DNA of 64,000 nt. It comes from Asterias rubens. Taxonomy: Eukaryota. This document shows, in pieces, positions 1 through 64,000 of the stretch. The stretch spans positions 20,584,001-20,648,000 of the forward strand of contig NC_047067.1 in the NCBI RefSeq assembly GCF_902459465.1, given 5' to 3'. The position numbers were made by a program, and so were the translations under genes. A model generated the notes under the pieces. It had not been told where the DNA came from. It ran no database searches and saw only the letters and a program-made list of their open reading frames with translations. Position 1 is the first letter of the stretch. Every line of letters starts with the position of its first letter.

Positions 1-692
1 ATGGTCATTGGCTAAGGCTATGGCCATTGGGCTAAGGCTATGGCCATTGGGCTATGGCTATTGGGCTAAGTCTGTGGCCATTGGGCTAAGGCTATGGCCA
101 TTGGGATAAGGCTATGGCTATTGGGCTAATTAATGGTCATTGGGCTAAGGCTATGGTCATTGGGCTAAGGCTATGGTCATTGGGCTAAGGCTATGGTCAT
201 TGTGCTAAGTCTGTGGCCATTGGGCTAAGGCTAAAGCCACTGGGCTAAGGCTGTGGTCATTTAGCTAAGGCTATGGCTATTGGGCTAAGGCTATGGTCAT
301 TGGGCTAAGGCTATGGTCATTGGGCTAAGGCTATGGTCATTGGGCTAAGGCTATGGTCATTGGGCTAAGGCTATGGTCATTGGGCTAAGGCTATGGTCAT
401 TGGGCTAAGGCTGTGGCCATTGGGCTAAGGCTATGGTCATTGGGCTAAGGCTAATCCATTGGGCTAAGGCTAAAGCCGTTGGGCTAAGATTGTGGCCATT
501 GGGCTAGGTATATATCCATTGGGATAAGGCTATAACCATTGGGCTAAGGCTGTGGTCATTGGGCTAAGGCTATATCCATTGGGCTAAGGCTATGGTCATT
601 GGGCTAAGGCTATATCCATTGGGCTAAGGTTGTGGCCATTGGGCTAAGGATATATCCATTGGGCTAAGGCTATTAACATTGGGCTATTATTA
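1..692. repeat. 20-bp minisatellite (consensus GGCTATGGTCATTGGGCTAA), running off the window start
   Basis: Perfect 20-bp periodicity over about 301-420; 19-20 bp variants elsewhere; no spacers. Confidence 0.95.
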
Positions 693-1237
693 AGACCTTT
701 GGGCTGCAACTACGGCGGCGATTCTGCCCCGGTGATTTTGTTCCCCCATACGGCGAGCTGTATACACATTTATTCTGGTAGCGCCCTCTTTGAATCGACC
801 TCCTACAGACCATGTTCGCTTTCCTACAATGGGGACGGATTTCCCAATAGGACTCCGGCGCTATCCACTGCCCAAAGCTGTCAATTTGGACAGGGTTATA
901 CAATGATTTCAACATACGAAACAAACAAGATTACTGCATTCAAATAAAGTTCCACTGAACAATGTTTTACTTCCTAAACAAATACATTTGGAATACATTT
1001 AATGTTTTTAAAACAAAACAAAATAATGAAAACGTCAATGTGACCCTAATAAATAATTTGGGGTTGAACAAAGAAATATTTACTGGAGTAGGATATGGAT
1101 CAAGAAGGAAATGACTAATAAACCTTTTGTTTTGCCGTCTCCTTTTCCCCACAGATATCACCCTTTAAGCCTGCCTCATTCACTAATTAATGTTTCCTTT
1201 CTTAGCACCCTCGATATTGTCCTTTGTGTTTCCATCA

Positions 1238-1470
1238 GGGGCATTGTTGGCTTGTGCGTAAAGCGCTTGCCTCTCACCAAGGTGACCCCGGTTCGATTCC
1301 CGGTCAGGGCCATATGTGAGTTGAGTTGTGCGTTAGTTCTCTGCTGTGCCACGAGGGTTTTCTAGACCATCCGGTTTTCCAGACCATCCGGTTTTCCTCC
1401 CTCGTGAAAAATCAAACAATTTTGATCTCTGGCTGTGCTCCGTGGTCATAATGGGTTGATGTGGCTCCGC
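1238..1470 (+). mobile_element. tRNA-derived SINE with a V-domain-like core
   Basis: B-box GGTTCGATTCC at 1290-1300 after a tRNA-like head. Core GGTTTTCT...CCGGTTTTCCTCCC resembles V-SINE-type domains. Internal direct duplication of AGACCATCCGGTTTTCC. Confidence 0.6.
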
Positions 1471-1819
1471 TAGGGTCGAACCGTCAAGCCATGAACTGTT
1501 TTTGATATTTATACCATCGGTCCATTTGGTTAGTAGTTAGTAGTTTGTATAACAGCTTATGTTGTTTTATAAAAAAGAAAGACCAATTTATCAAATTAAG
1601 TAAATAATAAAGTAATTGAATAAACAAATACAAACAAAAGTAGAAGCTGAAAGCCGATTAGAAAGCTCACAGGTGATGACGTTCATACCATTATATGGTT
1701 CCTTCAGAAACAAAATGTATTTCCATTTTGGAAGAATCTGTGGTTGGAGGAAATGTTAGTGGTGTGACAAAGCGCTAAATTAAGAGCTCGTTATTATTAT
1801 TATTTAATGTGAAAGTTAA

Positions 1820-2321
1820 AGGCACTGGTTATTAGTGAAACTAATTGTTCGCATAAAACCTTACTTGGTAAAGAGCAATGGAGAATTGTTGATAGTATAA
1901 AACATTGTGAGAAACGGCTTCCTCTGAAGTGACGTAGCTTTTGAGAAAGAAGTAGTAGTCCAGTCTAATTTCTATACCATCCGCCCTGGTAATAGTTAAA
2001 AAGCAGGACAGTTCTTTTCAGAACTGAGAAGTCTCCCGAACCTCCGATTATCTACTCCACGGCAGTAGAATAAAGCAAGACAGTTCCCTAAGAACAACTC
2101 TACCTGGCAAGTAGATACACACATGGTGTTACCGCAAACCAAATATACAAGTATTTTCTCACCAAAATATTTGCATTAAATTTGAGATCTCAGCTGAGCT
2201 CTTGAATGCAATCATCTGAAAGCACTCAACCTTTTGGTTTGTTATTTTATGCATAATTTATGTAGAGATACACCCAGTGAGAAGACAGGTCTTTGACATT
2301 AACTCAAGGTGTACAGTGCTT
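1820..2321. mobile_element. Non-autonomous DNA transposon (Kolobok-like, TTAA-flanked)
   Basis: TTAA at 1816-1819 and 2322-2325; termini AGGCACTG / CAGTGCTT are inverted (7/8 match). Confidence 0.6.
1955..2153 (+). mobile_element. Nested insertion related to the 3' part of the hammerhead-bearing repeat family
   Basis: Flanked by the direct repeat AAGTA (1950-1954, 2149-2153). Contains hairpin CAGTTCT-TTTC-AGAACTG and CATGGTGTTACCGCAAACC, also present near 48410. Confidence 0.5.
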
Positions 2322-3223
2322 TTAAGAACCCATTATTATTATTATTTAATGTGAAATTTAAAGCTCAAAGTCAGATACAAACAAATACTGCAAAGTAGAT
2401 TGACTGTTCTTACTGTTTTTACTTTCCAAACATCGGTCTTTTAGAATCACAATATCAATACTCCCTTTTTACAAAATGTTTAATGATACAAGTTTTTCGA
2501 AGGTCGTGAATGACAAAATAACTTTTGAATTATTTAAGGCAAATTTTGCATCGTAACCATATCTTTGTACTGCAGGTTATGCTCACATCTCTGAAACTTG
2601 ATACCTGTCATCGTACCAATTTTGTGCATAACCAGATTTATTTATTTATTTATTTTATTTATTTTAATTCTTCGGACAAAAAAAAAGCAAAACAATAAAA
2701 AAAAGCAAAACAATAAAACAAGCACAGGCCGTCCAGGGAAGGGCAAAAGTCCAAAAACTGTCATCAAAAAAGATGTGCTCTCCCAGACCTAGCTCATAAA
2801 AAATACACATTATATACTATACATTAAACATTCTAAAATTGCAGTAAAAGTTTTAACAAAAGATGGCAAGTAAAAAGCAATAACACAAACGATAAACACA
2901 AGGTACTTTTTCAAAATGTCCACAGATTCACAACAAACCTACAGGGCCCGAAGACAATGAAGTAGAAAGCCTCCCCCGAAATACCATACACTCCGACGAG
3001 GAACTGCAGCCCCCGAGAAATGAGCAAAACAAGCCACAAAACATATTTCGTCTCAGTGAGATGAACACTATTATAGCATGCAAAAACCCATCAACCAGCC
3101 ATGATATTATATTTGATTTCATGCGTGTTTTTATTTCAACAATTCAATAAGCTTGACGTTTGAAGTTTAAAATTATACTCTTGCCGAAAATGCTTGGATT
3201 TCAGAGTTGTTGATTGAGCTGTA

Positions 3224-4507
3224 TTATAATAACATAAAGAGGTAAATGAAATAACTTAAAAGCCACACCACCAGGAATACTACTAAGAATATATGACCCA
3301 AAAACGAATACCAGAAGTCGTTACCAGAGTTAAGTACTGTCACGTTGTACTTGCGCATTACACTCTCATAAAGTTGAATGAGTCGCTCATCCATTGTCTG
3401 TTTATGGTGAACCGTAATTACAGCAATGCCTTTCTCAAACACCTTCCTGACGAAATATTTACGATAAAGTGAGACGTAAATTTGGAAGCCTTCGCCGTTG
3501 CGAGGCGTTATTCCGGCTCGTTTCATGACTAAGCCAAAGAAGACATCGTCCCATGGTAAGAAGCGAACGTGTACGGACTCCTTGAAGATCGTACTCGCTA
3601 CGTCACTGGACATGACGTAACAGCCACCTGGAAAGAAAGGTGGATAAGTTGGTTCCGGGTACAGTTCAACCGGAGTATACCATTTGTTGCTCGCTCCGTC
3701 CGGATCCCGGTATGGCGTCCAGTTTGTCTTGAGACTTCCTTCAGCATATAGAAGCTTAGGTTTGTCAATCAGACGTTTTACAAGGTTATATACATTTAAC
3801 ATGATATCTGAATCCACACTAGCAACATAAGTAGCTACTGTGCACCATGTACTAGCCCACCGTAAACCCATCATGTTCTTTATGGTAAGGTTAAGGTACG
3901 CATCTGTGAAGTTCTCTTGAATGATATCGTTATACTTGTAACTTTCACGGAATACGCTTCTTTTCACGCCGGCATGAGCGGTCTCACCAAGTAGAAACAT
4001 TGTCAATGTCAGATGATTGGAAACATTCTGTATACTGCCCCAAGTTCGTCGTATTTGCACCCGGTCAAAGAAATCTTCCGGTCTTGTTTTGACGAGAATC
4101 AGTAGAAAAAGTGGCATGTTCCATTTCTTAATCGCCTTGGTACAAGCCTCCTGATTGGTTATTGTAAATTCAAATCCATGTGGATTGATGATCTTCTCAC
4201 TGTACAGTGGCGGATAGACTGTAACATTAATGGATGTACTATTTGGGTTGTCCTGGTGACGAATAGATGACGTAGGCAATTCGGAATAGCCGCCGTTGTC
4301 AACATGAACACGATGACGCGCTTTACGGTGAAACATGAAGCTTGGGTTCATCTCCTGGTCGTGTAGAAGAAGAAACCCCTGGTTAGGTGTGTCCTCCTGG
4401 TCACCGTCGTCTACTCCAGTAGAAATCGTCAGAATCAACCAACTTACTAAATAAAAGCTCAATACAATTGTGCTGAGTATATTGAACTGTCTCGTACCGA
4501 TCCTCAT
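3224..4507 (-). CDS. Intronless GT31-family beta-1,3-glycosyltransferase (B3GALT/B3GNT-like), 427 aa, with C-terminal hydrophobic tail
   Basis: Motifs RVQIRRTWG, DAYLNLTIK, DSD (DxD), YPPFFPGGCYVMS, WDDVFFG. The ATG at 4507 (MRIGTRQ...) precedes an N-terminal signal-anchor and is preferred over the GTG start at 4666. Confidence 0.9.
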   Translation of the reverse strand: MRIGTRQFNILSTIVLSFYLVSWLILTISTGVDDGDQEDTPNQGFLLLHDQEMNPSFMFHRKARHRVHVDNGGYSELPTSSIRHQDNPNSTSINVTVYPPLYSEKIINPHGFEFTITNQEACTKAIKKWNMPLFLLILVKTRPEDFFDRVQIRRTWGSIQNVSNHLTLTMFLLGETAHAGVKRSVFRESYKYNDIIQENFTDAYLNLTIKNMMGLRWASTWCTVATYVASVDSDIMLNVYNLVKRLIDKPKLLYAEGSLKTNWTPYRDPDGASNKWYTPVELYPEPTYPPFFPGGCYVMSSDVASTIFKESVHVRFLPWDDVFFGLVMKRAGITPRNGEGFQIYVSLYRKYFVRKVFEKGIAVITVHHKQTMDERLIQLYESVMRKYNVTVLNSGNDFWYSFLGHIFLVVFLVVWLLSYFIYLFMLL

Positions 4508-6263
4508 ATTGCACTGAAAATAAAGTCCCAAACAGCACTGAAAATGGCTGCCTTGTCTGTTTGTAGTGAATGCGACGTGGAATAGATAATGAAAGGTCGA
4601 CAATATTTGCATACTCCAGTTCATTATGATATACAAAATATTGGCAAAGCAAAATGTAATCCACAAAATACGTGGCAGTCTTCACCTTTGGATTGGTGAT
4701 CCTTGCTCTATGGTGTGTTACTACTGATATTAGGGGATACAGTCATGTTCACTGGGTTCAGTGGTTATGCGTCACTGGGGGGGCGTAAAGGTCATTGCAA
4801 TTAGAGTTTTCCTTCCTGCGTGTATAAGTCTCTTCATGATAACACTAAGTTACCCATAGGGCAGGTCAGATTTAGGTTTGCATACAAGGATTGGGTAAAC
4901 ACAAATACAGTTCCAGTGAAGTTTTATGTTCATTCCTACATTGATGTGTTAATCATTTAAATCATAGAACAAGTAATTAGCTGGAGATGGACTTCAGACT
5001 TTGACTTGCGTTATGATCCCACTGGTCACGTTGCTAGCGGTGCACTCATCACTTCCCATGTGTGTGTTTGTGATTAAACTTCGAAACATCGAAAAGTCTA
5101 ATTATTCGTGAGGCGGACGCCATCTTAGAAACCTTATGCCCAGAGTTCAAGAGTTTTATTAAGTGTGTTAAGTTTTGATTGTAAACTTCTCTTTTAAGAT
5201 TCAATTTATTTTGTTTAACCACTGATTAATAAAATGTGAAAGAGCTGTAACCAGATTGTGTCTGGACAAGAATGGTATAACAGTCTCTTATTAGCGATAC
5301 GACGTGCACGTGAAAATCTGTAATTTATCAATACTTGTTGTGCCACAACCACTATCAATACATGTTAGTTCCATTTGTTCTTGTGTGATGTTATTATTAA
5401 TTTATTGCATACCGGCAGTATACAAAACTAGATCAGGGTATACATTTATATTCAAGTGAACTTCTAGATGCAACTTTGACAATAAAATTATGCCTTTGAA
5501 GACATCTGGATTTAATGTTGCAACCGACGAAGCCCGACGCCTGCCTATAGAATCCGAAAAGAGCAGTTTCAAGTTTCAATAGAGGGCGCTTGTTATGTCC
5601 TTTGCCACGTAGGGCCTACCCTGTATACCACACATATGGACATCTGTATACTGCGACGATAGGATATAACATGAATAATAATGAATACATATACAACAAA
5701 ATCAAAACAAATAATTGTTTGCTTTGTTGCCGATTTAGGTAATTATTTTTTACATTTACCCGAAAATGCGTCCGTCAAAGAAAATAATGTTAAAATAAAA
5801 TATAAATAAATACAAATAATAGGCCTTTGTTAACATGTCTATCATATAATTTTTTTCTTTTCTGGAATTGTCTGTGTGTCGTCACAAAGTAAAAGGAAAG
5901 GCATACAATGTTAAAAATTGGAGGTTTATTTGCGTGGACCATTATTTTCTACTGAACACATGCACTCACCTGAAGGCATAATGCCCCTTTAAATTCAATT
6001 CAACTCGTGCGAAACGGCATCAGTGCAGTGTGATGGGGATGTATGAAGATTAGTTTTTTTAATGGATTTGTGCTATAGCAGTTTGATGTGTATTATATTT
6101 TGAATCTCAAGGGCGATTGCAATAATTGTCGCGATAGAACAGCTGCGCCATCTTGGTGTATTCAACCACCATCACGTGTATGTGGCTTCAACAAAATTAC
6201 TGTACTTATACTATTACCTATGTGGACCTGAGGTTAAGGTTGCGGTCATAGAGGAACACCAAT

Positions 6264-7364
6264 ATGTACACTCTGATCAGAAAGAAACTGAAATTCCTCA
6301 TAACATCATGTGCAATATGCTCCGTCGTTTTATGGTTATTTGATAAGGAATTAATGGTGGAAACGAACGACGGGTCGGTGTACAGCGACGACGTGATAAA
6401 TGCACACGATTTCCATTTTACCATTGCGAACTATGACAAATGCTGGAATGGCACCGACGCAACGATGACCCCATTCCTTCTCATACTCGTGAAAACAGGT
6501 CCACAGAACTTCTACGATCGCCAGCAGATTCGCCGGACATGGGGAGGAACGAAGATGGTTCTGAATGAACTGGTATCCACCATGTTTTTACTAGGGATGA
6601 GCAGTGATATGGAGTTAAACCAACGCATTACTAAGGAGAGTCAAGAATATGAAGATATTGTGCAAGAGAATTTCTTTGATTCCTATCATAATCTGACTAT
6701 TAAGATCATGATGGGATTGAAATGGGTCGCTACATTCTGCTCTAATGTATCCTATGTAGCGAGTGCAGATGCTGATATAATGTTAAATACAGTCAACCTT
6801 GTTAATCGGTTATTAAGTAAACCACGCAAGAGGTACGCTGAAGGTACCCGTATGAGAAATGTGGTACCAGTGAGGGACCCAAACGCACATAACGGCAAAT
6901 GGTATACTCCGTTTGAGTTGTACCCAGACCCGACGTATGCACCATTCTTCCCTGGTTCATGCTACGTGATGTCCGGTGATTTAGCCTGGTGGATCTTTCT
7001 GGAGTCCAGAAAGGTGAGGTATCTACCATGGGACGATGTCTTCTTTGGACTAGTCTTGCAGAGACTAGGTGTTGATCCAGCACACGGCGCGGGGTACGGT
7101 CTGTATGTCAAACTATCCAGAAATTTGACAATAACGTCAGTTTTAATGAAGGGAATTGGAGTATTGATACCTCACCGGGAAAATAGTACTGATGAAAGAT
7201 TGTTGCAATTGTGGAATCAAACTATGGCATTAAGCGAGCGTCGAATAATCAACTCTACCAACAGAGATGTGTCACTAGTACTATGCGGCATCATTTTGTT
7301 TTCTATACTTCTCATAATTTTCATTTTGGGATTCTTTTATATACTGGTATCGTTTAGTTTTTAG
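6264..7364 (+). CDS. Intronless GT31-family beta-1,3-glycosyltransferase, 366 aa, paralog of the previous gene, with C-terminal hydrophobic tail
   Basis: Motifs RQQIRRTWG, DSYHNLTIK, DAD (DxD), YAPFFPGSCYVMS, WDDVFFG. Basic residues plus a hydrophobic N-terminal signal-anchor. Confidence 0.92.
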   Translation: MYTLIRKKLKFLITSCAICSVVLWLFDKELMVETNDGSVYSDDVINAHDFHFTIANYDKCWNGTDATMTPFLLILVKTGPQNFYDRQQIRRTWGGTKMVLNELVSTMFLLGMSSDMELNQRITKESQEYEDIVQENFFDSYHNLTIKIMMGLKWVATFCSNVSYVASADADIMLNTVNLVNRLLSKPRKRYAEGTRMRNVVPVRDPNAHNGKWYTPFELYPDPTYAPFFPGSCYVMSGDLAWWIFLESRKVRYLPWDDVFFGLVLQRLGVDPAHGAGYGLYVKLSRNLTITSVLMKGIGVLIPHRENSTDERLLQLWNQTMALSERRIINSTNRDVSLVLCGIILFSILLIIFILGFFYILVSFSF

Positions 7365-8514
7365 AGTTCATGTTTTGACTTTTTTCTCTCGCCGATTGTT
7401 TCTACTCAACATGTAAAACACAATCCTTTTCGAATTGTCTGTAAAAGGTGCAAACCTTTAAGACACAATAAAAGAAGTTCTACGCATTCAAACCACATAG
7501 AAATCATCTTCAAGAAATTATTGATTTCATAAAAAGGTGGCTAGTTAATGGAATGTTTGGTATCCAATTTAGTTTTGTTTTTGTGTATGTTGTTCCCAGG
7601 ATCTTTCATCTGTATTATTATAAACATAATGGACAATTGGTGATCAATGGTTTATACAGAGTATGCTTATAGTCCAATATCGATTATCTGTAAAATGATC
7701 AATAATGAACGATAAGTGAGCAATGGTCTCTAAAACAGTTTAGGTCCCACTGACTTAGGCCTATTATGATCACTCAAAGTTTGTTTATAGAGGTATATTG
7801 GACACAATCATGTTCAAAAAAGCAAGATTGAAAAACTTACATGAATTTTGGGAAATATTTATTACATTGTACACGACAAGACGAATAAAAATAAACTCTA
7901 TTTGTTAAAATATTGAAATCACACGTAGCACCTTTACTACAATATAAGCTCTTGATTTCTTTAATCGGCATGTTACTAATTACAAAACGTCTCATTTATA
8001 TACACAAAGCTACACATGAACTTAAAAGTATTAACATATTATTTCAATACAATATTTACATACTCTACATGGAGATCTAAACTACGGTAAAATCACCTTT
8101 TTATAGGCGAGTAAATTGAAATACACTCACGCGACATAAAACACAGCAACAATTTACCGATTTAAGTATAACTATTTTATTTCTACATCTTATCCCACAA
8201 ACACTTATGAGCCTCGTTTGCAATTTAGCTTTACATTGTTTTAAACACAAAACACTTACTCAATATCAAAACTTTAAACGTTACAACTCCCTTACGTAAT
8301 TACGTTGAATACGTTTCATATCGAAACGTTTTAGACACTTTAAACGTAAAAATATGTATACTAAAGCGTAGATACATATACGCTATACAAGACTTCGATA
8401 TTTAATAGTATTATACTTGGGACATAATGACACTCTCACAGTGTTTCCTGTGCTATTATCCTTTCCAGAAGCAAACAATTGAAGTTTTCCTGTCACTAGA
8501 TTCACGTCACACTG

Positions 8515-8618
8515 AGTTTCACTCAAATAATCACTCGTTGTTTTCACTCCAATCTTCACTCGTTGTTTTCACTCCAATCTTCACTCGTTGTTTTCACTCC
8601 AATAATCACTCGTTGTTC
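8515..8618. repeat. 25-bp tandem repeat (about 4 copies) about 200-300 nt downstream of the Wnt9 stop
   Basis: Unit TCACTCGTTGTTTTCACTCCAATCT repeated at 8531, 8556, 8581 plus partial copies. Confidence 0.9.
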
Positions 8619-8815
8619 TGCCTATACGAAGATTTGAGTTTCGGCAATGACGAGTTTTAAGGAAGTTTTGTTCTTCAAGTTGTTCACTGTGATGTCAAAG
8701 CACACGGTAGATAGGCGCGGTGACTTTTGTTGCCGCATTCATAAAAACATGAAATTGTTTTCATGAACAATTTGATTTTAGATTTCCATGGTTTCATTCA
8801 AATTGTAATGTGCAG

Positions 8816-11800
8816 TTATTTACACAAATGAAGTTCTTCTCTTGCGATACATTCCTTACAGATGACTTCACAACACCATTGGAATCTACACTCACATCTC
8901 TTGGTAACTAGTACACTGCGTATGTTATAACCCCTACCACAGCAAATGCTACCACAGTTCCAATCCTTATCACACTGTCTGCCCCTTGTGCCCATCGTGT
9001 ACGGACTAGCCTCGCAAAAGTCCGGCGACCGATCGATGTAGACCAGGTCGTGCTTACCGGGGCCTGAGCGTGAAACAACGGGGGAGTTAGTCAGAGGAGT
9101 GGCTGGTGTCCGCTTAGGGGGTTTCCGTCTTCGTTTGACGTGTCGTACCAGTTCGTTAGCACCATGTGCAGTATTAGCAAGTTCGACCATAACGGCTCTA
9201 TCGTATATAGCTTTTAAAAGTTTCCCCGTCTCTTGAAGACGGTTCAATTGATGCCAACATGTCTCGGATGTACACGATCCAGAAACGCCATGACACTTGC
9301 AAACCTTTCTTGCGCTCTCCTCAACAACCTGTGACGGACACAAAGGAAAATAATGTATTTTTAAACTGAACGACATGGTATAACGGCCGAATACAGTAAG
9401 CACTCGTTGCGAGGTGATTTATTTTTAATTCCTTTACAGTGTGTCATTGCCAGTATAATGATATAGCGCCCTCTGTTTGCACGTCTCGTCACCGTTCAGG
9501 CTTTCCCTCGGATTGAGTTCTTGTTTGCATCGAACTATCGCGCAAAAGCAAAAAGTGATCGATATCAAATAAACGTTGAAATGGAAATCAAACTATTCCA
9601 GAAGTGACATTAAGATTTTAAAATGTGTCATTCGAAAACTTTGAAATATTGACCAAAAACTTGTTTCAAAACGTCCCTTCCCGAAAGCAGATTTCCATGT
9701 CGATATGTCAAAAGAGCTGCCAAAGTCTTTGGGTAAAGCAACAACAAATCCTGCAGAGGCCTGTAAGAGAAGAACATACGAGCCATGCAAAAATGCGTTT
9801 TCATTTGTGCTGGTTTTGATTGGTTCTTGTTTTTGTTTTAGTTGGGTGTGAAAGTTTGTTTTATTTTGTTTTGGTAAACATACATTTTGTTCAACACTGT
9901 TCTGCTTAAAAAAATGTTAAACTTTACCTGTGCATAATTCTGTACTACCAAGTAAAGCCCTGGTTAAACTTACCCTAATTCCTAGATTCGTATTATGTCT
10001 GTCAATCTTTGCCCTGACGTCTCTACTTCGAGGTAGATCTCCCTTCTTAGGCATGAGAAATCTCTCCACAAACTTCTGACTATATTTAAGATTGTCTCCA
10101 CATCCTCCCCATTTCCAAGTATCTCTATTGGTTTCTTCAGAATAGTAGCTTGTGTCGCATGAACATCTCTCCATGTTACCTTGACTACAGGCCTTGGCTA
10201 CGGAGTAGGTTAAACCAGCTGATGAGATGGCGTACAGAAATGCCGTCTCCCTCATCCCTGCGTATAAGAAGCAATGGAAATTGATGAATATTCATGATGT
10301 ATTCATACGTCATGGCCAGTGACCCTTCACCTGTTGAGTTTGTCCCAACATTGCGACGTCCAGTTATGTTCAACGTGTGTCTTTTGTGGAGACCGCAAGA
10401 TATGTTCTCAGGCAGTTTTATTTTGTGAAATGTACTTCGTTAAAAACACAATGATTTAAATTAAGTGTATTGAAAGTATTATTTCCCCAAAACCCTACAA
10501 GTAGATCTTTTAAAATTTGTGCTGCCAAAATCTTAAGTTTTCTTCAATCTGCTTTTCAGTAGTAGTCCCATATATCCATTTCCTTGTTCAGATGTTACAC
10601 TACCAGAAGTTAGTGTTCAATCATTTATGTTGGTTGATTCCATATTCAGTGTGGTGAGGAGGCAGGAATGTTAATTGTATCTGATTAAACACAAACAAAG
10701 CATAAAACACAGAGAAATTGACATAAATTGGAACATCGAGGATGCGCGGTTAACCACATAAGAACCGCTTGAGACTTGGCGTCATTAATCATTCTTTATT
10801 AACATAAAACATCAAAGGATCGGCTCATTAAACATGTGATTTTGATTATTTGTTTTATTTTGTTTTCAAACCCCTTCTAAGAAAAATTGTTTCATGTGGT
10901 CCTTTACTTGAAACAATATGCTTCTAGTTGACTGGAATTGTTTATACATCAGTGAACATGTTACTTTATAAATGTATTTACCGCCTCTACTCTTATTCGT
11001 TATTCAAAATAAATATATATTCGGTCATCTGGTTTATACTGACCAACTCATAATATTATAATGAAGACTGGGTCAAACTTCATCTTTGAAAAGTTAATAT
11101 AGAAGTATAATATAAGAACAAACTGAACAATGAATACAATAATAAATTACTGGAAATACAAATTACTTTAAGAAGAATCAATTTACACTTTGTTCTCCAA
11201 TTGCAAAGATTCTCAAGAATCAAAGGGAAAAGTGAAACTCTTTCAAATTCAAATTCCTCTTTCCCAAAATGTCTAAACTTTCTTGTATTCTCTGGGCAAA
11301 TACCATTGTTGGGGGTTTTCATCTAAAATTTGGGTCAAGTCCACATAAGACGTGGTGCCGTCGGCGACTCTCTTTTGAGAGCGGCTTCCAATAAAGCAGC
11401 AGACCATGTTTTATGGGAGATAGTCGCGTAGTAAATTTGGCGGATGATTTAATGCATTATGACTTTTATGTCTTGCCAATTGAAACAGCCGTGTCCAACT
11501 GCTGTAATGAGCGGAGACCACCACTGCAAGATCCAGACTAAACTGTCCTTAAGCAACACAGAAAGAAACTTAAGCTCAAAGGGTTTGCTGCTTAGCAATT
11601 GCTCTAAAGGAATTGTAACCAGTCACAACAAGTGTACATTACTCGATGTTTTTGCTGGTAACAAGCTTTGGCCGGGCGGACTTTCTGTCTTTCGCAGGTT
11701 TTTTTCCATAACAATTATTGTCTTAAAAATTTAAATAAAATAAATAAAAAAAAGCTCAGCATAAATCCACTTTTTTTTTTCAACGATCATTTGGCAACCT

Positions 11801-14800
11801 AAAACACTTTAATGAGAGTACATGTATTTCAAATTGGTGGAAGGCCTTTACAACGAAATCTAATAGGTCTAATGTTTGCAACATCTTTTGCTGTACTAAT
11901 AAATAAACCTAAGACAAGATGCAATATGGGTAATATACTTGCCGAAACGTTTGAATAAAAGAGTGAAGCAACGTTTGTGGAACAGTTGTAATATTTCGCA
12001 GACGCGCACCCTCAAAAAGTTACAAATATTGAAAAATAATAACGTGTTGTATGCACTCCTTGTGAGGTGGAAGTGTCATAGGGTCAAACAAGAGGTCATG
12101 ACCTCCTATCGGCAGACAAAATAGGCACTAATCAACAATCCTTGTTCGGACGCCATTTTGATTTACAGCTGACCGGGTGTTAGAGGACGCATTACACTCA
12201 AAACGTGTCAGCAAGGAAACATCTTAAGAATGCAACTCAATCAACACATCAAACAGATGAATAGTTTACGATGTCAAAATCATATCTTACTTTTCAAATT
12301 CGTTGGTTGCAATCGGTTAATAAACCCGCTTTTCTTCTTTGTAATGGCCCCACCCCCCCCCCCCAAAAAAAGGGGGGTATACAATAATAATAATAATAAT
12401 AATAAGACTTGTAATGCGCACATATCCACCCTGCTGGGTGTTCAAGGCGCAGACACACAGCAATGTGCAACTTTGAGTATACGTGGATTGTTAAATCTCA
12501 ACAGAACACTGATTTTGAACGCCACCACAGTTTCTTTAGAACCACAGCAGTTCACAATTTATTGATACTGAGACATTATAGATTCAGTATGGTTTTCCCA
12601 TGTAAGTTTCAATTTCTAGAAAATGTAGGCCAAGTTCCACATAAAAGGACGGGGCATTGTCACGTATGGGAAAACATGTCTCAAAAATTAGCGCAAGATG
12701 ACAACTATGATTTGCCGGATGATGTGCCTATAGCATGGACTCCAATTTGACTTTGTAAATGACAAAATATGTACAAATGCCTGCCGACCCTCTCTCGAAG
12801 AAATCGGCAACTGATGTCGCTTCTTCGTTTTTTGATCTTCTTCATCGGTAAAACCAAACAACAGTCTCGCGCAACAAGAAAACACATAGCGAAGTTTAAT
12901 TCTATAAAATGTTCATAAGAACTAATAGTTCTGGCTCTTGAAGATAAATTACTGGATGATTTATCTGTCGCGACTCTACTGGACAGGCGCGGCAGATGAA
13001 CGTGATTTTCAGCCGATGACACACATCTCAAGCGCAACAATTTTGCGGGAATTATAAACAAGTACTTCGGTGAAGTCTGACTTTTTCCTTCTTCAAGAAT
13101 GTTATGGATATGGTTGACACTTGGATGTAATACTATAGTTGGGAAAAGGAAAGGGTTGTAAAGCTAGATTTGATTGATCTATGGTTCAACACAATTTGAG
13201 TATGCTGTGGATTTGTATAAATAAACATGAACGCAATATGAGAAGTGTCGGTGTAAAACATTCGTCACAAAATGAGACAAAATAGGTTAGGTAATTTTTT
13301 ATATACAAAATAAGAGACGGTTTTTATGACCATTTTTCAGCACGCAAGACCAGGTCTATTTAACTCACGTGGTATGGAGGTCGTGTCCTATGCCTAACAA
13401 TGTACTGAAAGGGTAGACTGACTCTGCACTTCAAGCCTCGGTTTGGACACATTGTTTTGAATGGATTGATCGAAATAAAAAATAAATCATGTTCTTTTAA
13501 AATGGTCTTTCCGTACCGGTAATTCATGAACTTTCATTAATTTAATAATGACGTGAAAACGAAACAAGTACTGTTTTAAACTAAAGACTATATCTCTCCC
13601 ATGACGTTATAAAAGTTGAATTCAAAATCAAGAAAATTTGAATTAAAATGCACCCATAAAAACCCAACGGAGAATGTGTGAAATTCCCTTATAACTATGG
13701 GATCTCACAAAAACTGCATGTGACAGTTAGCCTCTGACAATCAACATAGTGAGATAATCGGACAGAGTCCTGGCACCCAAGTCCCAAAACAAAAACTCCA
13801 ATATTGGGTCAGATGAGATGACAGTCCTTGACATTCCCAATCAATTCTTGGCACCCCTCCTTCTCCTGAGTCGAACTTTACAAGAAAGAAATGTTCGTGT
13901 TTTCAAAACTGAGAAGAAATATTTTAGAATCAATTTCAACAATATTTATCGAAGTATTTCCGGCGGATTTTAAACAACATCTTTGCGGAGGCATTGTGAC
14001 TCCTAGCCTTTTGGCTGATTTCCTTTTGGCCCCTGTGAATTCCTACTTTCAGTTGGAAACAAAAACAGTCGGTTGTATAAGGGTATCGCTTACAAACCGT
14101 TACAAATACGGTAATGGTAATCTTTAAACTGTTATGCGATCGCGAATATTGGGATGTCACAATAATTAACAAGTTTGAACCTTTTCAGATTTGTTTGAAC
14201 TCGAGGTGTTTCGAGATCAAACACAAATCCCTTTTTTGATAGTATTGCCGACGGATTGAAAGGGGGCCGGGGGGTAATTGATGATAATACGAACTACATT
14301 ATAATAAATGAGCTTTCAGATTGAAACCAATAATCAATCCTGTACTTATTCTTCAAGATAAATCAAGTGATTTTATCCAATCTCCCAGAAGTTGATTCCT
14401 CCTGAGGTTTAGGCAGAGTCACTGTGGTGGAACTGGTTGGAAAGTTCAAGGTCTGATCGGGGCCCGTCATTTTTGGCTAATACCCAAGGCCCGGCTGCAT
14501 GGATGAGATAATGACAATTCACACTATGTGAATCATAAAAAATAAGAACTCCAACCTGCACTGACAAGTTGCTTTAATCTGATAAACCAACGTTGCCTAT
14601 TCATAAACCAGCTTAAATAAAGACATTTGAACACGTACATCATTAGGTTTTTGAGGAATATTTGTATCTTGAGTTTTAAATAAACACCTCATGCAACCAA
14701 CTCTAAAGAGCAGTCTTCAGATTTAGCTTCACGCCTTAGAATTGGTCTAGCCAATACAATGTTGCTTATAATATAATGTTAAACCTAACCTCTCCCATGT

Positions 14801-17800
14801 TCTAAAGACAAGTCGTATAAATGTAATTGGAGATTTGAAAGCCTAAATCAATTTCATGCCTCGGCAATCCAATGTAAATTTGTTATAAATATCCAGGGAT
14901 TTTATGCATCGGAAGCAGACAAAACTAACAGCATCTTTTGTAAAACTAATTTTGAAGATTTACTCACAAGATATTTACAGCTCGCAATAACGATTTTGCA
15001 GTTAAAGGGATCAATGTTAAAGAATATTTCTCCTCATAGTTTCAGTTGCTGTTTGCAGGGGCAACAGTAAAACTGACAACGGTTTATTAAACATTACGTT
15101 GGACTTGAATTTCATCTTTAAAGGACTCGTGAACGAGGCTACAAAGTCTCAGTAAGACTCATTGATCCATAAAAGATACTCGAGAGATTTATGTCATGTG
15201 TCAAGCGGCAATCAAGCTTTTCAGCGGGGACCAATTTAGTTTTTTAGCGGCAGCCCGGAAGGGAAATATAACAAGACTGAATATTTTGATCAAGATTTAA
15301 AGGATGGGAACAGCTTATGAAATTAGTTTACATTTCTAATTAAAACAATTACTTGTATGACTTTAAAAGAAAATTATTTCAAAATGCTGTGTTGTTTATT
15401 TAAAAGTCGGAAGGGGCTGGGGATATTCCTGATCAGGTTTTTTATGGCATTGAAAATGACTGAAACGTTTTAGCATTCAAATCAGTATTTGAATGAATAG
15501 GCAATGTGTAATTTGACATTGTTATAAGCGAGTCCACCTTACGAAGAGAGCCCCTCATTCAAGGACCTTGCTTTATGTTCAAACCAACCTTTTTGTAAGC
15601 CGCTTTCCTGCCACCATAATTTGTTTTATTTCCAAACTCCAAAGATGTTTTCACAAATCGAGTGATCAATAGAATGGCAAATTTTTGTATAACCATTTCA
15701 CCAAATTCACCACAGCAGCAGTTTGATAACTGAACTGTGAAGACGATGCGTGCATTGAGGCACCGGTAGCGTGTCAACTTAATTGCACATTGGAAGGAGT
15801 AGAACACTTGCCTACACATCCTCCCCCATACATCATACCCCCTCCTTAAACTTTAAGATGTCCACTAGTACTTATACATGCCGTCATGTCAAATGTAGAA
15901 CATACAACATATTGAACATAATATGGATACTTGCTAAATCATTCGACACAAGATGAGAAAGGTTTGCTCATCGAAAATTAAAGAGACCATTGTTTATTGG
16001 AAGTTTGTCAATTAAGTTGAAGACGTTGTTAAGCCCCTTGTTGCATATCCCAATGATATGGACTACATATTAATTGAGGAAATGTCATGTTGTTATTAAT
16101 TATTCTGACATCTTCGAAATGTCGCTACCCATAATAAAGTGATTCGTCACGTTATGTAAACTTAGTTTCAAAAACAGTATTCCCTATACACGATTTACTG
16201 TATTATAGAAGTTGCTTTCTAGTGATCGCTTCTTTCAGACCTTATATCATCACTTGTCATGATTTCACAAAGAGTTAAGATCGATCTTAACTGTGTTAAG
16301 ATTGATCTTAACTGTGTATCAATCATAATTGCTAAGCAAAGTGTGATGTCACAATACCACTATGATGATATTTATGAATATTACTGCTGTGTGAAACATG
16401 GTGAAACCATGGGGGCTGAAACCAAGCCCTTGTCTTCCTCCATGGTCTTATCTATGTCCTTACTCTATGGTCTTCTAGACCTACTTTATGACAGCCTGTT
16501 GTGGTTATGTGGTTTGGTGCTCTAAGAAAGCATGACTATAAGTGGACTCGTTGGTTCATGACCGGTAAGGTCACAAACTAAAGTAGGGCTGATATTGAAT
16601 CTTGTTCAGAACAATTTGTTCTTGTTGTAAATAAGCTGGGACCAGAGAGAGAAACTAGAGCCGTATCCGAATTGCCGGCTACAGCTACGGCTACGGCTAT
16701 GGCTACGGCTAGATTCTCGCGTCATTGTGCGTTGAGGTATAGGAAGTCCTTAGCAACACCCTTAGCAACAGCCGTAGCAGTAGCGGTAGCCTAAGCATAG
16801 GTACCATTATAAACTTCTTGAAATTAATAATCTAAAACCTATCCTCTAAAATATGTTTCACTTCGTCATCTCCCTGTGGTGCCTACGCTCTGAGTGATAC
16901 ATTGTTTCCTCTCTCACATTCGACACAAGGAGCAAACAATGTCTAGAGATGAGGTTTGAACTGATCCACAGATTGCCTCATGGTCTACAAACAAGACACG
17001 TGTGTTTCCAATGAATAGTTAGCCTTCAGAGTATCATCTCTCTAAATGACGTAGTGTATGTAACCTTTAAAAGGAACACATGCATCGTTCATCGATGGAT
17101 ATCTCTTGCAGGTGACTCCCCATGGCAGTTGAAAAACAAATAATGTTACTATTTTAGAGACAGACATGTGAATGCCGTCTCGTTATGAAGGACCCACCAT
17201 ATTGAACTTGAGTCTCGAATACCCAAAGTTAGGCTATCTGTGATTTTTTACAGATTATCTGCCCACATGATCTTTTACAGATAACTAGCGGTGATTAACG
17301 AAATGAACAGACTGTTTTCGGTTCTCATGGTTTTATTTTCACCACTTTAAAAAAGCCTGGTCAGTAAACACATGGTAAATCAAGTGGTTTACGCTAACGG
17401 CTGCAGCTACTGAAGCCGAATCAGTAGCCAGAGTCATATTTTATCCCAACTTCACACTCCTTGTTTCCACGTGCGTTGCATAATGGTGCTTTTGGTGGCG
17501 CATTGTATTTTGTATTCCTAAGTTATCTTTGTGTCCGTGATTAATAATTGAACCATTATTGGATTCATAACAAGCTTGTTTCACAATTGAGTTTATGAAC
17601 TCGCCAACATGTTTCAAAAGGTTTCATAAACTTGACTTCCTCCTTTCAATATCATCCTGTTCTGTTAAACACCTGTTGTTTCTCTCCTGAACCCCTCGGG
17701 TAGATTGAGTTTATAGGACCCCAGTAATTCATAGAAATAGCAGATTCAGATGCTCTGTATGTGGAACTTATGACAGAACAAGTCAAACAGATACACTACC

Positions 17801-20800
17801 AATCAAATGCACAAGGCATCGTGGAGAGGACTATGTCAACGTGTGTCGACTACCACTTGTATCCTTGCCAACTCCTCAAAGAGTTCATACTATTGGCAAC
17901 TCGTACCCTTTTAGAACTCGTACTCTCGTTGAACACGATTGACGTAACCACGGCTATGGCTACAGTTGACTGCAAATGGAGGACAGGGACTGACATTGTA
18001 TTATGATCTCCTCATACAGCCAGAGCCATAGCTGCTGTGGGACGCAGCTTAACTTCAATCTCCAATGTCAATGACCAGCTTCGATATCCCAACACTTATT
18101 TTTGAAAGTAACTTTTTCAAGAAGTGAGATTTTCATTTCTTGATTGGATGAGGATATTAACCTCGTTCCCAATGTGTCTATACGGAGGTAATAGTCTGCA
18201 GGGAAGGAAGCTCTACATTTATCACTTTGCTATTGTATGGCCACAAGGGAGGTAGGGTTCCAGACAGATGTAATACTCATGGGTTACTTCATGTTGAAAT
18301 GATTATCTGCTGGGTTGGATCAGACTAAGAAACGAGTCTGCAGCTGCGACTAAGTTCGAATTGTGCCCGATTACGATTCGTCAATAAAAACAATTGGGTT
18401 GTACAAAAGTATGAATTTTAATTGTGATAACTAGTACTTCGTTGTTTCTTTCTTTCAATAAAGAACCTACAGATAATGGCACCAAAATATAGATTTGTAT
18501 GTTCCCTCATTTATTTGGTCCCCGAAATATAAAACAACTGAAAGCAGCCGTACAAGCTTTTCTGAACTCTTTGCAAAGTACCTCGCCTACAATACACTGT
18601 CACAAGTGTACACATACAAAACTCTACTCCAAAATAAGTCACAAGATAACCAGAACACATGATTGATAGAAGACGGGGTACATGACGACACAATGCTTCA
18701 TGACTATTGCTTGCTCACACTGCGAGATAATGTACTTTTCATTCGTTTCTCTGTGGAGTCTTAGGCCGTGTCCGAAACGGCGACTTCGGCTACAGCTACG
18801 GCTAGATCGCGCGCGTCTGCCTATTCTTTAACACTGGTAGACGCGCTGATCTAGACGTAGCTGTAGCCGAAGTCGTCGTTTCGGACACGGCCTTACCCTG
18901 GGAAACACTCTGTAAGTCAGGTCGGCCTACTTTGTGATGAGCCCAGGGGATGAAACAATAACCCCTTCGATTAAACCATTGGCCCCTTTTTCACATGGCT
19001 GTTTAAGCATGCTTAGCATAGAAAAATATTGCACATAACCAAAATAGTTGTCCCTGATAATGACATGTTCTGGACAATTGACTAAGCAACAGCTGTTGCC
19101 GAGCAACTGCATGGACTGCATGACCCATCAGTACTGTTTCATGTGCCAGAAGTGTTTTCATCATTCTTGTGAAGAAAGTTAAAGCAAACACTATGTGAAG
19201 CTTGTTGCATTTTGTTTTGCAATACACGCATCCCTGCTTCAAAGGTGTGAACATGTATTTTGGAACCCTGCGTTTTGTTTTCTAGCCCAATTGTAGTATA
19301 TTATTTGAATGCTTTAACACAAACAAATAAAAGTTTGTATGAGCCTCAAAGGTACCAGACTATTCTTCATCAAACCTTGATTTGGTTGTATTGGCTCTTT
19401 TTGAAACCACGGCTTCGGCTTTGGATTTTGCTTCAGGCTCCGTACTCTCGTCTGAAGCCCTCAGTGTGTATTACGCACAGCACGCACGGCTGTCAAAACA
19501 ACCGCTAGCCTGAAGCCGAATCCAAAGCCGTCGTTTCAAAAAGGGACATCGGTACGAATTGAAAAACAGAAAAACCAAGATGTCAGCACCATATTTTACC
19601 TTTTTTGAGTAGATTGACTCTGTGTGCCGTATTATGCACGCTGCAATTCCATCTCTCATTCCGAAACCTGTCTTGACATTCGAAGATGCTAAGATCCAGG
19701 GCTTGCCTTAAGACGGTAGGCATCCCAGAGTCCCTGCTACACATCTTCTTTTGTCGCTTGGTAAGATAAGGGCTTTTGCAGTCAGGTGGTAGGTTACCAA
19801 CGAGAAGCCTTCTGGGCGTCGTAAGTCTGTTTTGGAATGAGACAAAAATATCTAAATTTATTTAAATTATTTAATAGACAATTTCACTCTAGAGCAATTA
19901 TTAAAATTTTGTTTAGTACATTGGGAGGGGGGAGGGGAGTCATTGAATTTGCTTGCTAGACCACGATAGTGTAAAGCGTGAGAATCATTTAAACTCGAAG
20001 TAATGTGGTTATATTATAGAAACAATTACCCAGTCAGTTTCCCTTCTGGTTTATATGGATACAGAAACAATGTCATCAAAACAAAATCAATCTGAGAAAC
20101 GTTACTGTCAGATTCGTTTATCAGATTGTGTTTTCCAATTAAGGATTATTCTTCCTGAGTGGACATAACATACCCTTCCCATGAAATATGTAAATTGCAC
20201 ATAGCGCGTGCGCACTAACGTTTTGGTTGGCAAAACGAGGGAAAATCGCACTGTTTTGTACACGATTTAGCGTCTGCTTAGTGCACAACTCTATGGCGTA
20301 TTGTATCAAAGTTTATAGAAATTTAAAGTACTTTGACACCAAGAATCTGAGGAATGTACTCGACATAATGGCGTTTGGACCAGACCGCTTATTATTCAAA
20401 GCACGTCATTGCTGTTATAAAACAAGTTTCATACTCGTACGTTGAAAGTGTTACCAGTTTTTGCCCATGCCTAGTTGTGTCACATTTATTTTCAAACTCA
20501 ATTGGATACCATCGAATCACTTGTTCTTTAATCAGACACGCCAAATACTCCAAAAGTCGGGCTAACTTGAGTTAAACCTTCCAAATATCCTGTGTGGTTT
20601 TTAGTGCTTCGTTTAAACTCATGTGAACTGTCTTCGCGGTACAAATGTTTGTTCTTCATCGTTTACAAAGCCCGGCTTGAAGTACTTGCAGCGGGCCGCC
20701 GTGTCTCACCTCACCGTAAGCTGAGTCATTTTCTCTGGCGTAAAACGTCCCGACTGTCAGGCATCTTTACCAATCCCCGGAAGTGATACATGGTGGAGTC

Positions 20801-23014
20801 GCTTGGCCGGGCTACCCCGCAGAACTGGCTTCCACGGCTCAGCAATGAATGTATATCCGGGTGATTGTGGCTCGTACAGAAGAAACCCTCGTGGAGTTCA
20901 TCAAACAAGTAAGTTTATGACGACTGTACCCTACTAAGTTTCTCTCTTTCGTAATTGGTTGCAGGATTTTTTTTTTTCAATTATTGTTGCCGAGCCATGA
21001 CTCGCTCATGTAACTTAAAGGTACTCCTAATATGTTCATAACTTTACAAACTGATGCCTTGAAAAATGAGTTGTGTAAAATGTAATAGTGGCACGCCATG
21101 TCAACCTTAATAATCATGTATGAGACGTGACTTGACAATGACTGTAGTTTTGAAACATAGTACAGCAACCTCAATTGGAAATGTGCCATGGCGACCTTGA
21201 AAACGCCGAAATTACAAAGTATGCTGGTACCTTCTAAAACATCTACTATCACCGCTGCCAAACCGTAGCACTACACAGGGTAACCAACATAACATAGCTG
21301 TGCAATTATTAGGTGTCGTATACTCATTGACCTGATTAATGTCACATTCAAAAAGTGAACTTGAACTAGGTTAGGCTGCCCCCCCCCCTACACCACAAGC
21401 GGTTTGTAATGCAAAGAATACGAAGTCCGGAAGTGACCTAGTGAGGTCATGACAAATGCAGTCAGTCATGATTCCATATGATGAATGGCAAGAATTGTAT
21501 GGTGGTAGCATTAAATTCATTTTACCCTGTCTTCTATACTTCTAAATGTTAAGTAATGTGTTTCAGTCACCTGTGTCTGCTTATGGTGAGACACTGGTTT
21601 TTGTCATTTCGACTCCTAGTCGAATGTAGAACTAAGATTGCACCTAAAGTGTCTTCAGTGAGTGTCTTTCTTGGGGAACAAAGTACAACATGGTCGTTGA
21701 ACTTAACTTTCTAGAGCTCTTAAAGTCTTTGCAGATCACCAAATCATCTCACGAACAATTAGAACATTTACGTTTGTTTTAAAAGAGCCATATAACGACA
21801 ATTACTTGAAGTATGTTGAGGAAGTCGGTGGAAATTGTTCGGAAAAACTTTAAACAACAACAAATTGGACATATCAGAAATCATAAAATAATAAATAAAA
21901 AAAATTCCATTATAAATTAGTAACATAAGTCACGTCTTTGTCAATTGAAGAAATGATTTCGTGTTATACCAGTAGTACCCTGGTAACATCTCTAATAAAT
22001 TAGAGCTAAAACTGTGTCTTGAAACATCCATTTTCACTCAACCAACATAATCTCACCTTTATTTTCAAAACAGTTCCCCCACCCTGACACAATGTGCACC
22101 CCGTCAACTCAGGCTTGGCTCCGCCTATGGGAATTTTCTCTTTTAAAGTTATTCACGTAATGGTTATCATAGAGTTTCAAATTCTACTTAAAATCCGCTT
22201 AGGCCCTGTATCCAGCGACTGTGTAATAATAAAAGTTTAATTCTACCAACCAAACTCTGAAATCATGACATATCAACATCTAAGATGGATCACTTTCACT
22301 GATGGAAACTTCCAGGAAACTTCGAATCATTCGTTCGTCTTGGGCATAATAATTCTTGAATACTGTCGTAATTCCCAGGTGGGTTTATTCTAATTATATG
22401 ATCCTCCCCTCCTCCTACAAATCGCTTTCTAACCTTGTGACTTTAGTGCTATCCTTATCTGTGTCCTGCAATAACATAGGTTCCTATTGCACGCTAAGTT
22501 CACATCGCTTGGTTAACACACACAGAGACTACAGTGTCAAAACCACTAGTGAGTTAACCATTATATACTGTCAATATGCAAGTAGGTCTACATCAAGATA
22601 AAAACCAACATCGACCAAATGAGACGTCTTCGTTTTCAGTTTTTAAATATTTTCGTGACGTCAATTAATGTTCACAACCACAGCAAAGCAATCACTTAAT
22701 ATTGTGAAACATTTTCCAAACAGACACAATAACTAATTGATTTGTGAATAAAAAAAATAAAAAAATACTCTCGTTTTTTAAATAAATATAACAAGTTCAC
22801 TTCTCAAGTACATGATGCATGCAAAATCCCATGCACAGAAAAGTGGTTAAGCTATAGACATCAATATTTAAACCATGACTGTGGTAAGATATTAAAAGCG
22901 GTTAAAAAAAACTTACCCAAAGTATCCGTAGCCGACCGGCAAGAAACTCATGAAGATTAGTCCGGGTACCAGACAGTAATACAAAGCAACTAACGCTAAG
23001 GGGTACCAGTTCAT
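8816..23014 (-). CDS. WNT9: Wnt9 ligand, 4 coding exons, 373 aa
   Basis: Exons 23014-22917 (signal peptide [11 protein letters not shown]...GYGYFG), 19826-19600 (LTTP...[13 protein letters not shown]), 10257-9974 ([13 protein letters not shown]...[13 protein letters not shown]) and 9328-8816 ([10 protein letters not shown]...CCEVICKEC). All introns are GT-AG with compatible phases, total 1122 nt. YFGLT and [10 protein letters not shown] are Wnt9-type signatures. Confidence 0.93.
16657..16795. mobile_element. Degenerate palindromic MITE of the GGCTACAGCTACG family
   Basis: Shares CCGTATCCGAA...GGCTACAGCTACGGCT with the 18764 and 38343 copies; right arm is GCCGTAGCAGTAGCGGTAGCC. Confidence 0.5.
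18764..18892. mobile_element. Palindromic PIF/Harbinger-like MITE (about 129 bp), Wnt9 intron 2
   Basis: Long TIRs GGCCGTGTCCGAAAC...GTTTCGGACACGGCC, flanked by TTA on both sides. Near-exact reverse complement of 38343-38470. Confidence 0.8.
19393..19547. mobile_element. Palindromic MITE, second subfamily, Wnt9 intron 2
   Basis: TTTGAAACCACGGCTTCGGCTTTGGATT ... AATCCAAAGCCGTCGTTTCAAA inverted ends; homologous to 27790-27946. Confidence 0.7.
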
Positions 23015-23046
23015 GGTGGGAACGCGGTTACCGTCCAGCACCTCAT
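23011..23046 (-). other. 11-codon uORF ([11 protein letters not shown]) whose TGA overlaps the Wnt9 ATG
   Basis: ATG at 23046, open to TGA 23013-23011 within CCACC-ATGA. Confidence 0.6.
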
Positions 23047-24975
23047 GATAAGTGTGGTTTTATAACTCGTCCCTCTTGGTCCACTTTTACTATCAAAGAT
23101 TCCTTTCGCAATGGTGTAGAGAGCGATGATTTTTATACCGTCAGCTTCATCATATCAGACATAACAAGCGTGTGGAGGCGACACTACTGGCTGGCGTACG
23201 GGCTAGACTGCAAGAGACACAACGACGAATCCCACTATTATTTACTCGAAGCACGTGTGTTTCCAGCTCAACATGTCCTAGGCTTGTACACAATGTAAAG
23301 CATAAACCTTTATGACAAGCAATTCCAGTCGGCAGAAGTTTAGTCACCACAGTTGCCCTGTTTCTTGCCTTGTATGAGTGTCCATAGTGTCACTGTATCT
23401 TCTTGCTGCTGTGTATCATAAATAACCAGTCACGTCTTGAGACGTCGTGTACTACCATCTTGTGTGATTAGGATCTGCTCAAGCTATGATTGGTTCACAG
23501 TTTCTAGTAAGATGGGCGTGGCTATTTGTTTACCTTTTTCAGATTCGTTTGAGTATAGCGGTGTTACACATGAAGCTAACGTCTAACTGTCTTAGATTCA
23601 GTTTGGTTAAGTTCAGGATACCTTCTTCTTCTACCAGTTTCCAGTTGTTTTCACATTTTGTGTTAAAATGACAGGACTTTTGGGATGCCAGATTTTGCCA
23701 CGGATGGATTTGTTTATCATTTTTGTTTTGTTATACCACGTTATTTTATTGTAATGTTGAGTTGTACAATAAGTCATTCAAGAACATACAAAGTAAAATA
23801 ATTATCACTCATTTTTTTATATAAATATCTTAAGATACTTCTACACCAACGATGTCAAGTTTGTTCGCTAAAGAAAACAAACGAAGAATAAAGAAATACA
23901 TGCTAAAAGAACAAGGCCTTTCAAACTGTCTTTAGGTCTTGGGGGAAAGGTCTGCTTATTTTTTTCTTAGTAATGAATTGAGTCAATGGAGAGGTATCAT
24001 TATGCCCCCCCCCCTGATAGCAGAAAACCACACCCACTCTGTAGGCGCCTTATATGTCATGAAGATAGTATAGATGTATCCGCTTAGAAAACCAATCAAA
24101 CCTAACCATAACCCCCCTATAAACAGCAAGGGGTGAGTTTGGTTCTGATTTTACTACTAAACCATGAAGGTGTTATATCTCAACCTAGCTCTGCTAATAC
24201 AGCTTGCATTAACTTTATACTCTTTATGGTTTGAGGAAACAACTGTTTTTATTTATCACTTGGTGGTTCTTTTAAGAAATGCCGTCGCTCTGATGTTACT
24301 TTTTGCATTTACGATCTCGGCCATTTTATCGCATTTTTGCTTCATGATGAAGTGAATTTTGTCCATAAAATGACGTGTTTAAATAGCTTCCTGTCATTTC
24401 TTAAAATATTTCGCAAGGATACGTTTTAATGTCCGCTTTACTTTCACACGAAAGCAGAAGTTTCCTAACTAAACTAAATAACTTGACTTTTGCAATAACT
24501 GAATAAGTTGAGCTAACCATTATTACGCTATGCGTTTCGGCACCTTTGATGTCAGTGACGTCACTTAAGCATTGACAGTTTCTCGTATTTCTCAGCTTGC
24601 AGTTAAATGAAAACGCAAGGAGTTGAAAAAATAAAACAATGGATACTCCTTCAATTTTGACCAAATCCAAAACCAGCCTTCGTTCCATTCGAGTAATCTT
24701 GGACAGAATGTTTGTTGTTTGGTCACCAGACGGAAGTATAAAATGTGCCCGCCAAATGAAACTGAAGAACTAACTGTAGTCCACGGTGTGGAATTAATCC
24801 GTGTTGGGCGCAAAAATGTAGGTCAACGAGTTGCAAAGCGGGCAGGGTTTTTTAATACACAACCTTTTGTAAATATGTTTTTATATTGGCTGTTTTGTTT
24901 GTCTGAACAGTGAACAACAATTTAAAATGAATATCAAAATACATGGCATATAAAACTGCTTGATTTTGCTTTATT

Positions 24976-25009
24976 CTGAAGACCATAAGAGCATAATGAT
25001 CGAAACGTC
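24976..25009 (+). ncRNA. Decayed hammerhead-like motif
   Basis: CTGAAGA-CCATAAGAGCATAATGATC-GAAACGTC; a stem II-damaged relative of the 48311 copy. Confidence 0.4.
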
Positions 25010-27789
25010 AAGTTGTCACACAACCTGTTTTGGGGGAATAATAAAGATCCACAGAGAGATGTTTTATATGTATTACCATAGACTAAATCTCTCGCTGGGT
25101 TTGTTTATAAAATACACTACATATAGTTGAAAGTAATTACAACTTACGCCTACACATTATCGCACAAACAAATTTGCATAACAATTGTAGAACAATAACA
25201 ATAACCTACGACAGCAACGCAAAACAAAACAAAATGTTTTTAAGAGATCGGTGAGACTATCACCGATTTACGTTGATGGTCATTGGTTTTAATATTGCAA
25301 ACACTTATCTCGTGGTCCTCTTTCTCTCTGCCTCGTGTAACATCTTCGTGTAAAGCCCTATGTATCACCAGCTGACATTCCTTACTTTGATAACACTTAA
25401 TCAGGGGTGATTTATCTTGTTATCATCACCGGAAAACCAACTTTTATGAAGATTCTCCAGAACACATGAGTTTGGTAATCTGAAATGTCGCCATATATTC
25501 AGAAACCACATGGTGGCAACCTCTGCCCCCCCCCCCAAAAAAAAATGAACTTAGAGATAAGATACTAACATTATTATGAGGAATATTAATCTGCCTCAAA
25601 TGCTCTTCTTGGAAATGTGTAAATCCAACTTAATGTTTCTTGCAATGCAATACAATTCTAATTATCACAGACCTAAATGTCGTTCTATGCTGCGTTTAAT
25701 TTAATTAAGATTAATTAATTGCTTAAAGGGTAGATATTGCTCCTGAAATCTTGAGCACGATGCCAGGTTTTGTGAAGGTTTGTTTTATGATCATTTACTA
25801 AGATTAATAGTGCTTTTATTTTAATATAAATAGAGCTTTAACCAAACCGGTTCACACAAGGTTCCTTTGGATTTTTATCATCTGCATTATTTTGTTGCGT
25901 TTACAGGATGGATTCAAGAGTCAATTGGAGAAAGGGCGTGGCTTATATCTCTTTGAAGGAGAGCCACTGAAAGGCAGGATGAGAGGTAAGAAGCTTCTCT
26001 TTGATGTTATGATTTGTCTTAACTTTATACCCTATTGTCTTTCTCATGTCAATCAATCATGATGCTTTATGGTGGTACCGAACAATACTTCCCTGGCATA
26101 AAACTTTTACTTCCTAAAATGCTATTGTTCTCCGAAATCCGTCAATTTCGTTGACACATTAGCAATAACATTGGTCTAATATTTTGGTAATTTGGCGCGA
26201 TAGTTTTGTCCGGATACATCCATCAACCCGAGCAGACGACATAACAGGTGTCCAGTAGCTACCCTGGCCTAAGTCTAGTGCCCAGACGGGAACCATTGAA
26301 GTTTTAAACCCAACAATAATGACACCTGCTAGATCAGTGACGTCATGACGTCAAGCTCTGCGAATGGAAGCTTTAGGAGAAAGTCTTGTGAAGTGAAGAT
26401 AAAAGATGGCGCAACATTATGTCGCCAGACGCGATTTCTGTTGAAAGTCACTCGTCTGTTTGGATGAGTGTACTTGACAATGACATCCGCTTGTGGCCTA
26501 CTAGGTTCATCGTGCACTGTGTTGAAAACACTTAATTCTGACTCAAGATCGACAAAAGTTTTTAAAATGAGTTGTTAGCATTTCTCTGTGTGGTGGACAG
26601 GATTTTATACATCATGGTTGATTCAGGGCGATTGGTTTGATTAGATTGACTTTTAAAATTGTGCTTGTTTCAAAATAAAAGATGAGGTTAAACCAATCAT
26701 TCCGATATGTCTCTCAATGTTAATTTCGAGGAAAATGTGTCTGGATTCGTTGTTACTTTAATATGAAATTTTAAATGAATTGCTCATTGCACACTAAGTA
26801 AGAAATATATAATATGAACTATGCACCGCTCTTAAGGCAACTGGAACACTGTTTTAGATGAATCCCTCACACTACACGCTGCGTTTCTCAAAGACTACTT
26901 GAATGAATGTATCGAACACATCCTAAACACTGTAGTCCTTTCCCGTGAAAGTTTTAACATGGCTGTCCTGAAGTCACCGGACGAACAAAATTGGTTAACA
27001 CAACGGGAAATTAAATCGGTGTAAGTTAATTGGATATGTGGTAAAGTAATTTAACGTTCCAATGAATTTGGCTCTTTACCCCCCCCCCCAACCAAATCAC
27101 ATCAAGCAACACACACTAATGTGTTTAATTAAGGAGTGGCTTAACCGACAGAGGGCGCTAACCTTTTGCGTTTGACAGATTGGTTCAAAATAGGAGGGTG
27201 GTGATTTGATTAAGCGCTTTGCTTATGGAATGTTTCATAAGGATAATATGTGTAGGGCTTAAGAATATATAAGATGCTAACTGAAGACTGTACCATTGAA
27301 TTTACAATATTGTTTTGTTAGGGCAGAAAAAAACATTAAAGCAACCTTACTGTAACAGAAATCAATACCCTGTCCATTATATGACAACACAGCTTATCTT
27401 TTAAATGGAATTAGAGTAATCGAAATATCTTTTTTACTGAATTTAGCAATCCAGATTTGTCCGAAATGAGCTTTGAAACCTGCGAAGACAACAAAAAGTA
27501 CGTTTAATTATGTAGGAAGGCCCAGCCAGATGACCACCCCTCCCTGGTGCATGGTTTCCACGCCCACTCGGGAGTTATAACAATGAATAATACTTGAATA
27601 GTAGAGACTTGATGACTGTGATATTGGGGACGGTGAGCTATCGCTAAATCCCTCGTCCGTCTGTCTTTCGTGAGATAGGGACCCGTAGAGACATCGTGTG
27701 TCTGTCAACAGCACTGAGTCAAACACTTTGCAATTCCACAAACACTCGTCATATAGTATCGTTGTCGCCTTACCTCTCACGCGTACTGT

Positions 27790-27946
27790 GGCCCGTTTCG
27801 AAACCACGGCTTTGGCTTTGGATTCGGCTTCGGGCTCCGTTCTCTCGTCTGAAGCCATGAACGCGTACGGAAAGCACGCGCAATTGTCAAAACACAACTG
27901 CGGGGCCAAGCGAGCCGGAGCCGAAGCCGTGGGTTCGAAAAGGGCC
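27790..27946. mobile_element. Palindromic MITE, second subfamily
   Basis: GGCCCGTTTCGAAACCACGGCT ... AGCCGTGGGTTCGAAAAGGGCC inverted ends; homologous to 19393-19547. Confidence 0.7.
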
Positions 27947-29833
27947 TATGAGAGTGCTCACGAAAAGAACACCAGATTTTTTTTTACTTTTGATAGTCTC
28001 GCTTTGGTTTGGAGCATGACATCAAAGCTCTGAATTTCATAAAAACACTTTTGTTATGAAAGGCAATCGTCCCCCCAGCTCTTTGAGCTGCTTGAAGTAA
28101 AAATTGAGTGTTAAAACGTGTCAGTTACGCATCCATAGATTATGAAGCATTATAGGCCTTACCTTTTCACTCCTTGGATTTGCAATCCGCCAATTCATGT
28201 AGTTGCATAAGAACGAGCTTTCGCATTTAGGCATAATTCAACTATGATTTTACCAGCATTTTGTCATCAACAAATTTGCAGACAACTCAAAATCTCGTCC
28301 TGGGGTTAGAATCTATTAATAGCATTTTGATAATGAAAGACGATGAAAACAAGCGATTTGATTTAAGCAAACTTTTCTCTAACCATCTGTGAGTAAACAC
28401 TGACGCCTTTGAGTTTTTATCTTTGCAGATGTCCAGTTTATTTATAGTAACAGCTACTTGGAAAACAGAGCCAGTGTCTGAAAAAAAGTTTGGCCAGCAC
28501 ATTGGCATGGATTCAACTTGTAAGAGTTGAATTGGAACTGACGTTCTGCGTCTATCAGTCGCGCCTATCATTGTCCAGTGGCGAGTAGTGCGCCGCCTAG
28601 CCGCCCTGCCCGCCAGGTGAGTTTGAAAACTACCAAATGAAATTAATTTATCAAATCCTATAGGGACATAGGTAAAGCTCAGGGCTAACTGGCAATCAGC
28701 TGGTGCATGGCTAATGTAGGCCCAATGACAGGGGCTTACTTAGATGGCTTTAGGGGCTTTACACTGCCGTGGGGCAATGATGAAGATTTCCCCGGTGTCG
28801 GACGTTCCATTGAATCGGGGACATAGGCAGACACTTGGCCTCTGATAAAATGGAAGTACGTCTAAACCTTCCTATGTACACCATTATTCAATAATACAAA
28901 ATCGACAACGAAAGCGGAAGGACGGGAGGAGGGTTTAAGTTAATTTCACTTTAAAAGTTGAAGAAGCCGTGTTTGTCTTTGCCGTTCATTGTTGATCGCG
29001 CTGGTATCCGTTTTACTTGACACATAAACTATAGACCCCTTTGTAGGTTAACGGGGGCGGGGCGGGGCGGGCGGCCGGGGGAGGGGAGTACTGGTTTGTG
29101 GCATTGAGGGGGGGGGGCATTTCAATCTATAGTCAGAACCCGGGACTCACAACTGCCTCGATGTAATGGTTCTACCCACATAGACAGTGAGTCTCAACTC
29201 CAAACATACACACACCGTGTGGCTGTGACACAAATTACAGAACCCGTCCATCAACAAGCAAAGCCCTTACTGAGGACACGGTGATCAAGCTGATGCCATA
29301 GAAGATCTAGGCGTAACGCCAGACTGAATGTACAGATTAGCAATAATAAACGGATTGCCTCTTAAGGCTTGAAGCACACGAAAGTTTGTTCAGGGTGGTA
29401 ACTTTCAATTTACGGTAGATTGATATATATTTCCTTCCTGGTTGGAACCGCAAAGTACATTTTACCTTCAAGATGTTCAGATTTGGGTATAGGAACCCAC
29501 TTCTCTATAAATGAGGATATCAATGGTTCCCAGTCGAGATGACGGCCTTCCGGTATGTCGTAGGGTTACCACCCTAACTATCCACTTCGAGAAATACCGA
29601 ACCCTTGACTGGATACTTTGCTCAAATTGAAGCTTTCCCAAAATCAGGAAACCCTGAGGTGGAAACGATTAACACCTTCTGTTTCAATTTAGTGAGAAGT
29701 GTGTTTTTATATAAATATTATGATTGATTGATTGATTGATTGACGTGACGTAGACAATTACAGCTGTGAGGGTTGAGGGACCTTTTGGTTCATTTTTCCT
29801 GCTTACCATCTATCAATACAACATAGACGGCAC

Positions 29834-29972
29834 TAAGAAGAAACTATACCTAAAAATAGTAAACTTGCTGGTACAACCATGTGTAAATCTCTTTTGAGTG
29901 AGTGTTGGCTCTGAAAAGAGCCGGTTTGGTCTCGACGTTTCGAACAGTATACTCTGCTCGTCATCAGGAGAA
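29834..29972 (-). mobile_element. Short dispersed repeat with hammerhead motif (Penelope-like terminal-repeat relic)
   Basis: About 135 bp nearly identical to 33686-33821; contains a hammerhead fold followed by hairpin GGCTCT-TTTC-AGAGCC. Confidence 0.7.
29930..29971 (-). ncRNA. Minimal type I hammerhead ribozyme candidate
   Basis: Minus strand TCTC-CTGATGA-C-GAGCAG-AGTATA-CTGTTC-GAAAC-GTC-GAGA: intact core, 6-bp stem II, 4-bp stem I (TCTC/GAGA), palindromic ACGT in place of helix III. Confidence 0.65.
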
Positions 29973-32106
29973 TGCTGGACTGCTGGCACTGTTTGCACAT
30001 CTTTGTTATTCAGTTCAGTCATTACCTCTAATGATGTAACCACCAACCCACTTATGACATAATGATTTGTTTAGCATCTTACTCACGACTTACGAAACTT
30101 ATCAATCTGTCTTGCGCGTTAAACCGTAGCCCCCTCCCTCCCCCCTCCCTCACCCTCCCACACCCTTTCCTTTGGCTCGACTGGAGCCTGATTTACATTG
30201 GCATGATGCCAGACCGGTAGGGTAACCCAATCCCACTTTCGACTTGACAGTTTGTAATGTGTATTGATAATGGTGCAACAATTGTTTCAGTTTCACATAA
30301 TCTGTCGAAGATACCTTGTGTGCCAAATCCTTGTTTGTTTAGTTCAATATTAGAAACGAGCGAAAACTATTCCTAAATTAAAAGTGTCTTTCAAAGTCTC
30401 TGTCCTTCTCTATGATCAACCCAACTTGAAAAAGTTCAGATATATTTATTGCCTATCGTAATCAAGACAAAATAAGTGCAAAATATTCAAACTGAAGTCA
30501 ATTTGCTGACATCATTCTTGGCACAAGAATTGTACAGACTTTTAAAGTCGACGAATGGTGCCAAAAGACAGAATAGCAACAGGCTTTTTTGCTACACCTT
30601 CTTGGCAGGTGATGATGTTACACCTATCTGAGTGGCCCATAAGGATATAACAGACTCTCATCAATACGCCGCCATTATCACACACTCAGCGGAAGCTGGG
30701 CAATCTATGTCGGCAGTCCTTAAAGCACCTGTTCTAGAAGGCGAACTTAAATATCCATGCAGCAATTTGATATAAGACACCAAACCTATAAAGAGTTTAT
30801 AGACAGTCCGAAATTAAGTTCTAGTTTGTTTTGTTGCAACGTTCGTTTTCTCTGGTTGTGACGGGGCTGATGTTCTTAGAAAAAAATAATGGCAATTTCT
30901 CTGAAGTACTTCTGACTAATTTCATATGAATTTGCAAAACAAATTGTAGGAACCAGATATACATCATATGTAGACGACCAATGGCGTCAGAATTCCAAAA
31001 GAAAACAACATTGTGATTTAACAATGTCGTGACATGAACTTGATTGGTCTGGCCCACCCTGGGTGAGCTGCCCATAAAAACTCACATCATTGAGTACATA
31101 ACAAGAGAAGAAGCTTATTGGAGTCATCGCTTATGGCAATAAATGTCGACAAATTTCCGTTCGTTTTTGTTTTACGGATAAGTTCAACAAAAGTTAAACA
31201 AAGGGGCTGGTTTTTGCCAGTGTGGTGGTGGTGTAATTCAACAAACATTTAAGGCTTTCTTTTGAAATCGCATTGCATATGAAGGCATACAACCCGTTAT
31301 AGACCTAATCAGTTAGCTTTTTTCTAATACTGAAAATATTGTTTTCCCACTCATGTTTGTTTCAAAAATCATTACTTTTTTTTTTCTCTAGTTCTTACAC
31401 CGACCAACCATCTAGTTGAGAATGATAGTGGGGGGGGGGGACTTGTATCTCAAGAGCGTATAAGCATTTTTGTTTCATTCAATTACTGACATCATTGATT
31501 ATTGTTTAATTATTTATTGTTTAATTGATGCTAACAGAAAAAATAATGATGAGTGAGGAGTTGTACAAGGAGCAGTTAGTAAATATCACAACTTTTAAAA
31601 ATCTATATTATGACCTCTTTAGAAAAACAAACTTTTAAAGTCCAACAAGTGTAACCTCACTTAGTAGAAATTGTAAAAGCACACAAAACTGGTTTGTTTA
31701 GAATGTTAAATCATTTTATTTGAGCAGAAGTACTGAACATAATTGTACTTGCATGAGAGCAATGAATAATAATATTAATCAAAGTTCGCTATAGGTCATG
31801 ACTTTTGGTTTCATTGACCACATTTTTGATTTGTTTTGTCTTCCTGCAATGTGAAGAAAAAACTTCAAAACCTGTTTTAAAAATGCGTTATCTTTGTTTC
31901 AGTGTACTAAGCACCTTATTGGTGGATACATGTGCTATACACAAGACTCAATTATTATATTATTATTAGACAATTTACAGATTACCAATAAAACAACAAA
32001 AGGAAATAACAAAGATAAGTGAAGTAGGCATATTGGATTTGCTGGAATAACAATGAGCTGGCTGCTTAAAAATTAGTTGACAGAAACAAATTGTTCAAAT
32101 CTAGAA

Positions 32107-32509
32107 ATAATAATAATAATAATAATAACCGTATTTATAACGCGCCTTTTGCCAAAGGATACAAAGCGCCAGGTATTATTACTGCAAGGAGTGGGGCAAA
32201 TTTTTGAGATATAAGACCTAATCCTTAGCACCATGTAATGGTTTACAAGGTGCTGTGGTGGCGCAATATGCTGCCAATCCATCCAGGAACACCAGGGCGA
32301 ACCCCTTCTCTTTTCGATAAGTGCACTGGGATCTTTTACATGCGTTTACACAACACATGGGACCAACAGCTTTACGTCCCATCCAAAGGACGAAGCAATG
32401 GTTATGTGTTTTGCTCGGGGACACAAGTGTCACAGCTGGGGATTCGAACCCACACTCTGCTGATCAGAGTTTGAATTCAGTGCTCATAACCACTCGGCCA
32501 CGACACTCC
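32107..32509 (-). mobile_element. Full-length tRNA-derived SINE (central domain Meta-like) with (ATT)n tail
   Basis: Head GTGTCGTGGCCGAGTGGTTA (A box) and GGGTTCGAATCC (B box); core CGCATGTAAAAGATCCC; microsatellite tail at 32107-32128. Confidence 0.75.
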
Positions 32510-33459
32510 CAAATGCTTTGGTTCTCTGTTGTTCATTATTCAAATAAATGTTAAACTCATTCCAAAGATGGTGGCTGCAGAAAGAGTCACCCAGGTTTTG
32601 GAGGCCTTTATAATCAAGTAAAACACTCAGGCTACTCCAATCTAGGTTAATTTGAATCACAGATCCTGTACCAGTGATTTCCACTATGAATGGGATATAT
32701 ATATACTTGTGTAACTTGCGTAACTCCTGTGTTTGTATAAAACTGCATCAACATTATGAATCAGAGATGCCTTTGATACGTTACAAGACATTCACAAATG
32801 GATTAGTTGTTATACATTTGGGTTAAATTAGATAAATATGTGGACTTCCTCCACTATATGAGAGTAACCTGGCAGAGTGATAACACATTGTGACAGCAAA
32901 AGTCACAAGGTTTTACTTCTGAACACAATATTTTTTTACTATTTTGCTTTCAACTTCTTATATGCTGCTGAAACAGATCAGCCAAGCAAAGTATCAGTAA
33001 TACAGTATTAGTATTTATTGTGTTTGTCTGGTCCTCCGATAATTCATGCTAAGCAGACAAACCTGCTTAACACATTTTGCTAAGCTGCCCAAAGAAAATG
33101 GGCCAAGGAAACAACTTCATAAAGCTGTTAAACATGTATATTTGCACAGAAATATTTACAAGACAGAATTTAAATTGAGGTCAAAAGAAGACATCTCGTT
33201 TGCATTGTTCGATCTCAGAGATAGCGGAAGTGGTCTATAGCAAGGTGTTTATACACACTGATTAGCTCCCTGCTTAATGTTGCTAAGTTTATCAATTGTG
33301 TCCAATATTTTCTGTCCAACAGCTTTGTGAAATACAGGCCTAAAATCAATTCCACAAAACTTTACACAACTGCATAAGTCCACTTGCCCAAGTGGATTTA
33401 GGCAATTGTAAAGTTTCCTGAAATCGAAGGCTGGTAACCTTAAATGAGACTCTTTGTGG

Positions 33460-36400
33460 TTATAAGAGGTATACATAACATAAATACATTATTATACACG
33501 TAACAGCCATTCCTCCAAAAAGGATCCAGGTATCTTGTGATGATCTTTTTTCTATCAATCTCATTACAGTATTACTCAATCCCAACATATTCGCTACGTC
33601 TAGAATCCGTCGCTGAGTACCCTGAGAAAAACAACAACAAAAGTGATATTAAGTATTGTTTGAAGCTTTGCATGTTGTGGAGAAATAAGAAGAAACTATA
33701 AATAAATAGTAAATTTGCGGGTACAACCATGTGTAAATCTCTTACAGTGAGTGTTGGCTCTGAAAAGAGCCGGTTTGGTCTTGACGTTTCGAACAGTATA
33801 CTCTGCTCGTCTTCAGGAGAACAGAAATATTAATTTCCGAGGAGCGCTGAGGCTCAATGGTCTAGTGTGATGAGTTTAGGATACATCCGTTACAGAATGT
33901 GAGTTTGAATTCCAGTCTGGTTGGTTGTAACATTTGTATCCTTTTTTGGCAACTCGCATTCCCAACTAATTTAACCCTCCCTGTTTCTTAGGACAAACAA
34001 CACAAAGTGGAGAAGCCACCAGCTGTGCTCAATTGCAATGTAGTTTGGGCCACTGCTGGATGAGATAAGGTTCTCAATATTGCATCAATTTATGTGTAGG
34101 ATCTACTTATAAAAGAGTCCACAACACTTATAATAGAAATGTAGTGGCTTTACCCCTTTCATTGTTGGTTCATAACAAGCAACCTTACTGACAGGTTTTC
34201 TTGGGTTTCTGAGCTACAATGGTCATGATGCCTTTCGACTTCCGAAGCATTCTTGATTTTAACGTTGTACATGTGTGTGGTGGCACAACTGTGCACAGAA
34301 CTGCCAGTGTACCATGTTCAATTACCACATGGTGTCTTTTGTTCAGAACCCTAGTCAATTATATACTCAATAGTTAGACAGTAATAAAAACCACGTTATC
34401 AATCTTGATGATAGAGGATAGTTTAAAGAGAACTTCTTGGAAGTTGTATTTCTGTTTAAACTCATAAACCCAAAGGGATTGAATGTTTGTTCTTACTTTG
34501 AGTACACTTCTCTGATTGCGAAGATTCTCAATAGTAGCTGCACCTGCTCCTAATAAGTCATCAATCCCAAGATGGGCATCATGAAGGGATGTATTATGAC
34601 GTAACTCTTGGTCAATCAGGATGGATGTATTATCTTCCTATAGGAAACAAAATCAACACATCGTAAAGGATTAAGATATTATTGAATAAATTAATTTAAT
34701 TTCAATCCTCTTGTTTTTAAACAAGACACCATCAATACAACCAACTATGGACAATTAATAAAGTAATCCATTATTTGGACAATGAAATTATTGATCACAA
34801 GTAGACACTTAGTTGGATTCCTCATACTAAATACAGGTTGCTGCATCCCATGGTTTAGGGCAATAAATACAGGTTGCTGCATCCCATGGTTTGGGGCAAT
34901 AAATACAGGTTGCTGCATCCCATGGTTTGGGGGTAATTGTACAGCATGCTCCAGATGGGCAAAGCTGGCTACCATTTTTCAAAAAACTTCATTAAGAATT
35001 ATGTATGTTTGATGTTGCTTCCATAACTACATAAAAGCTTGCCACGAACCATGTGACATAACAACTGTCAGAAGTTCCTGTTGTTGGAACTTACATTTGC
35101 AACAAATCTTCTGGTTAGTAACTCTTCTCTGTCTTTGATTTCTTGTTCCTTCATGAACTGTCGATGTTGGATGTTTCTTAATGCTGCTTGTAGATGCTGG
35201 CAGTCATACTTTAATTGGTCCAATCGTCTGAAAGGTCAAAGTTCAAAGCAGAAAGTGCTGAGAAACAGTGGGGGCAGTAAAGCTAGAAAAGTCTGGATTC
35301 TGAATTGCATGATGTCACAAGTCTTGATGAGAAACAGTGGGGGCAGTAAAGCTAGAAAAGTCTGGATTCTGAATTGCATGATGTCACAAGTCTTGATGAG
35401 AAACAGTGGGGGCAGTAAAGCTAGAAAAGTCTGGATTCTGAATTGCATGATGTCACCGGTCTTGATGAGCTCAATTTCATAAAGCTGTTTAGCAGAAAAT
35501 ATTGCTTATCAGAACAATGAGTGGAGCTCAAGTAGAAACAATTATGACCTATTCAGTGATAGTCTATTCTTTTGGAGTGATTCTGGGAGATGAATTTGTG
35601 AATCAAAAGGTTTGCTACAACCATGTGACATATCTTTCTTATTATTCCTAGATTCTTCTGGATTTCATTCCATGTGAGCGACATTGTTAGGCAATTCCTG
35701 TGGTGGATTGGAGCTTCATGGATCGATGTATTCCACTCACAGTGTTAACTACATCTCAGAATGAAACTGAAGGGGACACAAAGTAATTCAGAAACTTACA
35801 ATCTAGCATTTTGTTTTCTTGTTGGGGGTTCTTTGTTGACAAGGATGTCCAGTCTCTCTAGGTTACTAACGATTCGATCAATCATCGTTTGAACCTCACT
35901 CTCTGCATCTAAATAAATAATCACAATAAAATAAATAATGACAACTCACTTCAAACTGTCTTCCATTAGTTGGCCAATGATATTCTTTTTAAATTTTCAA
36001 AGACAAAACTTTTGGACAAATGCAAAACCTTGCATCTCAATTTTGTATTACATGCATGTATCTTGCTAAAGAGGATCTCCCTGCATCTCCAATCAAGATT
36101 GGCATATTTTGGCTAGTTTAGGTTATATTTCTGCAATGAAACAAATATATGTGTTAGCTCTAAAATGTTGTCAGCTCATAGCTACTTATAAATGTATGTA
36201 TTTGATTGAGTTAATTTATTTTGGAGCTCCAGGAATACTTTATTGGTGATGGTTTTTCCCAAAGTATTGTTGAATAATAAGAACCGTTGATGTTTCTCAG
36301 CATTTTGTAAATAATAATAGTGATTTAAGGTTTAGGGACCTTTATATTTTAAGGAACAACTAAAATTAAAAGGACTTCAAAACCATAATGTAATGAATTA

Positions 36401-37206
36401 CTCTTGTCAAGAAGAGACTTACGGTGGACATTTTCGGGTGAAGCTTGTTCCACTCTTGACAGACCATTCTGGACTTCTTGAAGCAATCTTTACAAATAAA
36501 GAATACCAAGTTGAGTTTACTAAAGTAAAATTATAACATCAGTAATCAAAATGTATTCTTAAAAGGGGTTATCCAACCAACCCACTGACACATAAAACTG
36601 TGGCCATCATGTGTTAATGTTTCTGATAAACAAGGATTGCATTGGTATTTAAACTATGGTTACTATAGGACAAGTGAGGAAGAATTTAAAGAAAATACAC
36701 TGTAATAAATTCACGCACTTTACTCCCCCCCCCCCCCCCATGTAAGGTTTGCAGAAACACTGTCATAACTGCACATGGGACAATCGTGCTTAAGGTTGTG
36801 GTGTTTCTGAAAGAAGAAAACGGTGGTGTAACGAATCAACATTTTGTTATGAATGCTCCGATTGTCTTTAGAGCATTCTCATCAAATCGTTGAGTTATTA
36901 AACCCCAGGTTATTTTTAGAACCACATCAACAACAATTTGTCTACATAGTTTTACTGCAAATCTTACTAGATTGTATCTCTACACAAAGCATACCACTCA
37001 ATAAATGTCTTCAAATGTATTAAGTAACTTCATTTCATGATATTAAGAGCCAACCCACAATTTCCAAACAAACAACTTGTGTTCCACAGAGAAATACCAC
37101 AGCTCTCTACCCTTCCCAATAATATGATGTGGGGAGGGGGGGGGGGGTCAACAGTCACAGTCCCAGATGTTACTTACTTGTTTGTATCATGATACAACCG
37201 CTCCAT
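33460..37206 (-). CDS. GOSR2: Golgi SNAP receptor complex member 2 (membrin/GS27), 6 exons, 212 aa
   Basis: Exons 37206-37178, 36487-36423, 35908-35800, 35227-35095, 34637-34497, 33621-33460 (29/65/109/133/141/162 nt), all GT-AG. Translation includes [52 protein letters not shown] and a C-terminal TM. A possible 5' UTR intron lies at 37866-37274. Confidence 0.95.
33686..33821 (-). mobile_element. Second copy of the hammerhead-bearing repeat, in the last GOSR2 intron (sense)
   Basis: TCTC-CTGAAGA-C-GAGCAG-AGTATA-CTGTTC-GAAAC-GTC-AAGA at 33820-33779. Confidence 0.7.
34828..34932. repeat. 36-bp tandem repeat x3, GOSR2 intron 4
   Basis: TAAATACAGGTTGCTGCATCCCATGGTTT(A/G)GGGCAA at 34828, 34864, 34900. 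Confidence 0.9.
35259..35470. repeat. 69-bp tandem repeat x3, GOSR2 intron 3
   Basis: Units begin TGAGAAACAGTGGGGGCAG at 35259, 35328, 35397. Confidence 0.92.
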
Positions 37207-38255
37207 TGTGTCTAGCTCAATATAGATTTGCAATTCCCAACGAAATCTTGCCTCGGTGTCGTTAGTTTTCAATCTGCACGTGGGAACAACAGTAAAAAAA
37301 AAAATTCAATGTCAACTGGAAGAACGTTGGTCGTGCTTAATTCTCACTTATATGCCATATGGGAACTGTTTGACTCGTAGTCATATTACCGCATATGTAC
37401 AACATAAAAATACATTTTAGTAAAAGATACATTTTAGTAAAAGATAACAGAATACACCGCACAGGTCTAGCTAGCCATTTGCAATTTCATTTGACAGTTA
37501 GCAGCCCCCCCCCCCTCACTTTTAATTTTATCATAATCATATATGGTATGGTTGGGCCTATAAAACATCACAATTGACCCAGCAGTTATTTACTCCCTTT
37601 TTATCATTTAATAAAGTTTATAAATAAACATGTGCGTTGTCGTTCAGACTCGTATCGTATCGTATCGTATCGTACTGCCCATGCATGATATGTTGTGATG
37701 GATGTCGTACTCGTTCGTACCGTAGAGGTAGGTAGCTAGTAAACCGCAGATGTCAACATTTTCCAGAATGGAGTTATACCTGGGTCTAACTTAGCAACAT
37801 TTCTAACCGGACTTCGGTGAGAAAAGATCATGGTAAGATGGACAGGCTTATGTAGTTTGTACTTACGAAATAAAGACCAGTTTGTTGGGATTTCCGCCTA
37901 TCTGGCTGTAACTTATTATCTGACACGTAACGTTTTACATACAGTCATATCAGTTTTTGTGAATCTCCACTATAGCGCCCTCAAGTGAGTAAAATTTCAA
38001 GACGACACTGTACAGCCTGATTAGAAATGACTGCCCAATTTGAAATAAAAAGGTTTTCTGATGGAAGAAAATGAGGGAAAATATTGAAATAAAAGACACG
38101 CACTATTCGAAAAAGTCGATTTAGTTCTGTTAATTGAAAACCTGCTGAAAAGGGTGCATTTAATTTGGCCCAGCTTTTTTATTCGCAACCGGGGGGGGGG
38201 GGGGCGTACAAATTTGCAACTGGGACACAAACACCAAACTGCGAGTGATGCCTTT

Positions 38256-38609
38256 TCCAACTGTAGTTGGGTCCCAGTTGGAGCGTTACATTTTGGACGG
38301 TCCAACTATAGTTGGGACTGGGATTGCCTCTATGCATTGTAAGGCCGTGTCCGAAACGACGACTTCGGCTACAGCTACGTCTAGATCAGCGCGTCTACCA
38401 GTGTTGAAGAATAGCAGACGCGCGCGATCTAGCCGTAGCTGTAGCCGAAGTCGCCGTTTCGGACACGGCCTTAAGTACACTGATTTGCTAATTCCTTACC
38501 ATTGTATCCGGATCCTCGCTTGGTGACAGATCTCCGGATCCCAGCTATAGTTGGGCCGTCCCAACTGTAATACCCAAGCTGGGATCAGTCCCAACTACAG
38601 TTGGGACGA
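38256..38609. mobile_element. Older inverted-repeat element (CCAACTGTAGTTGGG family) interrupted by a MITE
   Basis: 38256-38320 aligns with the reverse complement of 38538-38609 (roughly three-quarters identity by eye). Confidence 0.55.
38343..38470. mobile_element. Palindromic PIF/Harbinger-like MITE in the GOSR2-ACAD11 divergent promoter region
   Basis: Same TIRs as 18764-18892; flanks TAA/TTA. Confidence 0.8.
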
Positions 38610-38804
38610 TTGTCAAGTTGGATTACGGATTACGGCTAGCTGGGGACCTTGGTTTGTGTACAAAGTTTCGCTCAATCTGATTGAACTTTGGATGGCAAAT
38701 CAGGTGATGAATGTTATCACGTAGCTACGTACTAGTAGTAGTACTACCAGCATTCAGTTTTAATCGTCTCGGAGCGAGGAGATTGGCCATTTTAAGGTTG
38801 TACA

Positions 38805-41800
38805 ATGGCAGGTACGACTGAAGTCAGAGAGCAACATCGCTTTGATGAGCAGAAATTGCATGACTTCTTGATCAGCAGAGTCCAGGGGTTTCCCCAAAGT
38901 TTATCCAGCTACTTATCTGTACGGCAATTTAGGTGAGTATATTATTATTATAATATAAGTAAACACTCTGCATAACCTATAGGGATTGTGTGCAGTCCAA
39001 GTTTTAACTTTAACTTAAACTTGAGTCATTGCTAGTGTTTACCGCTGTCTTGACACTAACATAACTGCTATCAATAATAATATCATCATCACTTTCAAAC
39101 TATAATTTTTCTAAAGACATACTAGGATTAGGAAGGGCATGTCCTATGAGAAAATGAGTCTTTGTTAATAAGAAGAGTACTTTGATAATTGATTCTTGGT
39201 TACCTCCAAACTACTTTGTTTTTGTTTTGGGAATCCTTATTTTGAAACTATATTATAGGCCTATACTATTTAAGTCTACAAGTTACAATGAAATTGTGAG
39301 GTTTGCAGTTTGCTCAATTGAAAGAACTCCTATAATCCCCCCTATATTTAAATATAAATAGTGGTGATTGCTGTGATCATGCCATACATGCCATATGGAT
39401 CCAGAAATGCTAAATTAGTAGACCTTTTTATTGTATTGAGTATTTTCACAATATGTTTTTATGCTGTCCTTGGTTTTGCAATGTTATCTTTTTAACTGTA
39501 AGTGTAAGGACTTAGTTTGAAGGTAAATCACACACGAGTCACAGTTAATACTTTAACCAAATAAAAATATTTAAAAAGCATTCAGTTGCTGACCTTCCAG
39601 TGTCCATGATGTGTCATATTGCAAGGGTCAATCTGAGGTTAGCTCAACCTTCAACACACTAGCTGCAGGGTAGCCCTGCCTGCAACGGAGCAGTCCAACC
39701 TGGGCTAGCGCCAGGGCTATTATGGTCGTAGCACTATTTCATGTTTCTAAAGTTAGTTCAGAAACAGTAAGTTAGAATGCAGTTTTAAATCTCTAAAAAG
39801 CTGTTTTATAATGTCTTAATCAATCAGTATGCATGCTATAACAAGACTCTAATATAAACTACAATTGTTTTGTTTTACCTGTTGACTTTTTCTCTCCACA
39901 TTTAGCTCCGGTCAGTCCAACCCGACTTTCTTCATCTTCAAAGATGGATGTGAATATGTTATGCGCAAGAAACCACCTGGTCAATTGCTTAAAGGGGCAC
40001 ACCAGGTCAGTTATATCAGTAGCAGAAAGTTATTTATATTTGGTAGTATTATTATTTTATCTTTGCACCTTACTCTTGCTTTTGCCAGTCCTTCGTATTA
40101 AATACTTAAAAGCTACTTTGTGTCGGATGTGAACCTATGCTCATGCACATTCTTAGCATTTGTTTTCTCCTGTACAGACCTCAAGATAAATGGTATACAC
40201 TTCTGTTTTTAGAACGACTTCTTTTTCTCCCCAATAGATTGACCGTGAGTTCCGTGTACAGCAGGCTTTACATAAAGCCAATTTCCCTGTCCCAAGACCC
40301 TTGGTCTACTGTGATGATGAATCTGTCATTGGGACTGCATTCTATGTCATGGAACATGTTCAGGTTAGTCAAGTACTAAGGCTTTTGCCAAAGCACTGGG
40401 ACCTGATAGTGATATTACAGATGCTATAAGCAATACACCCGCCTTAGCAAATTTGACAATGAACTTATCACATGAACCAGTTTTTACAAATTTTGTTTAT
40501 ATGTTTTTGGAAGCAGTAGCTTGTTTGTGTTCAGTAAAGCATTTGTTGCCGCTTTGTTTGTTACTGCCACCAGTAAGTTTGTTTACTGAAACAATGCACA
40601 GGAGCCATAACCAATTGCATAGAAACTTGCCCATAATGGGCACGGAGGGATTAAAAGTCAATTTGTGTACAAACAGACTATAAATCTGTTTTCTAGAATG
40701 TATATTATTACAAATTTATGCACGTGGTTGAGGGAAAGTTTGGTCATTCAGTTCAGATCTAACTACAGTATTCCTACATTCTTAGGGTCTTATCTTCAAG
40801 GAAAGTTTGCTCATTCAGTGCAGATAACAGTATTCTTCCATTCTTAGGGTCGTATCTTCAGGGATGTCACCCTGCCTGATATGAGTCCATCAGAGCGGTC
40901 TGCTATCTATGATGCGATGAATGAGGTCCTGGCTCGTCTACATTGCTTAGACTGGAGGAAGATGGGACTACAGGGCTATGGTAAAGACAGCAACTACTGT
41001 GGACGTCAGGTAAGCACTATGACAACAGCTACTCCACCTGTCATGTAGTTGTTTACAGTTCACTCTAGATTGGTGCAAATATTGGGAGGCATCAGACTTA
41101 TCAAGTAGATCAATTGTTAATCAGGTGTGTTTTCATGGCCATACCTTTGTAAACATGAGAAACTAGTGCCTGTTGTGTTTGCTGCTACCTAATCATGTCA
41201 TAAAGTCTCTTATTGGTTCTAACGGTACAGGTTTTCCCAATGCCTTGTCTAGAGTTACTGTAAAGTCATAAGTTGAATGAGAAGTAATTGTGAACTGTTC
41301 TTTGTTGGGATATCTGAATATCTTTTGTTGTAATAAGATAAAATGTGATAAAATTTCATGTTGGGCGTCCAAACACCTATCTTCTTAACACCATGCTGAT
41401 ACATCAGTACATTGCAAAGTGTTTACACACCCGTATAGACCATTGTTTCACCATTTATTGTATGTATTGGATCATTCCTATACATGTACCTGGGTGTGAC
41501 ATACATTGACTTTACTTTAAGTGGTACTGGTGTTTCTAAAATTTGTGAGTGAAATAAAATGGTTTAAAGAGCAAAACTATCTAAAGTACTTGACATGTAG
41601 TGAACAAAATAAATAACTGACTAATTTGTCTTGACAGATTAACACTTGGAACAGGCAGTTTATAGGTGCTACAAAGCTAGCCTCCCTTCCAGAGAACCAT
41701 GCAGCTCAGCAGCTTGTTCAGTGGTTGATGGACAACAAACCAACGACTGCAGAGAAGACTACCATTGTCCATGGAGACTTTCGGTTGGACAACATCATAT

Positions 41801-44800
41801 TCCATCCAACACTGGTCAGAATTCACTTTGTCTATTGTTTCTTAAAACCAAAATGTCCAAGATGTAAATGCAAAATAATGTCCACAAAGCGAATGTATTT
41901 ATTCCCTGCCCATTTCCCAGCTCTCCAGGGGTGGATTTCACAAAGAGTTAAGACTAGTCTTATCTCGAGTTAGGACAAGTTACTTGTCCTACTTCGAAGA
42001 CAAGCATTCTCTCTCTGGATGACACACAGTGCTGACAAGTTTAGTTGTAACTCTTTTATTGTGTCTGTTTGATTCAGCCTAAAGTAATAGCAGTCTTAGA
42101 TTGGGAGTTATCTACTCTTGGTGAACCACTGACTGATGTTGGATATGCCTGCATGCTGTACCATTACCCTCAAGACATGCCGATTCATCTTATCAACCCA
42201 AACCGTAAGCAGCTTCTTAAACTTCTAAGAAACATCTTAAGATCTACCGGTTGTCACTTGCCGAGATAATCATGTTTAGTTTACTCTACAAAAACTGGAA
42301 CTTTCTCTTTAAGTCACCCTCCTTAACTGTATGCTGTAGTTTACTGTTTGTCATGTTGATATTGTACAGAGAAACAGTTTTCAAGTCTGGAGAGTTTGGC
42401 TGGCATTCCTGATGAGCATTCATTCTTAACATCTTACTGCCAGCGTTGTTTGTTGCCTTACCCACTACCTGACTGGAACTTCTATCTGGCTCTTTGTTTC
42501 TATAAAATGGCTTCAATTGGTCAGGTGTGTACTGCTGTTTCTGTGTAACTTTCTTAGGGCATTTTTACTGAAATGCGCCCTTGAACAGGCTGCTCCTGGA
42601 GAGAGCGTAATATAAATTCAATAAATTATTATTATAATTATTATTTATTGGTTTTGATTGTTTCAGTATCCTGTGACAACAACTTAACTGAAAAACTTTA
42701 TAGCTTTTTTGATTTTGAGATAACGGTGAACATGTCTTCTTGAAACTCGGAAGTAGTGGTTCTAAGATAAATAAGAAGTGAGATCAGCCTCGAGGAACAG
42801 AGTACAGGGTTCCGCTCACTGTCAATACAGTGCCGCTAAATGTGACTTGGGATTGTTTTGTTCAACTCTCATACAAACAACCAGGGAATTTTTTTTTAAG
42901 AACTAAAAAGATATATGGAAAGTTAGTATTTTTACAGAGTCTACAACGTGAAGTTCAGATTCAAAATAAAGATTTACAAGTTATTCATGTAAGAAATGAA
43001 TACTGTTCATTTTTTGTTTCAAGGGAGTTTATTGTCGTGCTGTTCTTGGGAATGCAAGTTCATCATTTGCCAGTAATTTTGATGATGTTGTAAAGGTCAT
43101 GCTCAACACTGGACTGAAGCAGACAGCGAGGTACGGCTAATAAATAAAAGTCTTTTGACGTTCTAAGGCTGGTACCAATTGCACAAAAACTGTATACCGA
43201 TACACAAAGTATAGACAAATTAAAGATGCTATGTCAGATTTTTGGCCCCAAACTTAAAAAAATATATTTCTTTGAGTGAATGGTATTGCAAAGAGTATCA
43301 CCCACTCTAACAAAAAAAAGTTTAACTTTCACTTTTAATGGTCAGGAACCATGACAAAAATTTAAAACGTTTCTTATAAAACACATAAGAATTGGTCACG
43401 TGATATATTGTCGGGATCCCAACAAAAACTAATTTTGAGGACTTTATTTCACTGCTACTAATAATTGGCGGACTTTTTCGAGCAATGGCTCAAATGAAAG
43501 CTTGTAACTTTCTCGACCCCCATCAAAATACCTATTGAATTTTAAATCAAAATTTGTTGGTCAAATCGGCCAAAAATCTGACATAGCATCTTTAAACTAG
43601 CAGAAACAGAGTATCAGCCAGTGCCATAAAGTTTACATTATTGCGACTGGTTCACCACTTAAATTTTCATATGTTTATGTTACTCAATTTGGCTACCAGT
43701 GCAGCACACTCATAAGGAATTGATATTGTTTCAGAAAACTTCAGACCTGATGAACAGGGAAAATAGTACTTTGAAAAGGTCTATGGTTCATGAGAAAGCC
43801 GTATTAGAAAAACAGACAACTGATGATTATAAAAATTTTTATATTTTATATAAACCTGTTTGTTTGTTTGTTTGTTTGTTTGTTTGTTTGTTTCGATAAT
43901 GTGTAGCAGGACTGACGATAGTGTTGTATTTGCCAAACCATCCTCATCTCTGATGTTGGAGATGCAGCCAGTGTTAGAATCTCAACCATTATCACACCGA
44001 GCTAAAGACGTCCTCCAGAAGGTTCAAGACTTTGTTAAGAATGAAGTCCTTCCGGCTGAAGAGGTGAATCAAACTAATCAATCCTTAAGTAGGTCAGTCA
44101 TGCAGGGTTTGAAAAACCCAGGGAACCACTGGCCAGAGTCCTGTCATTTTAAGGCACAAGCAGAGCTGCCAACCTGTGCAGATTTTCCCGTCAGTTTCAA
44201 ACGATGATTTTTGGGGTTGAACAAAGAATTGACTAGAGTGGGATTCCAACCAACGACCTCTGGATTAACGTGCCGGCGCTCTACCAACTCAGCTATCTAG
44301 CCCTATATTGGTGGTGTCCCTCGTTTGTCAATATCTTTGTAACGTGAGCGCCGGCACGTTAATCCGGAGGTCATTGGTTTAAATCCCACTCTAGTCAATT
44401 CTTTGTTCAACCCCAAAAATCATTCCAAATTTCACCCAGTCAGTTTCCCTTGTGTTTATAGTAGTTTCAAATGATACAAGACTTTGGAATGCTATTAAGG
44501 TGGCATCAGATGACATCCATTGTTTGCATAGTTCTAATTCCACATGCTGCCGACTTCTATCTCCAATCACTCATTAAAGGATCATTACAGAATTGGTTTT
44601 TGCTAACAAAACAGTTGCTGACAGTAAGCACTTTATGTAATCCACCATATACATAAACTGACAAACCTGTAGAAGTTTGTGACCGATCAGCCATCTGGGC
44701 CACAAGAAAAGAGTAAAAAAACGATTACACATTTTGCATGACATCGATTTAAAAAGAAGAAAAAACGCTCACTGAGCGACAAACTCCCAACGGGAATTCA

Positions 44801-47800
44801 ATTTTATTTATTTCTCATAAAATATGACATTTCAGACAGAATATTTCAAGGGATGTTTTCTACTATCATCATCATTAGACTGTATAAGTTTTATGTAAAT
44901 TTGTGATCTTAGACAAGTTTTTTTCTTACAAATTCTGTATTATTCCTTTAAGTGAAATATAAATCGTCATCAAGCTAACATCTCTTGGACTCTTCTTTTG
45001 TTTGTACTATATTAAGATATACCTCTCCCAAGTGCATAGTGGAGCATCTATCTGGTGTGAACCTCCCATCATGGAGGAGTTGAAGACAAAGGCCAGGGCC
45101 CAAGGACTTTGGAATCTCTTCCTACCAGCGCAGAGCGGGTTTGGTCAACTTGAATATGCCTTCATGGCTGAGGCTATGGGACAATCATTCATTGGTTCAG
45201 AGCCATTCAACTGCAGTGCTCCAGGTAGGAATTGTAGCAGTTACATGTAGTCACAGTCATGTCAAAGTATTTTTATTTTTTTATTTTTGGATGCAAGTCG
45301 CCAGACACACAGGGCCTGAAGGCCACTTCAAGGTGCGGGCTACAATTATTTTATTAAAGAGGCCGTTGCCACCTACTCCTAGGGCTGAAACAGGGTTACC
45401 CCTTTACAGTCCATATGTATGTAGGCTTGGGTATCATCCATCAGAAGCCTGGCTGGTGGAGCAGAAAGCACGACCTCCCCAACTTTCAAAGCAATCATGG
45501 TTAAGTGTCTTGCTTAAGGACACAAGTGTCATGACTGGGACTCGAACCCACACTCTGCTGATCAAACACCAGAGCTTGAATCCGATGCTCTTAATTGCTA
45601 TGCCACGACACGCCATAGTTTAATAACAGATGTTTGAAGCTTTGCATAGTGTGGAAAATAACAAGGAACTGTAACTAGTAAACTGTTGAAAGCGACTACA
45701 ACCTTTGGTTTCCAAGGTCCATTTGCTTCGGTCACGGTATTATCTTTAGTTCTCATGTACATTGCTTTAACTTTGTGATGGAGTCGCATTTTCACAACTT
45801 TTACCGGACTAACCAACCTTCCCCACACCCTGAATCGAAAGGAATAATCAACCCAGTGCTAACTTAATTTGCCAATAGTTTGTTCTATTGATTCTTACAC
45901 TAGGAATTTCAAAACATCTTTTAAAGTCATCCCAGCCTCTGACCTTACTCTCACATATCATAACTGCAGGTAGAACAATGAAAAGGGTCTTTAGTCAGGA
46001 TGCTTTTCAAATGTAGATTTCTTTGTTTGGTAAACTGCAGATACTGGTAATATGGAGGTTTTACACCTTTATGGAAATGAAGCACAGAAGAAACGATGGT
46101 TAGAGCCACTACTGGATGGAACACTCAGATCCTGCTACTGTATGACAGGTAAACGTCATAACAACTTGTGTTTAGTTTAGAAAAGAATTTGTTTTGACTA
46201 GTGATTTGTTTGTTCATCACTGCATTGTTGTGGTGCATTCAAAAGAGTTAATACCTGACTGAAGTTAATTTCATCTTGGAAATATGCTTTGTTCTCTGAC
46301 GAATGTCGGATGCCAGACTTTCAGCTGCTATTATTTACTTTTCATTTGAACTTTTGTTTTAGTGTTATGGGCATTATGCAGTACTTTTATGAAAAAGATA
46401 CTACGAAACAAGTCACAGAGAAAACAGTGACGGACAACTACAATGGTTAACTCAAACCAAAAGTTGTTGATACACAAGAACTATACATTGATTTGCTTGA
46501 GTTTCCTTGTTCAGGTAAACCATTTTGATTTTCTTAAGTTTCTTTGTTCAGGTCAAACCTTTTACATCCCTGTATTTTGCAGAGCCACAAGTGGCTTCAA
46601 GTGATGCTACCAATATGGAATGTTCCATTGTGAAAGAAGGGGATACCTATGTCATCAATGGCCGGAAATGGTGGAGTAGTGGTAAGTTGTTCATGCCAAG
46701 TCATTTTTCAAGAACCACCTCCCCTCCCCCCCACCCTCGATTTGTTTTTTGAGGGGGTTCTGTTATATATATTGCCTAACATCACAAGGCCGGAGGGCCA
46801 CTTCAAGTTGAGGTCTACACTTAACTGATTTGGGCTGTTGACCCAAATCGACTGTCACCAGGAACACGTTGCTACCTACTCCTGTGGCTGAAACAGGGTT
46901 GCCCCTTCACAGTCTGTAAGGTTGTAGGCAAGGGTATCAACCACTAGGAGCCTTGCTGGTTGAGCAGAATCCTTGTTGTGGGAGGTAATACTTAACTCAT
47001 AAGATTTATGCCAATCCTAAGTTTTCAAGAGTTGCCAGAGCTACTTTGTTACAAGGGTCTTCTGTTTTAGCTAAATGGTCCAGGAATTTCACATTGACAA
47101 ATAATCTTAAGACCTGTGATAATGATGACATTGACAATTCAAAGATTAATTTTGATTCCTTAATCCGAGCTGAAGAATCCCCAAACTAAATAATGCCTGC
47201 ATGTGTGATCCACTTAATCAGTTCGAAAAGTAAAATCAAGCGATTTGAAAAGTTACCTGTTTGATTTTATCTTTTTCTAGGTGCTGGTGATCCACGCTGC
47301 AAGGTTGCTATATTAATGGGACTCACTCCTAACAAGAACAAATCCAGGTCTGTAAAAATGTACCATATTTCTTTTTTCCTTAAGTTTTAAATTTCACTGA
47401 CATACTGACATATCAATTTGTTGTGATTGTTTGTGTTAGATGTTTGAAGTCAAGTTTGTCAAACACTTACAATGAGCCATTCTTTTATTATGACACATGG
47501 GGTCGATTTCACAAAGATAGTCCTAACTTGGGACTAGTCCTAGGAGTTATTAAAAAACTCAAGGCTAGTCCTAACTTAGGACAAGTTACTCTTGTTAACT
47601 CAAGATAAGACTAGTCTTAACACTTTCTGACCTCCAACCCTGATGAGAAGGAGTGTGCCAGAACTAACTGCCCTCTTGCTTAATTTGTCTGAACTCCAAC
47701 CCTGATGAGAAGGAGTGTGTCAGAACTAACTGCCCTCTTGCTTGAACTCCAACCCTGATGAGGAGGAGTGTGCCAGAACTAACTGCCCTCTTGCTTAATT

Positions 47801-49791
47801 TGTTCCATCCACCTTGGGCACTAGACCTTACGTGAGTGCAGTCGACTCAACTTGGTTATATAATGAAGAGTTGATGTGAGTGCAGCCGTCGATTTCACCA
47901 AACTCTTCCCAACTTAGGATTAATCTTAGTACTTAAGACTGGGTCAGTTCCGTATTCAAATACGTAGGACGCATTGAACCCATCCTAAGTTAGCTCGAGT
48001 TATTATTGATCCTAGCATTTGTGAAATCGGTTGCTGTCAACATAAGTTGTCCGTGGTAATGAAGAATTTTTTTTTTTCTCTAACCTCTTAAAACCTCCAT
48101 TTTTGTTGATAGACATCAGCAGCACAGCATGATTATAGTTCCTATGGATGCACCTGGTGTTAAGAAGATTCGTCCCTTGACAGTCTTTGGAAATCCAGGT
48201 AATTTAGTCTTTTCATATTCCAATTGTCTTGGTTTTTCAATCCAAGTTCATATTCAAGAGTCTAATGAAACCAGAAACTGATATTGGATAATAAAGATGA
48301 GGTTCTCTATTCTCCAGAAGACGATCAGAGTATACTGATCGAAACATTGAGTTGAAACCAATGGTTCTTGTCAGAACCACCCCAACTCATTTAGAGATAG
48401 TCATTACATGGTGTTACCGCAAACCTTTCCATATCGTATTTCCACCATGCAAAGTTTCAAATCCGACTTAGGTTCTTTATTGTTTTACGCTTGATGTAAA
48501 AATCCAGGGCCCAGTTTAAGAAAAAATATGAAGCTCAGAAATTGCTTAGCATAGAAAAACCTTTCTTAGCAGAAGGAGTTTACTAGTGAAAGTGTAGTGT
48601 ACACTCACATTGTTTGTGACTGGTTCCTAATAATTGTCCGCATATAGTGTTCTGACATTGTTCCATGTTTTTGACTCGTCTTCATCAGATGCACCTCATG
48701 GACATTATGAGATCGAGTTTACCAATGTACGCGTCCCATTGGGTAACATGATTCTTGGTGAGGGACGAGGCTTTGAAATCGCCCAAGGTCGTTTAGGTCC
48801 AGGGCGCATCCATCACTGCATGCGCGGTATCGGAATGGCAGAGAGGGCGCTAGAGTTAATGTGTCAGCGAGCCATGCAGAGGAAAGCATTTGGTAAAGAG
48901 CTAGCCAAAATGGTAAGTGCTTGATATTTTAGACTTTAACTTTTATTAGTTAGATGGAACCAAAAACAAATTGACCTGTGACCGACAGAACTTGCCGGCG
49001 CTCTACAAACTGAACCATCTAGCCCTAATGTCGGCGGTTTGCCTATTTTTCAATATCTTTGTTCAGGGATGTCAGTCAGAAGCTAAACAACCTGTAAGTG
49101 CCATATGGACAGGGATCACACCCAAGTTTATAATACCACCTGGGAAGCGACACGGGAGAGGGACCACCTTAACGGATTGCAACTTTATATTTCAAATATC
49201 AAGAAAAAAAATCACAAGTGAAACTGACTGGGTAAATTTAAGCTAACTTTGGGTGGAACTTTAATTTCAACTTTCAGCTTCAGTTTGTGTATTATTTTTT
49301 TCTAGCTCTAAATGAAAGAGCAGAGTTATTCTTTTGGCACTTTGTTTGTTTTAAACAGGGTGTTATTCAGCACCAGATTGCAGAGTGCCGTTTGCTGATA
49401 GACCAGGCTAGGCTACTCACCCTCAAAGCCGCACACACTATCGATCAGTTTGGAACCAAGGAAGCTCGCAAACAGGTTGGTTTAGTTAGTTATTCAGAAA
49501 AACATCAAACATTCTACTGTCTTATATTTCTCTTTTCTGAAACATTTCTTTGATTATTGTTTTCCTGATTAGGTTGCTATGATCAAGATTGTTGCTCCAC
49601 GCATGATGAACAAGGTGATTGATCAAGCTATCCAGATCTATGGAGGGGCGGGCGTGTGTCAGGACACACCCCTAGCTGGGTTCTATGCTGGAGCTCGTAG
49701 CCTACGCATTGCTGATGGGCCTGATGAAGTACATCTTACTACTATTGGTCTGCTGGAACTCAAATCACAATCACTCAAGGCAAAGCTGTAA
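38805..49791 (+). CDS. ACAD11: Acyl-CoA dehydrogenase family member 11 (N-terminal APH-like kinase + ACAD), 17 exons, about 788 aa, C-terminal PTS1 AKL
   Basis: Exons 38805-38932, 39906-40005, 40238-40363, 40848-41009, 41638-41814, 42078-42204, 42370-42524, 43024-43130, 43907(or 43910)-44063, 45017-45224, 46041-46148, 46583-46681, 47281-47347, 48113-48198, 48689-48912, 49359-49475, 49573-49791; total 2367 nt in frame. Motifs [67 protein letters not shown]. No N-terminal HAD domain. Confidence 0.93.
40731..40862 (+). repeat. Tandem duplication of the ACAD11 intron 3 / exon 4 junction
   Basis: Two copies of GGAAAGTTTG..CATTCAG...ACAGTATTC...CATTCTTAG|GGTC.TATCTTCA, with AG acceptors 62 nt apart (40785 and 40847). 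Confidence 0.8.
43224..43591. mobile_element. Non-autonomous DNA transposon (Kolobok-like), ACAD11 intron 8
   Basis: Perfect 24-bp TIR AGATGCTATGTCAGATTTTTGGCC with TTAA on both sides (43220-43223, 43592-43595). Confidence 0.85.
44204..44423. mobile_element. Foldback element made of two inverted tRNA-like sequences, ACAD11 intron 9
   Basis: 77-bp arms (44204-44280, 44347-44423) with 4 mismatches; arms contain tRNA-like A/B boxes. A related longer copy lies at about 48955-49240. Confidence 0.7.
45270..45614 (-). mobile_element. tRNA-derived SINE with the same head as 32107-32509 but a different body
   Basis: Head (GGACACAAGTGTCA..., CGAACCCACACTCTGCTGATCA on plus) is shared with 32410-32509; the body matches 46785-46985. 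Confidence 0.65.
46785..46985 (-). mobile_element. Headless copy of the same SINE body
   Basis: GGCCACTTCAAG...CCTACTCCT..GGCTGAAACAGGGTT.CCCCTT.ACAGTC shared with 45310-45470. Confidence 0.6.
47627..47804. repeat. About 53-62-bp tandem repeat x3, ACAD11 intron 13
   Basis: Units ACTCCAACCCTGATGAG(A/G)AGGAGTGTG(C/T)CAGAACTAACTGCCCTCTTGCTT. Confidence 0.85.
47883..48036. mobile_element. MITE of the GATTTCAC family (related fragments at about 41920-42000 and 47497-47625)
   Basis: Ends CAGCCGTCGATTTCAC / GTGAAATCGGTTGCTG are imperfect inverted repeats; internal CCTAACTTAGGA-type palindromes are shared with the other fragments. Confidence 0.55.
48311..48425 (+). mobile_element. Divergent subfamily copy of the hammerhead-bearing repeat, ACAD11 intron 14 (sense)
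   Basis: TCTC-CAGAAGA-C-GATCAG-AGTATA-CTGATC-GAAAC-ATT-GAG, then hairpin GGTTCT-TGTC-AGAACC (48363-48378) and CATGGTGTTACCGCAAACC. Confidence 0.6.
48955..49240. mobile_element. Older copy of the tRNA-derived element seen at 44204-44460
   Basis: GCCGGCGCTCTAC.AACT.A.C.ATCTAGCCCTA...CAATATCTTTGT shared; ends with the reverse complement of CCCAGTCAGTTTC.CTTGTG. Confidence 0.55.
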
Positions 49792-50263
49792 TAACTGCAG
49801 ATCTATGGAGGGGCGGGCGTGTGTCAGGACACGCCCCTAGCTGGGTTCTATGCTGGAGCTCGTAGCCTACGCATTGCTGATGGGCCTGATGAAGTACATC
49901 TTACTACTATTGGTCTGCTGGAACTCAAATCACAATCACTCAAGGCAAAGCTGTAATAACTGCAGATCTATGGAGGGGCGGGCGTGTGTCAGGACACACC
50001 CCTAGCTGGGTTCTATGCTGGAGCTCGTAGCCTACGCATTGCTGATGGGCCTGATGAAGTACATCTTACTACTATTGGTCTGCTGGAACTCAAATCACAA
50101 TCACTCAAGGCAAAGCTGTAATAACTGCAGATCTATGGAGGGGCGGGCGTGTGTCAGGACACGCCCCTAGCTGGGTTCTATGCTGGAGCTCGTAGCCTAC
50201 GCATTGCTGATAGGTCTGCTGGAACTCAAATCACAATCACTCAAGGCAAAGCTGTAATAACTG
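49633..50263 (+). repeat. 165-bp tandem repeat (about 3.8 copies) of the ACAD11 coding end and stop codons
   Basis: Units start CAGATCTATGG at 49633, 49798, 49963, 50128; the fourth copy has a net 29-bp deletion. Confidence 0.95.
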
Positions 50264-50569
50264 CCAACAAATCTTTGGATTTTTCAAGCTCTAGCTGTTG
50301 TTACTCAAGTAAAGCTGGGAACAATTTGGTTTATACAAGGGCTGTGTCTTCAAGAAACTGTAATCTGAGTGCTTGGAGTAAAAGTTAGTCTAATATTACT
50401 CAATTAATCATGATCTTTAAGGTAAAACTACATGGAACTGGGAACAGGTAATTTTACACTATCACTAGCTAAAGACAGATCTGTGAGGAAGTTTGTTCAT
50501 AGAGTGCTTGTAAGCAATATCAATCGTGGTTAACCTGTAAGAGTAATTTACGTCTATGTTTTCTCCAAA

Positions 50570-50587
50570 TGGCGCCCTCTAGTGGCC
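50570..50587 (-). promoter_or_regulatory. CTCF-like motif
   Basis: GGCCACTAGAGGGCGCCA on the minus strand, matching the known CTCF core consensus. Confidence 0.5.
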
Positions 50588-52300
50588 AATCATAAAGATG
50601 TACTCTAGCATAACTTGGTTTAAAGTTAAGGTGATTGTTAAGTTGTACTACAAGGTTTAATGAACTAAACTTGACAAACTTCTTTGTCACAAATATACAA
50701 TTAAAAGTAAGAAAACCTGATAACAAAATATTCGTTGTAAGAATAATATTCTTATATTAGGGAGTTTGGTTTGAAAATAAACAAAACTAAATGAAACTTT
50801 GAAAAAAAGGTTATTTTCTTCTGATGGGCCGAGAGTACCCATCAAGTAAGTAAAAACATTTGTTTATGTCAAATAAATATATTTGTGTTTTAGTTTTAAA
50901 GAACCCTGCAAATGCTTCATTTCTAAAGTAAACATCCTCAACCAAATAATGTTAATTGATTTGAGAAGGGAGGGCTTTTGATCTCAATTGTGTGCAAACT
51001 CGGTGTATGGATTTTATTGTTATTTTGTTATTCCAAAACTTTAAAAAACATTTTAGATAAACTGAACTTAATTTTGTTTTCTAATTTGATTTTTTTGTAA
51101 ACAGTTATTTATCTATAAATGTCAGAGGTGCTGGCATTTCTAATTTGATTCAGTTGTAAACAGTTATTTAATTATAAATGTCAGAAATGCTGGCATTCCT
51201 GGAAATGTATTAAAGGAAGTGCCTTTGTAAATTTGTATTCAAAACATTTTAAAATAAGTTCTGTGTCAGTTTTTTAAACAAAATTATTTGATAAAAAAAC
51301 AATTGATAAAGATAACTGAATAGTAATGGTATACTAAATGTAATTCTCATATATTAATAACATTTTTGTATTTAATAAATGCCAATTCAAATGATTAGAA
51401 GTTGTTTCTCATTTTTTCAAGTGATTTTCTGTTGTTGTAGTTGATCCTAATATGTGCCAATAAAGCACCCAAAATGAGAAATTAAGAGCAATGAATGGGA
51501 AATCTAAAAACATGAAGTCAACTCAACTATGAACTTGATACTTTTAACTATTCTTAATTAAAGTATATGTGTGTTACAGTTTGGATGTAGTTACAACACT
51601 ATCATGGAACACCCCCCATACACAAAATAATCTCCTTATTGCACTTTCCTAAAACTTTGTAGAGGTTTGTGTTTCGTTTCAAAATATTCTTGTCACAGTT
51701 TATGTGTGGGGGAACTACAAACTCTCCTGTGTTTGTTATCTGCTGTTTAACCAAAATGACAACATGCATATAGAGCTGGTCGAAACGTCGGGTTGTTACA
51801 CTACCTACCGCAGTTCATTGTGTTTCAAATCACTTTTTGCATAAAGAAACCCCAGACAACAAAACATTCTTCGCCCATGTTTTGACTGGGTGACACTTAT
51901 TGAAACGATTTCCAAAGACTGAAATGAAATTTTGATCCGGGGGAGGCATTCAACAAGTGTTTCCCATTGAAATGCTATTATGCTGTTGTGACCTCCCCAT
52001 TACGTAAAGACCCCACCCCAGACCACGGGACAATCGATGTGGCGGCCTGGACTTCAAAAGAAGTCCCCCAATTAATTGCTAGAGGGCGCAGGTCAACTTT
52101 TTAACTGAACGAGCACGTATGTGTTGTTTGCACACAAACATTTTAACATTGTGTTTACGCATGCATATTGTGCACATGTGTGCTAAATGTTGTCGTCTTA
52201 ATTTACAGTTTGCACAGTCAGTGGTTATTAAATGCACAACTGTTTGATTGAGTTGGACGATAGAGCTTTTAAAACTGTATTCCTAATGGGTTTTACATAG

Positions 52301-53150
52301 TCATGGCAGAGGTGACCGGGACGATACGATGAGTTGGTCGGACGGGCGAGAACTCCGAGAACATCGACAGTTAGGGAGGAAGCTTGAGTCCCGATGGGGT
52401 AGCCCCCAGCTCGGTAGTTACGGCCAGCCAGCCCTCGCTGAGTACGACTCCGACGACAACATTATTGACGTGGTGAGTGAGTGAGATACACAAGGTTTAT
52501 TTATTTACAAGTACTTTGGAGTGTTTATTTCATCTTGCTTCGACGTCTATATATATTTATGTGGACTGGTGTTAATGGTTACATGATGTTTTGTACACAC
52601 CATTGCAAATGATGGCTGTCATGCCCACACCAACCAATGAAAAAGGTGTTTCATGGTCACTCGCACAATTGAATTATCTGGGCACAATTTTGCAGTAAAC
52701 AATTTTCCTTTAGAATATTTTTGCTAGGCAAATGAAGCAGGAGACCAGTCAGAAAGCCTTCATGTGGTATGGTTTATTAATATTAACTGGTTATGTTAAT
52801 GTGGAACTCAGGTAAGCAAAAGCCACTAATTGCTTTGTTTTGTTATTGTTCTTTAATTATGGAAGAAACAAAAGAATGCATCTATCTGACATATGTGTAC
52901 TTTTGTAAGTTCCATCCACACCATGCAGACTCGAAAGTTGTGACATGATACAGTTTTTGTAGTTCCTTGTTCTACATAGGCATGGCATAGATACTTGATA
53001 AGCTACCTAGAACTAGCTATGGGATGAGGTTTGTTCTGCTATCGTCTCTGCGTTGAACTAAGTAAAAGCGAAAGGAACCTCATAGTTATAGGTAGGAGAG
53101 GATTCTACAATGTCAACCAAAGAGAAGATGATGAAACAGGCTGTCACTGA
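52301..53150 (+). other. Candidate exons of an unidentified spliced gene
   Basis: GC-rich block 52301-52472 bounded by AG and GTGAGT with open frame MSWSDGRELREHRQ...YDSDDNIIDV. Candidate exons 52728-52766 or -52811 (donor GTAAGC) and 53092/53096-53150. No recognisable family. Confidence 0.3.
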
Positions 53151-56100
53151 AAGCCCTATAATAAACCATTTTGTAGTAAACAAAAAATGTGTTTGGTTCT
53201 AAGGGGCGACAATGAGGAGTTATCATGGCATTCTTTTTTCAGGAAATCTGATTTTAAAATGTCAAGATCACATAGTTTCAGAACCTTACCCTATCAAATA
53301 ATCTGGTGTTTTGTTTGTAACTCAACATCTGCGGCTGATCAAAAATCACATCTAAAAAATCATATTGAAACTTATATTTTAAATTCACCCTATCGAATAA
53401 AATTTATGTTTTGCAATGTGTAAATATTATGCAAAGTTAATTAATTTGTACAATTCATTCAAACAAAATTCTATGAAGTCTAAACATTATAATAATTAAA
53501 ATTACAGAAAAATGGAATAACCTCGGAAAGTACACGCGACCTAATCAAACATGTGACATTGACTGCACAGGGTTAATTATTTAAGTGGCTTCAACCTGTG
53601 CCTTAATAATCTACACTCACAGTACAGATTATTTGATGTACAGGGCTACTGCGTAGTGGTTGTACATTGTTTGTAGTATCACACAAAGTTGGTCAATGAT
53701 TATTAAACACTAGGAAATAATAGAACTGATGATGCCTGGTTAATCTGTGCATCGTCATTGTTCTAATGCGTACAAATTAACATTCTACAATAACGGTATT
53801 CACACCGTGTCAGCTGCTTTTACATAAAACCAAATTTCCCGGGAATTTCCTGAGAACAAATTAATAGTGTGAGTGGTGCTTAGGCTGATCATATGAAAGA
53901 ACACCAACAGGCAAAGAGTCTGTTGAGATAAGATGTATTGGTTGTTGTGAGACAACTTCGACAACTTACATTTGTTGGTTTTCACTAAGTGTTTATTTAT
54001 AAACAAAATGATATATAGTTCTCCAAAGAGACAGATTAGGGGGGGGGGGGGGTTATGACAGCTGTAATATGGATTGAACTGAATAGGCTCATCATGTATG
54101 GGATCTCTAGCATGACTAGTACCACGCTTCACTGGGTAATTAAATTATTTCCAATACTATTTGATTACTCAGTCATGACTGGTGGTCACTGCAATCTGCA
54201 CTCTTACTGATTGATACACACATTGGCTACTTAGGTCAACGTCTTAAATGACTGTTGATGAAGGCAAATTATAATATGAATAATATACATCAACCAAATT
54301 GCACCAAGTTGATTTGACAGCTGGTCCAAAATAAGGGGAAGCGACTAATCTCCCATTGTTGCATTTTAACAAATTTCTCTGCAGTATTCTCACATGCAAT
54401 TGGACCTGTGTAATATTTTTCAATTGAAACTCCATCGGTCAGAGTATGTGTGTGCATGAGGACTATGAGAGCACATTGGTTGAAATGTTGAGAGCAAACC
54501 ACTGGTTCTTTCAGAGCCAACACTGCTTCCAGTTGTAATGATTGATTCCATAGCAAATATACATAGGACTGTTCGGTCTGGTTGTGTCAGTACAACAATG
54601 TTGTATCTTGGCAACATGATTGATTTGCACTGTTCACTTATTACCATCTTTGAAATAGCTATGAAATCTTAACCTTGATGTCCCCTCAGAATTGTTCCAA
54701 CACGTTCTGATTTAGTTTCAACGAATTACTCTTTCCAGGTGTTCAATATGTATGCACAAATGATCCAGATCATACAACTTAAATATTGTATGAACTACCC
54801 ATGAAATGAAATTGTACCAAACAAGGAGATGTCCCAGTTTATGGCATTTACATGTAATGTCTGCAAAGGGAGCACTCCCCATCCCCTGGAACCCCCCCCC
54901 CCCCTCATCCCCTGTAGCCCCCCCCCCCCCAACCCCAACTCAACACAACAGTACATGTATTTTTTTTCGAACACATATTACATTATGTTTTGAATAGCTC
55001 TGTTATCATAGTAACTGCAGTCATAACAAGGAGCAATTTGATAATTTACCTGCAACTGACATTGTTTACTGTGGACACAATCACAAATAGCACTAAACTT
55101 GAGCATCATGTATACTTGGTTAATTTTTAAAAGAAAGTTTTTGTTTGCTTGATACTTCAACACAACAACATGAAGTGGACTTTGTGATGCTCTTGACTAG
55201 ATCACCGTACTTTAGACGTGAAGGCATCATTAAATCCAAAATATGCACATGTTGTATTATCTATGCCAATACTTTAGGCCTATTTGGTTTGTTGTCATTA
55301 TGCTGTTGAGGTCATGATAAGGTTATTAATTTATGAATTTTTTTTATTTTGTTGATTTCAATATTAGATAACTATGAACTGGAATTCGATACAGAAAACA
55401 ATGTACTCGTGTATAAATTATCTATATAAAAAGTATTGATTATTAATAGAAAAGGAGAATGTTGGGATCTGCCTAAAATATTGTCAAACTCATTAAAAAG
55501 TGTCATTTAAAGACCTGGTTGCTATGGATGTTGTAACCCAAATATGCTTAAAGTTCTCTCATAAAGCTAAACTGTTTTGGCTGGTTTTCATCTTATAACT
55601 GAAGGTATTGACAAAGCTTGTAAGCTGCTTTTAAAATCCCTTGTTGGTGTCCTGATTTCAGGGTTGACTGCATGCATGCAGACTTACTATCCAATAGTTT
55701 GATTTGGTTTGGAATTTTCTTCAGTCATGCACTACAGAGGGCTCACTTTAAACTTGATTGCTTTATTTTGGATGGGTCATTGTGAAAGATCTTTCGGAGT
55801 ATTGAATGGCTGGTATGTCTTTTTAGTGTTTGTATGATAACTTAGGGGTTTAAGGTCATAGTGGCTCAGATAACTTAACCCCAGGCATGTTTCATAGCCG
55901 GACAAGTTGTGTGTAATGTGTGGTTATTGGTTGAATATTCTCTTTTGTTACATTTATCTTGGTGAAAAGTGGCCAAGTTCAAACTACAGGCTTTTCTGAG
56001 ATTAGGTCGCCTGTTCAAGTTATAAAGAATAGTATCATCAAGTTTTGTACTGATTTTTATTTATTTACTTTGTTGGGAGGAGGGGAGGTGGGGGGTTGTA

Positions 56101-57499
56101 GTTTAGGGCTCTGAATGTTTACAACTTGTCATATTAGGTTTCATTTGGAATGGCTACCTCATAGTGAGTTACTGTAATGCAAAGTCCCATGTTGTCTACA
56201 GTTGTTTTAACAATTTTCTCTTTTTGTTTGTTTGCTTGTTCTTGTGATGGGTTTGTTTTAGGTGATTTACATGTAGTGTACTGTAAATGTCAGTGGTATA
56301 GTGAATGTTCTCTTTGTATGTAAATATTAACTTTTTGCTTAAAAGTGTTGATGTATTACATATTTTGACATTAATTTGAGATTGAATGTTAAACAGTTTT
56401 AATCAATATAGTCGGGCTTAATGTCTTGGTTCTGGATCTTTTTCTTAAACCAAAATAAAAGCATTTGATATAGGTTTGATCTGAGTGCACAGTACTGCAA
56501 CCTGATTTGAAGTCTGAGCGTATTATGGGAGAGACAGTTATTGGGTTTGATTAGCCGTGATGTCTAGCCCCAATCCAAGCAGGGATCCAAGCACGGCTCC
56601 GAGCAAGGCTCCAGGCAGGGCTGTGTGTGTATCTTACTGGTAGTCCTATGGGAGATTATAGGCCAAGAAATTATTTAAATTGGCTGAAGACATTTTACGC
56701 AGTGTCGTTGAAGCGTTCATTTAGAGTGAAGCTACAATTTTGCTTTGGATACAGTATGTGCTGTATTCAGTGTTTTGCGGGTATTTTCAATCGGCCCAAT
56801 ATTTATGTATACTGGATACAGGTACATGACTCTGCTCTCCCCAATACAAAAAAATGTAGGTACAGAAAAGGAAACCCTGCAGAACATTGAATCATGATGC
56901 TGTGGCGAAATCAGACAATTTCATTTTGGGGAGGGGGGGGGGGAGATCAGGGCACAGACATAATTACTATTCAATCCCATTTAAGGGGGAGGGGCAAGGG
57001 TCTGGGGGACTCTTAGATCATGGAGGAAGAAATGTATTATATGTATAGATATAGTAGCAAGCAATGACCTGGTATTCATAGATAAGTTTGTAACATACTG
57101 CAGTTGTACATAGTGCATGTACCTCAAAGTACAATAAAGAATTTGTACTTTTGCAGAATGTTTTAAAAATAGACTCCCCTCCCAGATCAACAGAATGTTG
57201 TTTTTGCTCTTACAATTGTATTTGTTGTTTGTTTGATTTCATCTACAACCACTATGCAAATCAACAAAGCCAGTGTATACCAATGTGGGAACCGACTGTC
57301 CTCAACTGATCCCGTGACTTAACTGACGCCAAAACACAGTCGGTACTTTTTGATAAACTTAGCCACGGCCCTGTCTAAAGGAAAAATGCCATTGTTTGTA
57401 TCGACGTTCATTTAACACGGACACTTGTATCATACTGTGCGTCTTAATAGGCTTTGCCACTTGCAGTACAATAGCTGTCATTCAACTGGACTGTTTAAC

Positions 57500-58830
57500 A
57501 TGTGAATGGGGTAATCGTTCAGCTAACTGGTCCACAATGCCGCAGGATAAACTATGCTCTTTTTTATCCAGTTGACAATACAATTTGATGTTAGTGGGTT
57601 GGAACCAACTTGAGCATTGGACAGAGGAGGGCTTGTGCAAGCTCCGCAGTGTTGCGTTACAAGCACCGATTCACCTTTTGAGTTTGGGTAGTGGTGTGAA
57701 CAGGAAATATATAACATTGGATTGGCGCAGCAGGCCAACATTTATTTAGACGCCAAACCACAACCACCAGAAATACACGCATTGATATGTCAGTCACCTC
57801 AATGTGGATGAGTTTGCTCATCTTATTTTCCCGGGAGTATCAGGGCATCTTCTTGAGAAAATGCCAGAGGCGTGAGGAGGCTTTCTAAGAGGGATTATCT
57901 TGGGACTCTACTCTTAATTACTTCTAGAGAGAGAGGAGGTCTATGGTTGCTGGACGTTAGGATCTTGAACATCAAGCTGTAACGTTTTGTGGATGATTAT
58001 CTTTTGCCCTTCTTGAGCTACTTTGTGGTCCCTAGCAACCATTGAGATCAAGAAGATTGATTCTACTTAAATCCATCTCATCAAAGTGCCATCCAAAACT
58101 TGGAAATGTGTAAGCTGCATTCACGTTTACTTTATTGCCACCTTGCTCCCCATGGGCAACTGAGTTTGGAGATTAATTTCAAGAGTAGTTGGAAGCTGCT
58201 CTGAAATGTAAATACTGAAAGTTGGTCGAGTCAATATTTGTTTACTGCATGAATGCATTCATCTGTGAACTCAAGAGTCCTCCACCAATCCCAAGATAGG
58301 TTGTCAATTTCACACTGAAAAGCCATTCCAGCAAGTATTTCTTCTTGGAAAGAGCACCCAAAATAACTTCCTGGAGCAAAGAACTTTTTCACAGAACCAA
58401 GACGCAGCAGACCAATCACTGATTGCTAACAGAACAATGATTCAAAGTCATGGTTTTCTATGCAAACACTCTACCATCGCCAGAAATCTCACATAACAAG
58501 GTGTACTTTGTGGATATAAAGTAACTTCTCAAAACTTTAAAGGTGCCATCTATATTTTCTTCTTCAAAAGAAAAGTTTGAAACTGGCAATGAGTTCTTAT
58601 AAGTATTTCCTGATGGACAGTGATGATAGGGAAGGCATCCATGATCCTCGTACTGGAATTACTCATGTTCTGCCTGAGGATTTGGACCAGCTGTTCGAGC
58701 TCCAGCCACGAGTCTGGAAAGATGGGATCAGGACCCACCAACTGGAGGTAAATCAGATATTTCAGTTTTTTTTTTCTTGAAAGCACTTATGGATACTCTT
58801 GGCGATTTACTTTTGTTGGTCTCTACGGAC
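57500..58830 (+). mobile_element. Heavily decayed L1/Tx1-like LINE 3' region
   Basis: Broken frames give SRERGGLWLLDVRI (compare the L1/Tx1 P..GGLGL.D motif) and PEDLDQLFELQPRVWK (a degraded C-terminal E..HLF..C..W motif); many stops. Confidence 0.3.
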
Positions 58831-61160
58831 TTACTTTATCTACATTTCAATCTGAGCATTATTTGTAAAGAAAATATTTCTGCTTGCCTCAAATTGCAAG
58901 AATGTGTTTCATGAAGACCACAAGACATGGGCCCAATTTCATGGCACTGCTTTGCACAGCATTCTAGCCTTATGGGCCTTGGAAGGGCGTAAGCACAGAA
59001 TGCCATGGTAAGACGTGCTATGAAATTGGGCACTGCAGCTTGGGAACTGTTACAGCAGCATTTCTTCATCGTATTTGTTACAAACCTTTTGAAGAAGGCT
59101 TGAACTTGGAAACCTGTGAATTTGAGTGCAGACCTGATTGCCCCACGCCTAGGTTGATCTTACCCCCTTGTAGGAGGTACCCTTTACCCTACTAAGGAGA
59201 ACTGGCCTTGCCCTTACAACGGTACAAGAGCGAATGAGTTTCAGGCATGTCTTAAGTGTAAACGTCTTAACATTCATGACCATAAAATAATATGAATGTA
59301 TCAGTCCATTCAAAAAACACTAAATATGGCACAGGAAAACAAATCATATTCCAAGATTTATCGTCAACCCTAGGTCAGCAGACTCTCATGATTTATAAGT
59401 GTTTCTGACATGATGAATGCAAGATGTGCGAATCAGATCAAAAATACATTCATATTTATGGATAACTAATAATGATTCTCAGGGGAAGGAAAGTGCAACT
59501 CAACCCAATTTCAATCTGGGGGCACCCGCAGGTTTATCTGAGTGGGAATTGCTAATCAGCAAGAGTACCAGTAACTCTATGATAAATATGGATATTTTTT
59601 ATTAATATTTGTAGATGATAATTTTTTATGAGTTGTTATTAGTAGTTAAAACAGTAACCGCCTCAATTCCTCCATATTGTTCATCGTGTTGGTTTGTATG
59701 ATTCGATGGATTTTGTACCAGTAGATAGTGCCTTATTCAACTGATACATGTATCTTATTTTAAGCAATGTACATGTAGGCGTCTTGGTGTCCGTTGTACA
59801 AAATGTGTTTGCCCTGGTCAGTTTTTACCCTAGACTCAATCCATTACGTCAAAAACGTTGTAAGTAGCAATTGGTATACCTCAAAATTTGTTGATTTACT
59901 AAGAATGTTAGCACCATGATGCCTAAATATTGTGGGTATTGAGTTTACCACAGATGTAAGGGCATTATTGACTTTTCTTAAAGAGATTGATTTGGCTATC
60001 TTTAGGTGACACAACAAAACTGCAAATGACTAACATAAATGACATCAGAAACTTATTTCAGTCTGGCAACGTTTTCTCATCAGCTTTAAAGTCTGACTTT
60101 CCCACGAAATCAAAACCTCGTGTATTCAGGCACTCCTCGTAAATAAATTATGACAGGCAGTTACTATTGTCAGCTTCCACAATAACATGTATTTATTTTG
60201 TCATGGTATGTCAATGTCAGAAGTACACTTGCATGAAAAAAAAGAGAAATACAATACTAAAGAAGAAAGGAGTTTCCCACTGGTTTGTAACCTTCAATGT
60301 GTGCGTTGTCCTTCATTGTATTTATTCTAATCCAGTTTTGTCACCTTCATAAAAGAAGCAGAGACAAATTATTATTTTGATTAAATGATGGAAGGAATGC
60401 CTGTGGCTTGTGGTTGATGTAATGGTTTGAAGGAGAAACCATGGCCATTGATTATCATTCTCTGATAGTCATTGATGATAATGTGCAGCAATTAAAGTAA
60501 AGGTTTAGTATCGGTACCGTTGGTTGAACCAAGACTAACCCCCAACAAGCAAGCTTCAGAATGTTTCTGTTGATGTATTGGTAGGCCTATAGAGAAGCTA
60601 GACAAACTGGCCACACAGCAACTTGGACACCAATATTTTGTTTTCTTTTGTTAATTAGGTCCCTGGAAATAAAAAGCTCTGACCAAACTTTAAATCTGGC
60701 TTTGGAAAGAGGACATTCTAAGTTTTCAATATTTTATGCTGACATGGTTTTCTCTATCAAGTGTTTAAGTAAAAACCTCTGTTTGCATTATTTTCAGGGC
60801 AATATTTCCTCTCATTAAAACTCATTCTCTTGGTCAGTTAGTTCCAATGCTATGTGGTTGTATGTATCAGCATTGAGTCGTCATTTCCTGAATTTGAATA
60901 GAATTTTAATAAAGAGAATTTGCTGATCTGAAGTCGGTAATGAAGAAAGAGCAGTTGAATAAACATTCTTTGGTTCAACGTACAATAATCACCTTGGACG
61001 ATATGTTCTTTCCTGTAAGCTGGTTGATCCACTTACAGGTAGTGTTAGTAATGTGTGTTGATATTGGCAATCATACACTGGTCTTATGGATGGGTTTTTC
61101 AGTATTCATGTACAATGTATACAAGTTGTACAGTGGATGTGCTCTGTGTAAATTTCATTT

Positions 61161-61340
61161 TCATCATCATCATTCGGCATAGACTTGCGTCTGTGGCCGC
61201 CTCGTCCTCGGTTGTAATGGTGGCGCACTCCTGGAGTTGCCGCCATCACCTGGTGTCTTTCAATCGCTTCTCGTCGCAGTTCTTCGACGCTTCTTCTATT
61301 CCACCTTGTGACGTTGTCATTTTGGCAGGCCTTAATATGA
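61161..61340 (-). mobile_element. RTE-clade LINE 3' end fragment
   Basis: Minus translation NVTRWNRRSVEELRREAIER..WRQL resembles RTE C-termini; (TGA)n tail at 61161-61173. Confidence 0.55.
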
Positions 61341-62454
61341 TTGCTAAGCCTCCATATTCTTAGAATTAGAAAAAAAGATAACGATCACGGCACAAAGAGA
61401 ATGCATTATTTGTTGAATTGCTCCACGCAGATATGCACACGTTCATTCAACCAATAGAATGCATTCTCTTTGCGTTATGATTGTTATCATTTTCAAGTGT
61501 GACTTGGTCTTTACACTGACGTAACAAGTCTGCCATTAAATTAGGCAATCAAACTGCAATTGAATGGTACACATGCGTGTGCACGTCTCCTTAGTTGCGT
61601 ACTGCATTGAAACACACGCACAATCTGTCCATGACTTTTTAAAGAGCACAATCAAGAACAATAGCAGCAGTTTTTCATTCAGATTCCCGTCAGAGGAAGC
61701 GCCTTCTACCCTCTACCTATTTTAATTTTCTTGGTACCCATTGAATATTTCCACCAGAGGTGTTCATTTCCATCCAGGCGGTACCCTTTACTAAGGAATT
61801 AGTTTCTTGCCTTTCTACGATTGATTAAAGCCTTTCTTTTCTTTAATGAAAACAGGATTCTCATAATTGCCGATTGTATATTTTCAATTTGGTGAGAGAT
61901 AATGATGATGAAGATAATGGAGTAAATCAATCCCAAACTCTGAAATCATTTTGATCATCAGTTACTTGCAAAACAATGAAGGGAAACCAAGCCTGTTGTG
62001 ATGGAACGTGTGTAATTTTCAGAAAATATTATTTTAATCAGTAGGTCTATTATATTAATCGGGTTTATTAATACACATCTGAGTTTATCTTTGATGTTTG
62101 ATTTGATCCTTGATGACAAGATATGACAGCTGTGACGCACTATGCCTTCCATGGTGTTGATATATGATCCCTACGGACTTATTGCCCGTAATTTCAAATA
62201 TTTGAGGTCCTGTCAGCCGTGGCAGAGATCACATTCATAGAGTCCCATTCTTGTCATTTGGAAAATGCAATCGTATTCACCGTGTTCTTGTCAGTGGATA
62301 CTTCGTTTAGCCTAAATTAATGATATGTCAATGCTCGGTTCTGTTTGTAAGCACGTATGTTCCCTCCAATGTACACTTTGTGGGAGCTAAGTTAATCAAG
62401 TCAGGGTTTTATCCAGGGTGAAGAAAGAAGGTTGAGCAATTAAGACATCCACAA

Positions 62455-63030
62455 GACACTGAGACACACTACACTCTCACTGAGAGATTTCCCTTTCTCA
62501 CAGAGACACTCTCCTTTCTCAGTGACACACACCCCTGAGACACACCCTCTTTTATCACTGAGACACAACCCTCTCACTGGAAAACGCACACTCTTTTTTT
62601 AGCGTGACACACCCCTTTTTTACTGAGACACACCTCTCTGTCACTGAGACACCCTCTTCTACTGAGACACATACTCTTCCCTCACTGAGATACGCCCCTT
62701 TCTCACTGACACACGCCCCTTTCTCACTGACACACGCCTCTCTCTCACCGAGACACACCTTCGTATCTCACTGAGACACATCATCTTTCACTGAGACACA
62801 CCCCTCTCTCACTGAGACACACCCCTCTCACTGAAAAACACACACTCTTCTCTCAGCGAGACGCTCCCCTTTCTCACAGAGACACCCTCTTCTCTCACTG
62901 AGACACACACTTCCCTCACTGAGATACGCCCCTTTCTCACTGAGACATGCCCTTTCTCACTGAGACATGCCCTTTCTCACTGAGACACACCCTCCCCACC
63001 GAGACACGCCCCTCTCTCTGAGACACACCC
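62455..63030. repeat. Degenerate 20-24-bp satellite (CTCACTGAGACACACCCC core)
   Basis: More than 20 imperfect units with a recurring CTCACTGAGACAC. Confidence 0.85.
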
Positions 63031-64000
63031 CTGGCTCTTAACCTATAGAAGAGCGCTATGAGTTATTGCTGGACATCTTAGTAATCGACTATTTCAAGGG
63101 TCATGTCTTTAATCAGTCTTGAGGACCAGGGACCATAAACCCTTGAGATACCAAAGTTGCTGTACTTTGCAATGGGTATGATTTATACAGCCCAAATATA
63201 CAATGTACATGCCGAACTATCCATTGAGTTCTCAGATTTAGTGATTGATTTTTTGTCAATGCGCACAAAGTACGCACAAAGTAGTTTTTCCTCTGGGGAG
63301 AGATTTAAAGGAAAACCAATTAATTGTCTGAAATCTACTAACAGCTTAATGCTCTGACTGCAGGCACTTGTTCAGAGTGCATAAAGTGCTGTGTGTACTA
63401 TGTATATTATTCTAAAGTGCGTATCTGATCAATTCGAGAAAGTAAAGCTCAGAAAAAATCAGTTACTTGACATTATGAGCAGAAGAGAAGACTTTCATTG
63501 AACTTAGTGCAGTGTCAAAATATAACTGAAACGTTCTTTCTTGTATTGCTCCCCAAGTATTTAATGTACAAACAAGCTTTGAACTTTTGGCCAGTTCGTG
63601 GTTAAGTCTGTGAAGAAGTCACATTTGTCAGTGAAGGGTGAGATTGTTATCCATTGAATTGTTGAGCATGACTAGAGTCTTAAGCAGAGAACCTTGTAAA
63701 CCCTAACAAGGTGCTAAAGAAATGGTTAGAAATTGGTAAGAAATTGATTATACGTTTCTTAGAAATCCTTTTAGGCTCAATTTGAACTGAAACATCATTA
63801 AACTGAGACTTCATCTGCCAAGTTGATCTTTGTGCAAGGGAGTTCTAGAAGAAAAAGTTTGTATGGGAAAGTTTTCAATGCTTTTTCTTTCAGTAAAACA
63901 TCTTTCAGTTGAAAGTTTGCTGACATATTCAAGGATACAAAGACCTTTTTTTAAAAGAAAGTTGAATTACTAGCGTCCGCCTGAAATTGGTACATTTCTG

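Follow-up and report, generated by a model that had tools for sequence, protein, structure and literature searches.

Glycosyltransferases of the Golgi have a type II membrane topology, in which a single N-terminal anchor governs sorting and SPPL3-mediated release, tuning cellular glycosylation (PMC7366577). In the window analyzed here, a stretch of 64,000 nucleotides from the sea star Asterias rubens, two adjacent GT31 genes encode proteins that end in a second hydrophobic segment reaching the stop codon. The question raised by this locus is whether that segment is a second membrane anchor, a signal for GPI attachment, the only anchor of the mature enzyme, or an appendage of little importance.

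The two genes, WIN1 and WIN2 (hereinafter gene 1 and gene 2), form a head-to-head, intronless pair (Table 1) and were the only GT31 copies inside the window. Their proteins matched Pfam family PF01762 (Galactosyl_T) with 136 and 137 bits, respectively, against a cut-off of 23, and were 52% identical over 296 residues; both ORFs are real, and the divergent pair of GT31 paralogues proposed in the original prediction was found where it had been placed. The length of the gene 1 product varies with the start codon (a TTG start gives 480 aa, the ATG at 4624 gives 466 aa, and the ATG at 4507 gives 427 aa), and the N-termini of homologues aligned at MRIGT, the beginning of the shortest form (MRIGTRQF...). 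The gene 2 protein was 95% identical to a 366-aa protein of Asterias amurensis (P0001). The head-to-head arrangement was also present in A. amurensis and Patiria (P0005 reversed beside P0003 forward). RNA depth in the spacer, presumed to be a bidirectional promoter region, was zero or near zero at about 5450-6040 in all four runs; short low-depth contigs extended to about 5657, and one run had a depth of 1.5 in the 5649-5845 bin. No Rfam match was obtained over 2300-8300, and no local repeats were detected around the gene pair.

Table 1. Features of the GT31 gene pair, in window coordinates.
Feature	Position	Strand	Basis
Gene 1 (WIN1) ORF, GT31 enzyme	3224..4666	-	ORF listing; PF01762 1.8e-39
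Gene 1 N-terminal hydrophobic anchor FNILSTIVLSFYLVSWLILTIS, 22 aa, R/R before it	4421..4486	-	hydropathy; AF2
Gene 1 Galactosyl_T catalytic core, DxD = D-S-D at 3806-3814	3497..4063	-	Pfam match; invariant alignment columns
Gene 1 C-terminal hydrophobic helix, 30 uncharged residues, stop at 3224-3226	3227..3316	-	hydropathy; AF2; RNA
Spacer between divergent transcripts	5375..6185	.	long contigs stop at 5374, restart at 6186
Gene 2 (WIN2) coding sequence, 366-aa GT31, single exon	6264..7364	+	ORF; PF01762 8.5e-40; RNA contig
Gene 2 N-terminal anchor FLITSCAICSVVLWLF, 16 aa, after basic MYTLIRKKLK	6294..6341	+	ORF; AF2 helix 2-30
Gene 2 Galactosyl_T catalytic core, DxD = D-A-D at 6768-6776	6519..7085	+	Pfam match; alignment
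Gene 2 C-terminal hydrophobic helix, 31 uncharged residues, stop at 7362-7364	7269..7361	+	hydropathy; AF2; RNA

Motifs of the GT31 family were found in both proteins and were fully or nearly invariant in the alignment (A1): D169/D171, which reads DAD in gene 2 and DSD in the gene 1 protein, as well as IRRTWG and WDDVFFG. The AF2 model of gene 2 (pLDDT 93.8) adopted a GT-A fold, for which Foldseek returned human B3GalT5 as the top match (8zwp; E 7e-28) and B3GNT2 as the next; the TM-score against 8zwp was 0.84-0.88 when normalized to the 8zwp chain. A phmmer search against PDB also retrieved B3GALT5 (2e-43). Judging from sequence, both genes are predicted to encode B3GALT-type GT31 beta-1,3-glycosyltransferases, the activity and the donor and acceptor specificity being part of this prediction. 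The name "B3GALT1-like" given to these proteins originates from automatic annotation, and protein-atlas look-ups returned the family name and nothing more.

Transmembrane segments were called from hydropathy and AF2 models. For the 466-aa form of gene 1, AF2 placed the N-terminal anchor helix at residues 44-69, followed by a disordered stem (71-123). At the C-terminal end, the region 7269-7364 of gene 2 translates to VSLVLCGIILFSILLIIFILGFFYILVSFSF followed by the stop codon, with NSTNRD upstream, and the region 3224-3316 of gene 1 translates to FWYSFLGHIFLVVFLVVWLLSYFIYLFMLL followed by the stop codon, with NSGND upstream. The peptides and coordinates reported for both segments were therefore correct, as were the small residues noted before them (NSTN and NSGN). 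No relic of a cytosolic tail was seen beyond either stop codon. In both AF2 models, the last helix of the catalytic domain entered the segment as one unbroken helix (residues 413-465 with pLDDT 83-95 in gene 1, and 311-365 with pLDDT 93-98 in gene 2). Neither protein has the classical type II layout of a single N-terminal anchor and a free luminal C-terminus, since a second hydrophobic helix ends both. On a home-made, crude Hessa-type scale, roughly calibrated with reference sequences, the insertion energy was -4.0 kcal/mol for the gene 1 segment and -6.0 kcal/mol for that of gene 2; sums for the C-terminal segments as a whole ranged from -2.2 to -6.0, against about -3 for the anchors of glycophorin A and VSV-G and +1 to +7 kcal/mol for textbook GPI signals. 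The two segments shared 20% identity and the protein bodies 54%, which agrees with the original view that the segments diverged in sequence while the property was kept.

The possibility that the segment is an artefact of translating T-rich 3' sequence was rejected, because four genomes retain it in frame and RNA contigs include it. The gene 1 segment was contained in a colinear contig at 3082-5374, and that of gene 2 in another colinear contig, which starts at 6186 and extends beyond 8200; splicing-out of the segments, which would have spoken against the original prediction, was not seen in these A. rubens contigs. Gene models of other species were less uniform. The segment is spliced out in the RefSeq model XP_071791627.1 of A. 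amurensis and in the Acanthaster model P0011, and among the models of different species the splice donor lay upstream of the helix, within it, or downstream of it. An apparent loss of the gene 1 segment in A. amurensis, suggested by P0343, was also rejected; its ORF is intact in the genome, and the RefSeq model splices it out. Within one gene group, therefore, RefSeq models conflict on whether the helix is coding, which is a practical problem for annotation. These models could be taken to mean that the segment is merely tolerated as a largely neutral or optional addition, or was produced by gene modeling, and that it is unimportant to the enzyme and removed in many transcripts. The RNA argues against this reading: besides the colinear A. 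rubens contigs, organism-B RNA covered the putative segment-removing intron at exon depth, and the acceptor used for that splice is AG in A. amurensis but AT in A. rubens.

A comparison among species bore on the same reading. The fetched set comprised 268 GT31 relatives with lengths of 250 aa or more, of which 25 carried a hydrophobic C-terminal segment; these 25 were confined to two clades, and none of 500 label shuffles was equally clustered. The crinoid protein P0046 was rejected as a bearer of the C-terminal helix, as its internal helix is the N-terminal anchor of a second copy that the gene model fuses in tandem. Four asteroid gene groups, drawn from three genera (Asterias, Patiria, and Acanthaster), carried the segment at one and the same position of the alignment, and it was in frame with a nearby stop in all genomes examined, covering the four groups and two asteroid orders. 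Straight genomic translation of A. amurensis, Acanthaster, and Patiria yielded the gene-1-type helix in frame in each. Absence of hydrophobic C-termini from orthologues would have spoken against the original prediction; the sea-star survey found them retained.

Between the two Asterias species, the gene 2 segment was identical at 30 of 31 residues and conserved like the body (dN 0.014 against 0.022), which also weighs against a neutral appendage. The gene 1 segment kept an identical frame and stop in A. amurensis, with a dN of 0.141 against 0.018 for the body; its sequence evolution was almost neutral (dN/dS of about 0.8), which, together with decay of the helix in at least one paralogue, Patiria P0007, is the pattern that a dispensable segment would produce. 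The random-substitution test for retention of the hydrophobic property was weakly significant (p of about 0.10). Taking the RNA and the conserved reading frame together, we regard an unimportant appendage as very improbable.

Orthologues differed in what follows the helix. In Patiria, the single-exon orthologue of gene 2 (P0003) continues beyond the helix with a 24-aa tail containing 7 Lys/Arg, and another single-exon gene (P0008) continues with a 20-residue acidic tail, KCRQDESDLDDYESDDSFVD, that is conserved in Acanthaster P0010. Because these single-exon Patiria genes add charged tails after the helix, the segment appears to have begun as a true membrane-spanning helix. Helices that run to the stop without flanking positive charge were found in Asterias and in some valvatids, the order of Patiria and Acanthaster. 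They included all three A. rubens paralogues, P0002, and Acanthaster P0345; NSTN, NSGN, and NGDD precede the three Asterias segments.

These tail-less ends prompt the reading that the segment is a GPI signal, cut within NSTN or NSGN, which would make at least the tail-less Asterias forms lipid-linked and possibly cell-surface enzymes. Substrates of GPI transamidase share with them a hydrophobic C-terminus without a cytosolic tail and small residues upstream; here N, S, G, and D residues stand immediately before the run, and NST and NSG would supply small residues at omega and omega+2. A GPI signal comprises an omega site to which the lipid is attached, a small residue at omega+2, a spacer of 8-12 residues that is hydrophilic in general, and 15-20 hydrophobic residues (PMC10491789). 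If the first ten or so residues of the run are counted as spacer, this pattern is loosely matched, best by P0002, which reads STN, REMPLIQFGN, and 22 hydrophobic residues, and by gene 1. However, only 0-3 polar residues separate the small patch from the uncharged run of 30-31 residues, and the putative spacer of gene 2 is largely hydrophobic. The segments are also long and strongly hydrophobic (28-31 residues at -4 to -6 kcal/mol on the crude scale), whereas efficient GPI signals have marginal hydrophobicity, as stated by Galian et al. (2012) in their title, which PMC9520029 cites. AF2 showed no flexible linker ahead of the candidate omega site, the last fold helix entering the segment directly. 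Moreover, the basic tail of Patiria P0003 lies past the helix in the same exon, a feature that GPI signals do not have; the N-terminus resembles an uncleaved anchor; and NSGN reads NYGN in A. amurensis. A GPI signal is accordingly judged unlikely. Of the two alternatives originally proposed, double-anchored or GPI-linked, the former is favored by the tailed Patiria orthologues and the strong hydrophobicity, and the latter is weakened. The idea that tail-less helices are peculiar to Asterias and hint at a lineage-wide switch to GPI was rejected as well, since Acanthaster P0345 and the gene-1-type genomic reads of Acanthaster and Patiria are also tail-less.

We therefore favor, as the probable arrangement, a lumen-facing enzyme anchored by a membrane hairpin with both termini in the cytosol. 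The two genes would be members of a sea-star-specific GT31 expansion that acquired a further transmembrane helix at the C-terminus. The N-terminal signal-anchor would place the catalytic domain in the ER/Golgi lumen, and the segment of 30-31 residues would act as a stop-transfer helix after it, so that both ends come to lie on the cytosolic side. Because the last fold helix passes into this segment without a break, the enzyme would be held tightly against the luminal face of the membrane. In Asterias, the cytosolic tail of the Patiria orthologues is absent, and the helix would anchor by itself. The helix may be optional, given the RefSeq models that splice it out.

The N-terminal stretch could instead be a cleaved signal peptide in some members, leaving a mature type I protein with the C-terminal helix as sole anchor. 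UDP-glucuronosyltransferases are type I proteins held in this manner by a C-terminal helix. The stretch is short in gene 2 (16 aa) and in P0008 and P0010 (12-17 aa), the latter two having a Leu/Ala-rich core followed by the small residues C-T-S and a cytosolic tail with an acidic cluster, as is typical of type I sorting signals; in addition, the C-terminal helix is a much stronger membrane segment than the N-terminal stretch. Against such an exchange of anchors, relatives without the C-terminal helix have equivalent N-terminal segments in a family that is type II, the N-terminal run of gene 1 extends over 22 residues, and no convincing small-residue (-3,-1) cleavage site was seen after the gene 2 stretch. 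We consider the exchange quite unlikely, and the hairpin remains the preferred reading.

A hairpin would imply that the enzyme is not released in soluble form by cleavage of the N-terminal anchor or stem (SPPL3-type shedding), and that its active site is fixed near the membrane, which would suit acceptors close to the membrane, for example glycolipids. A GT31 subfamily whose second anchor is fused to the last helix of the fold would be a natural experiment. We give a small chance to two further outcomes: in the tail-less forms of Asterias and Acanthaster P0345, the ancestral transmembrane helix may have been converted to a GPI signal, or the helix may be toggled by alternative 3' splicing, considered because the place of the donor relative to the helix differs among the models of different species. 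The former would yield a lipid-anchored GT31 glycosyltransferase able to reach the cell surface, and the latter anchored and sheddable isoforms of one enzyme.

No published description of a C-terminal transmembrane segment in GT31 was found in literature searches, and the C-terminus is never mentioned in a phylogeny of the family (PMC8022947). The claim that this topology was unknown for the family held in this respect; it is, however, not confined to echinoderms. In an annelid GT31 clade that includes Paralvinella palmiformis (KAK2169305.1), Dimorphilus gyrociliatus (CAD5124121.1), and other marine sequences, 21 of the 22 full-length proteins combine an N-terminal anchor, the GT31 domain, a C-terminal helix, and a basic tail; annotation of the clade goes no further than "Hexosyltransferase" or hypothetical. 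These proteins were 23-31% identical to those of sea stars and formed a separate, strongly supported clade (support 100); their helix, at 13-22 aa, is shorter, has a conserved Cys before it, and leads into the basic tail in every case. The annelid helix is probably an independent gain. Conservation across two sea-star orders and the similar layout in annelids point to a recurring selective advantage, possibly in acting on membrane glycolipids. Unusual gangliosides are a known feature of sea stars (PMC8228791), and a link between these and the GT31 enzymes is speculation.

Vertebrate B3GALT1/2/5 and B3GNT2 (type II Golgi enzymes of CAZy family GT31; structures 8zwp, 6wmm, and 7jhi) resemble the sea-star pair in Pfam family, GT-A fold, the motifs RxxIRxTWG, DxD, and (E/D)DVxxG, the N-terminal basic stretch with a hydrophobic anchor, and the intronless coding sequence. 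They stop a few residues past the last fold helix, whereas the sea-star helix extends by 30-31 hydrophobic residues. The C-terminus of fish B3GALT1 aligned at about residue 328 of gene 2, and none of the best 30 AlphaFold DB cluster representatives aligned beyond residue 347 of the gene 2 model. The hairpin proposed for the sea-star enzymes is the topology of GNPTAB, the GlcNAc-1-phosphotransferase alpha/beta precursor. GNPTAB differs in belonging to an unrelated fold and family, in its size (1256 aa), in its cleavage into two subunits by site-1 protease, and in the ER-export motifs of its cytosolic tails; the likeness is one of mechanism, not of ancestry.

Two open reading frames arranged head-to-head, gene 1 and gene 2, were identified at exactly the positions given in the original prediction (table below), and they shared 52% identity over 296 residues. 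No further GT31 copy was detected within the 64-kb window. The IRRTWG, DxD (DAD/DSD) and WDDVFFG motifs were conserved in both proteins. AF2 models built with a 70-sequence alignment reached a pLDDT of 93.8 for gene 2 and 83.7 for gene 1, and the top Foldseek matches were human B3GalT5 (8zwp; E-value, 7e-28) and B3GNT2, in agreement with a phmmer search against PDB sequences. Both genes encode B3GALT-type GT31 enzymes, which look catalytically intact. In the AF2 models, the stem behind the N-terminal anchor was short in gene 2 (about 14 residues) and disordered in gene 1 (about 55 residues). About 1.5 kb past the gene 2 stop, and convergent with gene 2, lay an open reading frame that forms the final coding exon of a Wnt gene.

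Features of the GT31 gene pair and its surroundings (window positions)
Feature	Position	Strand	Match
Gene 1 ORF	3224..4666	minus	Pfam Galactosyl_T (PF01762), about 1e-39
Gene 2 ORF, 366 aa	6264..7364	plus	Pfam Galactosyl_T (PF01762), about 1e-39
Wnt C-terminal-half ORF, 195 aa	8816-9403	minus	PF00110, 4.6e-46
467-bp stretch	2644-3110		no Rfam match

Re-reading of both C-termini reproduced the predicted tail peptides. The tail of gene 1 (30 residues, preceded by NSGND) and that of gene 2 (31 residues, preceded by NSTNRD) contained no charged or amide residue and ran up to the stop. Both proteins belong to GT31 but depart from classical type II topology, whose defining feature, a single N-terminal anchor with a free luminal C-terminus, was found in neither.

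Contigs assembled from four public runs were placed on window positions 2300-8200. Gene 2 was covered in one run by a 2375-nt contig, genome-colinear from 6186 to beyond 8200, which started 78 nt 5' of the ATG, crossed the stop and entered the 3' UTR. In another run, a 2294-nt contig colinear over 3082-5374 included the whole of gene 1 with its stop. Between the genes (about 5450-6040), all runs had no or almost no depth, and the depths of genes 1 and 2 shifted in opposite directions from run to run, indicating that the contigs represent RNA and not contaminating DNA. Both tails lay inside these colinear contigs, and no splice junction at either tail was present in the contigs of the four runs, in which rare isoforms are dropped; minor spliced forms may exist. 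The N-termini of homologues lined up with MRIGTRQF of gene 1 (ATG at 4507), while a start at the first ATG (4624) would lengthen the protein by 39 residues, poorly modelled by AF2. The gene 1 contig also continued for about 700 nt 5' of the first in-frame ATG (4624-5374, minus strand), representing either a long 5' leader or an exon that has escaped recognition; the latter would resemble the Asterias amurensis gene 1 model, in which the CDS begins some 130 nt farther upstream. The 467-bp stretch, located about 110 bp past the gene 1 stop, had no counterpart at the orthologous locus of A. amurensis (L003, contiguous at 5139-5147). Its assembler word depths were 10^3-10^4 in every RNA/unknown run, and it looks as though a very high-copy dispersed repeat has inserted in or beside the 3' UTR specifically in A. 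rubens.

The original prediction left open whether the proteins are double-anchored or GPI-linked. GPI signals comprise a small omega (the lipid-receiving residue), a small omega+2, a hydrophilic spacer of 8-12 residues and 15-20 hydrophobic residues, with an unstructured linker ahead of omega (PMC10491789); efficient signals are marginally hydrophobic, according to the title of Galian et al. (2012; via PMC9520029). The Asterias tails do have small residues and lack a cytosolic extension, as a GPI signal would, but they lack the hydrophilic spacer and are 30-31 residues long. A crude Hessa-scale sum gave -2.2 to -6.0 kcal/mol, versus +1 to +7 for four textbook GPI tails and about -3 kcal/mol for two classic transmembrane anchors; the energies serve only as a rough guide. 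AF2 gave no flexible linker, and the last helix of the fold extended unbroken to the end of the protein (gene 2, residues 311-365; gene 1, residues 413-465; pLDDT 83-98). Most tellingly, in the direct Patiria orthologue of gene 2 the same exon encodes 24 extra residues, seven of them Lys/Arg, and a conserved acidic-cluster tail is found in the relatives P0008 and P0010. These would be cytosolic tails, so that the ancestral segment would have been membrane-spanning. Taken together, the C-terminal segment is probably a true second transmembrane helix, and a GPI signal is unlikely. The cytosolic tails of P0008 and P0010 (KCRQDESDLDDYESDDSFVD and KCKEDEADLDGYESDDSMI) contained Ser and Tyr within their acidic clusters, a composition reminiscent of the TGN/endosome sorting signals found in furin and other type I proteins. 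Cleavage of the short N-terminal stretch, which would turn some members into type I proteins, is quite unlikely.

An exhaustive profile search yielded 13,881 relatives, and a hydrophobic C-terminal segment was present in 25 of the 268 fetched proteins (at least 250 aa); these 25 split into two groups on the tree. Group A fell inside a sea-star-only expansion (33 rows) whose sister was an acorn-worm (hemichordate) sequence. It contained four gene groups: gene 2 with A. amurensis P0001, P0002, Patiria P0003 and Acanthaster P0345; gene 1 with Patiria P0005 and Acanthaster P0011; Patiria P0008 with Acanthaster P0010; and A. rubens P0050, A. amurensis P0179, Patiria P0013 and Acanthaster P0014. Except for P0008/P0010, found in Patiria and Acanthaster only, each included both the Asterias and the Patiria/Acanthaster lineage, and the helix is therefore older than the split of those orders. 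It was absent from the crinoid and sea-urchin relatives sampled. Group B formed a separate, strongly supported clade of annelids (Paralvinella, Dimorphilus) and unnamed marine sequences, with 21 of 22 full-length members sharing an N-anchor, GT31 domain, conserved Cys, helix of 13-22 residues and basic tail. The top profile hits (P0039-P0049) also included proteins with 4-7 GT31 domains behind one N-terminal anchor (e.g., Ptychodera flava XP_070547541.1, 2159 aa), which may be genuine multi-domain enzymes or tandem copies joined in the gene models; crinoid P0046 was clearly two fused copies.

Between orders, tail identity was 19-30% versus 55-62% for the body with hydrophobic character retained, consistent with the earlier proposal that the tails diverge in sequence and keep their property. 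Between A. rubens and A. amurensis, the gene 2 tail (dN 0.014, dS 0) was as conserved as its body (dN 0.022, dS 0.055). The gene 1 tail changed fast (dN 0.141, dS 0.17; body, dN 0.018, dS 0.071), with changes confined to hydrophobic and aromatic residues. Under random substitution at the same density, a stop-free, charge-free gene 1 tail survived in only about 10% of trials, a result weak alone and in line with deep conservation.

For relatives whose gene models seemed to lack the helix, genomes were read directly. The whole locus aligned to A. amurensis chromosome CP134958.1 at 94.7%, and the gene 2 proteins were 95% identical. In A. amurensis, the gene 1 tail remained in frame and ended at the same stop (GHIFLVVFLVVYLLSYFICWFILL). 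The RefSeq model of this gene has a donor after GHIFL, leading to a micro-exon (KTN and stop) about 1.1 kb downstream, at whose acceptor A. rubens has AT, not AG; "organism B" RNA contigs, which carry A. amurensis-specific variants at 3344 and 3396, covered this supposed intron at exon depth. The Acanthaster P0011 model splices (CAAAAG/GTATGT) immediately before the helix, which was kept in the straight read (ending FTFWYLTV). Patiria P0005 read straight to FIFWYVTV and a stop, whereas its model has a splice following the helix that joins on a further exon, conserved in Acanthaster, with an acidic tail. A downstream mini-exon was common to Acanthaster (L004, 3655/5379) and Patiria (L007, 3790/7255), ending in CEGTPMTDLEPIISVL and IASDEEICPDPVEITAVL, respectively, with the modelled donor before the helix in the former and after it in the latter. 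At gene-1-type loci, alternative 3' splicing may decide both the presence of the helix and the cytosolic tail on it. Patiria P0007 had truly decayed, with stops and a relic that is frameshifted. In each of P0003, P0008 and P0013, one exon encoded both helix and tail, which together with the straight reads indicates that the helix is a genomic constant of these loci; the region after it may vary by splicing, as perhaps may its retention.

Full-text literature searches found no paper that reports GT31 proteins with a C-terminal transmembrane segment, C-termini are not a topic of the main GT31 phylogeny paper, and none of the top 30 AlphaFold DB cluster representatives aligned into the helix. The sea-star proteins represent a real architectural variant, conserved and expressed, within a well-known enzyme family. 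During synthesis, the signal-anchor would begin translocation, the catalytic domain would fold in the lumen, and the C-terminal helix would enter the bilayer at termination. Both ends of the enzyme would then be tethered, the rigid helix pressing the fold onto the membrane, and an active site hugging the membrane would suit glycolipid acceptors. Ordinary type II glycosyltransferases are released when SPPL3 cuts the N-terminal anchor (PMC7366577), and a second anchor would block release of this type. In topology, the closest analogue is the precursor of GlcNAc-1-phosphotransferase, a Golgi protein of type III that has two transmembrane domains (PMC4498157), although its fold is unrelated to that of the sea-star proteins.

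Follow-up and report, generated by a model that had tools for sequence, protein, structure and literature searches.

The dispersed repeat in the 64,000-nt stretch of Asterias rubens DNA analysed here (the window) belongs to a canonical EN+ Penelope-like element (PLE), and its copies in the window are truncated or solo terminal repeats (pLTRs) of that element, now decaying. The pLTR holds a compact module in which a minimal hammerhead is followed after 11 nt by a histone-type stem-loop, after a further ~10 nt by a U7-type purine box, and then by a conserved box, an AT-rich stretch and an optional 32-nt tail made of the element's first ORF codons. Judged by sequence comparison, the module has been conserved in PLEs from four genera of sea stars and from a sea urchin. 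The stem-loop and its downstream element are likely to act as a poly(A)-independent 3'-end signal of the element mRNA. We hold with considerable confidence to the explanation as a whole, namely a decaying PLE pLTR module with a weak ribozyme, a 3'-end processing signal and no function for the host. The coordinates of the features are collected in Table 1.

Table 1. Positions in the window of the module in copy c29, of the other copies of the repeat and of the neighbouring host exons.
Feature	Positions	Strand	Basis or remark
Minimal type I hammerhead of c29	29930-29971	minus	direct reading of letters, descriptor, covariation
Helix I, UCUC/GAGA, 4 bp	29971-29968 with 29933-29930	minus	
Hammerhead core CUGAUGA	29967-29961	minus	
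Extra C after the core (after A9)	29960	minus	
Helix II, GAGCAG/CUGUUC, 6 bp, one G-U, loop AGUAUA	29959-29954 with 29947-29942	minus	
GAAA; CGU; C17	29941-29938; 29937-29935; 29934	minus	
Predicted ribozyme cut	between 29934 and 29933	minus	
Histone-type stem-loop GGCUCU-UUUC-AGAGCC	29907-29922	minus	starts 11 nt past the predicted ribozyme cut
HDE-like purine box CAAAAGAGA	29888-29896	minus	10 nt past the stem-loop
Conserved box CACAUGGUUGUACC	29870-29883	minus	kept even in distant PLEs without the stem-loop
c29, 150-bp 5'-truncated pLTR insertion, no tail	29835-29984	minus	R1 131 bits; ends set by target-site duplication (TSD)
c29 TSD AGTGCC (6 bp), 5' copy	29985-29990	minus	direct reading
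c29 TSD AGTGCC, 3' copy	29829-29834	minus	direct reading
c33, pLTR module with 32-nt PLE tail (33650-33681)	33650-33821	minus	R1 120 bits; RF00032 28.2 bits
c48, second (Patiria-like) subfamily, with tail	48310-48470	plus	R1 90.7 bits; RF00032 26.1 bits
c48 TSD GGTTCTYTA (9 bp)	48301-48309 and 48471-48479		
c54, old decayed copy	54443-54558	plus	R1 36 bits
c24, old decayed copy	24964-25083	plus	R1 28.4 bits
Probable sixth copy, strongly decayed	36846-36962	plus	R1 24.8 bits, E about 6e-4
Wnt exons	8819-9403 and 9920-10255	minus	
Last coding exon, membrin/GOSR2-like gene	33463-33621	minus	

The minus strand of c29 reads as a complete minimal type I hammerhead, with the letters that an earlier, sequence-only reading had described. 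By direct reading, the G10.1-C11.1 pair is formed by G29959 with C29942, and the loop-less helix III is the palindrome ACGU (29938-29935), a dimer-competent type and of the minimal PLE kind, as had been proposed. A strict descriptor of the minimal hammerhead was then applied. It demanded the core, at most one bulged base, the G10.1-C11.1 pair, H17, a palindromic helix III with no loop, and no fewer than 4 bp in each of helices I and II. It matched the c29 site alone in 128 kb (the window, both strands) and gave no match in 300 dinucleotide-preserving shuffles (0/300).

The Rfam hammerhead families (Hammerhead_1, _3, _II, HH9 and HH10) returned no match, either in the window at E≤10 or in the related loci at E≤1. 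The Rfam hammerhead models expect a hairpin at helix III, and because they require it, the missing match reflects a limit of the models and is not counter-evidence. Covariation was evaluated in an alignment of 22 sequences with helix I, helix II and the histone-type hairpin imposed (16 pairs). In this alignment, which has few independent lineages and metagenome rows chosen for a perfect hairpin, 95.5% of the cells are paired, against 30-42% when the partners are slid. Changes on both sides are seen in 7 of the 16 pairs, two of them in the histone-type stem and the others in helices I and II (5 of 10 pairs). The Diadema hammerhead has the known U3-A8 core covariant and a helix II of GGCGAG/CUCGCC. 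It should be mentioned that the minimum free energy fold of the monomer and the cofold of two copies both gave alternative pairings and are uninformative on the active fold.

The ribozyme part of the module is already known, minimal hammerheads having been described in Penelope-like elements since 2014. In the available text of that work (Cervera & de la Pena 2014, PMC4209133), the hallmarks of the PLE type are a short helix I with a long helix II, a palindromic loop-less helix III, an unpaired base between A9 and G10.1, and a G10.1-C11.1 pair; c29 satisfies all four hallmarks as they are given there. The extra base after A9, which had been taken for a tolerated viroid-like variant, is therefore better read as one of the stated hallmarks in that text. 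The same text reports that cleavage of a single minimal hammerhead is undetectable in vitro and that dimers cleave weakly, and it contains no mention of echinoderms that we could find. For an anole PLE, ribozyme cleavage was found to depend on the element's protein, and insertion in vitro did not require the ribozyme (Frangieh et al. 2024, PMC11167929).

Six copies of the repeat were detected in the window by BLAST, a repeat search and the covariance model R1, which confirms that it is dispersed. The intact full motif is found in one of the six, c29, which is 94% identical to positions 2274-2419 of L003, a related locus described below. The hammerhead of c33 keeps its core and has a C/A mismatch at 1.1-2.1 in helix I, and the remaining copies have core or stem damage. 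The core of c48 is broken by U4 to A and 16.2 G to A, and this copy also shows compensatory changes in the stem-loop (GGUUCU/AGAACC) and in helix II; c24 has retained the core letters, with helix II and the stem-loop gone. A single intact copy among six is what neutral decay after insertion predicts. This weighs against a retrozyme-like reading, in which the repeat would be a non-autonomous family of self-cleaving RNAs that propagates itself and cuts GOSR2-Wnt9 read-through RNA, a reading that we judge improbable. The arrangement of the copies speaks against it as well: they are single and dispersed, 3.8-18 kb apart, with TSDs (c29 and c48) and a PLE tail, and no head-to-tail tandem array was found among them. 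The insertion of c29 took place by target-primed reverse transcription.

Other repeats and tRNA-like sequences were noted in the window. Adjoining c33 in the opposite orientation, positions 33840-33925 (plus strand) look by eye like the head of a tRNA-derived SINE with A- and B-box-like strings; neither Rfam nor ARAGORN called a tRNA there. An Rfam tRNA match at 44230-44302 (minus strand) lies within a 78-nt inverted repeat pair (44204-44281 and 44346-44423, 95% complementary), and ARAGORN reports an 89-nt tRNA-Leu(CAA) at 45526-45614 (minus strand). For 44204-44423 and 45526-45614, repeats derived from tRNAs are possible, as is an intron-containing tRNA gene. A near-perfect hairpin element of about 130 nt, with arms of 46-48 nt that are 96% complementary, occurs at 18763-18896 and 38339-38473; the two copies are mutually inverted, lie 19 kb apart and have a MITE-like look. 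A tandem repeat with a period of 165 nt fills 49633-50264 (about 3.8 copies, 98-100% identity), each unit with a weak, sub-threshold snoRNA-like Rfam match. Long minisatellites occupy the window ends, at 18-785 (20-nt period) and 62444-63041 (~21-nt period).

The assignment to a PLE comes from loci outside the window. Metagenome contigs were scanned with a pattern comprising the hammerhead core, GAAA and a perfect histone-type hairpin, letters that are thus fixed by selection; because the pattern fixed them, the copies so found are silent on the conservation of the core and the stem-loop. Among the 20 matches, 14 are further copies of the c29 repeat. The other matches (L002, L006, L013, L014, L017 and L018) were rejected as unrelated: they are hairpins resembling terminators or repeats of other kinds, and none has a histone ORF upstream. 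Pattern scans of viral contigs gave no match. Both c29 and many of the metagenome copies extend upstream into a common ORF-proximal sequence, a further point against the retrozyme-like reading. In L003, a 306-aa ORF stops 32 nt upstream of the hammerhead and 75 nt before the start of the hairpin, a spacing like that in histone messages, and it matches GIY-YIG with 28.8 bits (cut-off 22.6). The homologues of this ORF combine RVT_1, HTH_animal and GIY-YIG and are mostly from echinoderms.

A second set of related loci was fetched by protein homology, independently of any RNA motif, from the sea stars Asterias rubens, A. amurensis, Acanthaster planci and Patiria miniata, the crinoid Anneissia japonica, and the sea urchins Diadema setosum and Lytechinus pictus. 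In the Patiria locus L023, three direct modules (at 805, 3737 and 6217), 2.5-2.9 kb apart, separate copies of the ORF. Both RVT_1 (38.6 bits) and GIY-YIG (24.7 bits) are recognised in one of the ORF pieces, and the ORF ATG (MQSLK...) begins 25 nt past the module. In intact elements, the module thus separates the stop codon of each ORF copy from the ATG of the next. Inverted truncated partner copies were found in L009, L010, L015, L022, L025 and L027. It is noted that L023 also contains four identical modules (433-926, 3737-3858 and 6217-6338) in which A13 of the hammerhead core has become G and the first stem base of the hairpin has gone from G to A. These modules nevertheless flank long open ORF pieces; the variant is either a recently amplified crippled form or a tolerated one.

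The RT and GIY-YIG ORFs that adjoin the module, together with the tail and TSD signatures, make the repeat a member of a PLE and not a separate non-autonomous family. The claim of a non-autonomous and possibly undescribed family does not survive the comparison with L003, where the module stands behind an RT/GIY-YIG ORF, and with L023, where it flanks the full ORF. The same two loci bear out the association with PLE termini for which the sequence-only reading had called. That reading had also remarked that no RT ORF is nearby, which holds for the window itself, where no PLE, RT or endonuclease ORF was found among ORFs of at least 70 aa at 9-42 kb, and fails for the related loci, where such ORFs adjoin the module.

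About half of the copies carry the tail, which consists of 8 nt and the first ORF codons (MQSFKHHL), 32 nt in all. This tail (ATG-CAA-AGC...) is present in c33, c48, L003, L010, L015, L021 and L027 and absent in c29 and others. An optional PLE tail of 30-40 bp has been explained by two internal RT start sites near the ORF start (PMC11167929). At their other end, at least nine short copies (c33, c48, L001, L004, L008, L012, L016, L019 and L020) begin 5-7 nt before C3. Ribozyme cleavage was considered as the source of this shared 5' boundary and rejected, as the cut lies 38 nt further downstream. Random 5' truncation does not account for the boundary either; it could be explained if transcription began at the pLTR start and the RT then initiated internally, at the first pLTR-ORF junction. 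On the retrozyme-like reading, the common 5' point could instead mark a defined short unit, and a preprint that derives animal retrozymes from PLE pLTRs (Li et al. 2026) also lends that reading some support.

The second hairpin of the module, with the conserved tail behind it, had been seen in the sequence-only reading, and both are indeed present. What had gone unrecognised is that they correspond to a histone 3' stem-loop (RF00032) and a U7-type element. Three window copies are hit by the RF00032 (Histone3) model, with 32.3 bits (c29, at 29882-29927), 28.2 bits (c33) and 26.1 bits (c48), all short of the gathering score of 34; E is 2e-05 for c29, taken over the whole window, and reaches 4e-03 among the others. 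The threshold is exceeded by copies of two species whose loci had been obtained through protein homology, A. amurensis (35.7 and 35.6 bits) and Acanthaster (38.7 and 37.3 bits). Compared to the metazoan histone stem-loop, for which the consensus GGYYYU-UHUH-ARRRCC with a 6-bp stem and a 4-nt loop was used, the c29 hairpin agrees at 16 of 16 positions, including U1 and U3 of the loop. Its flanks deviate, with AAACC on the 5' side and AACA on the 3' side versus the histone consensus CCAAA and ACCCA; an A-rich 5' flank is also missing from the Acanthaster and Diadema copies. The stem occurs as GGCUCU, GGUUCU and GGCCCU, each with the matching 3' arm.

The hairpin of Acanthaster, GGUUCU-UCUC-AGAACC, is followed by CAAAAGAGA, and that of Diadema, GGCCCU-UUUC-AGGGCC, by CAAGAAAGA, which we take to be the classical sea-urchin HDE. 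Thus AAAGA stands downstream of the hairpin in three lineages (Asterias-type, Acanthaster and Diadema), and in the copies of these same three the distance from the ribozyme cut to the hairpin is 11 nt. Between c29 and Diadema, the spacer is identical at 0 of 7 positions, the hairpin at 14 of 16 and the 3' core at 8 of 8. The AAAGA within CAAAAGAGA is the complement of the UCUUU box of U7 snRNA, a box that is universally conserved (PMC5054213), the match being to this general box.

Could the hammerhead and the stem-loop be chance look-alikes, or the hairpin a remnant of a host histone gene? For such a reading one may point to the absence of an Rfam hammerhead family match and to the window hairpin scoring under the gathering threshold. 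However, the strict descriptor found nothing in any shuffle, the Histone3 match of c29 is joined by those of two further copies, and the module stands behind PLE ORFs in six echinoderm genera, with covariation. A histone remnant would also have to contend with the lack of a histone ORF nearby: none was found in the window or in the related loci, where the stem-loop follows a PLE ORF instead. We therefore regard both versions of this reading as extremely improbable.

The conserved box beyond the purine box reaches further than the stem-loop. In the form ACAYGGUGU..CC, it lies 40-60 nt upstream of the PLE start codon in elements ranging from those of echinoderms to one of a termite (window 29870-29883, L028 3678-3692 and L029 2476-2487). 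Part of the box is a palindrome, which in Diadema reads GGUGCACC. Its role may be that of a promoter, of a site for dimerisation or of one recognised by the RT. The R1 model identified the hammerhead together with this box in a Lytechinus PLE, the termite PLE L029, L028 (an ENA contig with 46% protein identity) and the crinoid L024, and no histone-type hairpin was found between the two in any of the four loci. The intervening sequence of L028 is AAUAAUAAA, and the crinoid has a different, longer hairpin that holds AAUAAA. A poly(A) signal, AAUAAA, at exactly the position of the stem-loop is seen in two relatives without it (L028 and the crinoid), a small sample. Among 11 hairpin-bearing pLTRs, neither AAUAAA nor AUUAAA was found in the stretch that runs from the hammerhead to the ATG or to the end of the element (0/11). 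This pattern fits a stem-loop/HDE cassette that would occupy the place of the poly(A) signal.

From these comparisons, the following course is proposed for the transcripts of the element. The hammerhead would be the usual weak PLE ribozyme, acting as a dimer or with the assistance of a protein. With SLBP and the U7 snRNP recruited by the stem-loop and the purine box, the ORF transcript would be cut a few bases past the hairpin, leaving a histone-like mRNA without poly(A). Any transcript cut neither in this way nor by the ribozyme would continue into the next unit and could serve as the template for reverse transcription. The U7 cut and the ribozyme cut would then be alternative fates of the transcript. 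Since all genomic copies include sequence past the putative U7 cut, the template for reverse transcription must be unprocessed read-through RNA. There are difficulties with this scheme. The two signals seem to compete, because the ribozyme cut would detach the stem-loop from the ORF, and downstream units would carry the histone-type signal in their 5' leader as well. The fixed 11-nt spacing, as seen in the letters, hints at a coupling of ribozyme and stem-loop. That an echinoderm PLE lineage has swapped its poly(A) signal for a working histone 3'-end signal, with an mRNA made by SLBP and U7, 11 nt from a hammerhead, is a tentative proposal, and we place it somewhat on the doubtful side.

The histone-like hairpin might instead be kept for a role apart from U7, either through SLBP in export, translation or stability, in helping or blocking the folding of the ribozyme, or in recognition by the RT. 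The fixed 11-nt spacing in diverged lineages, which suggests physical coupling, would suit such a role, as would the protein-assisted ribozyme of the anole PLE (PMC11167929) and hairpin flanks that depart from the histone consensus. Yet a purine box with AAAGA lies at the right downstream distance in three lineages, the poly(A) signal is missing exactly where relatives carry one, and distant PLEs that lack the hairpin still keep the ribozyme and the box. With these points on the side of U7, we consider a role apart from it rather unlikely.

In its host context, c29 lies between GOSR2 and a Wnt gene and sense to both, whose exons are on the minus strand, as had been noted from the sequence; it is ~3.5 kb downstream of the GOSR2 stop codon. 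The second sense copy, c33, is part of the last GOSR2 intron, with 28 nt left between its end and the 3' splice site 33622/33621. This places it in the branch-point region, and its histone-type processing signal is nearly intact. The sense orientation of c29 and c33 is a further point for a retrozyme-like family acting on host transcripts. By analogy with studied ribozymes, cutting of host read-through RNA by c29 is nevertheless unlikely, because single minimal hammerheads are not seen to be cleaved in vitro in the available text of PMC4209133, which also tells against the family itself, and because the anole ribozyme needs the element's protein (PMC11167929). A lone c29 hammerhead in a host RNA probably does nothing. 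Most likely, the window copies have no host function and are neutral debris.

Histone 3' processing was first worked out in sea-urchin or sea-star embryos. U7/SLBP processing is generally held to be exclusive to replication-dependent histone mRNAs (PMC5054213). In the literature searched, no paper was found that links the histone stem-loop or U7 to PLEs or to any retrotransposon, and the words 'histone' and 'stem-loop' are absent from the key PLE papers. If the proposal is true, the U7/SLBP pathway would have a natural client outside the histones, in a PLE family that keeps the signal in sea stars and a sea urchin, and this would be the first mobile element known to use the histone 3'-end pathway. 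Its expression could be tied to S phase or to the egg and early embryo, which are rich in histone mRNA. The histone-type signal would explain how the 3' ends of these PLEs are formed, and the ribozyme and U7 cuts would sort the transcripts into mRNA and reverse-transcription template. The fixed spacing would also offer a handle on the unexplained role of PLE hammerheads.

We have compared the module and its ribozyme with the known systems that they resemble. Canonical EN+ PLEs (PMC8557442, PMC11167929) share with the present element the pLTRs of tandem units, the inverted truncated partners and the optional tail of 30-40 bp. They differ from it in that here the pLTR is very short and has a histone-type stem-loop with a downstream element and no AAUAAA. 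The c29 ribozyme shows no essential difference from the minimal hammerheads in the available text of Cervera & de la Pena 2014 (PMC4209133). Both are of type I with a helix I of 4 bp, a helix II of 6 bp, the extra base, G10.1-C11.1 and an ACGU helix III, and both lie in pLTRs, mostly as scattered single copies, with U3-A8 covariant (here in Diadema). Animal non-LTR retrozymes (PMC7229834; Li et al. 2026 preprint) likewise have type I hammerheads related to PLE pLTRs. However, they form tandem arrays that give rise to circular RNAs, in contrast to the single, TSD-flanked and tailed copies of the window.

The 3' end of replication-dependent histone mRNAs is matched in the stem-loop consensus, in U1 and U3 of the loop, in an ACCA-like 3' flank and in the AAAGA purine box 10-15 nt downstream. 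In contrast to a histone 3' end, the candidate signal here follows a retrotransposon ORF, lacks the CCAAA 5' flank and has a ribozyme 11 nt upstream. Retroviral LTRs carry a poly(A) signal in both repeats, which is used at one end and ignored at the other. By analogy, the terminal repeats of retroviruses and LTR retrotransposons resemble the present pLTR in having a 3'-end signal inside the repeat, on both sides of the coding region. They rely on CPSF and poly(A) polymerase, whereas the machinery here would be the putative U7/SLBP pathway, and they belong to a different class of element.
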